A stretch of DNA of 64,000 nucleotides from an uncultured delta proteobacterium (GCA_963821645.1 CAWGEQ010000039.1:76402-140401); one strand, 5' to 3'. Shown: positions 1-64,000, counted from the first letter of the stretch. Notes: generated by a model from the sequence alone, not told the origin. Numbers and translations: made by a program.

Positions 1-499
1 GATAGGAAACCAGTCCGGCCTGTTTTAAGGCCTGAGCCATCTCCGGCGTGAGCAGCCCCAGAGAGACACAGGGGCTGATTTTACCTTCCTGGGTCAGGGT
101 TGCAATAACTTGGCAGACCCGTTCTAATTCTTCCGAATTGGATAAGGAGCGCCCGCTGGTGACGATGCCGAACCGGCCAGCCCTGCTCTCAAAGGCCTTT
201 TGGGCCGAATCAAGCATTTCCTCAACCTCCAACAGGGGGTAATGGGGAGCCTCCGTTGGATAACGGGAGGATTGGGCACAAAAGGCACAGTCTTCGGAAC
301 AGCGCCCCGACTTGGCATTGACAATGGCGCATAAATCAACGATCGCCCCTTTATATTTCTGCCTGATTTTATTGGCCCAGAAAATAAGATCGAATATCTG
401 TTCCGGTCCATTCATTTCAGCCAACCGCCCGGCTTCGGCCTGATAAAGGCCCTCTCCGGACAAAACTTTTTCTCCCAATTGCTCTATGATGTTTTTCAA
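1..499 (-). CDS. bioB: Biotin synthase (radical SAM), partial; 3' end runs off the window
   Basis: Manual minus-strand translation from TTG at 499 gives LCAIVNAKSGRCSEDCAFCAQS (CxxxCxxC) and RFGIVTSG, typical of BioB. Not in the supplied ORF track. Confidence 0.92.
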   Translation of the reverse strand, partial: MKNIIEQLGEKVLSGEGLYQAEAGRLAEMNGPEQIFDLIFWANKIRQKYKGAIVDLCAIVNAKSGRCSEDCAFCAQSSRYPTEAPHYPLLEVEEMLDSAQKAFESRAGRFGIVTSGRSLSNSEELERVCQVIATLTQEGKISPCVSLGLLTPEMAQALKQAGLVSY

Positions 500-513
500 A
501 AACCCCCCCGAGA

Positions 514-541
514 GTTAACCGATCAAAAATTATTGGTTAAC
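514..541. promoter_or_regulatory. Putative BirA biotin operator
   Basis: Palindrome GTTAACC-N14-GGTTAAC 15 bp upstream of the bioB start; matches the spaced-dyad form of known BirA sites. Confidence 0.75.
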
Positions 542-652
542 CTTTATACGAAAGATGAAACCGGCTTGTCAAGAAAGAATCCCTTTCTTCTTGACCCCCC
601 GGCCCTTTCCCTCTTATACTCCTTTTTCAAAAACAAGGCCGAAGGAGGCCAA

Positions 653-1612
653 ATGTCCGATTGTCCAATACCTGATCCCTCATTATTCGGCCCGGAGTCC
701 GTTGCCCAAGAAACAACTAAATTTAATGAAGACATCCATCGGGTCCTTTCAAAACTCCCACCTACCTACACCCTGGCCCCTCAGGTCCTCCGTGAGGCCA
801 GGCAGCGGGGTGAAGGTCTGTGGCCCATGAAGCGCCTTAAGGAGGTCGAGGATCGATCCATTCCCGGCCCGGCGGGAGAGATCCCTCTGCGTGTCTGCTT
901 CCCCAAGAAGGTAAAAGGGGTTTATCTGCATTTCCATGGCGGGGGCTTTATGCTCGGCCGTGCCCATCACTCCGATGAAGACTGCTTTAAAATAGCCCAT
1001 ACCTGTCAGGTGGTGACCATAAGCGTGGACTATAGGCTGGCCCCTGAAAATCCCTTTCCGGCAGGGCTCGACGATTGTGAAGCCGTTGCCGTCTGGCTCG
1101 TAGAGCACATGGGCGCGGAATTTGGCACAGAGAGGCTCCTGATTGGCGGAGAATCGGCCGGTGCCACCTTGAGCGTAGCGACCCTGGTGAGGATGAGGGA
1201 TAAACATGGATTTACCGGTTTTATCGGGGCAAACCTGGTTTACGGGGCCTATGACCTTTCGGGGACACCCAGTGCACGAAACTGGGGAGAGGAGAGGAAA
1301 TTGATCCTTACTTCAAAAACCATGGAGTGGTTTCACGAGAATTATGCCCCAAGGGAAAAATGGCGCGATCCATTCGTATCCCCGCTCTACGCCGATCTGC
1401 ACAACCTGCCGAGGGCCCTTTTTACCGTCGGCACACTCGACCCGCTTCTCGATGATTCTCTTTTTATGTGTTCCCGCTGGGGCGCTGCCGCTAACGAAGC
1501 TGAACTGGCCCTCTACCCCGGGGGCATCCATGCCTTTAATCTTTTTCCCACCGACCTGGCCGGAAAGGCCAATAATCGGATCGGGGATTTTATAAAAAGA
1601 TTGACAGGGTGA
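653..1612 (+). CDS. Alpha/beta hydrolase (HSL-family esterase/lipase)
   Basis: HGGG oxyanion motif, GESAG nucleophile elbow, DPLLDD and HAF; start set at ATG 653 after GAAGGAGG. Confidence 0.9.
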   Translation: MSDCPIPDPSLFGPESVAQETTKFNEDIHRVLSKLPPTYTLAPQVLREARQRGEGLWPMKRLKEVEDRSIPGPAGEIPLRVCFPKKVKGVYLHFHGGGFMLGRAHHSDEDCFKIAHTCQVVTISVDYRLAPENPFPAGLDDCEAVAVWLVEHMGAEFGTERLLIGGESAGATLSVATLVRMRDKHGFTGFIGANLVYGAYDLSGTPSARNWGEERKLILTSKTMEWFHENYAPREKWRDPFVSPLYADLHNLPRALFTVGTLDPLLDDSLFMCSRWGAAANEAELALYPGGIHAFNLFPTDLAGKANNRIGDFIKRLTG

Positions 1613-1653
1613 GCCGAGCCTATCCTCTTTCTTCTAAAAGTCGACTCGGCTCA
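1610..1653. terminator. Hairpin between convergent genes, possible bidirectional terminator
   Basis: Inverted repeat TGAGCCGAG...CTCGGCTCA. Confidence 0.45.
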
Positions 1654-1675
1654 TGGGCGGCGATTCCCCTGTTTT

Positions 1676-2179
1676 TTAAAAGAAAAATCTGATCTCCCCG
1701 GCACATTTCCCGGTCTTGTGTATCAGGCAAGAATCCACCTGGGGATCGAAGCAGCATTCCAGGCCCAGCGCATCGAACCAGCACTTTATCCGGTAAAGAG
1801 GCCCGCAGAGGTATCGATCAATCGCTCCCAACCTCTTTATTCCTTCATAGGCGAAGCATTGCTGCATCTCCCATTGCAACCTGTTGTCGCCAGAGAAATT
1901 AGTGTTGAATTGCATAAAGTCCCCTTTGACTACTCCGAATAGGCCTTCGAAGACTTCTTTGAACCTTTCAAAGGTTTTAATTTCCCCTTTGTCTATCCCC
2001 AGGGCCTTGGATATTCTGGGAACCTCTATCGCGGACAATGATTTGATAGAGGCCAGGTTTAAGGCGTTGGCCTTTTCAATACCAAGTTGTTGCAGACAAT
2101 TGGCGAACCACATGCCGTCATGGGTCATCCAGCATTTGATCAGGAGTTCTTTGAGCTCGTCTTTTTCGAGTAATTTCAT
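1676..2179 (-). CDS. DUF6125-like conserved protein
   Basis: N-terminal WMTHDGMWF motif and C-terminal cysteines; GGAGG RBS. Confidence 0.6.
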   Translation of the reverse strand: MKLLEKDELKELLIKCWMTHDGMWFANCLQQLGIEKANALNLASIKSLSAIEVPRISKALGIDKGEIKTFERFKEVFEGLFGVVKGDFMQFNTNFSGDNRLQWEMQQCFAYEGIKRLGAIDRYLCGPLYRIKCWFDALGLECCFDPQVDSCLIHKTGKCAGEIRFFF

Positions 2180-2274
2180 AGACAGGCCTCCATCCCGGAT
2201 TTAATTATCGTTCACCTATGTTAACCTTGATTTAAGCAAGGAGAAAGACCGCCCGATAATAACGGTATCAATCC

Positions 2275-3450
2275 TTAATCTGAAGAAGACCGGATTAAGT
2301 TGGAAACCAGAAAGGCCATGGCGGCCAGGAAGGCGGCCGGTACGCAAACCGCCCACAAACCTAAGCCTACTGAATGGTGATCGGCTATATAGCCGATTAA
2401 AACCGGGGCCGTGGTGGCCAGGGCATAGCCCATGGTGGTAATGATACCCAAGGCCAATCCTTTAAAATCGGAAAAGATCAAACCGGTTGAGGTCCACAGG
2501 GCGCCCATGACCCCGGAGCCGATGAAACCGGCCAGAAGGATAAATAAACCCTGAAAGGCCGGCTGTTTTACTTCCAGGGCCAGGATAAGGAAAAAAGTCA
2601 GGGCCAAACCGCTGACCGTTCCCACCCGATGATAGCCGACTTTGTCGGATATCCAGCCCAGGACAGGCCGCCCGACAAACTGACCCAACCCGTATAAACC
2701 GGCCATGATCCCGGCAACCGCAGTGGTCAGTCTTAGCTCCAATTCCAAATAGGCCGGATACCACATGGTGAATCCGAATTCGGCCGAGATCTGGAAGGCT
2801 GCCACCAGGCCTAAGAGGATCAGCATGAGGAGACGGCCCGATTTTAAAAGGCCCTTTTTGAAATAGGGACCTGAGGGTCTCTGGATATTCAGCTTGGGCC
2901 AGAAAAGAAAAAGTAATCCACTCAGGGCCAGTCCGATCACACCGGTCACCCAGAACGGGGTTCGCCAGTTGCCCGTGGCATTCAGAAGCCAACCGGCCAG
3001 GGCCGGGCCGACAAACCAGCCCAGGGAAGACCCGGAGGACATAAGGGTCAAAAAAAATCCGGGACGCTCCGGGAAAAGCTCCAGGGTAAAAGCCAGCAGG
3101 GGGATAAAAAAGAAGGCTTCGGTAACGCCGGTGAAAAAGCGGGCTACGAATAACTGGTTGGAGCTTCGAGCCAGCCCGCAAAGAACCGTCAGACTGGAAA
3201 GACCGATGAGGCCGAACAAAATGGCTTGTTTGCGGCCAAAGCGGTCCGACAGCCAGCCAGCCAGGATAGGCGTCAGCATATACCCCATGATGGAGGCAGA
3301 GCCTATTGTCCCGACCGTGGTTTTACTGATTTGAAACTCTTTGATCAAGGCCGGGATGACCGGTCCGAAAATCCAGCGCTGGGTGAAATAAAGGACCATT
3401 CCCAACCAGCCCAGGAAGAAAAAGGTCCATTTATTACGATTAATGATCAT
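2275..3450 (-). CDS. MFS transporter
   Basis: About 12 hydrophobic segments; motif A GWLSDRFGRK and its repeat GWISDKVG. Confidence 0.92.
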   Translation of the reverse strand: MIINRNKWTFFFLGWLGMVLYFTQRWIFGPVIPALIKEFQISKTTVGTIGSASIMGYMLTPILAGWLSDRFGRKQAILFGLIGLSSLTVLCGLARSSNQLFVARFFTGVTEAFFFIPLLAFTLELFPERPGFFLTLMSSGSSLGWFVGPALAGWLLNATGNWRTPFWVTGVIGLALSGLLFLFWPKLNIQRPSGPYFKKGLLKSGRLLMLILLGLVAAFQISAEFGFTMWYPAYLELELRLTTAVAGIMAGLYGLGQFVGRPVLGWISDKVGYHRVGTVSGLALTFFLILALEVKQPAFQGLFILLAGFIGSGVMGALWTSTGLIFSDFKGLALGIITTMGYALATTAPVLIGYIADHHSVGLGLWAVCVPAAFLAAMAFLVSNLIRSSSD

Positions 3451-3507
3451 TCATAAAATTCAATTACTCCCGATCAACTATCTGGGACTGGTCAAATCTT
3501 GTATGAT

Positions 3508-3692
3508 GATCCTGGATGCTTGATCCTAGATACTGGATAAAATCCTGACACCTCGACCCAATCAAATGAATTATTCGGCACATTAACGTAGTTCAATATC
3601 TTCGCTCTATCCCTTCAACTTTTTCCGCATCCGAACACTCGAATTGCCGAAACTTCGATATCCAGTATCCAGCATCAAGTATCCAGTATCTC
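3508..3692. repeat. Inverted pair of heptamer-period tandem arrays (GATACTG/GATGCTG type)
   Basis: Left arm gatcctg-gatgctt-gatccta-gatactg at ~3508-3538; complementary arm tccagta-tccagca-tcaagta-tccagta at ~3659-3692. Confidence 0.75.
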
Positions 3693-3697
3693 CCAAT

Positions 3698-4198
3698 CTA
3701 TCCCTTCACCCTGCCGAAGAGAGACCGATAGGTTCGGCACCGGTCAAACTTTAAGTAAGGAATTACTTCGGCCGTGGCCTCATCGCTTAAGGGGAGAAAT
3801 TTTCCCTTGGCCCGGAGGCACTCTGTCCCGTTGTGGAGCAGTTCTCCTTGACAATAAGCGATGCGGCCGCCATCCTTGACCAGACGGCCGATGACCTCGA
3901 TTTCTTCTTTTACAGGTATCGGAAACAGATATTTTATGGTCAGCTCACCGGTCACATAAAAAGGGTGCCTTTGGCTGAAGACCGTGGCCGCCCAGCCCAT
4001 GGTCTCATCAAGGAGCCCTGACAGGACCCCGCCGTGGGCGATGTCCCTGTAGCCGTTAAGATGTTGGGGCAGGGTGAGACGGGTCCTGACTGTGTCACCC
4101 TGGACAAAAAAACGGGTCCGGGCCCCGCAGGCGTTTTCATCGCCGCACAAAAAACAGCCGGTCGAATGGGGGAGATATTCGCGGCCTGATCCGGTCAT
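3698..4198 (-). CDS. PaaI-family hotdog thioesterase
   Basis: CFLCG..N..G and HGGVLSGLLDE motifs. Confidence 0.88.
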   Translation of the reverse strand: MTGSGREYLPHSTGCFLCGDENACGARTRFFVQGDTVRTRLTLPQHLNGYRDIAHGGVLSGLLDETMGWAATVFSQRHPFYVTGELTIKYLFPIPVKEEIEVIGRLVKDGGRIAYCQGELLHNGTECLRAKGKFLPLSDEATAEVIPYLKFDRCRTYRSLFGRVKG

Positions 4199-4210
4199 AA
4201 GAAATCCCTT

Positions 4211-4632
4211 CTATAGATGCTTGATGCGGTTCTCGATATTGGCCAGGTCGGAACCGGCATTCGGTTCGAAAAAACAGGTGCAGCCGATCTTTTTGGCCCG
4301 GACCAGGTCGCTGACATACCGGTCCCTGGCTTGGGGGGTTCCCTATTCCATGATGGTATAAGGGACGGTCATGGCCTGGAGGTTGAATAAAGGCCTGAGC
4401 CCTGAATCGGCCCGGGAGATCTCTTTGCAGACGACCGAATGGGCCAGGAAACCGGCCTGTGACCCTCCATAGCGGGCAGGAAAGGCGCAACCGAAAAACC
4501 CCTGTTCGCCCGTTTTAGTCACCAGGTCCCGGTCAAACCCTCCTCCCGGGCCCTGGGCACGATCTCCTTTTGGGCAAAACGACGGAACGTTTCCCGGATC
4601 CCCTGGATCTCTTCGCTTAAGTCAAAATTCAT
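4211..4632 (-). pseudogene. Truncated acyl-CoA dehydrogenase remnant (N-terminal part only)
   Basis: Manual translation MNFDLSEEIQGIRETFRRFAQKEIVP...FPARYGG...EISRADSG...EPNAGSDL, with frameshifts, an internal TAG and truncation. Confidence 0.8.
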
Positions 4633-4743
4633 CGTCGATCTCCCCAGAGTTTTTCTGCTTGACAATCGGTACCAATCATTCCAGAATTTATATCATAGAA
4701 TATTTGATTAATAAATTAATTAAAAAAGAATAGGGGATTCCCG

Positions 4744-5478
4744 ATGGCCAAAAGAAAAGGGATGGGTCCAAAACCCGACGATTTCCAACATGACCACCCC
4801 CTGAAACAGGAAATCAGCCAGGAAGAATCCCCGGTAGACGTAGCCTACAAGAAGATCAAAGAGATGATGTATCATCACGAGATCGTGCCGGGTCAAAAGC
4901 TGCTTTATCAGGAACTGGCCAAAAAGCTCCACATGAGCATCACTCCCATCATTCAAGCCCTCAACCGCTTGCAGCTTTTAAAAATCGTTTATTCGGAGCG
5001 GAACAAAGGCTATTATGTTGGAGAGACCGATCCGGTAGAAGCCGAAGAACTGTTTATTGCACGGGAGGCCCTGGAAACCTTTTTAGTACCGACGATTATC
5101 GAGAAATTAACGGAGGCCAAGCTCGATTCCATCGAAAAGGCCATGCGAGAACATGTGAAGGCGGTTTCTTTTCCTCAGTACCGTCGTTCCATGTTGATCA
5201 TCGATACCAACTATCACCTGGAAATTATTAAATGCGCCGAAAATAAAGTGATCTATGATTACTGCAAGGTGATCTTCGAACGGGTTTATTTAAAGTACCG
5301 CCCGGAATATATGCAGGAAAAAAGGTTAAAAGATGCAGCCAAAGAACACCGCCTGCTTTTTGAGGCCCTGAAGAACAGGGACGTAAAAAAAACCAGACGA
5401 CTGATCAAAAATCATATCCGGGCCGGCCGGGAACACATCGTCGGCAGCCTTTGGCAGGACAGAGACCTGAAATTATAG
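4744..5478 (+). CDS. GntR-family transcriptional regulator (FCD domain)
   Basis: wHTH PGQKL..ELAKKLHMSITPI; C-terminal EHRLLFEALKNRD. Confidence 0.9.
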   Translation: MAKRKGMGPKPDDFQHDHPLKQEISQEESPVDVAYKKIKEMMYHHEIVPGQKLLYQELAKKLHMSITPIIQALNRLQLLKIVYSERNKGYYVGETDPVEAEELFIAREALETFLVPTIIEKLTEAKLDSIEKAMREHVKAVSFPQYRRSMLIIDTNYHLEIIKCAENKVIYDYCKVIFERVYLKYRPEYMQEKRLKDAAKEHRLLFEALKNRDVKKTRRLIKNHIRAGREHIVGSLWQDRDLKL

Positions 5479-5636
5479 ACGGCCGGCGCCTAACCTTCCC
5501 TTCCGGGAATTGAAATTCGCTCCCTAATCCCGCTGAAGACGGGATCACGCCGTTGACCTGACGGGGAATGCGCTCGCCTACCCTGTTAAATCAGGACCGT
5601 AAAAAACATTCCTCAAAATTTTCCCTTGTTTTTCCT

Positions 5637-5665
5637 TTGACACCAGGGACCTTAAAATTTACAAT
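5637..5665 (+). promoter_or_regulatory. Sigma70-type promoter
   Basis: TTGACA-N17-TACAAT upstream of the ABM gene. Confidence 0.65.
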
Positions 5666-5727
5666 GCCCAAAATGAAGGTTTAACCTTCGCTTAAGTAAG
5701 TCCCAAAAAAAACGAGGAGGACAACCG

Positions 5728-6021
5728 ATGATCGCAGTCATAGCCAGGATCCCGGTCAAGGAAGAAAAGCTGAACGAAGCCGTCGAGGCTTTCAAACAAT
5801 TGATGACAGAAGTGGCCAAAGAAGAAGGGAACCTTTATTATACCCTGAATGTCTCCAAATCCGACCCGCACACCCTGGTAGTTATGGAGCGGTACAAAGA
5901 CAAAGAGGCTTTGGCCGCTCATTCCGCCACCCCCCATTTTAAAGCCTTTTCAGCCAAAGGCGCTGAACTTTTCGCCGGTAAACCGGAGATCACCGTTTTA
6001 AACGAGTTGGCCTCGGTTTGA
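5728..6021 (+). CDS. ABM-domain protein (putative quinol monooxygenase)
   Basis: EEGNLYY...ERYKDKEALAAHSATPHF; GAGGAGG RBS. Confidence 0.88.
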   Translation: MIAVIARIPVKEEKLNEAVEAFKQLMTEVAKEEGNLYYTLNVSKSDPHTLVVMERYKDKEALAAHSATPHFKAFSAKGAELFAGKPEITVLNELASV

Positions 6022-6108
6022 TCCGACTTGCCTTTTAGCTGAAAGCCTGGAAATGGTACCGACTGGTTGTTTATTGCCTTAACGGCCCAAGATCAAATAG
6101 AGGCTACC

Positions 6109-7308
6109 ATGCTGACCGATGATCAACTCCATCAATATGCCGAGGTGCTCTTCTGGGGATTGAAGACGGCCCGAAAGGACCGGTTCAAAAAAAAGGACCT
6201 TATCCTGATCCAGTATGACCCGGCGGCCGTCAAGCTGGCGGAAATCCTCTATGCGGGGATACTCGACCGGGGAATGAATCCGGTTCAGCGCATGGGCCTG
6301 ACCCAGGGGATGGAAACCGATTTTTATAAAACCGCGAAGGCCGGCCAGTTGGTCTTTATTCCGCCGGGAGATAAAGAATTATACGCGAATATCAACGGCC
6401 GGTTTTTCCTGAGGGCACCTGAATCGCTGACCCACCTTAAGGACATCGATTCGGCCCGGGTCGGAAAAGTCCTGGTTTCCCGAAAACCCTTGAGGGACAT
6501 CCTTGACCGACGGGAAGAAAAGGGGGCCTATAGCTGGACCCTCTGCACCTTTCCCACTAAGGAACTGGCCGGCCAGGCCAGAACGACCCTCCGTAAATAT
6601 ACCGACCAACTGATAACGGCCTGCTATCTCGACAAGGCGGATCCGGTCAGTGAGTGGATGGCCATCCATAAGAATGCCGGCAACATCAAAAAATGGCTCA
6701 ACGGCCTGAAGATCAAAACTCTCCACATCGAATCCTCCCATGTGGATTTGAAGATTACCCCCGGGGAAAGGAGGCGATGGAAAGGAATCTCCGGGCACAA
6801 TATTCCCAGCTTCGAAATGTTTTTTTCACCCGATTGGCGGGGGACCGAAGGAAACTATTATGCCAACCTGCCTTCCTTCCGGAGCGGGAATTTTGTTGAA
6901 GACCTGCACATCACCTTTGAAAAAGGTTCGCTGGTCAAGGTGAAAGCCAGGACCGGCGAAGATTTTACCCGAAAACAGATCGCCATGGACCCGGGCGCTT
7001 CCAGGGTGGGGGAGTTCTCCCTGACGGATAAACGTTTTTCACGGATCAACCGCTTTATGGCCGATACCCTTTTCGATGAAAATTTCGGCGGGGACCATGG
7101 GAATTGTCATCTCGCCCTCGGGGCGTCCTACACCGACACCTTTGATGGAAATCCGGCGGAGATGACCAAAGAATTAAAAAAGAAGCTGGGGTTTAACGAT
7201 TCCGCCCTTCACTGGGACCTGGTGAATACGGAGGACAAGACCGTGACGGCCCATCTAAAAACCGGGAAGAAACTGATTATTTATGAGAAGGGGATGTTTA
7301 CATTCTAA
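6109..7308 (+). CDS. Aminopeptidase, M29 (AmpS/AmpT) family
   Basis: NIPSFE, GEFSL, TLFDEN, HLALG and SALHWD motifs. Confidence 0.9.
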   Translation: MLTDDQLHQYAEVLFWGLKTARKDRFKKKDLILIQYDPAAVKLAEILYAGILDRGMNPVQRMGLTQGMETDFYKTAKAGQLVFIPPGDKELYANINGRFFLRAPESLTHLKDIDSARVGKVLVSRKPLRDILDRREEKGAYSWTLCTFPTKELAGQARTTLRKYTDQLITACYLDKADPVSEWMAIHKNAGNIKKWLNGLKIKTLHIESSHVDLKITPGERRRWKGISGHNIPSFEMFFSPDWRGTEGNYYANLPSFRSGNFVEDLHITFEKGSLVKVKARTGEDFTRKQIAMDPGASRVGEFSLTDKRFSRINRFMADTLFDENFGGDHGNCHLALGASYTDTFDGNPAEMTKELKKKLGFNDSALHWDLVNTEDKTVTAHLKTGKKLIIYEKGMFTF

Positions 7309-7370
7309 CAACGCTCGTCTGAAAATTGTTCTTATTTTTCTAAAACGCGAGAACAACCGCTTCTGCGGAA

Positions 7371-7446
7371 TGATACTGGATGCTGGATACTTGATAAACC
7401 CTTTGTCTCGGACCGATTAAGTGAATTATCCAGCATCCAGTATCAT
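7371..7446. repeat. Inverted heptamer-array hairpin
   Basis: tgatactggatgctggata...tatccagcatccagtatca. Confidence 0.75.
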
Positions 7447-7462
7447 TTCAAAAGCGTGAACC

Positions 7463-8560
7463 TTGGAACCTCTTTGGGCCATAGCCGATCGATTTAAGCC
7501 GCCGGGCAAGGTACTCAACATCCAATCCTATGGGAGCGGTAATGTTAATGACACCTTCCTGGTAACGCTGGACGGACTGACGGAAAAACAATTTATTCTG
7601 CAACGTCTCAACACCAAGGTTTTTCGTCAACCCGAGTTGGTCATGCAGAACATCAGGATTTTCAGCGAGCATATTCATAAGCACCGTCAATCTCCATCTG
7701 CACTCACAAGCCGCCGCTGGGAGGTGCCGCGCCTGCTGCTGACGGAAGATGGCCGGGACCACATAATCGACGCCGACGGTTCCTTCTGGCGGGCCTTCAG
7801 TTTTATTGACCATGCCCGGACCTATGATACCGTCCAAAATGTCCAGCATGCCCGTGAAGTCGGTTATGCCCTGGCCAGGTTTCACGGTCTGGTCAACGAC
7901 CTGCCCGTTGACCGATTAGCCGACACGCTGGAAGGGTTCCACATTACGCCGGGCTACTTGGATCACTATGATCGAGTCCTGACGGAATGGCGACCGAAAA
8001 AATCCCCCGAAGTGGACTATGGCTTGTTTTTTATCGGTAAACGCCGGATAGAGGCCGGCGTCCTCGAAGAGGCCAAAAATCAAGGTCGTCTGCATCTTCG
8101 CCCGATCCACGGCGATCCCAAGGTCAACAATGTCCTGATCGACCGGGATACCTGGCAGGCCGTCGGCCTTGTTGACTTAGACACCATCAAACCCGGCTTG
8201 GTGCATTATGATATCGGCGACTGCCTCCGCTCCTGCTGCAATCCCCTGGGAGAAGACACTGAATACTGGGAGACGGTTCGTTTCGAAACCGACTTTTGCC
8301 GGGCCATCCTGCAAGGTTATCTGCCCGAAGCCGGGGATTTTCTTGAAGACAACGACTACGAATATCTGTTTGAGGCCGTCCGTCTGATCGCCTTCGAGCT
8401 GGGACTCCGGTTTTTCACCGATTATTTGGAAGGCAATGTTTACTTTAAGGTCGGACATGAGGAACAAAATCTTTTCCGGGCCCTCGTCCAATTCAAGCTC
8501 ACCGAGAGTATCGAATCCAAGGCAGCGGACATCCAGGCCCTCATACGGGACCTGAGATGA
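7463..8560 (+). CDS. APH/choline-kinase-superfamily phosphotransferase (N-acetylhexosamine-kinase-like)
   Basis: GSGNVNDTF, HGDPKVNN and DLDT motifs. Confidence 0.82.
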   Translation: MEPLWAIADRFKPPGKVLNIQSYGSGNVNDTFLVTLDGLTEKQFILQRLNTKVFRQPELVMQNIRIFSEHIHKHRQSPSALTSRRWEVPRLLLTEDGRDHIIDADGSFWRAFSFIDHARTYDTVQNVQHAREVGYALARFHGLVNDLPVDRLADTLEGFHITPGYLDHYDRVLTEWRPKKSPEVDYGLFFIGKRRIEAGVLEEAKNQGRLHLRPIHGDPKVNNVLIDRDTWQAVGLVDLDTIKPGLVHYDIGDCLRSCCNPLGEDTEYWETVRFETDFCRAILQGYLPEAGDFLEDNDYEYLFEAVRLIAFELGLRFFTDYLEGNVYFKVGHEEQNLFRALVQFKLTESIESKAADIQALIRDLR

Positions 8561-9096
8561 AGGTTCAAAACTTTACCCTCCAACCCTTTCCCGGGACGGA
8601 TTCTCTGCCCGATCTCGAAATTTCAGGGTTTCTCGCCAGACGGGCCAACACCCTGTCTATAGGCTACCTTCTCGTGGGCCATTTAATCGATATCGAGATC
8701 CCGGCATTGTCTAAACCGGCGGCCCGCAGGATCGGGCTGTGGGAAAAAACCTGTCTGGAATTTTTCCTGGCCCGAATCGGTTCTATGGGCTATTGGGAAT
8801 TTAACCTGTCTCCTTCCGGAGACTGGAATGTCTATCGTTTTGAAGTTTACCGGCAAGGTTTGTATGAAGAACCGGCCTTCGCGTCACTGCCCTTTAGTGT
8901 CCGGAAGCAGTCAGACTCCTTGCTGCTCGAGTTGGAATTCGATCTGGGCCTGATTCTCCCGTCGGACCAGACCCTGGAGGTGGCCGTCAGCGCGGTCATC
9001 AGGACCAGGGAGGGCCAGGAGACCTTCTGGGCCTTGACCCATCCCGGCGAAGCACCCGACTTCCACCACAGGAACGGTTTTATCGTCAAATTGTAA
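8557..9096 (+). CDS. DOMON-like domain protein
   Basis: LWEKTCLEFF, YWEFNLSPSGDW and PDFH motifs; ATGA overlap with the kinase gene. Confidence 0.7.
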   Translation: MKVQNFTLQPFPGTDSLPDLEISGFLARRANTLSIGYLLVGHLIDIEIPALSKPAARRIGLWEKTCLEFFLARIGSMGYWEFNLSPSGDWNVYRFEVYRQGLYEEPAFASLPFSVRKQSDSLLLELEFDLGLILPSDQTLEVAVSAVIRTREGQETFWALTHPGEAPDFHHRNGFIVKL

Positions 9097-9209
9097 GGAG
9101 AAAAAAATCAGGCCCTAGGCAATAGGCGCTTTCTCCGAACGAACCCCCAAAATATCCAGGGCATGGATAGCGATGGCGGCCCTTAAGACGAATTTTTAAC
9201 AAGGAGGAT

Positions 9210-10139
9210 GTGATGACAAAGAAGATGGTGATCGATAGAAAGATCCGGAAGGTAGTCAAAAGCAAACCCACTATCGAGGGGGCGGGGGTTCACCTGAGAC
9301 GGGCCTTTGGCCAGAACGAAGTTCCCGACCTTGATCCATTCCTGCTTCTGGATGATTTCCGGTCTGATGACCCGCGCCTTTATTTGAAGGGCTTCCCCTG
9401 GCACCCCCATCGAGGGATCGAAACGATAACCTACGTTCTTAACGGTCAAGTCGAACACGGAGATAGCTTGGATAATAAGGGGGTCATCGCCCCGGGGGAC
9501 GTTCAATGGATGACGGCCGGGAGCGGCATCATTCACCAGGAGATGCCTAAGGGGGATGCTTCCGGGCGCATGGGTGGCTTCCAGCTCTGGGCCAACCTTC
9601 CGGCGTCGCACAAGATGATGGACCCTCGTTATCGCGGGCTGACCAAAAATCAGATACCGGAAATCTCGGTCGAAAACGGGGTGACCATCAGGATCATTTG
9701 CGGCCGGATCGGAGACACAAAGGGTCCCGTTACCGATGTCGTCATCGACCCCGAGTATTTCGATGTGACCATCCCGGACCATTCCAATTTCATCCACCGG
9801 ACCAAACCGGGTCACACCGTCTTCGCCTATGTCATAGAAGGAGAAGGCTATTTTTGCCGGGAGAAGAATCCCTTCACCTATGAAATGGAAGGGGCCAACT
9901 ACTTCGATATGGAAAGGAACCCCGTGATCGGCAACAACAGTCTCGTGGTCTTCGATGACGGGGAGCAGATCGTGATTTCCACAGAGGAGAAAAAGGTGCG
10001 CTTCCTGCTGGTCTCCGGAAAACCGATCAATGAGCCGGTCGCCTGGTACGGACCCATAGTGATGAACACCCAGGAAGAATTACAGGTCGCCTTTGACGAA
10101 TATCGAAGAGGCACGTTCATAAAGCATGGCCGGGGGTAG
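9210..10139 (+). CDS. Pirin-family protein
   Basis: GFPWHPHRGIET, QWMTAGSGIIHQE and GPIVMN motifs. Confidence 0.95.
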   Translation: MMTKKMVIDRKIRKVVKSKPTIEGAGVHLRRAFGQNEVPDLDPFLLLDDFRSDDPRLYLKGFPWHPHRGIETITYVLNGQVEHGDSLDNKGVIAPGDVQWMTAGSGIIHQEMPKGDASGRMGGFQLWANLPASHKMMDPRYRGLTKNQIPEISVENGVTIRIICGRIGDTKGPVTDVVIDPEYFDVTIPDHSNFIHRTKPGHTVFAYVIEGEGYFCREKNPFTYEMEGANYFDMERNPVIGNNSLVVFDDGEQIVISTEEKKVRFLLVSGKPINEPVAWYGPIVMNTQEELQVAFDEYRRGTFIKHGRG

Positions 10140-10196
10140 CCCTTGCGTTCGGCAATCTCGGTCTGAGTCAGACCGGCAGCCGATCGGGGGCATCCA

Positions 10197-11378
10197 ATGA
10201 AATTTTTTGATCGGATCGAACCGGCCCTTTTCCTGGACCGTCCGAATCGGTTTCTGGTGCGCTGCCTGAAAGGTCAGGCGGAAATAAAGGCCTTTCTGCC
10301 CAACCCCGGCCGGCTTCAGGAATTGTTGCTTCCGGGCAGCCGATTATTCTTGGTTCACGATACGACTTCATCCAAACGGCGTTATCCTTATACCGTGGTG
10401 GGTGTGGAGCGCGATGGAGTGCCCATCATGCTCCACACTCACAAGACCAATGAGGTGGCCGCCTATTTGATCGATCGGCACAAGGTCCCCGGTCTGGAAG
10501 GGGCCCGGGTCATCGGAAAGGAGATCCCGGTCGGACACTCCCGGTTTGATTTGCTCGTAGAAAATCAGGGAGAAGAGATCCTGATGGAAGTAAAGTCCTG
10601 CACCCTGGTGGGGGACCAAACGGCCATGTTCCCCGATGCCGTGACGGAAAGGGGAAGCAGACATCTTCGAGAGCTGGCCGGGCTGTCGAGGGAAGGCCGA
10701 AGAACGGCCGTTCTTTTTGTCATTCATTGGCCGAAAGCCAGATTTTTTCTGCCCGATTATCACACCGATCTTACTTTTGCCCGGACCCTGCTGGCCTGTC
10801 GGAATCAAATCCACTTTTTCCCTATGGCGGTGAAATGGGGAAAAGATCTCTCCCTGAGTTCCGAGGTCAAGCCATTGCTTATTCCCTGGGAGATCATTGA
10901 TAGGGAGGCCCAAGACCGGGGAAGCTACCTGTTGATCCTGAGGTTAACCGAGAGAAAAACCATCTCCATTGGGAAATTAGGGGCAATCACTTTCCCGCCC
11001 GGGTATTATATTTATGTGGGCTCGGCCATGGCCAATCTGTCCGCCCGGATGGAGCGGCACCACCGCCTTCGAAAAAATCTTCACTGGCACATCGATTATC
11101 TGAGGGCCGAGGCCGAATTTCATTCGGTCCTTCCCATCCGCGCCTCGGATTCCCTGGAATGTGCCCTCGCCGGGAAGATAAAAGAAATCGCCGAATGGAC
11201 CATCCCCGACTTCGGATCCTCCGATTGTGCCTGCCCGAGCCATCTTTTCGCCCTGGCTTCAAACCCCTTCCATTCCCGGGAGTTCCTTGAGGTACTTCAA
11301 TATTTCCGGATGGACCGCCTTGGCCTTTTTTTACAAGACAAGGCCGTTCGCACCATCCGGAAGCCCGAAGTTTCCTGA
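10197..11378 (+). CDS. sfsA: SfsA nuclease fused to a DUF123/GIY-YIG domain
   Basis: N-terminal RPNRF, NPGRL, SRFD, EVKS, FPDAVTERG; C-terminal GSYLL..GYYIYVGSA, HWHIDYL, FGSSDCAC. Confidence 0.88.
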   Translation: MKFFDRIEPALFLDRPNRFLVRCLKGQAEIKAFLPNPGRLQELLLPGSRLFLVHDTTSSKRRYPYTVVGVERDGVPIMLHTHKTNEVAAYLIDRHKVPGLEGARVIGKEIPVGHSRFDLLVENQGEEILMEVKSCTLVGDQTAMFPDAVTERGSRHLRELAGLSREGRRTAVLFVIHWPKARFFLPDYHTDLTFARTLLACRNQIHFFPMAVKWGKDLSLSSEVKPLLIPWEIIDREAQDRGSYLLILRLTERKTISIGKLGAITFPPGYYIYVGSAMANLSARMERHHRLRKNLHWHIDYLRAEAEFHSVLPIRASDSLECALAGKIKEIAEWTIPDFGSSDCACPSHLFALASNPFHSREFLEVLQYFRMDRLGLFLQDKAVRTIRKPEVS

Positions 11379-11389
11379 TAAAAATCTAT

Positions 11390-11500
11390 TTACGGTTTTC
11401 TTTTCGGTTGCTTGTCCTGTTTCTTTTTGGCATTTTGGCCTTGTTTGCTGGCCTTTTGTTTTTGGCCCTTGTCTTTGTCCTTCTTGCCTTTGTCTCCCAT
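11390..11500 (-). CDS. Small Lys/Gln-rich basic protein (36 aa)
   Basis: MGDKGKKDKDKGQKQKASKQGQNAKKKQDKQPKRKP, preceded by an AAGGAG RBS; below the ORF-track length cutoff. Confidence 0.65.
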   Translation of the reverse strand: MGDKGKKDKDKGQKQKASKQGQNAKKKQDKQPKRKP

Positions 11501-11558
11501 GTTCGATCTCCTTTTTTTGTTTATTTGTACCAATTTAGTTGTTTGAAAAAGCTTTTAT

Positions 11559-11594
11559 AAATCTCTCCCGGCCTCCCTTTTTCAAAGGGAGGAG
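11559..11594. repeat. REP-like hairpin
   Basis: CCTCCCTTT-TTC-AAAGGGAGG stem between co-oriented genes. Confidence 0.55.
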
Positions 11595-11635
11595 CTTGCC
11601 TAATCAGCCTCATAAAAAAATATACCCCGATCCAT

Positions 11636-12977
11636 TTATTTGGCAAAAGGAATGACCCAGATGAACATGGCCGGGAGATAACAGAACATAAGGGAGATGA
11701 CCACATAAGGCACGGTCATTCCAAAAAACTCTCTCAGGTTCACTTTTCTCTGGTCTTCCTTTTCTCCCATATTCTTGGCGACGAATAAGGCCGGGGCCCC
11801 GGCTATGGAGAGATTGCTCCCCAAGGTCCCGGCCCAGAGCAACATCCAATACAGGGGCCAGGGATTGATGGCCTGGGCCTTGGCCAGGTCCCGGATGACA
11901 TAGAGCAGGGTCAGGATATAGGCGTCATGTTCCACAATGCCGACGATCGGCGCGGTTACCCAGTATAACAGGGTACTCCCGGCGATGAGATTCCTTTGGA
12001 TAAGAGGCGTAATGGCCCCGGCGATAATGTTGATGACGCCGGCATGCTCCAATCCCCCCACCAGGGCAAAGAGGGAAACGTAAAAAAAGACGGCCCGCCA
12101 GTCCAACTCGGCCAACACCTGCTCGGCCGTGGGTATCTCCAGGGTAAAAAACTTCCTGAAGAGCTCGAAGATAAGGGCCAGGAACAAGGCGCCGCACATG
12201 GCGATAAATCCCAGATGAAAACCGAACAGGGGGCGTAAGGCCATGGCGATGATGGTCAGCAGGAAAACACCACAACTGACGACGGCAAAGGGTTTATCTT
12301 TAATATGGTCTATGGGGCGTTCTTCTATGGAGGCCACGTCCATCGAGATGCCCTTATATTTCCGGGAAAACACCCGGTAGAAGTAGGCACAGGTGATGAG
12401 GTAGGAAATGGTCAGGATAAAAAAGGAGGAGGGCCTTCCGGAATGCCACAAAGAAGCCGCTGAATTCGATGCCGGAGACACTGTGGAGCATTTGCGGGGG
12501 CAGATCACCTAAGAGCATGGCCGTCCCCATAAAGTTGGAACACAAGCCGACGAACAAAACCGGCGCAAAAGCCTGAAAATGAAACCGTCTGCAGGCATAA
12601 AAGACCACCGGGGCGAACATTAAAACCACCACGACGTTATCGATCAACATGGAGACAAAACCAGCCAGCATGCCGATAAAGGTGACGAACACGGCTACGT
12701 TGCCCTTAGATATCTTCAGAATAATCGCTGCTAAAAAATCAGGAACTCCTGATTTGCCGAAGTAACCGGAGATGATCCAGATGCTGACCAGAATCAGGAT
12801 GACGTTCCAGTCGACGACCTGGAAGGCTTGAACCTCGGTCATGAGGCCGAATAATATCATGGCCAGGACGCCCAACAAGGCCGCTATAACGCTATCGATC
12901 CAACCGGTGATGACCAGGATGATGCTGGCCAGAAAGATGATACTCCCTGCAACCTGTGCATATTCCACGGCAGGCAC
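11636..12977 (-). CDS. ArsB/NhaD (SLC13-like) anion permease; +1 frameshift near 12451 as sequenced
   Basis: IDNV, GTAMLLGD and GTLGSNLSIAGA motifs split over two overlapping ORFs. Confidence 0.82.
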
Positions 12978-13014
12978 TCCTTTTTATATATTTCAGGTCA
13001 ACCGATTTCTCCCC

Positions 13015-13437
13015 TTATTTGGACTTTCCTTTTTCCCGGGCCGCCCGCTGCTTCAGATATTGCCTCCAGGGGGCCCAATAGTAAATTTCCCAGCCCTGGC
13101 TGACGCCGGAAAAATCGTGATCGGCCACATTCACCTGAACGAGTTCGATCCGCGTTCCGCGGCCCTCCGGCCAGAAAGTCAGGATCAGAGTCGAATCAAT
13201 GTCCTTGGCCTTCCAATGGGCCGCCCTCCAGGATTGAACGATCAACCGCTTCGGGACCACCTGGAGGATGGTTCCCTGAAGGGCATTATTGAAGGCCCTA
13301 AACTTCGCTCCGGCCCGGGCCCCGATGGAAACCGGGGCGCCGGTAAAGGCGGCATGGGCCTTGGGATCGAGATACATATCAAAAAGTTCATCGGGGCGCG
13401 CTGGTAAGGACGCCGCCAGATGGATGGTTTTTGGCAT
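13015..13437 (-). CDS. SRPBCC/Aha1-domain protein
   Basis: KRLIVQSWR and GWEIYYWAPW motifs. Confidence 0.85.
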   Translation of the reverse strand: MPKTIHLAASLPARPDELFDMYLDPKAHAAFTGAPVSIGARAGAKFRAFNNALQGTILQVVPKRLIVQSWRAAHWKAKDIDSTLILTFWPEGRGTRIELVQVNVADHDFSGVSQGWEIYYWAPWRQYLKQRAAREKGKSK

Positions 13438-13472
13438 GAATTTCCCCCCTTCCTTGATGTGAACCTTTTTAT

Positions 13473-14273
13473 TTAGGCTGCCTCGTTAAAAAGGGCCGTC
13501 CTGCCGCCGTCCACCACCAGGTCGTGACAGTTGACGAATCGGCCCTCATCGCTGGCCAGAAAAAGGGCCGCGGTGGCGATGTCTTTGGCCAGACCGGCCG
13601 TCCTCAGCGGGGTGGCCTTGGCCAGGTTTTTGATCAGTTTTTCCATCTTCCGTTCATTGATTGCCGGGTCGAGGGTATTGGCCACCTCGGAACCGCCCCA
13701 AAAAATCGGTGTGGCAATGGCCCCCGGAGAGATGCAGTTTACCCGAATGCCGAATGGACCGAGCTCCACGCCGGCCACCCTGGTCAGATGGGTCACGGCC
13801 GCCTTGGCCGCGCTGTAAAGGTATTGCCCCTGACCCGTCCGCAGGGCCGCGACGCTGGAGGTGTTGATGATGCAGCCTGAACCCTGGGACTTCATGACCG
13901 GCACGGCGTACTTGATCCCGAAGACCACACTCCCCAGCAACAGGTTCAGGCTGTACATAAAATCCTCCGGGGTGACGGTCTCCAAGGTGCCCCGGCTGGG
14001 TCCGCCGGCGTTATTGAAAAGGCAGTCCAGGCGCCCGAAACGAGAGACGGTTTGATCGATTAAGGCCTTTATCTCTCCGTCGTTGACGACGTCGGTCCGT
14101 TGATAGACCACGTTTTTACCCAAACGGTCGGCCAGGGCGGCCCCTTTTGCCTCCGACCGTCCGGCGATGACCACCTTGGCCCCCTCAGCCGCAAAGACTT
14201 CTGCCGAGGCCTCCCCGATACCGCTGGTCCCGCCGGTGATGACCGCCACTTTTCCCTCTAATCTGCCATTCAT
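13473..14273 (-). CDS. Short-chain dehydrogenase/reductase
   Basis: TGGTSGIG, NNAG and YSAAK motifs. Confidence 0.95.
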   Translation of the reverse strand: MNGRLEGKVAVITGGTSGIGEASAEVFAAEGAKVVIAGRSEAKGAALADRLGKNVVYQRTDVVNDGEIKALIDQTVSRFGRLDCLFNNAGGPSRGTLETVTPEDFMYSLNLLLGSVVFGIKYAVPVMKSQGSGCIINTSSVAALRTGQGQYLYSAAKAAVTHLTRVAGVELGPFGIRVNCISPGAIATPIFWGGSEVANTLDPAINERKMEKLIKNLAKATPLRTAGLAKDIATAALFLASDEGRFVNCHDLVVDGGRTALFNEAA

Positions 14274-14433
14274 GAATCTGCCTCCCTATAAAAAATAAAT
14301 GAAAAATTAACATATCAAGATCTTTCCGGCAATTCAAATCATTTCCTGCTTTTTCTTTGACGAAAACTTCGCAAAAGGTTAACATAATACCCGGTCAATT
14401 ATTCAAGGACATCCAAGGGCGAGGGAGATTTTC

Positions 14434-14883
14434 ATGAAGCTGAAGCAATTATCCATTTTTCTGGAAAACGCCCCCGGGCGCCTGTATGAAGCCACCCAGG
14501 CCTTGGCCTCGGCCGGTCTCAACATCCGACTCCTCAGCATCTGCGACACCTCGGACTTCGGGGTCCTTCGTCTGGTGGTCTCCGATCTTTCCACGGCCCG
14601 CCGGGTGATCATGGAAAAGCACCTTCCGGCCCGGGTGGATGACGTCATCGTCGCCGAGATCGAGGATACCCCCGGCAGCCTGGCCCAGGTCCTCTACCTG
14701 TTCAAGGAGTCCCAGGTGAACGTTGATTATATGTACGCCTTGTCCGGGACCGGAACCATCTCCGGAAAGGCCGTCCTGGTCTTCCGCTTCAGCGACAATG
14801 ACCGGGCCGTCGAGATACTCCAGGGCCACAACGTAAAACTCCTGGATGCTCAAGCCCTGGGAATTCTCGAGAATGCCGCCTGA
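14434..14883 (+). CDS. Tandem ACT-domain protein
   Basis: KQLSIFLENAPGRL and EDTPGSL; TTGACG-N17-TAACAT upstream. Confidence 0.9.
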   Translation: MKLKQLSIFLENAPGRLYEATQALASAGLNIRLLSICDTSDFGVLRLVVSDLSTARRVIMEKHLPARVDDVIVAEIEDTPGSLAQVLYLFKESQVNVDYMYALSGTGTISGKAVLVFRFSDNDRAVEILQGHNVKLLDAQALGILENAA

Positions 14884-14919
14884 TTTTTCCGGCCCCTCTC
14901 TGGAAAAGGAGTCCGTCCA

Positions 14920-15865
14920 ATGAAGGTCAAAAGCAGTTACCATCCCAAAAAATTCGGCGTCATCGGCGCCGGCCCGGTGGGCGCCATCGTGGCCGCCTTC
15001 CTCACCAGGGGGGGCTATGAGGTCACCTTGTGCGATGTTGTTCCGGGTCTTCTGGCGCCGGCCCTGGATCCCGGCATCATCATCGAGGGGGCCGATACCC
15101 TTCAGGCCAAGGTGGCCAGGACGACCACCCGCATCGACGACCTGTTCGAAGATCCTCCCGATGTGATCATGGTCACCGTCAAGGCCACGGCCCTGCCCTT
15201 GATCGCCTCGGCCCTGGAGGGGTTTGTGGCCGAGGGACGTTATGTGGTCAGTTGGCAGAACGGCATCGACACCGAACTGGTCCTGGCCCAAAACCTCGGG
15301 GTTCAAAGCGGTGATGCGGGGCGTGGTCAATTACGGCTGTGTGCCCATAGGCCCGGCCCATGTCCGGATCGCCTTCCACCATCGTCCCCATTTTCTCCAG
15401 GAACTCGACCCCCGGTCCAAGGAGGCTGCCATGGGGATCTGCCGGGTCTTCACCGAGTGCGGACTGGACACCGAGCATACCGATCAGATTAAAAATATGG
15501 TCTGGCGCAAAGCCGTGCTTAACGCCTGCATGAACCCCATTTGCGCCGTAACCCGCAAAACCATGGTGGAGACCATTATCGACCCCATCCTCTTCAACCT
15601 GGTGGATGCCCTCATCAAAGAAGGGGTGGCCGTGGCCAGGGCCAATGAATTCGCCCTGGGCTCGGACTTCTATCCTTACTGCGTCAATTACATCAAAAAT
15701 GCCGGCAACCATAAACCTTCCATGCTTCAGGACATCGAGGCGGGCCGCCGGACCGAGATCGATTATATCAACGGTAAAATCTGCGAATACGGCCTCCAGG
15801 CCGGCCTGGCCACCCCTTACAACACCATGATCCGCGGTCTGGTCAAGGCCCTCGAGCCCAAGTGA
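14920..15865 (+). CDS. panE: Ketopantoate reductase family; +1 frameshift in a G-run near 15300
   Basis: GAGPVG, VKA and QNG in the first ORF; WRKAVLN and SMLQDIEAGRRTEIDYING in the second. Confidence 0.85.
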
Positions 15866-15958
15866 CCAGGAGATCCTCCTGAAGGTGACCGCCGCTTCGA
15901 AACCCTTTCGATATTCTCCCTTCATCCGGAAAATGATGATCAATGAAAGTGAGGCCTT

Positions 15959-17080
15959 ATGTTTGACCTAACCAAGGTAGGAGAACAATTCGGAAAAGAA
16001 TGCCTGGGCTGCGGGCTTTGTCTGGAGGCCTGTCCTATCATCCCGAACACCGCCCTTAAGGGAGTCGATCCTGAAAAGATCATGAGAGAAATATTAGACC
16101 TTTTTCAGCATAAAAAGGTCGGGGACTTAGCCAGAACCAGGATTTATACCTGCCTGTCCTGTAATACCTGCCTGACCAGTTGTCCCCAAGCCCTCAACCC
16201 CGGTCTTGGTTTTGCCGTGGCCAAGGCGATCCTTCAGGAGATAGGGGACCCGATACCGAAAGGCGTTGCTTCAATCCTGACGGTGGCCCAAACGTTGATC
16301 GACGGGGCTATCCCCTTCTTTCAGGAAGGGGCCGAGAAGGCGGACCGGTTGATAACCGACCCGACCACTAAAAGGGAAAAACCGGCTAAAACGGTCCTCT
16401 TCTCCAGTTGTTTCGGACTCATCCAAAGGGAAGTCGTTGCCACCGCCCTAAAGATACTTCAGCGGATCGATCCGACGGTTGTCGCCTTTGGGGGGTTTAA
16501 TGCCTGTTGCGGAGAACTCCAACTCATCGCCGGGAAACCGGAAGAAGCGGAAAGGCAATTTCGCACGGTGATAGAGGGCATAGACACCCTTGCACCCGAA
16601 GAGGTGGTCATCTTTTGTCCGACCTGCCAGATGAATTTTGACCATCATAACCCCGAGACCCAATGGTCCTGGAGTTTCATCACCGATTTCATCATCGAAC
16701 ATCTTGAAGACCTGGGTCCTTTAAAGGAAATCAAGGCCACGGTTACGATTCACGACCCCTGCCACTTCGTTCGGGGAGTAAAGCCGGGATCGGAATCTCC
16801 CAGAAAAATTTTACAGGCCATACCCGGTCTAAGGATCATTGAAATGGAAAATACCGGGGAAAATGCCTTGTGTTGCGGGGCCTATGCCATAACCGGGGCG
16901 GGGAGGCCAGGGTTTGAATTCCGGGACCGACGACTAAAACAGGCCCAAGACACCGGCGCCGATATTTTGAGCCTCTATTGTCCGGGCTGCCAAATAGTCT
17001 TAGGGCCTGAAGGGCCGAACAGGTCTCTGCAGGTTGAATCCATTCTCACCCTTCTGGCGGAGTCTCTGGGAATAAAATAG
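15959..17080 (+). CDS. Fe-S/CCG-domain oxidoreductase (HdrD/GlpC-like)
   Basis: Two CxxCxxCxxxCP motifs, two CCG motifs, HDPCH. Confidence 0.88.
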   Translation: MFDLTKVGEQFGKECLGCGLCLEACPIIPNTALKGVDPEKIMREILDLFQHKKVGDLARTRIYTCLSCNTCLTSCPQALNPGLGFAVAKAILQEIGDPIPKGVASILTVAQTLIDGAIPFFQEGAEKADRLITDPTTKREKPAKTVLFSSCFGLIQREVVATALKILQRIDPTVVAFGGFNACCGELQLIAGKPEEAERQFRTVIEGIDTLAPEEVVIFCPTCQMNFDHHNPETQWSWSFITDFIIEHLEDLGPLKEIKATVTIHDPCHFVRGVKPGSESPRKILQAIPGLRIIEMENTGENALCCGAYAITGAGRPGFEFRDRRLKQAQDTGADILSLYCPGCQIVLGPEGPNRSLQVESILTLLAESLGIK

Positions 17081-17084
17081 GATT

Positions 17085-17360
17085 TTATTTGTAATAACAG
17101 ATATAGGCCACGCCGCTGGGGGCATCGATATCGAAGGAGGCCTTTGGCGGGACAACGAATTGGTCGTTTTTGTTGAACTGCTGCCAGGAATTTCCTGGCA
17201 GCTTCACATTTAGGGAACCGGCGACAATAAACATATGCTCTTGGGTATCGGTGGAAAAGGTGTACTTCCCCGGTTCGATGACCCCTACGGTGGCATAGCC
17301 ATCCGGAGTGTTGAGCCCCAGGCTTTGCACCTTTCCTTCAAAATAGGAATTATGTTTCAT
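17085..17360 (-). CDS. ppnP: Pyrimidine/purine nucleoside phosphorylase (YaiE/DUF1255)
   Basis: HNSYFEGKVQS, ATVGV..PG.Y.F.T, C-terminal YICYY. Confidence 0.88.
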   Translation of the reverse strand: MKHNSYFEGKVQSLGLNTPDGYATVGVIEPGKYTFSTDTQEHMFIVAGSLNVKLPGNSWQQFNKNDQFVVPPKASFDIDAPSGVAYICYYK

Positions 17361-17598
17361 GACTGATCGTTCTCCTTATAGGATTGATTCGAACTTCCAA
17401 AACCTTTGGCCTATACCCTTAAATACCGGTCATGGCAAGGGTCATCCTCTCTTGCTTAAGCGGTCGTCTTTCCCGGTAGATCCATCTTTTCCCTGGCGGC
17501 CTGGGCCCGTTTCTGTACTTCCTTCGCAGTCGGGTCCTCCTTATGGGTGGCCAACCCCCAGGAATGGCCGAAGAGGTCCTTTTGGGTTCGGTGAAAAC

Positions 17599-17796
17599 TC
17601 AGGATGACCCTTTGTGGACCACCTGGCAATCATTGCATCCGCAAACCGGGCAGGTGATCGTTTCACCCAACTCGCTCTCCTTCACATCCTTACTCATCAA
17701 CCGATCCACGAACACTTTAAAACCATGACCACATTCCCGGCAGAGGGCTTCCGTCTCCTCCATTTCCTCTATTTCCCGGCTGTCTTTTTGTTCCAT
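17599..17796 (-). CDS. Small zinc-ribbon protein
   Basis: CRECG and CPVCGCNDC motifs. Confidence 0.55.
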   Translation of the reverse strand: MEQKDSREIEEMEETEALCRECGHGFKVFVDRLMSKDVKESELGETITCPVCGCNDCQVVHKGSS

Positions 17797-18010
17797 TGTC
17801 TTTTCCCTTTTTTGTTTTTACAGAATGGATAAATTTTCTTTTAATTTTACCTGGAAAGAATGAAAAAGAAAATAAAGGCAATGCCTTATTTTTATGCCTG
17901 AAACGGCGTATTTTTAGATGAGGGTTCTTTATTATCTGAGACAATTCGACTATGGCTGGACCCTGGATCGGCTGCAGCGGTGCGACTCGTCAAGAGATAA
18001 GACCCCTGGA

Positions 18011-19753
18011 TCATTTGTCCCGCCTGGCCTTTCCGGCCTTGCACGATTTGAGCCTCCTGATCAATGAATCATAATCCAGGGTATTCAGGACGTCCTTTTT
18101 CTCCACCCATCCCCTTCGAGCCACGGATACCCCGTAGGTCATAAAATCATATTGGCTGAGGACATGGGTATCGGTATTGATGACCAAAGATACGCCGTAG
18201 TCCCTGGCCATTTTCAGGTGCCGATCGTTTAAGTCGAGCCGGAGGGGATAGGCGTTGATCTCCATGGCCACCCCGTAGCGGGCCGCTTCCTTGAGCACCG
18301 CATCCATATCGATGGCATAGGCGTCGCGCTCGCCGATCAGCCGTCCTGTGGGGTGGGCAATAACGCTCACGCAGGGGTTGCGGATCGCCGAAAGCATCCG
18401 TTCGGTAATCTGTTCCTGGGATTGCTTGAATCCCGAGTGGACGGAGGCCACGACAATGTCCAGCCCGGACAGGGCTTCATCCGACAAATCGAGCCGGCCG
18501 TCGGACCTGATGTCCACCTCCGTTCCCTTTAATATTCTAAAGCCGGTCAGCTTTTTATTGGCTTCATCGATGGCCTTGATTTCTTCGGCCAGCCTTGTTT
18601 CATCCAGGCCGTGGGCTATACCGAGCCCTTTGGTGTGATCGGTGACGGCGATGTACTGGTAACCTTTTTTCCGGGCCCCCTGAACCATGGTCTCCAGGTC
18701 GTGACTGCCGTCGGACCACTTGGTATGGACATGGAGGTCTCCCTTGATGTCTTCAATCGACACCAGGTCGGGGAGTTTCCCCTCTAACGCCGCTTCGATC
18801 TCGCCGGTGTCTTCCCGGAGTTCGGCGGGGATGAGGGGCATCTTGAGGGCCTTATAGACGTCCTCTTCCCTTTTCCCGCCGATCCGCTTCTCTCCCGGCT
18901 CTTGAAACACCCCATATTCGTTGATCTTGAGACCGGCCCGCACGGCCATTTCACGCAGTTTGATATTGTGCTGTTTGCTTCCGGTGAAGTACTGGAGGGC
19001 GGCGCCATAGGAGTCCTCCTCCACCACCCTCAGGTCAACCTGGATTCCTTCGTCGGTAATGACGGAGGATTTCGTCGGCCCGTGCATCAGGACCCGGCTT
19101 ACCTGGGGGAGTTTCGTAAAGACCTCCATGACCTTCTCGGGCTGTTTCGAAGTGGTCAGGATATCGATGTCATTGACGGTTTCCTTCCGCCGTCTGATGC
19201 TCCCGGCCACCATGATCCGGTCGACCGGTGCGCTGCCCTTTACCCGGCTGACGATGTCCTCGGCCAAAGGCAGCACCCTGCCCAGGGGCCGTCGTTCCGT
19301 TCCGCGTTTGATCAGCTCGATCCCTTTCAGGATATTCTCTTCGGTTTTTTTTTGGATGCCCGGGAGGCCGGCCAATTGCCCCGTACGGGTCAGGGTCTCC
19401 AGTTCGTCAATGCTTTTAATCTTTTTTTCTTCATAGAGCATCTTGGCCGTCTTCGGTCCCAAGCCGGGAACGCGAAGCAGTTCGAGAACCCCCTGGGGAA
19501 TTTGTTTTTTCAGCTCTTCGTGTTGGGCGACCTTTCCCGTGGTCAGATACTCCTGAATCTTACCGGCCAGGTCTTTTCCGATACCGGGTATGGATTCCAG
19601 TTCTTCCCGGGAGAGAGTGGCTACATCTTTCGGAAGACCGTCGATATTCTGGGCCGCCCGGCGGTAGGCCCTGACCCGGAAGACATTCTCTCCTTTGAGG
19701 TCGAGAAGCTCGGCTATTTCGTCAAAAATTTTGGCGATCTGCTGGTTTTTCAT
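18011..19753 (-). CDS. polX: DNA polymerase X with PHP exonuclease domain
   Basis: GSIRR..DIDIL, YFTGS, HVHT..SDG, HPTGR and TDTH motifs. Confidence 0.96.
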
Positions 19754-19996
19754 AAGACCCTCCGAAAGCTTGCTGAATAGGCATTTTAACAGGGACAGCG
19801 AGCGAACTTCAAATAATAGATACTCACCTTATCCTGGAAGATTCCCCGTACTTTGGTGCGGAGAGCTTCAATTATAACACAGAAAAATATTCTTGGATTG
19901 TCCTGAAATAAAACTCTCATTTTCCCCCTTGTTCCATATTCCCCTTGACTCTCCTTTTCTCCTTTTATACCCTTTTATCCGGCCCCCTTCCTATTA

Positions 19997-20098
19997 ACCC
20001 CATGTCCCTCGGGACATCGCGATGAGGCGCCACGAAACATAACAATTTCCCCCCTCTCTCGCCCTCCCCCTCGGAAGGAGGGGAAGGGGTGGGGGTGG
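19997..20098. repeat. Cluster of REP-like palindromes
   Basis: ATGTCCC-TC-GGGACAT and an imperfect CCCCTC-GGAAG-GAGGGG stem in the divergent intergenic region. Confidence 0.5.
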
Positions 20099-20110
20099 AG
20101 AAGGACACCA

Positions 20111-20722
20111 ATGAAGGAACAATGGGTAGGCATCGACCTGGCGGGAAGCAATCAAAGACCCACAGGATTCTGCCTGTTGGAGGGAAGAGAAGCACGAGTT
20201 TCGGTCCTCTACACCGACGAAGAAATTCTTGAAGAAATCGGCAGTCAAGTCAAAGCAGTGGCCATCGATGCCCCCCTGTCCCTTCCGAAAGGTCGATGCT
20301 GTCTCGAAGACAATTGCGCCTGTGTCGGGAAGGCTCACTTCCGGGCCTGCGACCTGGAGCTGCGGAAGATGAAAATCAAATTCTTCCCCATCACCCTGGG
20401 CCCCATGCGTAAGCTGACCTTAAGGGGCCTGGCCCTCAAAGAGAAGTTGGAGAAAAGAGGGCTCCTGGTCTTCGAGACCTATCCGGGTGCGGCCCAGGAT
20501 ATTTGGGGGATTCCCCGACAGAAAAACCCGAAGGGGTTACAGGAGGGTTTGAAACGGTTCGGGATCAAAGGAAATTGGTTGGAGTCTCAAGTAACCGCCC
20601 ATGAACTCGATGCCCTGACCTGTGCCATAGTGGCCCGGGATTATATAAAAAGGAAGGCCATGGCCATCGGCGACCCGGAAGAAGGCCTGATGATACTTCC
20701 GAAAAAGACGATCGCTCTTTAA
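20111..20722 (+). CDS. DUF429 protein (predicted RNase H-like nuclease)
   Basis: VGIDLAG, IDAPLS, ETYP and HELDA motifs. Confidence 0.85.
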   Translation: MKEQWVGIDLAGSNQRPTGFCLLEGREARVSVLYTDEEILEEIGSQVKAVAIDAPLSLPKGRCCLEDNCACVGKAHFRACDLELRKMKIKFFPITLGPMRKLTLRGLALKEKLEKRGLLVFETYPGAAQDIWGIPRQKNPKGLQEGLKRFGIKGNWLESQVTAHELDALTCAIVARDYIKRKAMAIGDPEEGLMILPKKTIAL

Positions 20723-20749
20723 CAGGTTGGCTTCCTGCTATCTCCTTTA

Positions 20750-20801
20750 GCCCAATACGAAGTTCACCGGGACGAAAGAGTCCGCTGGTTGTTTGTTGGG
20801 C
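20750..20801 (-). repeat. Degenerate attC site
   Basis: GCCCAAC...GGTGAACT...ATTGGGC on the minus strand. Confidence 0.5.
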
Positions 20802-21722
20802 AACGGTGGTCGACTTTTTTCCTTCTCCATTGTCTGCAGGCTGACCCCGCCCCGCTTGACTCACCCACGTCTTCACGGCCGTCACCGCGTAACGTCATGG
20901 TTTTGAATCCCCACAGGCCGATAACAATCACCGCGGCTATGGCTATAATCACCGTGTTGGCCGCAAATGTGCTCGTCGGCTAATGGGCGTCCATCTTGCT
21001 GAATGATTCCATAGGTTGCATTGAACATGAAATGCATGAGGACCGCTGACAAGATGCTGCGATGGGTATTGTTGTAAACCCACGTAGTAAGTACCGACAG
21101 AGACACAACCTGGAGACACCAAAGCCAGAAAAGAAAGGTGCCAAATCCCATCCCTTGTTGAGGAGTGCCTTTGATAAAGAAAAGCGGGAAGTGCCATGCT
21201 GCCCAGATAATACCAAGAATCAGGCTCGCAACCAGTGCGTTCCATTTGTTCTGAAGGCGGTCGAGGGCGAAACCACGCCAGCCGAGTTCTTCACCGAGGG
21301 GACCGCCGATAATATTTGCGCCAATGTAGAGCATCAGGGCAGCAGGCTGCATGAGAGTCTGCTCCGCCCCTCGGAGTGGCGGAAGCGCACCTCCGAAGAG
21401 CTTATCTGCCAGCAGACCTAGACGCCAACAAAAAGGGGAACAGACAAATGATAACAGCGTACCACTTCAATCCAATCAACTTGAAGCTGACAACGCGCTT
21501 CCAGAAATCATCCCTACCGGCCCTGTCTGAGGTTAAATGGGTCAGTAGAATCCCTACCAGGCTTGGTACGGAGCAGGCAATAATCAAAGCAGGGACCGGA
21601 CCGTTTACCGTTTTACCGGATAGGATGTAGGGAACCCAGATAGCCCAAGAAAGACCATAGGTTAGTCCAAAGAAAAGCCAGGGAAATCTTGCGCTCATAT
21701 AGGTTGACTGTCGATCGGTCAA
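20764..21722 (-). CDS. CPBP/CAAX (Abi-family) intramembrane protease; two +1 frameshifts as sequenced
   Basis: GEELGWRG, WAAWH and HFMFN motifs across three overlapping ORFs. Confidence 0.82.
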
Positions 21723-21896
21723 ATCTCAGAGTCTCCATATTCTACAAGTCAAGGAAGGGGCACCCGTTGTCGACAGATGGGTCGCCGCGCTCCCTCCATC
21801 CTAAGGCAGATACCGGCGGAGACTTCCTCAATGCTCGTTCAGGAAAGGTTTCGCCATCGGGTCAATCGGCACTCTGTTTTGCAGAATGGTCCAATG

Positions 21897-21975
21897 CGCC
21901 AATGGGCGTTGTTCCGGAGCACGCAGCTTGCGGGGCCGAAGGACCATGACAGCGGTGCCAATGACCTGGTTGAGC
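21897..21975 (-). repeat. Degenerate attC site (~90-bp family)
   Basis: GCTCAAC-CAGGTCATTGG...CCTTCGGCCCCGCAAGCTGCGTGC...ATTGGCG; homologous to 24331-24422 and 26888-26978. Confidence 0.6.
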
Positions 21976-22027
21976 AACGACTGCGTCGTCGCCAGCGGCG
22001 TTGATGGCCAGCCAGCTTCCGTACCCA

Positions 22028-22090
22028 GCTTCTCCTTTGATGTGGGGCGCTTTCATCCCCTACTCTATGCCGGTTTATCCCGGCGCTTTC
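22028..22090 (-). mobile_element. Probable 5' fragment of a group II intron
   Basis: GCGCCGGGATAAACCGGCATAGAGTAGGGGATGAAAG resembles recalled 5' domain-I starts of bacterial group II introns; no RT ORF or domain V seen. Confidence 0.45.
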
Positions 22091-22105
22091 GGTCCGACCC
22101 CCATC

Positions 22106-23002
22106 TCACCATCTCAGTAGCAAATCAGGATTCAGGTCAAGCGGTTTATACTTCCATTGTCCGTCGACCTTGACGCCGAATTCCAGTGCCTTTCTGTCGG
22201 GGGATAGGATGACGCCTTCGGTAACGTCCTCATAGCTGGGCACCTTGAATTCGGGAGCCTTCCGCGTCTTGCTGTCGGCGATAGAGAAAGCCATGAAGTC
22301 GCGGGTTGACGGTTCCCAATAGATCACTTCTCCGTTTCGAACGCACTGGTAATGGGCCGAGGTGGCAACCTTCACATAATCCCCAGCCGGGGTTCGGGCC
22401 CATATCTCGGGGATCAGGCCGCTATTCTTGTACGCAGAAGAATTCAACGAGTTGAATTCTTTGGCTTCATTTTGGGACATTGTCACAAAAATCAACGTAC
22501 CGTTGGTGTCGATCAGATAAATATAGCCAAGCTCCCTGCCGCGCATAGCTAAATCCGACTTTAAGTTGAGGACTTCAGCTTTATCAGATTTGAAGTCAAG
22601 CAATAAATGTTTCACTCCCATTCGGAACGGCTCTCCACGCAGTTGTCCTCCTTGAGAAATCAATGCCTTACTACCTTTTAGTGCGAGGATGGTGAATGGC
22701 CCGCTGCCTGGTTGCCATTCTGTATTTTTCTCACGCCGTATGATTTTGACCTCCCGAGTCTGGAGGGCATAGACCCCCAGCAAGTTTATGTCCATAACGT
22801 ACTCTGGAACGCCGCCGTCAGGGAATGCCCGCCAGCCGGCGGCCCTCCGATAGGTGAAATGATGAAAAGAGAAAACGATGGTACGTTTGTCATCTGCAAG
22901 CTGAGCGCTGACAAATGCGCTATGGTCCTCCAATGGTCCATATCCTGCCCAACAGGAGGTCACGAAGGCCAGTACGCTGATAACAAAAATGACAATCTTC
23001 AT
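22106..23002 (-). CDS. Secreted hypothetical protein (cassette)
   Basis: Signal-like MKIVIFVISVLAFVTSCWA; ATG about 10 nt after the GTTGGGA core site. Confidence 0.7.
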   Translation of the reverse strand: MKIVIFVISVLAFVTSCWAGYGPLEDHSAFVSAQLADDKRTIVFSFHHFTYRRAAGWRAFPDGGVPEYVMDINLLGVYALQTREVKIIRREKNTEWQPGSGPFTILALKGSKALISQGGQLRGEPFRMGVKHLLLDFKSDKAEVLNLKSDLAMRGRELGYIYLIDTNGTLIFVTMSQNEAKEFNSLNSSAYKNSGLIPEIWARTPAGDYVKVATSAHYQCVRNGEVIYWEPSTRDFMAFSIADSKTRKAPEFKVPSYEDVTEGVILSPDRKALEFGVKVDGQWKYKPLDLNPDLLLRW

Positions 23003-23011
23003 TTCAGTTGC

Positions 23012-23075
23012 TCCCAACGACGCGGATCACAGGCCGTGAGGAAACAAGCGGTCCTCGTGCAGCCGCAGGTCAGAA
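23012..23075 (-). repeat. attC site
   Basis: TTCTGAC-CTGCGGCTGCAC...GTGATCCGCGTC-GTTGGGA, 64 bp, directly after the NYN stop codon. Confidence 0.72.
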
Positions 23076-23077
23076 GA

Positions 23078-23833
23078 TTATTCCTTGGGCTTCTTGCGTT
23101 TGTCGCGAATATAGATCGTTTTAGAATGTCCGTCACGCTGGACTCTTTCATCCATATCAAAGAGGTTGATGGCTATGGCGAGCTCCCCAAGCTTGGTGAA
23201 GCCGTAATTCCGAGGGTCGAACTCTGAGGCCTGCTTGGCGATATTGCTGCCCACGGCACCCAAATGAGCCCACCCACTCTCGTCGGAAGCCGCCTCAACA
23301 GCACTTCTGAGAAGAGCTACCAGTTTGGCATCTCTTTTCAGTTCATTTGCCGTTTTAGGTTTGACGGCTGACCCGGCATCCTCCTGAAACCTAAGAACTT
23401 CAGTGAAGATGAATTTGTCACATGCGGATACAAAAGCTTTTGGAGTCTTCTTCTCTCCAAATCCGTACACGAGCAAACCTTCCTCTCTAATCCGGGAGGC
23501 AAGACGAGTGAAATCGCTGTCACTCGATACTAAACAGAATCCGTCAAAACGTTTCGTATAGAGCAAGTCCATTGCATCTATGATCATTGCGCTGTCTGTT
23601 GCATTCTTCCCCACAGTATAACGGAACTGCTGAAATGGCTGGATGGAGTGTTCAAGCAGGAGGGACTTCCATCCGCTTAGACTCGGTGTAGTCCAGTCGC
23701 CATAAATACGCTTCACGCTTGCAACGCCGTACTTGGCAACTTCTGACAGGAGCCCTTCCGTTATCGATGGCTGCGCGTTGTCTGCATCAATAAGCACAGC
23801 AAGCCTGCTTTGTGACGTTTCACTTACACTCAT
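23078..23833 (-). CDS. NYN (LabA/DUF88 PIN-like) nuclease with C-terminal OST-HTH/LOTUS domain (cassette)
   Basis: LIDADN, GKNATD, IDAMD, SSDSDF and FDPRNYGF motifs. Confidence 0.92.
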   Translation of the reverse strand: MSVSETSQSRLAVLIDADNAQPSITEGLLSEVAKYGVASVKRIYGDWTTPSLSGWKSLLLEHSIQPFQQFRYTVGKNATDSAMIIDAMDLLYTKRFDGFCLVSSDSDFTRLASRIREEGLLVYGFGEKKTPKAFVSACDKFIFTEVLRFQEDAGSAVKPKTANELKRDAKLVALLRSAVEAASDESGWAHLGAVGSNIAKQASEFDPRNYGFTKLGELAIAINLFDMDERVQRDGHSKTIYIRDKRKKPKE

Positions 23834-23938
23834 ATGATATTCCTTTCAGTGCTTCTAACGATTAGGGGCGCTGTGTTACTGAGACCGACCAAGGAAACAT
23901 TCTTCGATCCGCCGGCTCTTAAGGACAAACTCCACGAG

Positions 23939-24244
23939 CTATTCAATGACCGTTCCTTTGCCGGTCTCCCGATACTCAAGCTCGACATGTTTGACGAACG
24001 CGATTCTCCCCCAGGAATTGGCTGCAAATCCATGGGACGCGCACCAAGTGGTAAATGTTTCCGGATCGATGTCTGCGCGGATAGCGATATTGCCACTACC
24101 TTTAATTAATTGACATTCCCTTCCGACAAGAGCTTTCCAGTCTTCAAAACTGGCGGGCATATTTTCCGGATCGGTAAAGATCGAAAGCGCCTTGCGGTAA
24201 GTAGCCTCGTCCTTGAACCAGGCAATTCCTATAACATCGTGCAT
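23939..24244 (-). CDS. Hypothetical protein (cassette)
   Basis: ORF starting MHDVIGIAWF with AAGGAAG upstream. Confidence 0.6.
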   Translation of the reverse strand: MHDVIGIAWFKDEATYRKALSIFTDPENMPASFEDWKALVGRECQLIKGSGNIAIRADIDPETFTTWCASHGFAANSWGRIAFVKHVELEYRETGKGTVIE

Positions 24245-24330
24245 TCTGTCACTTCCTTTCGTTCTCTCTTTTCGATATGATGTCACGAGGGCTATTTAAA
24301 TATATCCAGCTATGTGCATCATTTTTACCC

Positions 24331-24422
24331 ACCTAATGCGGCATTAACTCCTGGTATAAAGTTTGCGGGGGCTGAAGGCCCATACGAGCGAGAGGCTTCG
24401 ACGTCCAATGGCTTGATTGGTG
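24331..24422 (-). repeat. Degenerate attC site (~90-bp family)
   Basis: CACCAAT-CAAGCCATTGGAC...GTTAATGCCGC-ATTAGGT. Confidence 0.6.
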
Positions 24423-24596
24423 CCGCCGTATGTCGCTGCCGACCGCTCCCGCCGCGTTCGGGTTCTGCACGATGAAAGAAACTGCCCTATACACCTCAGC
24501 TATGAAAGACATACCGACGCCCGGGGCTTCTTCCTCGTAGTAGCGGACTGCTTCCCGAAATTCCTGGTCGCTTCGGGAAGGAACTCCGTTTTGATG
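24423..24596 (-). pseudogene. Truncated RelE/ParE toxin remnant
   Basis: Translation ...EFREAVRYYEEEAPGVGMSFIAEVYRAV...NPNA; start codon lost and C-terminal half missing. Confidence 0.7.
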
Positions 24597-24822
24597 AGAT
24601 ATCCGCTATTGCGCGACGGAAGACTTCATCGGAGGGAATTCCTTTCGTCTTGCCTTCATGGAACTCTTTGAGGCGGCGTTCAGCCTCTTCCATCCATAGC
24701 TGTTCAACTTCGGAGTCAAAGGGCTCATCTAAACTCAAGAGGAGCTTTCCTGCCAATTGAGCACGTTCTTCAAGGGTCAACTCCATCGCCGTGGATAAGA
24801 TTTCATCGCTTTTCTTGGACAT
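24496..24822 (-). CDS. Addiction-module antitoxin (TIGR02574-like), with read-through C-terminus
   Basis: LTLEERAQLA..LL.SLD...W.EEAERR motif; GAAAGGAG RBS. Confidence 0.82.
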   Translation of the reverse strand: MSKKSDEILSTAMELTLEERAQLAGKLLLSLDEPFDSEVEQLWMEEAERRLKEFHEGKTKGIPSDEVFRRAIADISSKRSSFPKRPGISGSSPLLRGRSPGRRYVFHS

Positions 24823-25061
24823 ACCCTGATTCTCCTTTCATTAATACTGGTATCGCTACATCGGCGCCGACCAGGACATGGTCACGATAGAGTGATTTTA
24901 TTCGGTCCTCATTTTTTCGGTGATCGGGTGAAAGCTATGGTTCAGCCTTCCGTTATAAATTGGCATAGGTATCAGAAAAGGAACCACTTTCTAATAGGTT
25001 CTTTAAAATAGCATCTATATTCTCAGTTATGTTCTTAACGCCATTGTTGTTTTTTGGTTTA

Positions 25062-26143
25062 GGGGATGTTGTTTCTGAATTGATTTAAACAATTAATTTC
25101 TTCCCAATTATTTCGTTTCTTCTTCGGAATTGGCCAACCGGCAAACGGCCGAAGTCGTCACACCTAAAAAACGGGCAACCTCGGCCCCCTGATATCTTAT
25201 CTCTCTGACAGCCGTCCGGCAAAACAGTCTTCTGGCTTTCGAAATTCTTCTTTGCCGGCCGCCGGATCTTAATTCTTTCACCGTTATCCCCGCTTCTTTT
25301 GATATCTCGTCAGCCAACTCCATTAGGGCTTTAACTTTGCCCGACAATCTTAGCGTTTCTTTCGCCTTTTGTTCTGCCTCAGAAAATAAATCCAGAATAA
25401 ATTCACTGCTGCCTAGAATTCTCTCATCCGAGGCCGCTCGATTGTCTTTCCTCCTCAAAGACAACACTGCCGACCATCCCCCATGGCTCCGAATCAAGCC
25501 TCCTCCGACTAATTCAGGTCTTTTTCCCAAGGCAATCCCTTCGGACAAAAATTGCTCATAAAGCAAAAGAGCCCTTTTTTTCTTTGTACTGAAATAGGAG
25601 AGAATGGCCTCAATATCCTGCCAATCCCGCTTAACTCCTCCCATGATGGCGGAATGGCCGGTCCAGGGATATCTTTTCAGTTCTTCCATTCCGGGAACCA
25701 TCTTCTTTCTCAAAGGGTTTAAATGTATATACCTGGTCAGTTCCAAAAGATAAGGATCGTCTTCACAGACAATTGACTTATATCTATTCTGAAAAAGATG
25801 GCCAAACCGTTTGTGACGTCGGTTAAAATTTATCACATACCCTGTCAGCAATTTTCTCATCCCCGTTGAAAGGGGGCGGTCTTTCGTCCTGATCAACAGG
25901 TGGAAGTGATTCGACATCAAAGCCCAGGCATAAACAGCAAAATACCCCTCCCGGCAAAGTTCGGCTAGCCGTTCTATAAAATCTTTCCGATCAAAACGAT
26001 TCCTGAATATATCGGCTCTCTCGATCCCCCTCCCCATTACGTGGTGCAAGGTCCCTGGTGAATCAAGTCGTGCTTGTCGTGGCATGTTTTAACCTTATCT
26101 CCCCCAAAAGGCTCTGTCAAGTCAATTCAGAAACAACGTCCCC
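25062..26143 (-). mobile_element. RAYT element bounded by 22-bp inverted repeats
   Basis: GGGGATGTTGTTTCTGAATTGA (25062-25083) versus TCAATTCAGAAACAACGTCCCC (26122-26143); one mismatch. Confidence 0.75.
25108..26085 (-). CDS. REP-associated tyrosine transposase (Y1/HUH) with C-terminal DnaA-like HTH
   Basis: MPRQARLD, HHVMGRG, LMSNHFHLL (HUH), GHLFQNRY, YIHLNP; terminal EVARFLGVTTSAV. Confidence 0.9.
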   Translation of the reverse strand: MPRQARLDSPGTLHHVMGRGIERADIFRNRFDRKDFIERLAELCREGYFAVYAWALMSNHFHLLIRTKDRPLSTGMRKLLTGYVINFNRRHKRFGHLFQNRYKSIVCEDDPYLLELTRYIHLNPLRKKMVPGMEELKRYPWTGHSAIMGGVKRDWQDIEAILSYFSTKKKRALLLYEQFLSEGIALGKRPELVGGGLIRSHGGWSAVLSLRRKDNRAASDERILGSSEFILDLFSEAEQKAKETLRLSGKVKALMELADEISKEAGITVKELRSGGRQRRISKARRLFCRTAVREIRYQGAEVARFLGVTTSAVCRLANSEEETK

Positions 26144-26239
26144 CTTTCCAGGGGCAAGGGATGCCCGCTTTAAACTCTTTTATCTATGTATCCTCGTTGC
26201 CCCAATCTGCAAGGATTGTAAGGATATAAGAAGTCCTTT

Positions 26240-26644
26240 CTATTTCCCCGGCCTTTCATAGGGAATAATGGAGACAACCTCCGTTATACCGGAATTGACC
26301 ACAACAGTTTTGGGAATGAATTTACCTGCTTCCGGAGACTTGATCGCTTCCTTGACAATTTGAGGGACCTTTGCCCACCCCTCTTTGCAGATGTAGACGA
26401 TGACAGCACTGCCCTTAAATCTCTGGATAATATTGATGCTCGCTCTAGAGGCAAGAGGGCAATCGGTGTCCTTATTTGAATAAAGGAAAACGATCTGTTT
26501 GTCATCAGCCTTAGCCTCTTCCTTGGCCTGCTGCAACTGGTCTATTCCATAGACGTAACTGGGTATATCGAAGGCTGCCGAGACCAATGACGCCGAAAAT
26601 GTCAAGATCAATAGAACCAGTAGAACAATGCTGCACCTTTTCAT
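26240..26644 (-). CDS. Secreted hypothetical protein (possible thioredoxin-like fold)
   Basis: Signal peptide; DCPL and IPKTVVV segments. Confidence 0.6.
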   Translation of the reverse strand: MKRCSIVLLVLLILTFSASLVSAAFDIPSYVYGIDQLQQAKEEAKADDKQIVFLYSNKDTDCPLASRASINIIQRFKGSAVIVYICKEGWAKVPQIVKEAIKSPEAGKFIPKTVVVNSGITEVVSIIPYERPGK

Positions 26645-26887
26645 AAGCCCCCCTTTATCTTGTGGCCATGCACTCCTAAGAAAGTCTTTTCCAAACCTCT
26701 ACATAACCGTAGGCAGTACCTTATTGGATAAGGCTTTTCGTGTTGTTGATTGTTTCCGGGAGTAGTTAGCCTATTTTGTCTGTTTCTGGAAGAATCCTAT
26801 CCATTCAATGGCTGCCTCCATCCCTGCGTTCCCGCCTTCTCTCCGGAGTTCTCTAATGTCCCCGTATTCCTTCATGTCAGTGTCGTT

Positions 26888-26978
26888 GCCCAATGTGGCG
26901 TTGGCCTGTGGCACGCAGCTTGCGGGGTCGAAGGCCCATGCAAGAGAATGACATCGGTGTCCAATGGCCTGGTTGGTG
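26888..26978 (-). repeat. Degenerate attC site (~90-bp family)
   Basis: CACCAAC-CAGGCCATTGGAC...GGCCAACGCCAC-ATTGGGC. Confidence 0.62.
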
Positions 26979-27070
26979 CCGCTGCGGCGGCGCCGACCGG
27001 GACAGGGCACAGACAGGGGATCGAACCGCTTGTTATACAGCACTTTCTTTGTCCTCCTTCTCGAGAGCAA

Positions 27071-28066
27071 CTAAAAAGGTAGTTCATCCTCTTCGGCAAC
27101 GGGCGTTTCGGGCATCGCCCCCTTCGGGAGCGATAAGTTCGTGACGACATAAAGATTAAGAATATCGTCCCTGTCCATGAAGAGGAGCTGACTGCGTCTT
27201 GAAGAATCGAGCTTGTTGCCAAGCCAGTTCCGGGCGGCTTTGGTGATCTCCCCAGCTGCAACGATGATGGCGTGATCCACAAGGACGCGCTTTCCGATCT
27301 CAGGGTCGAAGATCTCGTGCCCCAGCATCATCATGACCTGGTTATGGATCACAGCGACATTGGCATTGCCCTCTTTGGTAATGCCCGAAGAGTCAATTTT
27401 TCCATTCTTCGCTTGGATGCCGAAATAGAGAACATGCTGCGTCGGGATGGTGAATCTCATCCACACATCCTTGCCGTACTCCAGTGCCTTATCTTTGTGC
27501 CCGGTGGCCGTGATGCGGTGGAATCCCAACTGCCGGAACAGGGGCAGTAGAACCTCCTCAATGAGTTCGTCCTCAGATGCTGTGTCTAAATAGGCAAGGA
27601 GCCGTTCCCTTCTCCTCAGCTCGGAGGCCGAGAACGGACGGTGTGGGTCCGTCGCCATCGATACGATGGTCTTTGTTGCGATATGCCGCAAATAGCACTG
27701 CCTATCTTCAGCGTAGAAGGCCTCCAAACCTTCCCGTGCCATGGCGCTATTGAGTAGAGCCAGCGCACCCGGTCTATCACTTTCTTCGTTCAGCGCGTCG
27801 GCTGGGTCCATCAAGGCCTGTATAACGCGCGAGAACGTCGCTGGTGGTGTCTGAGCGTTTGGATGAGGCTCCGCCAAGATCTGCTGAAGGGTATTGGCGA
27901 CCCAATAGTTGCGCGTGGAGCGGTCATGGACATATTCAGTATCGCAATCCTGAAAGAAGCGCGTTAGATAGCTGCTGCTGCGATAAACGAAAAAACTCTC
28001 CTCCGCCTTAAAATTTCCGCAGATCATATCCGCAATGGCCATTAGGGTACGCTGTTTGAATTCCAT
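27071..28066 (-). CDS. Putative restriction endonuclease (Mrr-like D...QAK catalytic domain) with a distinct N-terminal domain
   Basis: LFRQLGF...EYGKD...GIQAK matches the Mrr_cat pattern; the N-terminal YRSSSYLTRFF segment recalls AbiJ-type N-terminal domains. Confidence 0.62.
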   Translation of the reverse strand: MEFKQRTLMAIADMICGNFKAEESFFVYRSSSYLTRFFQDCDTEYVHDRSTRNYWVANTLQQILAEPHPNAQTPPATFSRVIQALMDPADALNEESDRPGALALLNSAMAREGLEAFYAEDRQCYLRHIATKTIVSMATDPHRPFSASELRRRERLLAYLDTASEDELIEEVLLPLFRQLGFHRITATGHKDKALEYGKDVWMRFTIPTQHVLYFGIQAKNGKIDSSGITKEGNANVAVIHNQVMMMLGHEIFDPEIGKRVLVDHAIIVAAGEITKAARNWLGNKLDSSRRSQLLFMDRDDILNLYVVTNLSLPKGAMPETPVAEEDELPF

Positions 28067-28146
28067 ATCGCGATCTAACCGTGCCCTCTGTGCTAAACGG
28101 GTAGATGCGCGCTACGTCCGGAACGCACGTAGCGACACGCTCCGGC

Positions 28147-28203
28147 GCATAATGGGCCCGGTTCACCTGCGGACCTGCGGCAGGTGCATCCGCGTTGTTC
28201 TGC
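28147..28203 (-). repeat. attC site of an ORF-less cassette
   Basis: GCAGAAC-AACGCGGATGCACC...GGTGAACCG...ATTATGC. Confidence 0.65.
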
Positions 28204-28270
28204 CGCGCTTGTGCGGCGGGACAACCGGGTGGAAAACCGGCGCCCCTTCTCGCCGACGCGCAAATACCGG

Positions 28271-28334
28271 CGAGAACGTTAGGGCTCACCAGGAGCCGGA
28301 TTTTTCGGCGATCCGGTAGAGCCGCTTGTTAGAT
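28271..28334 (-). repeat. attC site (mrr cassette)
   Basis: ATCTAAC (contains the mrr stop)-AAGCGGCTCTACC...GGTGAGCCCTAAC-GTTCTCG. Confidence 0.82.
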
Positions 28335-29260
28335 GCTTTCATCAAAATAGTCAGCATCGATCTTCTTTACCGGATACTGCGACACAATCGATACCCCAAC
28401 ATCATTTTCTATCATCAGATTGGTGAGTTGCTCCCCATCTATCAACACAATTTTGCTTCCAATTTGTGAAACATAACTGCGAGCATCATCGGTAAATCTG
28501 GAAGTCGTAATGAATATGCCTTTGTTTGCTTTCTGAGCTTGTAGCGCACCGGCAAACTGCATAACATCTGGCCTTCCAACGGGATTAGTGTCCCATCGTT
28601 TTGCTTGAATGTAGACGACATCCAGTCCTAGTTTGTCTTCCTTTATAATTCCATCGATTCCTCCATCTCCGCTTTTCCCAATGGCTTTTCCTGCGTCGGA
28701 GCGTGAACCTCCATAACCCATCTTCACGAGCAACTCGACAACGGCACGTTCGAAAAAGGATGGAGAAGATTTTTTAAGTTTTGCGAGTAGTTCAGAAGCA
28801 AGCTCATCGCGTAGATTTTCATAGGCGGCTTCCAATGCCTCGGAAGGAGTAGCTATTGAAATTTCAGGTGGTACTTCCTGGGGGACTCTCTTTCTCACCA
28901 CTTCGTGTTCCTTTCAGTTGTTGGAACTCAATGAACTCAGGATACTCTTTGAGAAGTTTTACATTGATAGCCTTTGGCTGCTTTTTGAGAAGCTCCTGCC
29001 CGCGTGGTGTAATTCGAAAGTAACCTCTCCGAGTGGCTTCAAGCAGACCAGCTTTCTTCATGTAGGTAGATGCCCAACCTACTCTATTGACAAACGTAGA
29101 TTGAAATACCGCTTGGAAGCATCTCTTTGAGATCTTCATCTGTCAGACCAAGTTCTTTTGCCAGGACTTCGACGGCCTCGCCCGTGGATGTTTCGTCTTT
29201 TTTCTCTCCGGCGAATCGAAGAAGTGGCAACATCAAGCTCTGATAATCAGGAATGGCCAT
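28329..29260 (-). CDS. mrr: Mrr type IV restriction endonuclease; two +1 frameshifts (~29105, ~28880) as sequenced
   Basis: MAIPDYQSLMLPLL, NRVGWASTYM, DGGIDG, YIQAKRW and GIFITTS motifs. Confidence 0.92.
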
Positions 29261-29279
29261 GTATCAATCTCCTTTTTGC

Positions 29280-29338
29280 ATATAACGTTACGGCTGAGGC
29301 GCGCCTTTTTTTGCGTCTCCTCCAGCCGATTGTTGGCC
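29280..29338 (-). repeat. Canonical 59-bp attC site
   Basis: GGCCAAC-AATCGGCTGGAGG...CCTCAGCCGTAAC-GTTATAT, with paired L boxes and an extrahelical G. Confidence 0.88.
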
Positions 29339-30007
29339 GATAATTTTTTCCAGATCAATAATAATCGACGTAACTCGTTTTGAGAGCCTGCTGTCTTTCA
29401 GCCCCAGGCACTTTTTGGCAAGACGTATGGCACCTTGCCATTCTTCCCGAGAAGCCGGAATTTCGACGTCGGTTGCATTGGCAAAATTAACAAAGACCAA
29501 ATAAGCGTCTCTCTTGTTGATATCTGCCAAGTAATATAGGTGAGCTAACCGGTTTGCCATTTGGTAAAGTGGGCTGTACCAAGGTGCATCCGGGTTCGCT
29601 CGGAAGGCTGTTTTGGCTTCATCCAGTCTTTTCTCTATCAGGGGAAGCGAATTGGCCGAAGCTTTGCTTCGATAATCAACAGCCTCCTCAATATGCGCCT
29701 TCGCTTCAACAAGTATCAGTTTCCCTTCTTTTGTGCAGGCAAGGGCGTCCCAGCGTGGTCCACTTTTTGGCCAAAACTCCTGTAACGGCATTCGCAGATC
29801 GTTTACACCGAGTTGTTCCAGGAACTCTTGGTCGTAATACTCAGCATAATCGTCGTCTCGAATGGGTGACCGCCATTCGATATCCGTTGTGCCCCATCCG
29901 AATGCCTTCGAAATGCAGTTATTCAGGTAGATCGAATGATCATTGACCATCACGCGAAGCCAATGTTCGCTTCGCTTTGTAGATAGTGGTCTTGATCGTC
30001 TGGGCAT
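29288..30007 (-). CDS. Putative PD-(D/E)XK nuclease (first cassette)
   Basis: WDALA...ILVEAKAH motif and YQMANR; start MPRRS after GGAGGTAGGAG; the ORF reads into the attC. Confidence 0.62.
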   Translation of the reverse strand: MPRRSRPLSTKRSEHWLRVMVNDHSIYLNNCISKAFGWGTTDIEWRSPIRDDDYAEYYDQEFLEQLGVNDLRMPLQEFWPKSGPRWDALACTKEGKLILVEAKAHIEEAVDYRSKASANSLPLIEKRLDEAKTAFRANPDAPWYSPLYQMANRLAHLYYLADINKRDAYLVFVNFANATDVEIPASREEWQGAIRLAKKCLGLKDSRLSKRVTSIIIDLEKIIGQQSAGGDAKKGAPQP

Positions 30008-30019
30008 ACTCCTACCTCC

Positions 30020-30081
30020 GGCTAACAACATATTGATTAGTTTCTTGTCAATATCAGGAAATTCAGAGATTGTCAATATCA
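30020..30081 (-). other. Candidate attI/promoter region
   Basis: Core GTTAGCC preceded by two perfect 12-bp direct repeats TGATATTGACAA (30045-30056, 30070-30081) in AT-rich DNA; no attC hairpin. Confidence 0.5.
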
Positions 30082-30260
30082 AATATAATTTTTATCGATA
30101 TATCTATTTGATATTATTATTTTAATTATCTTGTTCCTTTATTCTTACAACCTCACAGTAAATTACTTTACAGTTGCGGAATCAGGTTGTTTATTTCTTA
30201 CATTTTACTAAAGAGCAGAGCTCTTCAATAAAACCGACCTGACTTTTTAAAATCTTTTTT

Positions 30261-31686
30261 GGTCCGTGAGCTTACACGGTGGGTAACCCCAACATATAGT
30301 GATTGATAGATCTGAATCTGGTAATGAGCCAGGAACAATAGACAAAGAAAGAAAAATAAGGTAATTCTGACCTCCTGAAAGAATTTGAACAGGAGGTTGC
30401 GATGGAAGACAAAGAATTGTATGCCACCCTGCTGGGGATCAAGCATCCCTGGCGAGTAGATAAAGTTAAGCTGGATATGGATAAGAACCGAGTAGATGTT
30501 TGGGTTGCCGAGTTTAAGGGTATTCAGTGGAAATGCCCGGTCTGTGGACAAGCCGGTCCTATCTATGACCATGACGAGGAACGAATTTGGCGGCATCTGG
30601 ATACCTGCCAGTGCCAGACTTTTATCCATTCCCGGATGCCCAGAGTAAGCTGCTCGGTCCATGGTGTCCAGCAGGTGCCAGCTCCCTGGGCCGAACCGGG
30701 ATCCCGGTTTTCTTTGGCTTTTGAACGGCGGATGATCGACACCCTGAAGGAATGCGACATTACCGGTGCCCGCCGGTTGCTGAATTCTGGTTGGAAGGAA
30801 GTTTGGGGAGCCCTGGAACGAGCGGTGAAGCGGGGGCTTAAACGAAAAGATCGGCGGATTCCGGAATATCTTAGTATTGATGAGAAGGCGTTTGCCAAAA
30901 GGCACAAGTACGAGACCCTGGTCTGTGATTTGAAAGGTGGAACGGTGGAATTCGTGGTCGATGAACGATCGCAAAAGAGTCTCGAGACGTATTATCGTCA
31001 GTTTGAGGAAGAGGAATGCCGTTCGGTGAAGGCCGTGGCCATGGATATGTGGGACCCTTATATCGCTGCCACCCGGGAATGGTTGCCTCAGGCAGACATC
31101 GTTTTTGACCGATTTCATGTGGTTCGACTGGTTACGCAGGCCGTCGATAAAGTGCGTCGTCAAGAGCATAAGCTGCTTACAGAACAAGGTGATGAAACGC
31201 TTAAAAAGACCCGTTTTCTTTGGTTGGCCAATGAAGAAAACATCCCGGCCTGGCGCCGTGAGGAGTTTGCCGAACTTCGGCAGATCAACTTGAAGACCAG
31301 TCGGGCCTGGGCGCTTAAGGAATCGTTGCGTCCCTTTTGGGATTATAAATACGCCAAATGGGCAGAAGGCTTTTTTGACCGGTGGTATTATTGGGCTACC
31401 CACTCCCGTCTCAGTCCGATGGTCAAGGCGGCGAAGACCCTTAAAACTCATTTGCCGAACCTGTTGACCTTTTTTAAGCATCGTATCACCAATGCGGTGG
31501 CGGAAGGCCTTAATAGCAAAATCCAAATGGTTAAGCAGATGGCGTGTGGTTTTCGTAATCGTGAACATTATAAGACAGCCATTTACTTTCATTGTGGTGG
31601 TTTAGACCTTTATCCTCAGCCAAAGCCGTATTCCTTATAATGGGTCACTATATGTTGGGGTCACCCACCGTGAAGGATGAAGCGCC
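30261..31686 (+). mobile_element. ISL3-family insertion sequence
   Basis: GG termini; 28-bp subterminal IR CACGGTGGGTAACCCCAACATATAGTGA (one mismatch); flanking direct repeat 30197-30260 / 31687-31751. Confidence 0.92.
30402..31640 (+). CDS. ISL3 transposase
   Basis: Zinc finger CPVCG...WRHLD...CSVHG; SIDE, MDMW, FDRFH and EGLNSKI motifs. Confidence 0.95.
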   Translation: MEDKELYATLLGIKHPWRVDKVKLDMDKNRVDVWVAEFKGIQWKCPVCGQAGPIYDHDEERIWRHLDTCQCQTFIHSRMPRVSCSVHGVQQVPAPWAEPGSRFSLAFERRMIDTLKECDITGARRLLNSGWKEVWGALERAVKRGLKRKDRRIPEYLSIDEKAFAKRHKYETLVCDLKGGTVEFVVDERSQKSLETYYRQFEEEECRSVKAVAMDMWDPYIAATREWLPQADIVFDRFHVVRLVTQAVDKVRRQEHKLLTEQGDETLKKTRFLWLANEENIPAWRREEFAELRQINLKTSRAWALKESLRPFWDYKYAKWAEGFFDRWYYWATHSRLSPMVKAAKTLKTHLPNLLTFFKHRITNAVAEGLNSKIQMVKQMACGFRNREHYKTAIYFHCGGLDLYPQPKPYSL

Positions 31687-32148
31687 CTTTACATTTTACC
31701 AAAGAGCAGAGCTCTTCAATAAAACCGACCTGACCTTTTAAAATCTTTTTTTTGGCCTGCTCTATGGAGAACCAGGCCGCCCGGTCAACCTCCGGGAATT
31801 GGGCTTCCTTCCGGACCGGGGAGGCCATTCCATCGTGAAGGTGTTGCTTTTAATCGAATCGGCAGGGCAATCGCCTTCAAAGGCCCAGGCGCTGATTACT
31901 TTTCCGCCGGGCTGTTTCAGCGGCGACAAGGGCATAAAATCACCGGCCGCCTCGCAGCCGGTCTCTTCTTTAAACTCACGCCTGGCTGCGGTCAAGGGGT
32001 CTTCTTCGTCGGTATATTCCCCCTTAGGGATCGACCAGGCCCCTTCATCCTTTTTAGCCCAAAAAGGGCCTCCGGGATGAACGAGAAAAACCTCAAGCTT
32101 TAAATCCCGGTAACGAAACATGAGCAACCCGGCACTTTTTTTCCCCAT
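31661..32148 (-). CDS. NUDIX-family hydrolase; -1 frameshift near 31803, C-terminus runs into the IS end
   Basis: HPGGPFW, WSIPKGE...AARREFKEETG, WPPRSG, then FPEVDRAAWF in the shifted frame. Confidence 0.85.
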
Positions 32149-32360
32149 TATCCGGCTCCTGATAAGCGGGCGGAAATTCCGGTCCGTTGGGTCTTTTCGA
32201 CCCCGGCCCGTTCATTAGCTTAGGGCAACAGACCTTTCTTGACAAGTCAATTCCAGTGAACGATAGGCCTCGGTGAAACTCTATTTCCCTACCATCAGAA
32301 ATACATAATTATCCCCCTTGTCTTATTCGGTTATCCTGATAATATAATAAGGTTAGGTTT

Positions 32361-32489
32361 AACAGGATGCTCAAAAAGGTCCAGATACAAGGCGCCCGAA
32401 ATTCCGAGGAATGAGACGTACATAGAAGTACGTCGCAATGACGAAGAATGAGGGCAACGCAGTAGATGGGCCTTTTTCAGCAACCTGTT
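32361..32489. repeat. ~130-bp MITE-like element
   Basis: Terminal IR AACAGGATGCTCAAAAAGG / CCTTTTTCAGCAACCTGTT; internal GACGTAC...GTACGTC hairpin; no credible ORF. Confidence 0.65.
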
Positions 32490-32537
32490 GATAAAATAGC
32501 CCTGACTTCTGTTCAATTCAAATCCGGAAGATGATGC

Positions 32538-35512
32538 ATGTTTAACCTCAAGCGTCGGGACTTCTTAAAAATACTTGGACTGGCCGGGACATCCAGCGTC
32601 CTGGGCTGTTCCTCCACGACGCCTAACCATCTGATCCCCTATCTCTACCCCCCCGAAGATATCATCCCCGGTGAAGCCAATTGGTATGCCAGCACTTGCC
32701 GCGAGTGTCCGGCCGGCTGCGGCCTCTTGGCCAAGAACCGGGACGGCCGGGTCATCAAGGTAGAAGGAAATCCCCTCCATCCGGTCAGCAAAGGGAAGCT
32801 GTGTGTCCGGGGTCAAGCATCTCTCCAGGGGCTCTATAATCCCGACCGGTTCCCCGGTCCCTTAATGAGAAACAGGAAGGGGGAATTGGTCCCCATCACC
32901 TGGGATCAAGGGGAAAAGGCCTTGGTCCAAACCCTGGATGAACTGGTCGGCAAAGGCCGGGGAGAGCGCGTCGTCTTTATCGACGAGTTGATGAACGGCG
33001 CCTTAAAGGACCTGGCCTCCCTCTGGCTTTCGGAGATGGGTTCCCAGGATCTCCTTCTCTATGAGCCTTTTGCCTATGAGCCTTTGCGCCGGGCCAATAA
33101 AATGGTTTTTCAATATGACGGGATTCCCCATTACCGGATCGACCAGGCCGATTTTTTGATTTCCTTTGGGGCCGGATTTTTGGAGACCTGGATCTCCAAT
33201 CTGGAATTCGCCCGCCAGTTTGCCGCCTTCCATTCTCTTCAAGCGAAGGGTAAAAATCCCTTTGTCTATGTGGGCCCACGGCTTTCCCTGACGGCCAACA
33301 ATGCCGATCAGTGGATTTGCGTACCCCCGGGCGATGAGTATCTCATCGCTGTAGGGCTGCTCAAGATTATGCTCGACGAGGGACTGGACGGCCATTTTCT
33401 TTCCGGTCAGAAGGCCTGGTTGACCAAAGCCCTTCAAGATTTTTCCCTGGACCGAATCAGCCAAAAGACCGGGGTACCCGTGCAGGTGATAAGGGATTTG
33501 GCCCTACGATTTAGCCGGGCCGAAAGGCCTCTGGCCCTGGCCGAAGGGCTGGGACTTTCCGGGCCCAAGGCCCATCGAGGCGGCCCTGGCGGCCAATCTT
33601 CTTTGCCTGGTAAAGCCGGGGACTAAACAGGTCATCGATTTCAGCGGCAAAACGGCCCTCGGCCAAACAACGTCTTTGGCCCGGATGAAAGAACTTTCCG
33701 AGCGGATGAAGAAAAAAGAAATCGATCTTTTACTCCTGGGCCAGGTCAACCCGGCCTTCACCCTGCCCTTTTCAGCCGAATTCCAAGAGGCCCTGAAGTC
33801 GGTCCCTCAAGTAGTCAGCTTTTCCAGTTATTCGGATGAGACCAGCCGACTGGCCCATCTGGTCCTGCCCAGGCATACCTTTTTAGAATCCTGGGGAGAC
33901 TATTCACCCCGGCAGGGGGTGTTCGGGCTCATGCAGCCGGTCATGGGACCGGTCTTTCAGACCCGTCATCTCGGGGATGTGCTTATCTCCTCGGGCAAGA
34001 AGATTCACGGGGAGAATACAGTTTCCCTGGAAAGATTTTTACCAGTTTTTGAAGGAATCCTGGGTCAAACGGGGAAAGGAGATGGGACCGGATCATGGGG
34101 CCGAAGAATTCTGGGAAAAGGCCATGGAAAGGGGTGGAGTCTGGGAAGAAAAAAGGTCCAAACCCGATAATGTTCTTTCGCCGTTTAAGTCCTTTCCCCT
34201 GGCCTTTCCCGCTATTGAGGCGATTTCGGCATCCGCCAGTCAACTGGATTTGACCATTTATCCCACGGTCCAGTTCTTCGACGGCCGGGAGGCCAATCGA
34301 CCCTGGATCCAGGAGCTTCCTGATCCGATGACCCAGATAACCTGGGACGGTTGGCTGGAAATTCATCCGGAAACAGCCAAGGCCATGGGTATCCAAAAAG
34401 GAGATGTGCTTTTAATTCGATCGGCTTTTGGCAGCCGGGAAGTGCCGGCCTATCCCATCCCCACGGTCCCACTCCGGACTGTGGCCATGCCCATCGGCCA
34501 GGGCCACTGGAACTATGGCCGGTTTGCCGACGGGCATCCGGCCAATCCTCTTGCTTTATTTTCTCCGGCCATCGATCAAACCTCAGGAGGATTGTTTCGG
34601 CCGGCCCTCAAAGTGAGCCTCCAAAAGCTGGACAAGCAACATCCCCATGGCCCACGTGGACGGAAGTTTTTTTCAGGAGGACCGGGATCTCATGCAGGTC
34701 ATGACCTTGAAGGAGTATCAACAATCCCTTCAGTCCCCGGAGCTCCCTCCCATCGACCTGCCTTTACCCCAAGGGGTTGACCCGCGAAAGGACTTTTACC
34801 CGGTGCACCAGCACAAGGAATACCGCTGGGTGATGGTGGTCGACCTGGACCGCTGCATCGGCTGTTCGGCCTGCGTGGTGGCCTGTTATGCGGAAAACAA
34901 TGTGGCTGTGGTGGATAAAAAGGCAGGTCCTCAAAGGCCGGGAGATGTCCTGGATCCGGATTCAGCGTTACTTTGACCCCAAGGAAGGGGTGGCCCGCTG
35001 GCTGCCCATGCTCTGCCAGCACTGCGACTTCGCCCCCTGTGAATCGGTCTGCCCGGTCTATGCCCCGGTCCATAACCCCGAAGGCCTGAACAACCAGACC
35101 TACAACCGTTGTATCGGCACCCGTTTTTGTCTGCAAAACGACCCCTATAAAGTTCGGCGGTTCAACTGGTTTAACTATACCCGCCCCAAGTCCCCTGGAC
35201 TGGCAGCTCAACCCCGATGTGACGGTCCGTCAGAAAGGGGTCATGGAAAAATGCTCCTTCTGTGTCCAGCGGATCATCGGGGCCAAGATTCAGGCCCGGG
35301 CCGAAGGCCGAAAAGTGAAAGACGGGGAATTCACCACGGCCTGCGCCCAGACCTGTCCGACCGAGACTTTGATTTTCGGAAATCTCCTCGACCCGAAAAG
35401 CCGCGTTGCCCGATTGATTGAGGACAAGCGCCGGTATCAGGTCCTGGGTTATCTGAATACCAAACCGGCGGTCATTTATTTGAAGAAGGTGACGCACATT
35501 TTGGAAACATAA
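32538..35512 (+). CDS. actB: ActB/QrcBC-like Tat-exported molybdopterin-oxidoreductase-fold plus Fe-S fusion subunit; five +1 frameshifts as sequenced
   Basis: KRRDFLK Tat motif, CRECPAGC...[49 protein letters not shown]...CAQTC. Confidence 0.82.
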
Positions 35513-35517
35513 AGAGG

Positions 35518-35606
35518 GTACAAGGTCTAAGGTTCAAGGTTAAAGGTTAAAAAAAATCGTAAACCCTATTCCTTGAACCCTGGAATCCTGGAATCCTCGA
35601 ACCCTA
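35518..35606. repeat. Inverted short-period array (AAGGTTC / CCTTGAA type)
   Basis: ggtacaa-ggtctaa-ggttcaa-ggttaaa followed by ccttgaac-ccctggaat-cctggaat-cctcgaac. Confidence 0.65.
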
Positions 35607-35620
35607 TTTTAGCTTGAATC

Positions 35621-36947
35621 ATGAAAGACCTTAACTACAGCACCGTCAACCAGGAAGTCCTGCGGGCCATGTCTCCGCCGGGAAACCGCTATTGGGCCTT
35701 CGTGGCCTTCTGGTTCTTCGGCATCCTGGTGGGGGCCTGTTGCTGGGCCTACCAGATCCTTATGGGCATCGGTGTGGCCGGACCCAATCACCCCATTGCC
35801 TGGGGAACCTATCTGGTCAATTTTGTTTTTTTTGTCGGCCTCGCTCATTCAGGCACCTTGATCTCGGCCATCCTCTTTTTATTTCGCGCCCGCTGGCGCA
35901 CGGCTATATCGCGCAGCTGCCGAGGCCATGACCGTCTTCGCCGTTATGGTGGCCGGGCTTTTCCCTTTTATCCACCTGGGCCGGGTCTGGGTGGTTTACT
36001 GGATCCTTCCCTACCCCAATCAGCGCAATCTCTGGCCTGATTTTCAGTCCCCCTTAGTTTTTGACGTAATCGCCATTTCCACCTATCTTACCGTCAGCGT
36101 CCTCTTTTGGTATACCGGTCTTATTCCCGACCTGGCGGCCATCCGTGACCGGTCCCAGGGTCTGCGGCGCAAGTTGTACGGATTTTTTTCTTTAAACTGG
36201 ACCGGGTCCCACTGGCAGTGGCATCATTACGGCGGGGCGGTTGTCCTTCTGGCCGCGCTGGCCACCCCTTTGGTCATTTCGGTGCATAGCGTGGTTTCCT
36301 GGGATTTTGCCCTGTCCATTCTCCCCGGCTGGCACAGCACCATCTTCGCCCCCTATTTTGTGGCCGGGGCCATCCATTCCGGCCTGGCCATGGTGCTCAT
36401 CCTTTTGATCCCTCTGCGGCGCATCTATAAATTCGAAAATATCATCACCATGGAGACCCTGGAAAATATCGCCAAGACCATCATCCTGACCGGCTTGATC
36501 ATGGGCTATTCCTATCTGACCGAGCACTTCATCTCCTGGTACAGCGGGAATAACACGGAAAAGGACACCTTCTACTGGCGCATGGTCGGCTATTATAAGG
36601 AATGGTTCTGGTTGATGGTCTTCGGCAATTCCATCGCCCCCCTGTTTTACTTTTTTAAAAAAATTCGGACCAACACCATCAGCCTGTATGTCATCGCCGT
36701 CATGGTGGTCGTCGGCATGTGGTATGAGCGTTATGTGATCATCATCGGCTCCCCGGCCCATGCCTATGATCCTTATATCTGGAGGCACTATCCCGGTCCC
36801 ACCTGGGTGGAATACGGGATCATTTTCGGGGCCTTCAGCATCTTCTTCTTCTTTTTCTTTTTATTTTCCAAATTTTTGCCCACCCTGTCCATCGCCGATG
36901 TCAAGGAAGAGGTCAAACCTCCCCGGCGGGAAAGGGCGGACTTATGA
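35621..36947 (+). CDS. actC: NrfD/PsrC-family quinol-interacting membrane subunit; +1 frameshift near 35918
   Basis: HSGTLISA, HLGR, SPLVFD, VHSVVSWDFA and WYERYVII motifs. Confidence 0.88.
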
Positions 36948-37474
36948 ATAAAGGCGGAAGAAGGGCGATGGCCAAGCCGGCCTTGATGGGGATCTTTATC
37001 TATCTGGACGATCTTTTGGGGGCGTTAAAGGCCGTGAAGGAGGCCGACCTGGATTTTACCGTCTTCAGCCCCTCGGCCGCCCCCGAGATACAGGAGGCCT
37101 TGAATAAGGGTCCCAGTCCGGTGCGCTATTACACCCTCTTCGGCGGTCTCTTCGGCCTGGTCTCCGGTTTTTCCCTGGCCGTCTATACGGTCTTGCAGTG
37201 GCGGTTTATCGTCAGCGGCAAGCCGATCATCCCCTGGATCCCCTTTGTCATCATCGGCTTTGAATTTCTGATTTTGTGCGGGGTTCTTATTTCCTTTGCC
37301 GGAATGCTCATCCACACCCGTCTGCCTCGTTTGCATCTGCCGGCCCACTATGACCCCCGCTTTTCCGATGACCGTTTCGGCCTGCTGATTTATTGCTCCC
37401 CCATGGAACGGGAAAAAATCGCCGGTTGGCTCCGAGAATCCGGTGCCGAGGAGATCCATGATTTCGCGGGATGA
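36944..37474 (+). CDS. actD: ActD (DUF3341) membrane subunit
   Basis: VSGKP..P, FEFLIL and YDPRFSDDRF motifs. Confidence 0.85.
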   Translation: MNKGGRRAMAKPALMGIFIYLDDLLGALKAVKEADLDFTVFSPSAAPEIQEALNKGPSPVRYYTLFGGLFGLVSGFSLAVYTVLQWRFIVSGKPIIPWIPFVIIGFEFLILCGVLISFAGMLIHTRLPRLHLPAHYDPRFSDDRFGLLIYCSPMEREKIAGWLRESGAEEIHDFAG

Positions 37475-38705
37475 AATCTGCCAGGAGATGAAGGCCGCCG
37501 GAACGGATAGCGGTTTCAACGGCTGGACCATGGTTTTCCTGGCCGCGGTCCTGATGGGGGTGGTGGTCTTTTTGATCGGAGTCTGGGGAACGCAGCCGGA
37601 AAGGGCCTGGCAGGTCTTTTTGGTCAATTATCTTTTCTGGTCCGGAATGGCCTTTGGCTCGGTCCTTTTTTCCGCCACCCTGGTAATTACCAAGGCCCGC
37701 TGGGGAAGACCGATAAAGCGTCTGGCCGAGGCCCCGGTGGCCTTTCTACCCTTGGCCTTCCTGCTCTTCTGGGTCCTTTTCTTGGGCCGGGAAAGACTTT
37801 TCCCCTGGATCCAGCACCCGTTGCCCTCCAAGGCCGCCTGGTTGAATATCGGCTTTCTCTTTGCCCGGGACGGAATTGCCCTCTTTATGCTGACGGCCGT
37901 TTCTCTGGGCCTGGTTTATTTTTCGGTGCGGGGCGAAAAAAAAATTTCCTCCCAAGGGGTCGAGGGTTGGAAAAAATTCCGGGAGCAAGGGGAAAAAAAT
38001 TTGCGTAAACAGGCCATCCTGGCGCCAATCCTGGCCATCCTCTATGCCCTGACCCTCAGCCTGATCGGCTTTGACCTGGTCATGTCCTTATCTCCCCATT
38101 GGTACAGCACCCTTTTCGGGATGTATTTTTTCACCGGTGCCTTTTACAGCGCCCTGGCCGCTTTGATCTTCATCTCCATCATTGCGGTCAAGACCTTTGG
38201 GCTGGGCAACTTCATCCAAAAAAATCAGTTTCACGACCTGGGAAAGTTACTCCTGGCCTTTTGTCTGACTAACGGTGATTTTTTCTTTTCCCAGTTCCTG
38301 GTGATCTGGTATGGGAACTTGCCGGAAGAGACCCGGTTCGTGATCAACCGGGTCAATTTCCCTCCCTGGAATTATCTGGCCTGGACCGTGCTGGCTCTTT
38401 TTTTTATCGTCCCCTTCGGCACCCTGTTGAGCAAGAAGGTCAAGATGAAACACGGGCCCATGTTGGTTCTGACCGGTCTCATCCTCGTCGGCATGTGGCT
38501 GGAGCGTTTTCTGCTGGTGGCCCCCTCTCTGTGGAAAAAACCGGGCCTTCCTCTGGGTCCTTCGGAATTTTTGATCAGCCTCGGTTTCTTAGGGCTCATG
38601 GCCTTAAGCCTCCAATGGTTTTTTAAAAGGTTCCCCTTGCTCCCCCTGACGGACCCCCTGTTTTTAGACACCCTGAATGCGGACCGAGAGGAAGGCCGGG
38701 GATGA
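37458..38705 (+). CDS. actF: ActF membrane subunit
   Basis: FDLVMSLSPHWYST, HDLGKL and QFLVIWYGNLPEE motifs. Confidence 0.85.
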   Translation: MISRDEICQEMKAAGTDSGFNGWTMVFLAAVLMGVVVFLIGVWGTQPERAWQVFLVNYLFWSGMAFGSVLFSATLVITKARWGRPIKRLAEAPVAFLPLAFLLFWVLFLGRERLFPWIQHPLPSKAAWLNIGFLFARDGIALFMLTAVSLGLVYFSVRGEKKISSQGVEGWKKFREQGEKNLRKQAILAPILAILYALTLSLIGFDLVMSLSPHWYSTLFGMYFFTGAFYSALAALIFISIIAVKTFGLGNFIQKNQFHDLGKLLLAFCLTNGDFFFSQFLVIWYGNLPEETRFVINRVNFPPWNYLAWTVLALFFIVPFGTLLSKKVKMKHGPMLVLTGLILVGMWLERFLLVAPSLWKKPGLPLGPSEFLISLGFLGLMALSLQWFFKRFPLLPLTDPLFLDTLNADREEGRG

Positions 38706-39250
38706 GCCTCATGGCTGAAGATCGACTCAAAAAAAATGGGCAAGGGCCTTCATGGAAAAAATGGTTTTCGGTAGGGGTGTTGCTGATGGCCCTGATGCTC
38801 TATTTTTATTATGTCTATCCCGGTCAGGGGATCGGACCCAGACAGCCCATCCCTTTCAGCCACCGGGTTCACGCCGGGGTCAAGGCGATCAATTGCCGGT
38901 TCTGTCATCCCTATGTGGAGAGGTCGGAACATGCCGGCCTGCCGGAAATGGAAAAATGTTTTTATTGCCATAAATATATCATCCCCACTCACCCGATGCT
39001 CCTTAAGGAAAAGGAGCATTATGACAGCGGGAGGCCGGTCCCCTGGGTGCGGATTTTCTATGTCCCTGATTTCGTCAAGTTCAGGCATCAGCCGCATTTG
39101 CGCTTCGGAAAACTGGATTGCCGCGACTGCCACGGAGAAGTGGAGCGGATGGACCGGCTGCAGAAAAAGAAATTTAAGATGAAATTTTGTATCGACTGCC
39201 ATAAACTCAAAAAGGCCCAAACGGATTGCTGGCTGGCCTGCCACCATTAA
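38702..39250 (+). CDS. actA: Membrane-anchored pentaheme cytochrome c (ActA/QrcA)
   Basis: QPIPFSHRVH; CRFCH, CFYCH, CRDCH, CIDCH and atypical CWLACH. Confidence 0.85.
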   Translation: MSLMAEDRLKKNGQGPSWKKWFSVGVLLMALMLYFYYVYPGQGIGPRQPIPFSHRVHAGVKAINCRFCHPYVERSEHAGLPEMEKCFYCHKYIIPTHPMLLKEKEHYDSGRPVPWVRIFYVPDFVKFRHQPHLRFGKLDCRDCHGEVERMDRLQKKKFKMKFCIDCHKLKKAQTDCWLACHH

Positions 39251-39346
39251 AAAGAAAGGTACGAGGTTCAAGGTGCAAGGTACAAGGAGAGGGTGCATGT
39301 CCGCTAAAAAAGAGATTTCAGGTTCATTCATATTCAGGAGTAAGAA

Positions 39347-40729
39347 GTGACTTTTCTAAAAGAAGAACCCTATGGAACCGTCAAGGCCTTTTTTTTGAGC
39401 GCCGCCGTCTGGTTTGTCATCGGTCCATTGATCGGCTTCATCGATGCCACCCATCTGGTCGCCCCGGACCTTTTAGGCAATATCTCCTGGCTGGTCTTCG
39501 GCCGGACCCGGCCCATGCACACCAATGTGGTCATCTTCGGTTTTGTCGGCACGGCCTTGTTAGGGTCGGCTTTTTATCTGGTGCCCACCTTGTTACGAAG
39601 CCCTCTTTACAGCGAACGATTGGGAAAGTTTTCCCTGTGGGTCTGGAATCTGACTATCATTTCCGGGACCGTCACCCTTTCCTTGGGCTATTCCCAGGGA
39701 CGGGAATATGCCGAGTGGATCTGGCCGGTCGATATGGGAGTCTTGTTGTGCTTTTGCCTGTTTTTTTATAATCTTTTTCGGACGGCCCAAAGACGTCAGG
39801 AAAAAACCTTGTATGTGTCCATCTGGTATATCTTCGCCGGTCTGGTCTATATCTTTCTGATCTATTTTTTCGGCAATGCCGTCTGGAACCCTTCCACCGG
39901 GGCCATTACCGGCCTGCCCGATGCTGTCCTGGCCTGGTTTTACGGCCATGGGGTGGTTGGGTTGTTTTTGACGCCCCTGGCCGTGGCCCTGGCTTATTAC
40001 ATCATTCCCATCGTCTGCCGGTCTCCTCTTTACAGCCACTCCCTGTCTCTGGTCGGGTTCTGGAGCATCCTGGTCCTTTACACGCACATCGGGGCCCACC
40101 ATCTTCTGCAGACGCCTCTGCCCACCTGGTTGAAGGTCGTGGCCATCACCGGCAGTTTGGGGATGTTCATCCCGGTTTTAACCGTGCTGATCAATCTCTG
40201 GCTGACCATGCGCGGCCGTCTGGGACTAATCCATGCCGACATAGGAGGCAAGTTCGTCATGGCCGGTCTAGTCTGGTATACCTTTACCTGCATTCAGGGC
40301 CCTTTGCAGGCTTTGCCCACGCTCCAGCGGGTGACCCATCTGACCAACTGGGTGGTTGCCCATGCCCACATGGGCGTTCTGGGATTTTCCGGAACCATTG
40401 CCCTGGGGGGGATTTATTTTATCCTGCCCAGGGTAACCGGCCGTCCCCTCTATAACCGCCGGTGGGCCGATATCCAATACTGGCTGGTGCTCATCGGCAT
40501 GTCCGGGTTTTTTTTGGTCCTGACGGCGGCCGGCCTGGTCCAGGGGCATGGCTGGCTGAACGGGGAGACAGTCTATAAGATCCTGCCTGAGATTCATGTT
40601 TACATGATCCTTCGGGCCTCCATCGGTCTGCTGATCATCGGCGGTGCGGTCCTGGGGCTGATCAATATCACCAAGAGTATTTACGGAGGGAAAGAGGCCT
40701 CCCTGGATTGGGAGGAGGAAGCCCCATGA
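39347..40729 (+). CDS. ccoN: cbb3-type (C-family) heme-copper oxidase subunit I
   Basis: RPMHTN, REYAE, WFYGH, LY.HIGAHHL and WVVAHAH: six His ligands plus the helix-VII Tyr. Confidence 0.88.
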   Translation: MTFLKEEPYGTVKAFFLSAAVWFVIGPLIGFIDATHLVAPDLLGNISWLVFGRTRPMHTNVVIFGFVGTALLGSAFYLVPTLLRSPLYSERLGKFSLWVWNLTIISGTVTLSLGYSQGREYAEWIWPVDMGVLLCFCLFFYNLFRTAQRRQEKTLYVSIWYIFAGLVYIFLIYFFGNAVWNPSTGAITGLPDAVLAWFYGHGVVGLFLTPLAVALAYYIIPIVCRSPLYSHSLSLVGFWSILVLYTHIGAHHLLQTPLPTWLKVVAITGSLGMFIPVLTVLINLWLTMRGRLGLIHADIGGKFVMAGLVWYTFTCIQGPLQALPTLQRVTHLTNWVVAHAHMGVLGFSGTIALGGIYFILPRVTGRPLYNRRWADIQYWLVLIGMSGFFLVLTAAGLVQGHGWLNGETVYKILPEIHVYMILRASIGLLIIGGAVLGLINITKSIYGGKEASLDWEEEAP

Positions 40730-41706
40730 AGATGAACCTGACGATCATTGTTTTCGGGGGCCTGATCATCTTCGCCCCGGTGTTGTTTATCGCCGTCATC
40801 TTGCCCTGGACGACCATCAGCGAACAGCCTTCGGAAATATTTCGGGTTAGATCTTCCCTGGAGGCCCGGGGTCGGGAAATCTATGTGCGAAACGGCTGCA
40901 CCTTTTGCCATACCCAGTTTATCCGGGATATCGACTATGGCGTCGGTGCCGAAAGGGTCGCCCTCTCGGGCGATTATGTCCAGGATCAGCCTCATCTGGT
41001 AGGCACCGAGCGGACCGGTCCGGACCTTTCCCAGGAAGGGGGGGAACACCCGGATGACTGGCATTTGGCCCACTTTACCAATCCCCGGTTTGTCCGTCCG
41101 GAATCGATCATGCCTTCCTGGAAATTTCTGGGAAAGGCAGATATCCGGGCACTGATCGCCTATAAACAAAGCCTGGGATTCCGCCAGGCCGACTTCCGGG
41201 TTCAGCGGCAGAAAACCTGGAAGGCCAAGGCCGTCCAGGCCTATGAGGCCGGGCCCGATGAGAATGTTGAGTGGCTGCATCAAATGGTCCCCGAGCCCTG
41301 GAGGAAGCTGACCGACCCCTACCCGACCACCGAAGCCGGGCTGGAACGGGGGCACAAGATTTATCAGGGCTTTTGTATCGGCTGTCACGGCCCGATCGGC
41401 GACGGCATGGGACCGGCCGAGCCCTATCTCTATCCCCCGCCGTTGAACTTTACTTTGTTGAACCAGCGGGGAATTTCCGGCGGCATCCTCTATCACCAAA
41501 TCATGAACGGCATCACCGGAACGGCCATGCCTTATTTCAAGAAGGACTTGGAATCCACCAAGATCTGGGAAGTGGGAAATTATGTGGCCGTTTATTTCAT
41601 CGGCCAAAGCGATGCCCATAAGGAACCCAAAGGGATCGATGCCGCCTACGAACCCCCGGGAAATGAGCCTCTGTCCAAGGCCTTGGGCCGGGAGAAGGAG
41701 AAATAG
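40726..41706 (+). CDS. ccoO: CcoO subunit fused to a second c-type cytochrome
   Basis: GCTFCHTQ, GTERTGPDL, SIMP; second domain CIGCHG...GTAMP. Confidence 0.88.
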   Translation: MKMNLTIIVFGGLIIFAPVLFIAVILPWTTISEQPSEIFRVRSSLEARGREIYVRNGCTFCHTQFIRDIDYGVGAERVALSGDYVQDQPHLVGTERTGPDLSQEGGEHPDDWHLAHFTNPRFVRPESIMPSWKFLGKADIRALIAYKQSLGFRQADFRVQRQKTWKAKAVQAYEAGPDENVEWLHQMVPEPWRKLTDPYPTTEAGLERGHKIYQGFCIGCHGPIGDGMGPAEPYLYPPPLNFTLLNQRGISGGILYHQIMNGITGTAMPYFKKDLESTKIWEVGNYVAVYFIGQSDAHKEPKGIDAAYEPPGNEPLSKALGREKEK

Positions 41707-41961
41707 ATGTATTTTTCAGCCTGGGTGATTTTGATCGCTTTCAGCCTGTGGGCCTCGCTGGTGGCCTTTTTGTGGGGACTGCGGAGCGGACAATTTTCCG
41801 ATCAGGACAGGGCCCGTTACCTGCCCCTGCGGGATATTTTGCCTCAGCCCATGATCAAGAATCCGGCCAGGTTGACACTGGAGGTTTATGTCCTGATGTT
41901 TATCGGACTGTTGATGTTCGTGGGTTTAGCGGGAACTTTCTATTTAGCCCTGACAGGGTAA
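41707..41961 (+). CDS. ccoS: CcoS/FixS maturation protein with an extra TM helix
   Basis: FLWGLRSGQFSD motif. Confidence 0.82.
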   Translation: MYFSAWVILIAFSLWASLVAFLWGLRSGQFSDQDRARYLPLRDILPQPMIKNPARLTLEVYVLMFIGLLMFVGLAGTFYLALTG

Positions 41962-41970
41962 GGTGCGGAC

Positions 41971-42252
41971 ATGCCCTTCTTCCCCTTGACAACCTTGCAG
42001 GAAATGGCCCTGGCCTTTTTTTTAGGGTTGGGGACCCTAGTCCTGCTCTATGTGGCCTGGGCCTTTTATCCCAAAGGCAGGCCGGAGTTAAGCGGAGAGG
42101 ATATAAAAAAGGCGGGGAAGACCGGGGCCGGGGAGGAAAAGAAGAAGGACAATCCCGTGCCGCCATTTCTTATTTTTGCTTACGTCGCTGTCATCGTTTG
42201 GGCCCTGTCTTACTTGATCGTGGTCGGTCTTGGAGGAAAGGCCATTGGGTAG
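41971..42252 (+). CDS. Small two-TM hypothetical protein in the oxidase operon
   Basis: Two hydrophobic segments around a charged loop; operonic spacing. Confidence 0.6.
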   Translation: MPFFPLTTLQEMALAFFLGLGTLVLLYVAWAFYPKGRPELSGEDIKKAGKTGAGEEKKKDNPVPPFLIFAYVAVIVWALSYLIVVGLGGKAIG

Positions 42253-42253
42253 A

Positions 42254-42676
42254 ATGGAATCGAACAACCCGAACAACAAAAGCCAGGCCCAAGTTCCCCA
42301 GGAAAATGAGGGATCAACGGCCATGAGCTGGGTCGTGGTGCTGGCCATTGCCGTGGCCTTTTTACTCTGGGGGCTATTTATTTTTTTCGTCGTCGGGGTC
42401 AGTTGGCCACCACCCTGGCGCTACGGCACCATTGCCGATGTGCCCGGCCAGTCAGTCTATTCGGTCCGTGGGGCTGAAAAACAGGCCGGCACGGCCCCTT
42501 TGGAAGAAGGAGAAAAGATACGGCAGCAGCATGTCATGGGCCAGCCCAGAGAAACTGAAAACCCCGTGGTCAAGGAGGATTGTAACCATGTCTTGGCGAA
42601 AAGGATTCTTTATCTCCGGTCTGGTGGCGGGCCTCGTAGCCTTCTCCCTTTTTGTTCTTTCCATCCTGTTCAGTAA
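42254..42676 (+). CDS. Small membrane protein (PPPW..G...DVPGQS); true stop may lie near 42585
   Basis: Single long TM segment; overlaps the next gene as sequenced. Confidence 0.55.
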   Translation: MESNNPNNKSQAQVPQENEGSTAMSWVVVLAIAVAFLLWGLFIFFVVGVSWPPPWRYGTIADVPGQSVYSVRGAEKQAGTAPLEEGEKIRQQHVMGQPRETENPVVKEDCNHVLAKRILYLRSGGGPRSLLPFCSFHPVQ

Positions 42677-43104
42677 CTATTATGGCCGGATGAGGGATGA
42701 TGAGGCCATCAACACCTTTCAAATTTCCTTTCCCGATCATGCCCAAGGGGACCATCCCGCTGGGCGGGGGCATTGAGACCTTGCGAAGATCAAACCCCAG
42801 ACAATTGATCAACCCCTTGCCCATGACCCGGGCGATTATAAACCAAGGAAGGCAAAGTTATCTCTACTACTGCGTACAATGCCATGGTGCCGGACTCGAC
42901 GGAAAGGCCACGGTGGGACAAAGTTTTTATCCTTTACCCACTTATCTTTTGGACCCCAAGGTGCAGGCCCAGAGCGACGGAGAACTTTTTTACAAAATCA
43001 GTCTGGGCAACAAAAGGCAACCGCCATTATATGCCACCGTCGCCGTGGAAGACCGCTGGGCCGTCATCAATTATTTGAGGGCCCTGGCCAAAGGAAAAAT
43101 TTGA
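42588..43104 (+). CDS. Membrane-anchored monoheme cytochrome c (ActE-like); +1 frameshift near 42735
   Basis: AAGGAGG RBS; TM anchor, GRM, PKGTIP, CVQCHG, SDGELF and DRWAVINY. Confidence 0.72.
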
Positions 43105-43118
43105 TTTAGGATTCTCTA

Positions 43119-43820
43119 ATGACTATTGATCTCCTGGCCCCTTTTCTGATCGGATTGTTCGGCAGCCTGCACTGTCTGGGGATGTGCGGTCCTTTGGTCA
43201 TGGCTTACTCCCTGCACATCAATAGCCCTGAAACCAGGGCCGCGGGTTTAAGTCCTTCTCCCTGGGGCAAAGGATTTTCACACCACTTGGCCTACCATCT
43301 GGGAAGGCTGACCACTTATGGAATTTTAGGTGCCCTGGCCGCGGGTCTTTTTCGGGCCATAGGTCTCAATCTATTTCTGAACGCCCGTGGAGTCCTCATC
43401 CTGGCCGGAGGGGCTTTGATCACCCTTCTGGGACTGGTGTTTTTGCGGATGGTTCCCTTGCCTTCTCTTTTGGGTCGATTTTCCCTGGCCCCTCAACTGC
43501 TGGGGAACCGCCTCCTGCCTCCTTTGTTTAAATCACCGGTCCCCATTTCCAAAATGGCCCTGGGACTGATAAGCGGCCTCCTGCCCTGCTGTCTATCGCT
43601 TTCCATGCTCATCAAAGCGGCCACAACGGAAAATATGGCCGAAGGGTTTATGACCATGGCGGCCTTTGGCCTGGGCACGGCGCCCACCCTCCTGGCCCTT
43701 GGGGTTTCTGCCTCCCTGCTGACTTTGCGGACCAGGATTATCGGGGAAAGGCTCGCCGCCCTTTCAATCATCGCTATGGGCCTAATTTTAGTCTTTAAGG
43801 GTGCGCGGCTTCTGGTATAA
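43119..43820 (+). CDS. DsbD_2/TauE-like membrane protein (cbb3 biogenesis)
   Basis: GSLHCLGMCG, GR..TY, GLLPC and FGLGT motifs. Confidence 0.85.
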   Translation: MTIDLLAPFLIGLFGSLHCLGMCGPLVMAYSLHINSPETRAAGLSPSPWGKGFSHHLAYHLGRLTTYGILGALAAGLFRAIGLNLFLNARGVLILAGGALITLLGLVFLRMVPLPSLLGRFSLAPQLLGNRLLPPLFKSPVPISKMALGLISGLLPCCLSLSMLIKAATTENMAEGFMTMAAFGLGTAPTLLALGVSASLLTLRTRIIGERLAALSIIAMGLILVFKGARLLV

Positions 43821-43827
43821 AAGGCGG

Positions 43828-43978
43828 GGTCAAGGTTCAAGGTACAAGGTTTAAGGTAGAGATATTACCCGACGTTTTGTTTTTAAAATAAAAATTCTCC
43901 CTTTGAGTCGTTCCGGCGCCTACCACGGATCCGGATCAAGTCCGGAGCAGGCTTTGATCCGGGGTTCGCCGGGACCAA
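43828..43978. repeat. Heptamer array plus nested REP-like palindrome
   Basis: ggtcaa-ggttcaa-ggtacaa-ggtttaa; GTCGTTCCGGCG...[CCGGATCAAGTCCGG..CAGG]...CGCCGG. Confidence 0.55.
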
Positions 43979-43981
43979 TAG

Positions 43982-46444
43982 TTGGAGGTTCTGAGTATTG
44001 TGGAATGTCAACTATGCGGTCTGCCGGTAGGCCGTTCCGGTGTTAAGGAAAAACAAGGGGAGAACCTCCTTCATTTCTGCTGTTTTGGCTGCCGGCAAGT
44101 CTATCAAATCCTTTCCAGCCTTCCCGGCGGTCTGCCGGCCGACTTTAAAAATACGGATCTCTATCAGCTCTGTGCGTCCTCTAACCTAATCGGTAAGAAT
44201 TTTGAAGACCCGAAGGAAAGCCGGGGGCCGATTCCTGGAAAAAATCCAGCGGGTTTTGAAGCTCTTGGATCGGAAGATCTTCTGGCCAAAGAATTGGTCC
44301 TAAGAGTCGAGGGCATGTGGTGCAGCGCCTGTTCCTGGTTGATTGAAGGGGTCTTAAACCGCAGCCGGGGGATACTCAAGGTGCAAGCCTTGTTTGTCTC
44401 CGACCTGGTCCGGGTTAAATATCTTCCCCACGAGGTGACACTCACGGAAATCCAAGACCGGATCTCCAGACTGGGATACCGTTCCTCCTCTTTTCAGGAT
44501 CCGGCGGGTGACTCGAAGGAGAGAAAAAAGATCCAACTTCGTCTGGGTATTTCGGCCATCTTGACGGTCCATGTCATGATGATTTCCCTGGCCCTTTACG
44601 CCGGATTTTTCAAAGACCTGGGGCCTGAGGGCATCGGTTATCTCTCCTACCCCCTCTGGATCCTGAGTACGCCGGTCCTCTTCTATGGGGGACTTCCCAT
44701 TTTTAAAAAGGCCTTGATCGGACTGCGCTATGGGAATCCAACCATGGAGGCCCTTATTTCCATCAGCGCCCTGTCGGCCTATTTTTACAGCCTCATTCAG
44801 ATGAGGCAGGGCAGTCTTCATCTTTATTTCGATACGGCTGCCATGTTGATCGTCCTGGTCCTCCTGGGGAAATATCTGGAGGCCGGGGCCAAGGAGAGGA
44901 TCTCGCGAGGTCTTATCGAACTCTATCACTTAGCCAATCAAAAGGTGCGTCGGTTAACCAATGAAGGGGAATCCTGGCTGGCTGCCGACAAGGTTCAACC
45001 GGGAGACGTATTTCAGGTCCTGGCCGGAGAAAGGCTGCCGGTAGACGGCCTTATCCTTTCCGGGCAGGCTGCTCTGGATGAATCTTATCTGACCGGCGAA
45101 TCCCGGCCGATAAAAAGAGGGCCGAACGATGAAATTCGGGCCGGTTCACTGGTCCTTGAAAATGACCTTGAAGTCAGGGCCACCCGGGTAGGGGCTGATA
45201 GCGCGACTGGACAGATCATTAACCTGATGCAGGAAGGCCTGTCTAAGAAGACGGCTGTCGAACTTTTTGCCGATCGGCTGACCCGCTGGGTCGTGCCGTC
45301 TCTGTTGTGCCTGGCTGCCGGGACTGCCTGGGTTCTTTACTTTCACGGTCATTCACTACAGGAAAGTCTGCTTCGGGCCGTAACGATCCTGGTCATCTCC
45401 TGCCCCTGCGCCCTGGGTATCGCCACTCCTTTGGCCAAGGTGGCGGCCATCGGAAAGGGCCGGACAAAGGGCATCCTGATCCGTGATCCGGCGGCCCTGG
45501 AAAAAATAAGAAAGCTCGACGTGCTGATCTTTGATAAGACCGGGACCTTGACCGAAGGCCGCTACTGTTTAAGGGAAATGGTCCACTTTGGAGGCACCGA
45601 GGAAGAAGCTTGGCAAAAGATTGCCTCCATTGAAACCCTCTCCGATCATTTTCTGGCCAGGGAAATCCAAAACAAGGCCCGGGAGTTTTCTTTGCCCTTA
45701 GGGGAAGTGAAGGACTTTAAAACCAAGGCCGGATTGGGAGTTAAAGGTACGGTGGCCGGCTGCGAGGTGGTTATAGGAAACAGGAGGATGATGCATTCTC
45801 AGGGACTGGACCTTCCCCCGTCTCTTGAGTCTCAGACCAAATCCCTGGAGGCCGCAGGAAGGACCATCGTCTTTTTTGGCTGGCAGAATAAGGTTCAAGG
45901 TTTTTTAGCCTTTGGGGATAGTCTAAAAGAAGTGGCCGGTCGGGCCCTTTGGGGCCTGCAACAAAATGGATTTCAAACCCGGATCGTTTCCGGCGACTCT
46001 TCGGAGACCACCGGGTCAATCGCCCGGGAATTAGGCCTGGTGCCTTTTGTCGGCCAGGCCCTGCCCCAGGAAAAGGCCCGGATCATCAGGGAGCTACAGG
46101 ACCAGGGGCATCAGGTGGGCATGATCGGCGACGGGCTCAATGATGCCGCGGCCTTGGCCCAGGCCGATGTGGGTTTTGCCCTGGGGACCCGGGCCGGGAT
46201 ACTAACGGAGGCCTCGGATATCACCCTGTTGAGCGATGATCCTTCGAAGATCCAGGAAGCCATTGATCTCTCCGGCCAGACCTTCAGCATCATTCGCCAA
46301 AACCTCCTGTTCGCCTTTTTTTATAATCTCCTGGGAATTCCCCTGGCGATGATGGGGCTGTTAAATCCCCTGATTGCCGCTCTGGCCATGTTTGCCAGCA
46401 GCTTGACCGTGGTCGGAAACACCATGAGGATTTATAGAAGATGA
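43982..46444 (+). CDS. ccoI: Cu-type P1B ATPase (CcoI/FixI-like)
   Basis: CQLCG..FCCFGC, GMWCSAC, TGES, CPC, DKTGT, GDGLND, YN and MFASS motifs. Confidence 0.88.
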   Translation: MEVLSIVECQLCGLPVGRSGVKEKQGENLLHFCCFGCRQVYQILSSLPGGLPADFKNTDLYQLCASSNLIGKNFEDPKESRGPIPGKNPAGFEALGSEDLLAKELVLRVEGMWCSACSWLIEGVLNRSRGILKVQALFVSDLVRVKYLPHEVTLTEIQDRISRLGYRSSSFQDPAGDSKERKKIQLRLGISAILTVHVMMISLALYAGFFKDLGPEGIGYLSYPLWILSTPVLFYGGLPIFKKALIGLRYGNPTMEALISISALSAYFYSLIQMRQGSLHLYFDTAAMLIVLVLLGKYLEAGAKERISRGLIELYHLANQKVRRLTNEGESWLAADKVQPGDVFQVLAGERLPVDGLILSGQAALDESYLTGESRPIKRGPNDEIRAGSLVLENDLEVRATRVGADSATGQIINLMQEGLSKKTAVELFADRLTRWVVPSLLCLAAGTAWVLYFHGHSLQESLLRAVTILVISCPCALGIATPLAKVAAIGKGRTKGILIRDPAALEKIRKLDVLIFDKTGTLTEGRYCLREMVHFGGTEEEAWQKIASIETLSDHFLAREIQNKAREFSLPLGEVKDFKTKAGLGVKGTVAGCEVVIGNRRMMHSQGLDLPPSLESQTKSLEAAGRTIVFFGWQNKVQGFLAFGDSLKEVAGRALWGLQQNGFQTRIVSGDSSETTGSIARELGLVPFVGQALPQEKARIIRELQDQGHQVGMIGDGLNDAAALAQADVGFALGTRAGILTEASDITLLSDDPSKIQEAIDLSGQTFSIIRQNLLFAFFYNLLGIPLAMMGLLNPLIAALAMFASSLTVVGNTMRIYRR

Positions 46445-46497
46445 ATACCCGAAATTCGGCAACTCCATTATCAAGCGGTGAATTAACCGCCCGCTCC

Positions 46498-46526
46498 TTG
46501 ACAAACAAGGGTGAAATGGTTAATTT
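46498..46526 (+). promoter_or_regulatory. Sigma70-type promoter of clpB
   Basis: TTGACA-N17-TAATTT. Confidence 0.5.
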
Positions 46527-46616
46527 TTTTGGAACAATTGACCATAGAAAGAGCATATAAATAGAAGGCCGGAAGGCCTTAACTGCCGGTTAAGGCTTCT
46601 CGGTCAGGAGGAATCA

Positions 46617-49208
46617 ATGCGTTTTGATAAATTTACCATCAAGGTTCAAGAGGGCTTGCAATCGGCCCAATCCCTGTCCGAGGGCATGGGCCATCAACAG
46701 ATCGAACCGGAACACTTAATGACCGCCCTGTTGAATCAGCCGGACAATATCATTTTACCTATCCTTCAAAAAATGGGAATTAATCCCAACCAGGTTAAGA
46801 ATAACCTGAAAGCACAATTAGACAAGACGCCCAGGGTGGAAGGGACAGGCAAGGGGCAGGCCTATATGTCATCCAGGCTTAAGACCGTTCTGGATGAATC
46901 TTTTAATATAGCCTCTCAGATGAAGGACGATTACGTGAGTATGGAGCACGTCCTGATCGCCCTGGTCGAACAAAAGGGGGATCCTCTGGCCCAGGGTTTA
47001 CTTGCCCTTGGCTTGACTCGGGAAAACCTGCTCAAGGCCCTGGTGGATATTCGGGGAAGCCAAAGGGTCACCGATCCAAATCCGGAAGAAAAATACCGTC
47101 CCCTGGAAAAATTCGCCAAGGACCTGACCGAATTGGCCCGGCAGGAAAAATTGGACCCGGTCATCGGCCGGGACGATGAAGTGCGACGAATTATTCAGGT
47201 CTTATCAAGACGGACCAAAAACAACCCGGTTTTAATCGGAGAACCCGGCGTGGGGAAGACGGCCATTGTCGAAGGGTTGGCCCAACGGATCGTCCACGGC
47301 GATGTGCCCGAGGGGTTGAAAAACAAACGGGTCGTGGCCCTGGACATGGGGGCCTTGATCGCCGGGGCCAAGTACCGCGGGGAATTTGAGGATCGGCTCA
47401 AAGCGGTGCTCAAAGAGGTGACCGAGGCCCAGGGCGAGATCATCCTGTTTATCGACGAGCTTCATACCCTGGTGGGGGCCGGCAAGGCCGAAGGGTCCGT
47501 GGATGCCGGCAACATGCTCAAACCGGCCTTGGCCCGGGGAGAATTGCGTTGCGTCGGGGCCACCACCATCAATGAATACCGGAAGTACGTGGAAAAAGAC
47601 GCCGCCCTGGAACGGAGGTTTCAACCGGTATTGGTCAATGAACCCACCGTGGAGGACACCATTGCTATCCTCCGGGGTCTGAAGGAAAAGTACGAAGTCC
47701 ATCATGGGGTGAGGATCAAAGATTCGGCCATTGTGGCTGCGGCCACCTTGTCCAATCGTTATATTACCGACCGTTTTTTACCGGACAAGGCCATTGACCT
47801 GATTGATGAGTCCGCTTCCAAACTACGGATCGAGATCGACAGCCTGCCCCAGGAGATCGACGAACTGGACCGGAAGATCCTGCAAATGGAGATCGAAAAA
47901 GAGGCCCTCAAGAAAGAGGTGGACCCGGCTTCCAAAGAACGGCGGGAGAAGATCGAAAAAGAATTATCGGAGCTTAAAGGACAAAGCGGGGAGATGAAGG
48001 CCCACTGGCAGAAGGAAAAGGCGGCCATCCAGAAGATCAGACAAATCAAGGAGGAGATAGAACAAAAGAAGACCGAGGCCCTGAATGCCGAAAGACAGGG
48101 GGACCTGACCCGGGCAGCCGAAATCCGCTATGGGGTGCTCCTGAACATGAATAAACAACTCGAAGAAGAAAATAAGAGCTTAGAATCCCTCCAGCAAACA
48201 AAGAAGATGCTGAAAGAGGAAGTGGATGATGAGGACATCGCTGAAGTGGTGGCCAAATGGACCGGCATCCCGGTTTCCCGGATGATGGAAGGAGAAAAAC
48301 AGAAACTGATTCGCATGGAAGAGCGGATCAAGGAAAGGGTCATCGGCCAGGAAGAGGCCATCCGGGCCGTGGCCAATGCCGTCCGCCGGGCCCGCTCCGG
48401 GCTGCAAGACCCCAACCGTCCCATCGGTTCCTTCATCTTTATGGGTCCCACGGGGGTGGGCAAGACCGAACTGGCCAAGGCCCTGGCCGAGTTTCTTTTT
48501 GACGATGAACAGGCCATGATTCGGGTCGATATGTCCGAATACATGGAGAAGCATTCGGTTTCCCGGTTGATCGGCGCTCCGCCGGGTTATGTGGGCTATG
48601 AAGAAGGGGGGTATCTGACCGAAGCCGTCCGCCGCAAGCCCTATTCGGTGGTGCTCTTTGATGAAATCGAGAAGGCCCATCCCGAGGTCTTTAATGCCCT
48701 GCTCCAAATCCTGGATGACGGCCGGATGACCGACGGACAGGGAAGGACCGTTGATTTTAAAAATACCCTGGTCATCATGACTTCCAACATCGGCAGCCAG
48801 CTTATCCAGGACCTGCTTGGAGGGGAGCGGGAGGAGATGACCCGGCGAGTCATGGAGGCCTTGCGGGCCCATTTCAAGCCTGAATTCTTAAACCGGGTTG
48901 ACGATATCATCATCTTTCAGGCCTTAAACAGGGATCAGATCAAGGCCATCGTGGATATCCAGGTCAGGCTGTTGCAAAAAAGGCTGGCCGAAAAGAAATT
49001 GGACATCGAGTTGACCGATAGGACCCGGGAACAAATCGCTCAGGAGGGGTTTGATCCGGTATACGGGGCCAGACCGCTCAAACGGGTCATGCAGCACCGT
49101 ATCCAGGATGCCCTGGCCTTAAAACTCCTGGAGGGGGAATTTATTGAGGGTGAAAAAATCATCGTCGACGCCACCCCTAAAGGAGAGATCGTTTTCAAGA
49201 AAGGATAA
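46617..49208 (+). CDS. clpB: Chaperone ClpB
   Basis: Two AAA+ Walker A motifs ([16 protein letters not shown]), coiled-coil middle domain, 863 aa. Confidence 0.98.
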
Positions 49209-49352
49209 CTCTCGGTTTTTGGTATTGGGTCAGTTTAAAGCCTTCCCGGTTTTTCTTGACAAGGACAAAAAGGTTGATAGCATATTTAACCTATTGGCCT
49301 TTTTACAAGTCCATCAAAAGTGAGATATGAAAAATTTAAGGAGTTTATTTCA

Positions 49353-50211
49353 ATGTTTTCTAATACTATAAAGACCACACTGTTATTAGGGCTGATGACC
49401 GCCCTGATCATTCTCATCGGTGGTGCCGTGGGGGGTCAGCATGGAATGGTTATAGCCTTCTTCCTGGCCGGGAGTCATGAACCTGGGGAGTTATTGGTTT
49501 TCCGATAAGATCGTCCTGGCCATGTACCGGGCCAAGGAAATCGCCCCAGGAGACCATCCGGAGATCCACCAGGTCGTAATGGAACTGGCCCAGCATGCCG
49601 GCATTCCCAAGCCAAGAATCTTTTTGATTGATGATGATTCTCCCAATGCCTTTGCCACGGGAAGGAACCCCCAGCATGCCGTTGTGGCCGTTACCTCCGG
49701 TATCCTTCGCATACTTTCCCGTCAGGAACTCACGGGGGTCCTGGCCCATGAATTGGCCCATGTCAAAAACCGGGATATCTTAATCAGCTCCATTGCCGCC
49801 ACCATGGCCGGGGCCATCATGATTTTGGCTAACATGGCCCGCTGGGCGGCCATCTTTGGCGGAAGTCGGAATTCGGAAGAAGGGGAAGGAGGCGGAGGGA
49901 TCATCGGCCTTCTGGTCATGACCATCGTGGCCCCCATCGCCGCTATGCTGATTCAGATGGCCATCTCCCGTTCCCGGGAATATTTGGCCGACGCCTCTGG
50001 TGCCCATTTTTCGGGAAACCCCCTGGGGCTGGCCGGGGCATTGGAAAAATTACAGGTCGCTTCCCAGCGCATTCCCCTGGAAAACCCTAACCCGGCCACG
50101 GCCCACATGTTTATCGTCAATCCCCTGGCGGGTCGAAGTCTGCTCAACCTGTTTTCCACCCACCCGCCCATCGAGGAACGCATCGCCCGGCTCCGTTCAA
50201 TGAGGTATTAA
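49353..50211 (+). CDS. htpX: Zinc metalloprotease HtpX; +1 frameshift near 49473
   Basis: [21 protein letters not shown] and STHPP motifs. Confidence 0.93.
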
Positions 50212-50246
50212 ACCCACATACCCACGGTGGGCACTGCCTGGCCTGA

Positions 50247-50333
50247 AAATGTCGAATATCGAATACGGAATGTCGAAGGAAGGGAAAAAAATAACTTCAT
50301 AATTCGAAATTCGATGTTCGATATTCAATATTC
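50247..50333. repeat. Inverted heptamer-array hairpin (AATATCG / TTCGATA type)
   Basis: aatgtcg-aatatcg-aatacgg-aatgtcg versus ttcgaaa-ttcgatg-ttcgata-ttcaata. Confidence 0.75.
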
Positions 50334-50425
50334 GTATTTTCATACCAAAGGACAGCAGGAAACGCACCCCGGCAAATAGGTTGACTTTTTTCATCCAGTG
50401 GCATAAAAACCCCCTATAGTCCTAA

Positions 50426-52410
<1,985 letters not shown>

Positions 52411-52473
52411 CTTTGATCAAAATGATAAGTATATTTAAGGGTTAAGAAAACCCATCTCACGCCTCAAGGAAAG

Positions 52474-52560
52474 GCGAGAGTGGCGGAATTGGTAGACGCA
52501 CTGGACTTAGGATCCAGCCCTGGAAACAGGGTGGGGGTTCAAATCCCCCCTCTCGCACCA
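52474..52560 (+). tRNA. tRNA-Leu(TAG)
   Basis: GCGAGAG/CTCTCGC acceptor stem, CTGGA-CTTAGGA-TCCAG anticodon arm, long variable arm, GTTCAAATC, 3' CCA; usual position before tig. Confidence 0.95.
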
Positions 52561-52589
52561 ATAAAATAAACGGATAAGGACAAATGATC

Positions 52590-53876
52590 ATGAAAGTACA
52601 AGTGGAAGAACTCTCTCCGATCAAGAAGAAACTGATCATTGAAGTGGAAGCGGAGCAGGCCTGGAATGAATGGGAATCGGTTGCTAAAACCTTTAACAAA
52701 AAAGCGAAGCTCAAAGGATTCAGGCCCGGGAAGATCCCGGTTACGGTCCTTACCAAGTTTTATGGTCCTCAAATTGAGGAGGATGCGGTTTCCAGGATAA
52801 TCAATCGGACCTACCCGGAAGCCCTGAAAGAGACGGGGGTCAGGCCGGTAGACTTGCCGGAATTGGATTATCCCGCCCTGGATAAAGAAACCCCTTTTAT
52901 CTATCGGGCTACGGTGGAGCAAAAACCTGAAATCCCTATTTCCGAATACAAGGGCCTGGAACTGAAAAAAACCGTGGTTACCATTACCGAAGAGGATGTT
53001 GAAAAAAGGTTGTCGGCCATCCAGATGAGCCACGGTGAGTTGGTCAGCCTTTCGACGGAGCGTCCTTTAAAAAACGGAGATTTTGCGGTCATTGATTATC
53101 AATCCTTCATGGATGGGGCGGAGGTGACGGGCGGGTCAGCCCAAAACTTTGACCTGGAATTAGGGGCCGGTTATTTCAACCCGGAGTTTGAAAAAGAATT
53201 GCCTGGGATGCAAAAAGGAGAAAACAAAGAATTTGACATCGACTTCCCGGAGGGCTATGGAAACGCCGCCCTGGCCGGGAAGAAGGTCCACTACCGCGTT
53301 ACCCTAAAAGAGATCAAGGAGAGGCATCTTCCCGAGCTCGACGATTCTTTTGCCCAAAGTCTGGGGAAAGAATTTTCTTCCCTGGAGGAAGTGAGAAAAA
53401 AAATCAGGGAAGATCTGCAAGTGGAGGAAACCCGAAAGGTGGATTTGAAATTGAAGGAAGACCTGGTCGACAGTCTGATTTCCAAAGCGGAATTTGAACT
53501 TCCTGAGGCCCTGATCAAAAGGGAGATGCAGCAGATGATGTTGCGTATCGAACAGGACTTGAGCCGTCAAGGACTCACCTTTGAAAAGGCCGGTCTCGAT
53601 CCTGCCCGGCTCATGGAGAGGTTCCGTACGCCGGCCGAAAAATTGGCCCGCAAGAAATTGATCCTGGAAAAAATCGCCGAACTGGAATCCCTGACCATAA
53701 GCCCCGAAGAAATCGACCAGGAACTCGAAAAGATTGCCCGCAATGTCAACCAGTCGGTAACCCTTGTTCGAGAAATTTACAATAATAACAATTTAATGCC
53801 TGAAATGAGCCAGCAGCTTCTGGAGGAAAAGACATTGAATTTCCTTAAGGAGCATGCTACCATACAATCATCATGA
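52590..53876 (+). CDS. tig: Trigger factor
   Basis: GFRPGKIP signature, FKBP domain, synteny with clpPX. Confidence 0.96.
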
Positions 53877-53893
53877 ACAAAAGGAAGACCAAT

Positions 53894-54499
53894 ATGACTT
53901 TAATACCAATCGTTGTCGAACAAGACAGCCGCGGCGAACGGGCCTATGATATCTATTCCCGCCTGTTGAAAGACCGGATCATATTTTTGGGGGCCCCTAT
54001 CGACGATTATGTGGCCAACCTGATGATCGCTCAACTCCTTTTTCTGGAAGCCGAGGATCCGGATAAGGATATCCACATGTACATCAATTCTCCCGGCGGT
54101 GTCGTTACCTCCGGGATGGCCATCTATGACACCATGGAGTATATAAAACCCAACATCTCCACCCTCTGCCTGGGGCAGGCCTCCAGCATGGCCGCCCTGC
54201 TCTTGGCGGCCGGGGCCAAGGGAATGCGTTATGCCCTGCCCCACTCCCGGATCCTCATCCATCAACCCCTGGGCGGCGTTCAAGGACAGGCCACCGACGT
54301 GGGGATCCAGGCCCGGGAAATCTTGCGGATCAAGGAAGAATTGAATCAGGTTCTGGTTGATCATACCGGACAGCCCTTTGAGAAGGTCGAGAAGGACACG
54401 GACCGGGATTTTTTTATGACCGGTCAGCAAGCCAAAGACTATGGGATTGTGGATAAGGTGATTTCCAAGAGAGAAGAAATTGCCGGTCAACCCAAATAA
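53894..54499 (+). CDS. clpP: Clp protease proteolytic subunit
   Basis: [19 protein letters not shown] and IHQP motifs. Confidence 0.98.
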
Positions 54500-54523
54500 A
54501 CCTTTAACAGAAGGAAGCAACAG

Positions 54524-55783
54524 ATGAACAAAAGAGGAGACGGCAAAGGGAAGGGAAGCGACTTATTATGTTCCTTTTGCGGGAAGAGTCAGGATGAAGT
54601 CAAAAAATTGATTGCCGGGCCATCGGTCTATATATGTGACGAATGCATTGGATTATGCAACGAGATTATCGCCGAAGAATATGAAAAAGAGGAGGCCCAT
54701 CTCGGTGAGAAGAGCCCTAGGCCGGCCGATATCAAGGCCACCTTGGATGAGTATGTGATCGAACAGGAAAAGGCCAAAAAAATCCTTTCCGTGGCCGTTC
54801 ACAACCACTTCAAGCGGTTAGATAATAAGATCGATATGCAGGGGGTGGAATTGCAGAAAAGCAATATCCTCTTGATCGGTCCTACGGGGTCGGGGAAAAC
54901 CCTGTTGGCCCAAACGCTGGCCAAAATCTTGAAAGTCCCCTTTACCATCGCCGATGCCACGACCTTAACCGAGGCCGGGTACGTAGGCGAGGATGTGGAA
55001 AATATCATTCTCAATCTCCTCCAGGCGTCCGATTACGATGTGGAACGGGCCTGCCGGGGGATCGTTTACATCGATGAAATAGATAAGATCGCCCGTAAGT
55101 CGGAAAACCCTTCCATTACCAGGGATGTCTCCGGCGAAGGGGTCCAACAGGCCCTGCTGAAAATCATCGAAGGGACCATGGCCAGTGTCCCTCCCAAAGG
55201 GGGCCGCAAACACCCGCAACAGGAATTTGTCAAGGTGGATACGACCAATATTCTCTTTATCTGTGGCGGGGCCTTTAACGGACTGGATAAAATCGTTCAG
55301 AGCCGAAGCGGGGCCAAGGTCATGGGTTTTGGGGCTGATATTCGGAAGCAGTCGGAGAAAAAACGATTGGGGGAAATCTTAGACGAGGTCCAGCCTCAGG
55401 ACCTCCTGCGCTTTGGGTTGATCCCTGAATTTATCGGACGTCTGCCGGTCATTGCCACCTTGGATGAATTAAGCGAGGTGGCCATGGTTCGTATCCTGAC
55501 TGAGCCGAGAAATGCCATCGTCCGCCAATACCAGAAACTGTTTGAAATGCAGGGGGTGGAGCTGAAATTTACCGATGGGGCCATAAAGGCCGTAGCTCGT
55601 GAGGCCCTGAAGCGAAAATCCGGTGCCCGGGGACTTCGTTCCATTTTGGAAAAGGCCATGCTGGACATCATGTTTGAGATCCCTTCCATGAAAAACGTTC
55701 GGGAATGCGTGGTTAGTGAAGAGGTTATTCTTAATAATGAAAGCCCCATCCTTCTTTTTGAGAATCAGGCCGAATCGGCTTGA
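54524..55783 (+). CDS. clpX: ClpX ATPase
   Basis: CSFCGK zinc finger, GPTGSGKT and [10 protein letters not shown]. Confidence 0.98.
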
Positions 55784-55794
55784 TTCTGGCTGTG

Positions 55795-55853
55795 GGATAC
55801 CAGATACTGGATATTCGATGAAATGTTTTATCCAGCATCCAGTATCCAGCATC
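55795..55853. repeat. Inverted heptamer-array hairpin
   Basis: gatacca-gatactg-gatattc versus tccagca-tccagta-tccagca. Confidence 0.72.
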
Positions 55854-56004
55854 GCTTTGTCAGAGGCCAATCTTTTCATTAAAGAATCAACGAATTAAAC
55901 CGAGAATAGAAAACAGGCACAAAGTCCTCTCCATTTTCTAAAGAAGATGCCAAGGGATAGAGTCCTTTTGAGAACATCACTATAAAAAAAAGAAAGTTAA
56001 AGAA

Positions 56005-58452
56005 ATGGCTGTATTTTCAAATTACGACGAACATGGGGAAGACGGGGGTCTGAAACAAATCGTCCCCATACTCCCCCTGAGAGATATTGTTGTTTTCCCG
56101 GGAATGGTAGCCCCTTTATTTGTGGGACGGGAAAAATCAATTCAAGCCCTCGAATATGCGATGTCCTTGGAAAAGGATATCCTTTTATTAACCCAACGGG
56201 TAGCCAAGGTGGATGAGCCAACGGAGCGGGACCTCTACCAAGTGGGAACCGCCGGCAGTATCCTGCAGATGCTCCGCCTGCCGGACGGCACCGTCAAGGT
56301 TTTGATCGAAGGCCGATATCGGGCCAGGGTTCATCGGCACCTTCCCAACCGAACTTTTTTTCTGGTCGAAGTGGAAAAGATCGAGGACGTCATCCCCAGC
56401 AAATCCGAGCAGGAAGCCTTGGTTCGGACGGTCAAGCAGACCTTTGAGGGTTATCAGAAACTGAACAAAAAGATTCCCCAGGAATTGGTCCATACCATCA
56501 CTTCCATGGATGACCCCGCCCGTTTAGTGGATTCCATCGCCCCTCATTTGGGCACCAAGATCGAGCAGAAGCAGGAGCTTTTGGAGCTTACCCTGGTGAA
56601 TCGGAGGCTGGAAAAGCTCTATGAATTCATGCGCGGGGAGATGGAAATCCTGGAGATTGAACAGCGCATCAAAGGCCGGGTCAAAAAGCAGATGGAAAAG
56701 ACCCAGAGGGATTACTACCTCAATGAACAGATCCGGGCCATTCAAAAAGAGATGGGTGAGCAGGATGATTTCAAAAGCGAGATCCAGGAATTAGAAAAAA
56801 AGATCAAACAGAAACGGATGTCCAAAGAGGCTACCACCAAAATTCGGGCGGAATTAAAAAAGCTGAAAATGATGTCCCCCATGTCCGCTGAGGCCACGGT
56901 AGTCCGAAACTATATCGACTGGCTGATCGCCCTCCCCTGGTATAATCGAACCAAAGACAAGTTGGACATCGATGCCGCGGAAAAGATCCTCAATGAAGAC
57001 CATTATGGCCTGGAAAAGCCCAAGGAGCGGATCTTGGAATACTTGGCCGTCCAGAGTCTGGTCAAGAAATTAAAAGGGCCGATCCTTTGTCTTGTCGGTC
57101 CTCCGGGTGTGGGTAAGACCTCCCTGGCCAAGTCGATTGCCCGGGCCACGGGTCGCAATTTTATCCGGGTTTCCCTTGGGGGAGTCCGGGATGAGGCCGA
57201 GATCCGTGGGCATCGCCGGACCTACATCGGGGCCTTGCCGGGCAAGATTATCCAGTCCTTGAGAAAGGCCAAATCCAATAATCCGGTCTTCTGCCTGGAT
57301 GAAGTCGACAAGATGAGTACCGATTTCCGGGGAGATCCCTCAGCGGCCCTGCTGGAGGTCCTTGATCCCGAACAGAACTTTGCCTTTAACGACCATTACC
57401 TGGATGTGGATTACGATCTGTCGGAAGTCTTTTTTATTACTACGGCCAATACCCTTTATTCCATTCCTTTGGCCTTGCAGGACCGCATGGAGATCCTTCG
57501 ACTTCCGGGATATACCGAACCGGAAAAACTCCAGATCGCCCGGCAGTTCCTGATCAAGAAACAGCAGGAAGCCAACGGACTTACCCCGGAGAATATCCAC
57601 TTTACCGACAATGCCTTATTGACCATCATCCGCCGCTATACCCGTGAATCGGGGGTCCGTAACCTGGAGCGGGAAATCGCCACCTTATGCCGTAAAGTGG
57701 CCAAGGAGGTCGTCAAGAAAGGCAAAGAGACCCATATCGAAATTAATACCAATGCGGTCCAAAAATATTTAGGGGTGCCTAAATTCCGCTATGGCGAGAC
57801 CGAAGAAAAAGATGAAGTGGGGATCACCACCGGATTGGCCTGGACCGAGGTGGGCGGGGAATTGCTCCTCACGGAAGTGGTCCTGATGCCGGGAAAAGGC
57901 CAGTTGATCATCACCGGGAAATTGGGTGATGTGATGCAGGAATCGGCTCAGGCCGCCTTAAGTTATGTGCGCTCCCGGGCCGAACGACTGGGCCTGCCGA
58001 TCAATTTTTACCAGAAAATGGATATTCATATCCATATCCCTGAAGGGGCCATTCCCAAGGACGGACCTTCGGCCGGTATCACCATTGCCACCTCCATTGT
58101 TTCGGCCTTGCTTAGAAAGCCGGTCAAAAGAAAGGTAGCCATGACCGGCGAGATCACCCTCCGCGGACGGGTTTTGCCCATCGGCGGGCTTAAAGAGAAG
58201 ATCATTGCCGCCCATAGGGGCAAGGTCAAGACGGTGATCATCCCTAAAGAAAATGAAAAAGATTTGAAAGAGATCCCGGTTCGGATATTAAAGGCCCTGG
58301 AAATTATCTCCGTGGAACATATGGATGAAGTATTGAGGGCGGCTTTAGTGGTGGAAGATCCGGAAGGCTTATTCATAGAAAAGCCGGAAGATGGTGCGTT
58401 GCCCTTCTATCATGAAGAACCCCCGGTCCCTCAGGAAATTACCGCCCACTGA
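56005..58452 (+). CDS. lon: Lon protease
   Basis: GPPGVGKTS and PKDGPSAG motifs. Confidence 0.98.
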
Positions 58453-58555
58453 TTGAGTAAAAATAAGGGTTTGATCCTCGATGTAACTGAGGCAAATTCC
58501 TTGACATCTTCTCCAAAGAAAAGGTAAGGTTATACTCCGATGGGAGTATAACCTT

Positions 58556-59263
58556 ATGAAAAAAACAATCGGGGTCAGTGCCGTCCTTCTGGTTTTATTT
58601 AGTCTGGCCCTTTACCTCCTCATTTACCACAGCGACATCTACCTCACCTTTTTAGACCGTAAACGTTTAGCCGCCTTTGTTAAATCCTACGGCAGTCTGT
58701 CACCGCTGATTTTTATTACCCTCCAGATCTTCCAGGTCCTCTTTGCCCCTATCCCCGGTGAGGTGACCGGGTTTTTAGGTGGATTCCTTTACGGGAATTT
58801 TTTCGGCATCCTTTATTCTACCATCGGCTTGGGGATCGGTTCCTGGCTGGCCTTTCTCTTCGCCCGCCTTGCCGGGCAACCCCTGGTGGAAAGGATCGTA
58901 AGTTACAAAACCATCCAGCGCTTTGACTTTGTCATGGCCCACCAGGGGACCTGGATCGCCTTTCTGCTTTTTCTGATCCCCGGATTTCCCAAAGATTATC
59001 TGTGTTACATTTTGGGACTGGGTCACATGGACATGAAGACCTTCTTGATCATTTCTTCTTGCGGTCGTTTATTAGGAACGATGATGCTGACCCTCCAGGG
59101 ATCCTTAGTGCGGGATAAAAATTATTTCGTCTTAGGGGTGGTCATCGGACTATCATTACTGGGAGTCTTGATAGCCTACCTGTTCAGAGGAAAATTGGAG
59201 GCCTATTTTGAAAGACACCATTTTAAAAGAAAGAGTCCGGGATCAAAACCTCACGAAAAATAA
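58556..59263 (+). CDS. TVP38/TMEM64 (DedA-like) membrane protein
   Basis: QVLFAPIPGE and FLIPGFPKD motifs. Confidence 0.85.
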   Translation: MKKTIGVSAVLLVLFSLALYLLIYHSDIYLTFLDRKRLAAFVKSYGSLSPLIFITLQIFQVLFAPIPGEVTGFLGGFLYGNFFGILYSTIGLGIGSWLAFLFARLAGQPLVERIVSYKTIQRFDFVMAHQGTWIAFLLFLIPGFPKDYLCYILGLGHMDMKTFLIISSCGRLLGTMMLTLQGSLVRDKNYFVLGVVIGLSLLGVLIAYLFRGKLEAYFERHHFKRKSPGSKPHEK

Positions 59264-59312
59264 ACCTGTCTTCACCTGAATCCTTGACCCTTTAAATCCT
59301 TTTCATGGTGAT

Positions 59313-60005
59313 CTATATTTTGGTCAGAAAAATTAAAATCCTTTCCTGTTCTAAAAAAGGCACGGTCACGTCGATCGGTGCCTCTATTCGAAATCCCCTT
59401 TCTTGAATCTTGACTTTCAGAAGGGAAATCTCCTGAAGCCCTTCCCGACCCTTCATCAATAACAGTTTCCCACCCTTGGCCAGATGGGGAGAACCTCCAT
59501 CTACAAGGTCTATCAGTTTTCCCACGGCCCGGGCCACGATGATCTCAAATCGTTCGGAGCCCAAGAGGTCCGGCGATTTTTTGCCTACGAAGCCCTGAAG
59601 CACTCGCGTGTCGCCCAGGTTTAAACGACGGACGACTTCTTTTAGAAAGCTGATTTTTTTATCCACAGCATCAATCAGGGTGATGGCTTGTCCCGGTCGC
59701 ACAATCTTGATCGGCAGTCCTGGAAACCCGGCCCCGGAACCCAGGTCCAGGATCCTGGCCTCTTCCGGCAGATAGGGTAACAAGGTGAGGGAATCTAAAA
59801 AATGCTTGACCATAATCTCTTTACAGGAACAGAGACTGGTCAGATTAAACACCCGATTCCATTTTCTCAACAGGGCGAGATAATCTATAAACTGTTCCAG
59901 TTGATAGGCTGACAGGGATATCCCTAAGGCCTTGGCCCCTTGCTCAAGAAACCCTTTCCCTTCCACAGGGTCAAGGTCTTCTATGGCGGTTGATTTTTCT
60001 CTCAT
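59313..60005 (-). CDS. rsmG: 16S rRNA m7G527 methyltransferase
   Basis: WNRVFNLT, HFLDSL and DLGSGAGFPG motifs. Confidence 0.95.
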   Translation of the reverse strand: MREKSTAIEDLDPVEGKGFLEQGAKALGISLSAYQLEQFIDYLALLRKWNRVFNLTSLCSCKEIMVKHFLDSLTLLPYLPEEARILDLGSGAGFPGLPIKIVRPGQAITLIDAVDKKISFLKEVVRRLNLGDTRVLQGFVGKKSPDLLGSERFEIIVARAVGKLIDLVDGGSPHLAKGGKLLLMKGREGLQEISLLKVKIQERGFRIEAPIDVTVPFLEQERILIFLTKI

Positions 60006-60039
60006 GGGAGACTCGGACAAAAGCTGAAATGTTAAAATG

Positions 60040-60196
60040 GATGAAATCATAAAAAGTCCGAAAGCACATTCTTTCGTCATTCCCGTGAAAACGGGAATCC
60101 AGCGTCTTTCATTAGTCCTGTGTGGCCTGGATTCCCGTCCCCGATCGGGTCGCGGACAGGCTCTGCGTGGGGATGACGACCATTTGCGAATTCATC
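60040..60196. repeat. Nested REP/REPIN-like element
   Basis: GTCATTCCCGTGAAAACGGGAATCCAG...CTGGATTCCCG[insert]...GGGGATGAC inside an outer IR GATGAAATC...GAATTCATC. Confidence 0.72.
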
Positions 60197-60238
60197 AACA
60201 TTGTTTTTAGCTGGCAGCCCGTATCCAGCATTCAGCCA

Positions 60239-61621
60239 TTATTTCCCAATGCAAAACCGGCTGAAGACCTGGTCCAGGACATCTTCGGTTGTGGTGGCTC
60301 CGATCAAAGAGCCGATCTCTTCAAGGGCTTTCTGAAGATCTAAGGCCATAAATTCAGGGGACACCCTCTGCTCGTTCAGTTGGAAAGCCCGGGTTAAGGA
60401 TTCCGCCATCTGTTCGAATATCTTCTTTTGCCTCAAGGTGGGAATAAGATCGGGCAATACCTCGGGGAAAGAATGGGCCATAAAGAGTTCATAGAGGTTT
60501 TCTTTAAGCGTTTCTATCCCCTGTCCATAACGGGCGGAAATGGGTAGGGCCACCTCCCCGGAGAATTTTTCCCGGACCTCTTCAACAGCAACTACCGAGG
60601 GAAGGTCCATTTTATTGAGCAAGACGATCGTCGGCTTCTCTCCGATTTCTTCAAAGATGCGCCGGTCTTCCTCTTCAAGTGGACGGGAGGTATCGATCAT
60701 AAAGAGAACCATCTGGGCCTCTTCTATTTTCCCATGGGTTCTGAGGATTCCGGCCTCTTCCACCTCATCCCTGGCCTGGCGGATTCCGGCTGTATCCACC
60801 AGCCGAAAGAGCAGACCCTTGAGAAAAATATTTTCTTCAATGGTATCCCGGGTCGTTCCGGGGACGGAAGTGACAATGGCCCGGTCTTCTTTCAACAATT
60901 GGTTCAGCAAACTGGATTTCCCGACATTCGGTTTACCCACCAGGACCAGGGAAATGCCTTCTCGAAAGGGCCGACCTTGTTCATAAGCCCGGATCAATTC
61001 CGATAAAGGCGTTAAGGCCTGATCCAGAAGGAGTCGATTCCATTCTTGGCGGTCTAAGATCTCCAATTCTTCTTCCGGAAAATCGATGGCTGCCTCTAAT
61101 TGGGCCAGCAAAGCCAGAAGGTCCTCCTGGATGGCCTCCAGTCGTTGCCGTAAGGCCCCCTGGAGAAGCTTGTTGGCCTGGACCAGTGCCTGGTCGGATT
61201 GGGCTTGAATAAGTTCGATAATTCCCTCCGCCTGGGTCAGGTCGATCCGTCCGTTTAAAAAGGCCCTCAGGGTAAACTCCCCTGGTTCAGCCAGCCGGGC
61301 GCCTCCTTCCAAAACAAATTCCAGGATTTTTTTTAATACCAGAGGCCCGCTGTGACAGTTGATTTCAATCACATCTTCCCGGGTATAGGTGTTTGGGCCT
61401 TTCATAATGGTCAACAGAACCTGATCAATAACCGTTCTCCGGACAGGATCGACGATGTTCTCCAGGGTCAGATGATGGGACCGGCGGTTTTTTAGGGGAG
61501 GGGAGGCGGGGAACAGGGGTTGGACAATGGCCGCGGCTTGAGGACCGCTGATCCGGATAATGCCGATCCCTCCCATCCCGACGGGAGTAGATATGGCGGC
61601 AATGGTGTCTTGGTCGGGCAT
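60239..61621 (-). CDS. mnmE: tRNA modification GTPase MnmE
   Basis: DTIAAIST, GKPNVGKSS, GTTRD, DTAG, NKMD and C-terminal FCIGK. Confidence 0.98.
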   Translation of the reverse strand: MPDQDTIAAISTPVGMGGIGIIRISGPQAAAIVQPLFPASPPLKNRRSHHLTLENIVDPVRRTVIDQVLLTIMKGPNTYTREDVIEINCHSGPLVLKKILEFVLEGGARLAEPGEFTLRAFLNGRIDLTQAEGIIELIQAQSDQALVQANKLLQGALRQRLEAIQEDLLALLAQLEAAIDFPEEELEILDRQEWNRLLLDQALTPLSELIRAYEQGRPFREGISLVLVGKPNVGKSSLLNQLLKEDRAIVTSVPGTTRDTIEENIFLKGLLFRLVDTAGIRQARDEVEEAGILRTHGKIEEAQMVLFMIDTSRPLEEEDRRIFEEIGEKPTIVLLNKMDLPSVVAVEEVREKFSGEVALPISARYGQGIETLKENLYELFMAHSFPEVLPDLIPTLRQKKIFEQMAESLTRAFQLNEQRVSPEFMALDLQKALEEIGSLIGATTTEDVLDQVFSRFCIGK

Positions 61622-61625
61622 GGCG

Positions 61626-61726
61626 CAAGGCTCAAGGTGCAAGGTCCACGGTGCACGGTTTAAGGTTCAAGCTTTAAGGCAGATATAAGGTTTTACCGTA
61701 TACCTTAAACCCTGTACCTTGAACCT
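61626..61726. repeat. Inverted heptamer-array hairpin (AAGGTTC type)
   Basis: caaggct-caaggtg-caaggtc-cacggtg-cacggtt-taaggtt versus accttaa-accctgt-accttga-acct. Confidence 0.75.
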
Positions 61727-61727
61727 T

Positions 61728-62468
61728 TTATTGCTCCGTGTCTGAAGGTGGTGTTGCGGGACGGTCTCTTTTAAACGCCGAAATGACCATTTTTTTTAAC
61801 TGGCCTTCTCCCCGACTGACGGTCTTGAGGGTTTTATCTTTTTCCAGGATCATATGGACGATACGGCGGTCATGGGCATTTAAAGGGCTTATGACTACGG
61901 GTTTCCCGGTGAGCTTGGATTTTTCCGCCATCTTCAAGGCCAATTCCTCCAGATATTGCTTCCGACGGATCCGGTAGTCTCCGCTATCCATGACCACCTT
62001 GATTTTATCTAAGCCCTTTCGATTCAAAATACGGGTGGAAATATACTGTAAGGCGTCCAGGGTTTGTCCCCTTCGCCCGATCAGTAACCCGCTCTTTTCC
62101 CCCTCGATTTTGATATGGAGGGTATCCTTTTCTTTTTCAACCGATACGGTCGCCTCTAATCCCATCAGGTTCAAGATATCCTGGGTCAGGGTTTTCGCTT
62201 GGGCGATCAGCTCCTCCTTAGACAGCGGAACAGGCATCGTCTCGGGTTCTTGGCTGCCCGGGGTTTCCACTTCGGGGATAAGTTCAACCGGCTCTTCTTT
62301 AACCGTGGCCCGTATCCTGGCCTTTTTGGAACCGACGATACCGAATATTCCGGTGGAACCGGTAGTCAGGACCTCGATCTCTAATCTTTCCTTGGATACA
62401 TTTAATTGGCTGCAGGCAGCCTCAATGGCCTCGTCGACGGACCTTCCTTCTATTTCAAGGGATGCCAT
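61728..62468 (-). CDS. jag: Jag/KhpB (EloR) RNA-binding protein
   Basis: Jag N-terminus, KH motif LIGRRGQTLDALQ, R3H motif RRIVH. Confidence 0.95.
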   Translation of the reverse strand: MASLEIEGRSVDEAIEAACSQLNVSKERLEIEVLTTGSTGIFGIVGSKKARIRATVKEEPVELIPEVETPGSQEPETMPVPLSKEELIAQAKTLTQDILNLMGLEATVSVEKEKDTLHIKIEGEKSGLLIGRRGQTLDALQYISTRILNRKGLDKIKVVMDSGDYRIRRKQYLEELALKMAEKSKLTGKPVVISPLNAHDRRIVHMILEKDKTLKTVSRGEGQLKKMVISAFKRDRPATPPSDTEQ

Positions 62469-62490
62469 GGGTCATCACCTCCGCATCGAT

Positions 62491-64000
62491 TCAGTTGGCA
62501 TATTTGTTGATATAATATTGTTGGCCTATGGAAAGGACATTGTTGACCAGCCAATATAAAACCAGGCCGGCGGCAAAATTAATAAACATAAAAGTAAAAA
62601 CAACCGGCAAAAAGAGCATCATCTTGGCCTGGGTCGGATCACCGGTTGTGGGGGTCATTTTTTGCTGGATAAACATGGAAGCCCCCATAAGTAGAGTTAA
62701 TACCGGAATCCCATTACCCACATAGGGAAGCTGAATGCCGATCGATAAGCGATCCGGTGCCGAAAGGTCATTTATCCATAGCAAAAAAGGGGCATGACGG
62801 AGCTCAATGGCATATCCCAGTAAACTATAAAGGGCAAAAAAGACCGGGATTTGAATAACCATCGGTAAACATCCGCCCATGGGATTGACTTTGTAGGTTT
62901 TATACAGGGCCATGGTCTCCTGATTCAGTTTTTCGCGGTTGTCTTTATATTTTTCCCTGATCTTGGCGATCTTGGGTTGAAGCTTTTGCATATCCTTCAT
63001 GGATTTATAACTCTTGTGAGTCAAGGGCGCGAAGAGGATTTTAATCAGGATCGTCAAGACAATGATCGACCAGCCGTAATTATGGAAAAACCCGTTAAAA
63101 AATCGGAGGACCCATAACAGGGGTTTGGCGATGATATCAAAAAAACCGAAATGGACGGCCCTATCCAATTCAAATCCCAGGGGCTGCAAAACCTGAGTGT
63201 CTTTCGGCCCGAAATAGAGGGCATAGTGAAACTGCTTTTCTCCTTCGGGGGTCAGGGTCAAGGGGGAAGAGACAAAGGACATCTTTAGATTTTCCGGGTT
63301 CGGTTTGGAAAGCTTGAGGCTGACGGTTTGCTGTTCCTCTAAGGGAATCAGGGCCTCCATAAAATAGGTGTCGGCCAAGGCCCCCCATTGGATCTTTCCG
63401 GCCATAACCGTTTCCTTATCGACCTTCCCCAGGGCTACCTCTTTACGGTCCCCATTGATCAAGGTCAAGGCACCATGAAAAGAACTGGAAGAGGAAGGGG
63501 GAAATCGATTTTCCAACACCAGGGCCAAATTGTCGTCCAAGGTCTGGTCCGTTTTGTTGATAACCCGAATATCAAGATCCATCCGGTAGGAATCATAGGA
63601 CAGTTTATAGGTCTTGACGATGGTCAACCCCTGGCTGGAGGTCCAGCGGAACGACAAAGATCCCTTGGGATGATCGGGGTCCAGAATCAGCGCGTCTTTA
63701 TCGGCGGCAAACCGGGCCTGGATCATTTCCGGCTGGTTTTTTTTGATCCATTCCAATTGCAGGGGGAAGTCCGCCGGCTGGTCGACCTGAATCATTTCTT
63801 TGAGGTCGGGGCTTCCCAATTTCTCCTTATAGTCCGCCAACTTTAAACTCTTTAAAGAAGCGCCCTGCTCTGAAAAAACGGCCTCAAAGCGTTTATTTTT
63901 GACCCTGATTTCCTTGACCGGTTCAGTGGCTAAGGTGGCCCTGGGTGCCGGGACGGCCGGCGTTTCCGTTGCCGATGATGACGGGGCCGGGGAAGATTCC
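62491..64000 (-). CDS. yidC: Membrane protein insertase YidC, partial; 5' end beyond the window
   Basis: GPK, NYGWSII, NPMGGCLP, WINDLS and GLVLYW motifs; frame stays open to the window edge. Confidence 0.97.
   Translation of the reverse strand, partial: ESSPAPSSSATETPAVPAPRATLATEPVKEIRVKNKRFEAVFSEQGASLKSLKLADYKEKLGSPDLKEMIQVDQPADFPLQLEWIKKNQPEMIQARFAADKDALILDPDHPKGSLSFRWTSSQGLTIVKTYKLSYDSYRMDLDIRVINKTDQTLDDNLALVLENRFPPSSSSSFHGALTLINGDRKEVALGKVDKETVMAGKIQWGALADTYFMEALIPLEEQQTVSLKLSKPNPENLKMSFVSSPLTLTPEGEKQFHYALYFGPKDTQVLQPLGFELDRAVHFGFFDIIAKPLLWVLRFFNGFFHNYGWSIIVLTILIKILFAPLTHKSYKSMKDMQKLQPKIAKIREKYKDNREKLNQETMALYKTYKVNPMGGCLPMVIQIPVFFALYSLLGYAIELRHAPFLLWINDLSAPDRLSIGIQLPYVGNGIPVLTLLMGASMFIQQKMTPTTGDPTQAKMMLFLPVVFTFMFINFAAGLVLYWLVNNVLSIGQQYYINKYAN

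Follow-up and report, generated by a model that had tools for sequence, protein, structure and literature searches.

A probable CALIN, mostly fossil and of mixed content, in an uncultured delta proteobacterium

Could a run of integron cassettes with no integrase beside it be a working store of defence genes, and how would it have come to lie where it does? The question is raised by a locus within a 64,000-nt stretch of DNA from an uncultured delta proteobacterium (the window, from whose first letter all positions are counted), which an earlier note, made from the sequence alone, had read as an integrase-less integron cassette array loaded with defence-type nucleases. In the account of Cury et al. 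(2016, NAR, PMC4889954), a cluster of attC sites lacking an integron-integrase is termed a CALIN. The locus at 20750-30136, on the minus strand, is very probably such a chromosomal attC-bounded cassette cluster without a nearby IntI, mostly fossil and of mixed content. The array consists of genuine integron cassettes, but they are largely worn out, and arrays of the CALIN type are already well known.

attC sites and the missing integrase

The array lies on a contig of 141 kb (C39) of the genome labelled G000 here. Its ORFs are co-oriented on the minus strand and are separated by about 11 attC sites or pieces of sites (Table 1); the earlier note had this layout right, but its count of about nine palindromes was too low. 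All three pairs of complementary cassette ends that it named are present in the sequence, i.e. GTTAGCC (30020-30026) with GGCCAAC (29332-29338), GTTATATGC with GCATCTAAC (28328-28336), and GTTAGAAG (23853-23859) with CTTCTGAC (23069-23075).

Three covariance models free of window sequence were used, namely R1 from 3 attCs, one of which lies beside and is divergent from a partial intI (G009:C102), R2 from 14 sites, and R3 from 6 attCs that belong to ORF1-family cassettes of other genomes. Each model is lineage- or family-specific and recognises its own attC type only. In the 64 kb, on both strands, each yields exactly one strong match, located at one of the two sites for which the earlier note had proposed such a check, attC1 and attC2. 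Among the 27 listed matches of R3, attC1 is the only one below E 0.1, and it is not among the 16 listed for R2; attC2 reaches only 9 bits (E 3.5) under R3. For the attC1 family, the consensus fold from RNAalifold has 17 pairs, of which 5 show compensatory changes, and on the '' arm a single base bulges out; the bottom-strand hairpin of attC1 has -10.8 kcal/mol (z -1.83) and the hairpin of attC2 -13.5 kcal/mol (z -2.12). The canonical AAC...GTT triplets are kept in these two of the about 11 sites only, and therefore an integrase acting in trans could still excise no more than cassettes 1 and 2. The terminal site is the second-best match of R2, with 13.6 bits and E 0.39, which is not significant alone. 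Intact counterparts of the truncated attC of cassette 4 (CGCATAAC ... GTTAGAC and others) are found 3' of homologues at three other loci (L099, L100 and L106), and R'' of the NYN cassette attC reads TTCTGAC here versus TTCTAAC in G009, that is, GAC versus AAC. The 5' part of the long palindrome (28178-28246) is 88% identical to G000:C48:62445-62512, upstream of the Mrr cassette on C48, and this counterpart ends A/TTAGATGC.

As the earlier note had stated, there is no intI at either end of the array, and none was found on the contig: of the 9 matches to the TIGR02249 profile in the 53 contigs, none is above the cut-off and none is on C39, while tblastn of a relative's IntI against C39 gives no match at E<=10. 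This absence holds for the assembly only, because it is 76% complete and in 53 contigs. Within the genus, IntI above the TIGR02249 cut-off occurs in 6 of 14 genomes (6/21 in the order). With the attC models, the G/TT borders described below and the contig lacking IntI, the reading as an integrase-less cassette array is borne out. As in the CALINs of PMC4889954, two or more attC sites are present, neither IntI nor an intI pseudogene lies within 10 kb, the array has an IS as its neighbour (as do 38% of CALINs in that account), most cassettes have no known function, and the attC sites are heterogeneous; unlike in them, the majority of the sites here have decayed or have a non-canonical ATT end, and were called with lineage- or family-specific models.

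Table 1. Features of the array and its head in the window, in the direction of the minus strand (a slash within a sequence marks the junction)
Feature	Position	Strand	Basis or remark
ISL3-family insertion sequence between NUDIX gene and array head	30275..31672	+	DDE_Tnp_ISL3 2.4e-78
AT-rich leader upstream of cassette 1, ends ...TATGTTG/TTAGCC	30025..30136	-	G012:C68 match
Cassette 1 gene ORF1, 239-aa PD-(D/E)XK-fold protein, intact	29288..30007	-	cassette 29286-30025
attC1, canonical (GGCCAAC ... GTTATAT, 59 nt)	29280..29338	-	R3 65.3 bits, E 5.5e-15
Cassette 2, Mrr type IV restriction pseudogene, three ORFs (29084-29260, 28864-29139, 28329-28901)	28329..29260	-	Pfam
attC2, canonical (ATCTAAC ... 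GTTCTCG, 64 nt)	28271..28334	-	R1 41.5 bits, E 7.5e-10; R2 49.2 bits, E 2.7e-11
Long imperfect palindrome ending ATTATGC; near-empty cassette or degenerate attC	28147..28254	-	read from sequence
Cassette 4 gene, 331-aa nuclease, D200...Q218-A-K220 core, C-terminal EEDELPF, intact	27071..28066	-	Foldseek, alignment
Truncated attC of cassette 4, TGTATAAC-AAGCG-GTTCGATCCCC, fused to type B unit leader	27016..27039	-	read from sequence
Type B copy i, R''-like GCACCAAC ... CATT/GGGC	26888..26997	-	repeat family; aligned with 27 other copies
134-aa ORF, N-terminal signal peptide (read from translation)	26240..26644	-	no Pfam, PADLOC, NCBIfam or PHROG match
RAYT/IS200-like Y1 transposase element, ORF 25108-26085	25062..26143	-	25-nt inverted repeats as bounds
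Partial type B leader	24848..24881	-	in antitoxin cassette
Antitoxin cassette, Unstab_antitox ORF 24496-24822, decayed toxin	24423..24881	-	Pfam 3.2e-17
Type B copy ii, ends CATT/AGGT	24331..24443	-	repeat family; alignment of copies
101-aa ORF, phrog_4753 (unknown function)	23939..24244	-	4.2e-15; no Pfam, PADLOC or NCBIfam match
Degenerate site ending GTTAGAA; NYN cassette left border	23853..23925	-	non-folding remnant, -5.4 kcal/mol, z +1.09
NYN + OST-HTH/LOTUS gene, intact	23078..23833	-	NYN 1.2e-37, OST-HTH 1.1e-15, phrog_37744 8.4e-69
NYN cassette attC, R'' mutated, R' GTTGGGA	23012..23075	-	fold -10.8 kcal/mol, z -1.12
298-aa putative lipoprotein	22106..23002	-	no Pfam, PADLOC, NCBIfam or PHROG match
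Type B copy iii, most decayed copy	21896..21996	-	repeat family; alignment of copies
CAAX/CPBP (Rce1-like) protease, split, ORFs 21402-21722 and 20882-21352	20882..21722	-	Rce1-like 7.4e-18, second ORF
Terminal degenerate attC, GCCCAAC ... ATTGGGC	20750..20801	-	adjoins convergent DUF429 gene at array end

Cassette borders and the origin of the array

Four cassettes (Mrr, NYN, ORF1 and QAK) recur elsewhere with a homology break at the G/TT crossover. The Mrr copy on C48 diverges directly past the G of the attC1 GTT, and the homology of the NYN cassette with G009 and G019 begins exactly at GTTAGAAG and, with G009, stops exactly at ...CGTCGTT. In these two genomes (G009:C27 and G019:C9, 93-94% identity) the NYN cassette sits at two junction sequences that are found just upstream of intI in G015, G012 and G011. 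Homologues of ORF1 with the identical attC type and a GTTRGC start are present in 6 other genomes (6/14 loci inspected), the ORF1 cassette is also found behind a different attC in a Thermodesulfobacteriota genome, and QAK genes have G/TT-type starts and/or attC ends at 7 of the 22 metagenome loci inspected. From such exact borders we infer that the cassettes would have been delivered singly by IntI-type recombination, through folded attC bottom strands and at the G/TT point. Since then the array has largely decayed, the other sites now being mutated, truncated or of ATT type, with three pseudogenes and two transposable-element insertions.

The array occupies a variable position, with a NUDIX gene on one side and DUF429/PolX on the other. 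In G014 and G018 the flanks are 80-95% identical and enclose other cassettes, about 2.2 kb at most, the antitoxin cassette alone being in common. Because the cassettes of these genomes differ between common flanks, the array is not a fixed operon, and the identical gene order in distant relatives, which the earlier note had named as counting against its reading, is not what is seen.

Then, how was the array formed? The origin to which we lean, at a little below an even chance, is that an integrase in trans inserted cassettes at a secondary chromosomal site, with later ones joining at resident attC sites. Insertion by IntI1-3 at genomic GWT sites is reported to occur at high frequency (Loot et al., 10.1101/2022.09.11.507474), and such secondary-site (attG) insertion accounts for cassettes and small arrays that lie apart from integron platforms. 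In 13 of the 14 genomes of the genus, R1-type sites are scattered over many contigs as singletons and small clusters, and at least four further such clusters are present in G000 (C48, C36, C49 and C50). However, the genomic consensus is GWT in that report, and an attC with its own ATT crossover triplet is not described in the part of it drawn on here. This origin also leaves the conserved leader unexplained, and none of the relatives examined shows the ancestral empty site.

At its head, another array (G012:C68) matches the leader over 113 nt with 80% identity; the homology stops at the identical G/T junction, next to which a type B unit stands in G012. A consensus scan found no minus-strand sigma-70-like site in the leader. 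By eye, TTGACA-17 nt-TATTGA can be read there. It is conceivable, though rather unlikely, that the integron was once complete and its intI was deleted, in which case the 113-nt leader ...TATGTTG/TT would be the remnant of attI and Pc. The conservation of the leader at the head of the G012 array, its end at a recombination junction and the resemblance of that end to AT-rich junctions (…GAATAACTT/GTTA) that adjoin intI in relatives are consistent with such a deletion, and loss of intI is one of the CALIN routes given in PMC4889954; but the whole contig holds no intI fragment, G014 and G018 with the same flanks are likewise without intI, the sequence next to intI in relatives differs from the leader, and in G012 the leader comes after a RelE-type pair, not intI.

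Nuclease cassettes and the defence question

The three leading genes are restriction-nuclease-like, in agreement with the earlier note. For ORF1, which has no match in Pfam, PADLOC, NCBIfam or PHROG, the 832 homologues show invariant D87, E101, A102 and K103; the AF2 model has a pLDDT of 88, the VIA-align matches are nearly all PD-(D/E)XK nucleases (Z 7.2-5 in the top rows), and the best Foldseek E is 0.02. In cassette 2, Mrr_N 1-45, Mrr_N 47-86 and Mrr_cat (Pfam) fall in three frames, i.e. two frameshifts are present, and PADLOC mREase_IV (4.7e-66) covers profile positions 140-315 only. The frameshifts of the pseudogenes could in principle be assembly errors, but both Mrr frameshifts recur in a 12%-diverged paralogue (G000:C48:62565-63584, 88% identical), which has more of its own, and the long neighbours PolX (580 aa) and the ISL3 transposase are intact. 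Judged by these reading frames, both copies of Mrr, in the array and on C48, are dead.

The QAK protein of cassette 4 has no Pfam or PADLOC match, and its Foldseek matches include MspJI (3.1e-4) and AspBHI (5.3e-4), both with probability 1.00, and FokI (9.4e-3). It has 3950 homologues, of which the 120 listed bear names from several phyla and mostly show 73-91% identity; D200, Q218 and K220 are invariant in the family. The catalytic motif of MspJI is D...QxK. As in the type IV enzymes MspJI and AspBHI, there is a D...Q-x-K triad, and the C-terminal half matches their catalytic domain, whereas the helical N-terminal ~160 residues matched nothing, Pfam Mrr_cat gives no match, and the SSB-like acidic ...LPF tail is a further difference. 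The C-terminus EEDELPF compares with EEDIPF at the end of the host SSB, and 15 of 23 aligned family members have acidic residues and an [ILVF]PF end; the tail is a putative mimic of the SSB tail.

Could the locus, then, be a defence island under active maintenance, in which an integrase encoded elsewhere in the genome shuffles the cassettes and the uncharacterised ones are new defence genes? We consider this doubtful. Phage defence encoded by integron cassettes has been reported ("Mobile Integrons Encode Phage Defense Systems", 10.1101/2024.07.02.601719; PMC12614218), and the small single-gene nuclease-type cassettes of unknown function here are similar; unlike in that report, however, the sole database-recognised defence gene is a pseudogene, and the array is chromosomal, integrase-less, in an uncultured Desulfobacterota-type genome and known from sequence alone. 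The defence-type content holds for the three leading nuclease-like cassettes, but with Mrr a pseudogene, the CAAX protease split and the toxin truncated it is less than had been claimed, and the PADLOC run proposed in the earlier note recognised the Mrr fragment and none of the other 10 of 11 array proteins. Five cassettes (secreted/membrane, transposase, unknowns) are without a nuclease or NTPase signature, and no defence signature was found in the 134-aa protein, the lipoprotein, NYN-LOTUS, the 101-aa protein and the transposase. The content of the locus differs between close relatives, hence turnover was recent, the assembly lacks 24% of the genome, and IntI is frequent among members of the genus; against this, the 53 contigs hold no IntI, most sites are without AAC/GTT, and ORF1 and QAK never occur together (0/17 and 0/80 loci). 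What survives of the proposal concerns ORF1 and QAK, both intact and single-gene, which are plausible candidates for stand-alone anti-phage or anti-foreign-DNA effectors.

Type B units and other elements

The type B unit is attC-like, ORF-less and about 110 nt long, and ends in ATT instead of GTT. Across the genus it has 84 matches, in 13 of 14 genomes. Covariation supports no pairs of its hairpin, the observed pairing being reached by 117 of 500 shuffles, and the thermodynamics are mixed (z -4.8 to +1.6). That the locus is not an integron array but an ordinary variable island, with terminators, REP elements or MITEs as its palindromes, is highly improbable: a RAYT-like transposase lies within it, type B units are many, highly similar and MITE-like, and several sites fold poorly, but independent attC models match both canonical sites, one R1 training site is beside intI, homology breaks at G/TT in four cassette families, in relatives the NYN cassette occupies junction sequences known from next to intI, and 18 of 68 R1-type sites are <5 kb from a type B unit.

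The NYN/LOTUS gene, toxin-antitoxin remnant and CAAX protease of the earlier note are confirmed as NYN plus OST-HTH, Unstab_antitox (both Pfam) and Rce1-like, respectively. The CPBP_MmRce1 profile is matched at positions 43-96 by the first protease ORF and at 140-237 by the second. The antitoxin cassette is also present in G014, G018 and G010 (89-93% identity); in its toxin ATG has become ATC, 1 nt is deleted versus G014, and type B copy ii stands in place of the 3' half. For the lipoprotein, an Atlas feature search points to PD40/TolB-like clusters (0.92), a weak lead only. The ISL3 element, bounded by inverted repeats of 28 nt (96% complementary), is absent at the orthologous locus of G014. 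The RAYT-like transposase matches Y1_Tnp (4.8e-11) and a DnaA_C HTH, with REP_Tyr_transpos at 57.6 bits, under the cut-off of 80; the inverted repeats of the element (25062-25086 and 26119-26143) are 92% complementary, and a 95%-identical copy in G010:C242 begins at the inverted repeat.

The cassette array and its flanks

The array lies between a NUDIX gene and a DUF429 gene, and consists of minus-strand ORFs with palindromic or repeated elements in between (see the table below). The gene calls of an earlier note were recovered by Pfam, namely Mrr_N and Mrr_cat, NYN and OST-HTH/LOTUS, Unstab_antitox and an Rce1-like CAAX protease, and all three complementary cassette-end pairs that it quotes occur in the sequence. 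In addition, Pfam identified two transposases, one of Y1 (IS200/RAYT-like) type within the array and one of ISL3 type at its head.

Coordinates (window positions) of the array and of features in and around it
Feature	Position	Strand	Remark
DUF429 gene	20111-20722	plus	Convergent flank of array, then PolX
Cassette array	20750-30136	minus	
Degenerate terminal site	20750-20801		
NYN-LOTUS cassette	23016-23859		
ATT-ending palindrome	28147-28254		
attC2	28271-28334		Mrr cassette
attC1	29280-29338		Cassette 1
63-nt direct duplication	30198-30260 and 31689-31751		
ISL3 inverted repeats	30275-30302 / 31645-31672		
NUDIX gene	31762-32148	minus	Flank of array
~130-nt repeated element	32358-32489		Upstream of molybdopterin oxidoreductase gene
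Molybdopterin oxidoreductase, two ORFs	32538-33626 and 33977-34780	plus	Gap ~350 nt

Two canonical attC sites, attC1 and attC2, are about 1 kb apart, where IntegronFinder defines a CALIN, that is, an attC cluster lacking an integron integrase, by at least two attC sites within 4 kb. Neither an integron integrase nor an intI pseudogene was found nearby. The intI gene adjoining attI and the array, which marks a complete integron, is absent here and likewise from the orthologous loci of two relatives, G014 and G018. The array had been proposed to be integrase-less, and this holds: the locus is a CALIN with a neighbouring IS in the sense of the definition given by Cury et al. (2016; PMC4889954). 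CALINs are a common and well-described class, of which the locus is an ordinary example, so that the array as such changes little.

The flanks are kept in G014 (contig C6) and G018 (contig C84), with PolX at 95% and NUDIX at 89-91% in both and DUF429 at 85% in G014, but only about 2.2 kb or less of other cassettes lies between them. These carry a PIN/antitoxin pair and a HicB-like gene, and only the antitoxin cassette is common with the window. A fixed operon, with identical gene order in distant relatives, was the alternative that the earlier note had allowed for, and it does not agree with these different cassettes. Since the flanks are shared but the cassettes differ, the locus is a cassette hot spot with recent turnover. 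The DUF429 gene, which matches the PADLOC candidate family PDC-S44 (1.2e-12), is missing from G018, where PolX adjoins the antitoxin cassette. Beyond the NUDIX gene, the molybdopterin oxidoreductase gene is split into two ORFs, and the repeated element ahead of it occurs with 85-96% identity in well over 100 places in all 14 genomes of the genus; it is probably a MITE or a REP-like repeat.

An integrase serving the array from elsewhere in the genome had also been considered. In the assembly under study (G000), a MAG of 53 contigs and 3.03 Mb that is 76% complete, none of the nine matches of a six-frame TIGR02249 search passes the cut-off, and none is on contig C39, of which positions 76402-140401 are the window. 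The best of them, which is Xer-like, scores 74.6 bits vs the cut-off of 265, and tblastn with the 408-aa IntI of G014 gave no match to C39 at E<=10. Among 21 genomes of the order, mostly drafts like the other genomes compared here, six have an IntI over the cut-off, all within the 14-genome genus. Most of these genes are at contig ends, as expected where arrays break assemblies. The IntI open frames of the genus (L009-L013, L017-L022) have 389-524 aa vs the 315 positions of the family model, being extended at the N-terminus up to about 100 nt or less from a conserved ...TCATTTATAATAG|GTTA junction.

The 113 nt ahead of cassette 1 are 80% identical to an array head in another relative (G012:C68), where the similarity stops at the same junction, and this head sequence is beside intI in neither place. 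That ISL3 caused the loss of the integrase is ruled out, because an IS and intI are both missing from this junction in G014. The 3' end of the NUDIX gene is duplicated, with 63 nt in direct orientation (97% identical) on either side of the ISL3 element and its inverted repeats, and G014 has this stretch as a single copy. The target duplication of ISL3 elements is about 8 bp, and the one seen here is far longer. As to its origin, the array may derive from secondary-site insertion, of the kind described in a preprint by Loot et al. (10.1101/2022.09.11.507474), or from loss of intI. More integrase-less cassette clusters were observed in G000, at C48:62400-65750 (L037), C36 (~47.1-55.8 kb), C49 (~14.5 kb) and C50 (~53.5 kb). 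The C48 cluster, whose end adjoins a cold-shock gene, contains a second dead Mrr copy, BrnT/BrnA-like pairs (by eye), three R1-type attC sites (see below) and two type B units.

attC sites and mobile cassettes

Rfam has no attC model, and with its models, at the gathering cut-off and at E<=5, nothing relevant was found in the region; only a tRNA passed in the window. Lineage-specific covariance models built from sites outside the window were used, with site curation partly by eye: R1 from three sites (on the G000 contigs C48 and C36, plus a site on G009:C102 divergent from a partial intI), R2 from 14 sites of seven genomes, and R3 from six foreign sites of the attC family of cassette 1 only. 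With R1, attC2 is found at 41.5 bits (E 7.5e-10; next best E 0.42 among 21 matches listed), and with R2 at 49.2 bits (E 2.7e-11). The second match of R2 is the degenerate site exactly at the distal end of the array (13.6 bits, E 0.39), and neither model gives anything else convincing in the window. With R3, attC1 is found at 65.3 bits (E 5.5e-15; next best E 0.31 among 27 matches listed). Consequently, the two sites whose failure to match would have refuted the reading of the earlier note are both matched by models built without window sequence. R1 and R2 are blind to attC1, and R3 gave attC2 no score above noise; the models are family-specific, and no single one covers the whole array.

The attC1 site belongs to another family than attC2; its family travels with cassette 1 and is present on six homologous cassettes in other genomes, from a Thermodesulfobacteriota genome, a Spirochaetaceae MAG, two Desulfurivibrio, a delta-proteobacterial MAG and a Syntrophus MAG. 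For the seven sequences, RNAalifold gives an AAC/GTT R box, an unpaired spacer, an L stem and a one-base bulge on the '' arm, with compensatory changes in five of 17 pairs. In the textbook attC fold, the R''/R'/L''/L' consensus comprises AAC/GTT boxes, a variable loop and a '' arm with an extrahelical base. The R''/R' boxes, L stem and extrahelical base are found in both attC1 and attC2, while the other sites (about nine) show them partly or not at all, with GAC, ATT or truncations. Two other approaches were abandoned: a custom-written scanner for AAC...GTT hairpins lacked specificity (787 matches genome-wide, arrays not enriched at 5-kb resolution), so that a stricter version served solely to choose candidate sites, and a MAFFT alignment of seven diverse attC sites was inconsistent with structure.

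Four cassettes, Mrr, NYN-LOTUS, cassette 1 and QAK, are recognisable as self-moving units with G|TT borders. For example, a copy of the Mrr cassette with 88-89% identity is located at G000:C48:62565-63584, and the two diverge directly before TTA(T/G)ATGC on the left and directly after ...CTAACG on the right. The NYN-LOTUS cassette is 93-94% identical in G009:C27 and G019:C9. It is preceded by ...TCATTTATAATAG|GTTAGAAGC in G009 and by ...TTAGAATAATTT|GTTAGAAGC in G019, and the same two junction sequences are located just upstream of intI frames with an N-terminal extension in G015:C14, G012:C47 and G011:C166. At the right border, the homology with G009 stops at ...CGTCGTT. The G009 locus (L031, rc 6880-7060) is another array head without integrase, in which the cassette is at an intI-proximal-type junction and the upstream gene is an ABC-transporter permease, not intI.

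In the window as in the Thermodesulfobacteriota genome, cassette 1, which encodes the 239-aa ORF1, starts with GTTAGC(C/T)GGAGGTAGGA, and in the latter it immediately follows another attC. Its borders support mobility in six of the 14 loci inspected. Only one of 17 ORF1 loci has another window cassette gene nearby: in Desulfurivibrio dismutans (L063, 1102-1653), a Mrr_cat homologue 56% identical to that of the window is about 850 nt upstream of the ORF1 homologue. For QAK, the gene of cassette 4, 22 of 80 metagenome loci were inspected. The seven closest (L099-L104, L106) have GTT-type starts and/or R''-type ends, with mutually complementary ends, GTTGGGTGG with CCGCCCAAC, in three of them; the other 15, all at <=79% identity, have no cassette-type ends by eye.

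The type B unit

The array also contains an attC-like element of about 110 nt, termed type B, in three complete copies and a partial one; 84 matches to it are spread over 13 of the 14 genomes in the genus. In an alignment of 28 copies, the homology ends sharply after ...GCCGCATT, the end triplet being ATT in 26, and the sequence that follows differs in every copy, often leading straight into an RBS and ATG. The left end has two forms. One is G|T(T/C)GGCGCC, which is complementary to the R''-like GC(A/G)CCAAC within that unit; in the other, this sequence comes after a 24-nt leader that itself follows another GTT. Within 5 kb of a type B unit, we found 18 of the 68 R1-type attC matches (12 of 62 outside G000), for which the chance expectation, roughly estimated, is fewer than one. 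The ATT ending is also seen in the palindrome beside attC2, in the terminal site of the array and in two of 14 R1-type sites in relatives.

The fold of well-preserved copies combines a long bulged hairpin with a small R''/start hairpin, and two of four reach z values of -3.8 and -4.8. A simple hairpin, as drawn from the consensus itself, has no clear support from covariation, which is no better than in shuffles (117/500), or from energy, with a median of -6.7 vs an MFE of -18.6 kcal/mol and positive energies for the window's own copies. Taking borders and distribution together, we tentatively suggest, as a possibility on the unlikely side, that type B is an ORF-less mini-cassette consisting of attC only, which multiplied in the genus with crossover at A|TT instead of G|TT. 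The G|TT core triplet of attC is regarded as invariant. If the integrase of the genus recombines type B, the core triplet rule would be looser than assumed, and attC could then spread as a selfish element seeding new cassette-capture sites. This ATT-ending, putatively attC-only unit allows the strictness of the integron crossover triplet to be probed directly.

Decay of the array and its intact candidate nucleases

Judged from its sequence, the array is decayed. A Mrr type IV restriction endonuclease has Mrr_N and Mrr_cat in a single intact ORF, and here the Mrr domains are in three frames with two frameshifts. Both frameshifts, and four more frame changes, are present in the C48 copy, and therefore the gene was already dead at duplication. 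The CAAX protease is split; the toxin beside the antitoxin has lost its ATG and, vs G014, 1 nt by deletion, and a repeat has taken the place of its 3' half; and the flanking NUDIX gene is frameshifted vs G014 about 30 codons before its end. Among the sites, the attC of NYN has GAC in the window and AAC in G009, that of QAK is cut after L'', and the one preceding NYN has lost its folding. Two transposable elements, a RAYT-like one with 25-nt inverted repeats and ISL3, are in or at the array. The lesions are read as real rather than as assembly noise because long neighbouring genes are intact, which in a MAG falls short of proof.

The array had also been read as a defence island built of cassettes, and integron cassettes are able to encode phage defence according to a preprint (10.1101/2024.07.02.601719). 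Two intact proteins, one of probable PD-(D/E)XK and one of MspJI-like nuclease fold, speak for this reading, whereas PADLOC recognises only the Mrr fragment, one of the 11 array proteins searched, and several clustered recognised defence systems were not found among them; the reading as a defence island served in trans is only partly supported. The first intact protein, ORF1, has 832 homologues and no family. D87, E101 and K103 (D87...E101-A-K103) are invariant, and the last ~14 residues, encoded by attC1, are disordered. With the structure model (pLDDT 88), nearly all top rows of VIA-align are PD-(D/E)XK nucleases, although Z is at most 7.2, middling by the tool's own measure (below 8). Nucleases of this fold have an alpha-beta-beta-beta-alpha-beta core carrying a D...(D/E)xK triad. 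The structural matches include NucS, BstEII, PaqCI, SfsA and Can2, and the best Foldseek E is 0.02.

The second, QAK (331 aa), has 3950 homologues, of which the 120 listed are for the most part 73-91% identical and come, by their source names, from several phyla, and a search of representatives gave 958 clusters at E<=0.001. It resembles MspJI in having a PD-(D/E)XK-type domain with a D...QxK triad: D200, Q218 and K220 (D200...Q218-A-K220) are invariant in 23 sequences, and Foldseek matches MspJI (3.1e-4, probability 1.00), AspBHI (5.3e-4) and FokI (9.4e-3). MspJI-like nucleases have at their N-terminus an SRA-like domain that binds modified bases. The first ~160 residues of the QAK model form helices and are not explained by the structural matches listed. 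The C-terminus, EEDELPF, looks like a mimic of the SSB tail, as the host SSB (G000:C12) ends in EEDIPF and acidic residues followed by [ILVF]PF form the C-terminus of 15 of 23 aligned relatives. PDB sequence searches with ORF1 and QAK gave nothing useful.

A two-gene system of ORF1 and QAK was rejected: the two occur together in none of 17 and none of 80 loci, respectively, and are therefore independent cassettes. Two intact and very widespread putative single-gene nucleases without family annotation travel as integron cassettes and are cheap candidates for phage-challenge tests; testing is worthwhile for these two and for the ATT-type unit. As for the remaining genes, NYN-LOTUS and a 101-aa ORF match PHROGs of unknown function, and the translations of the 134-aa and 298-aa ORFs begin with a signal or lipoprotein peptide, as judged by reading them; the 298-aa ORF has a weak PD40/TolB-like lead.
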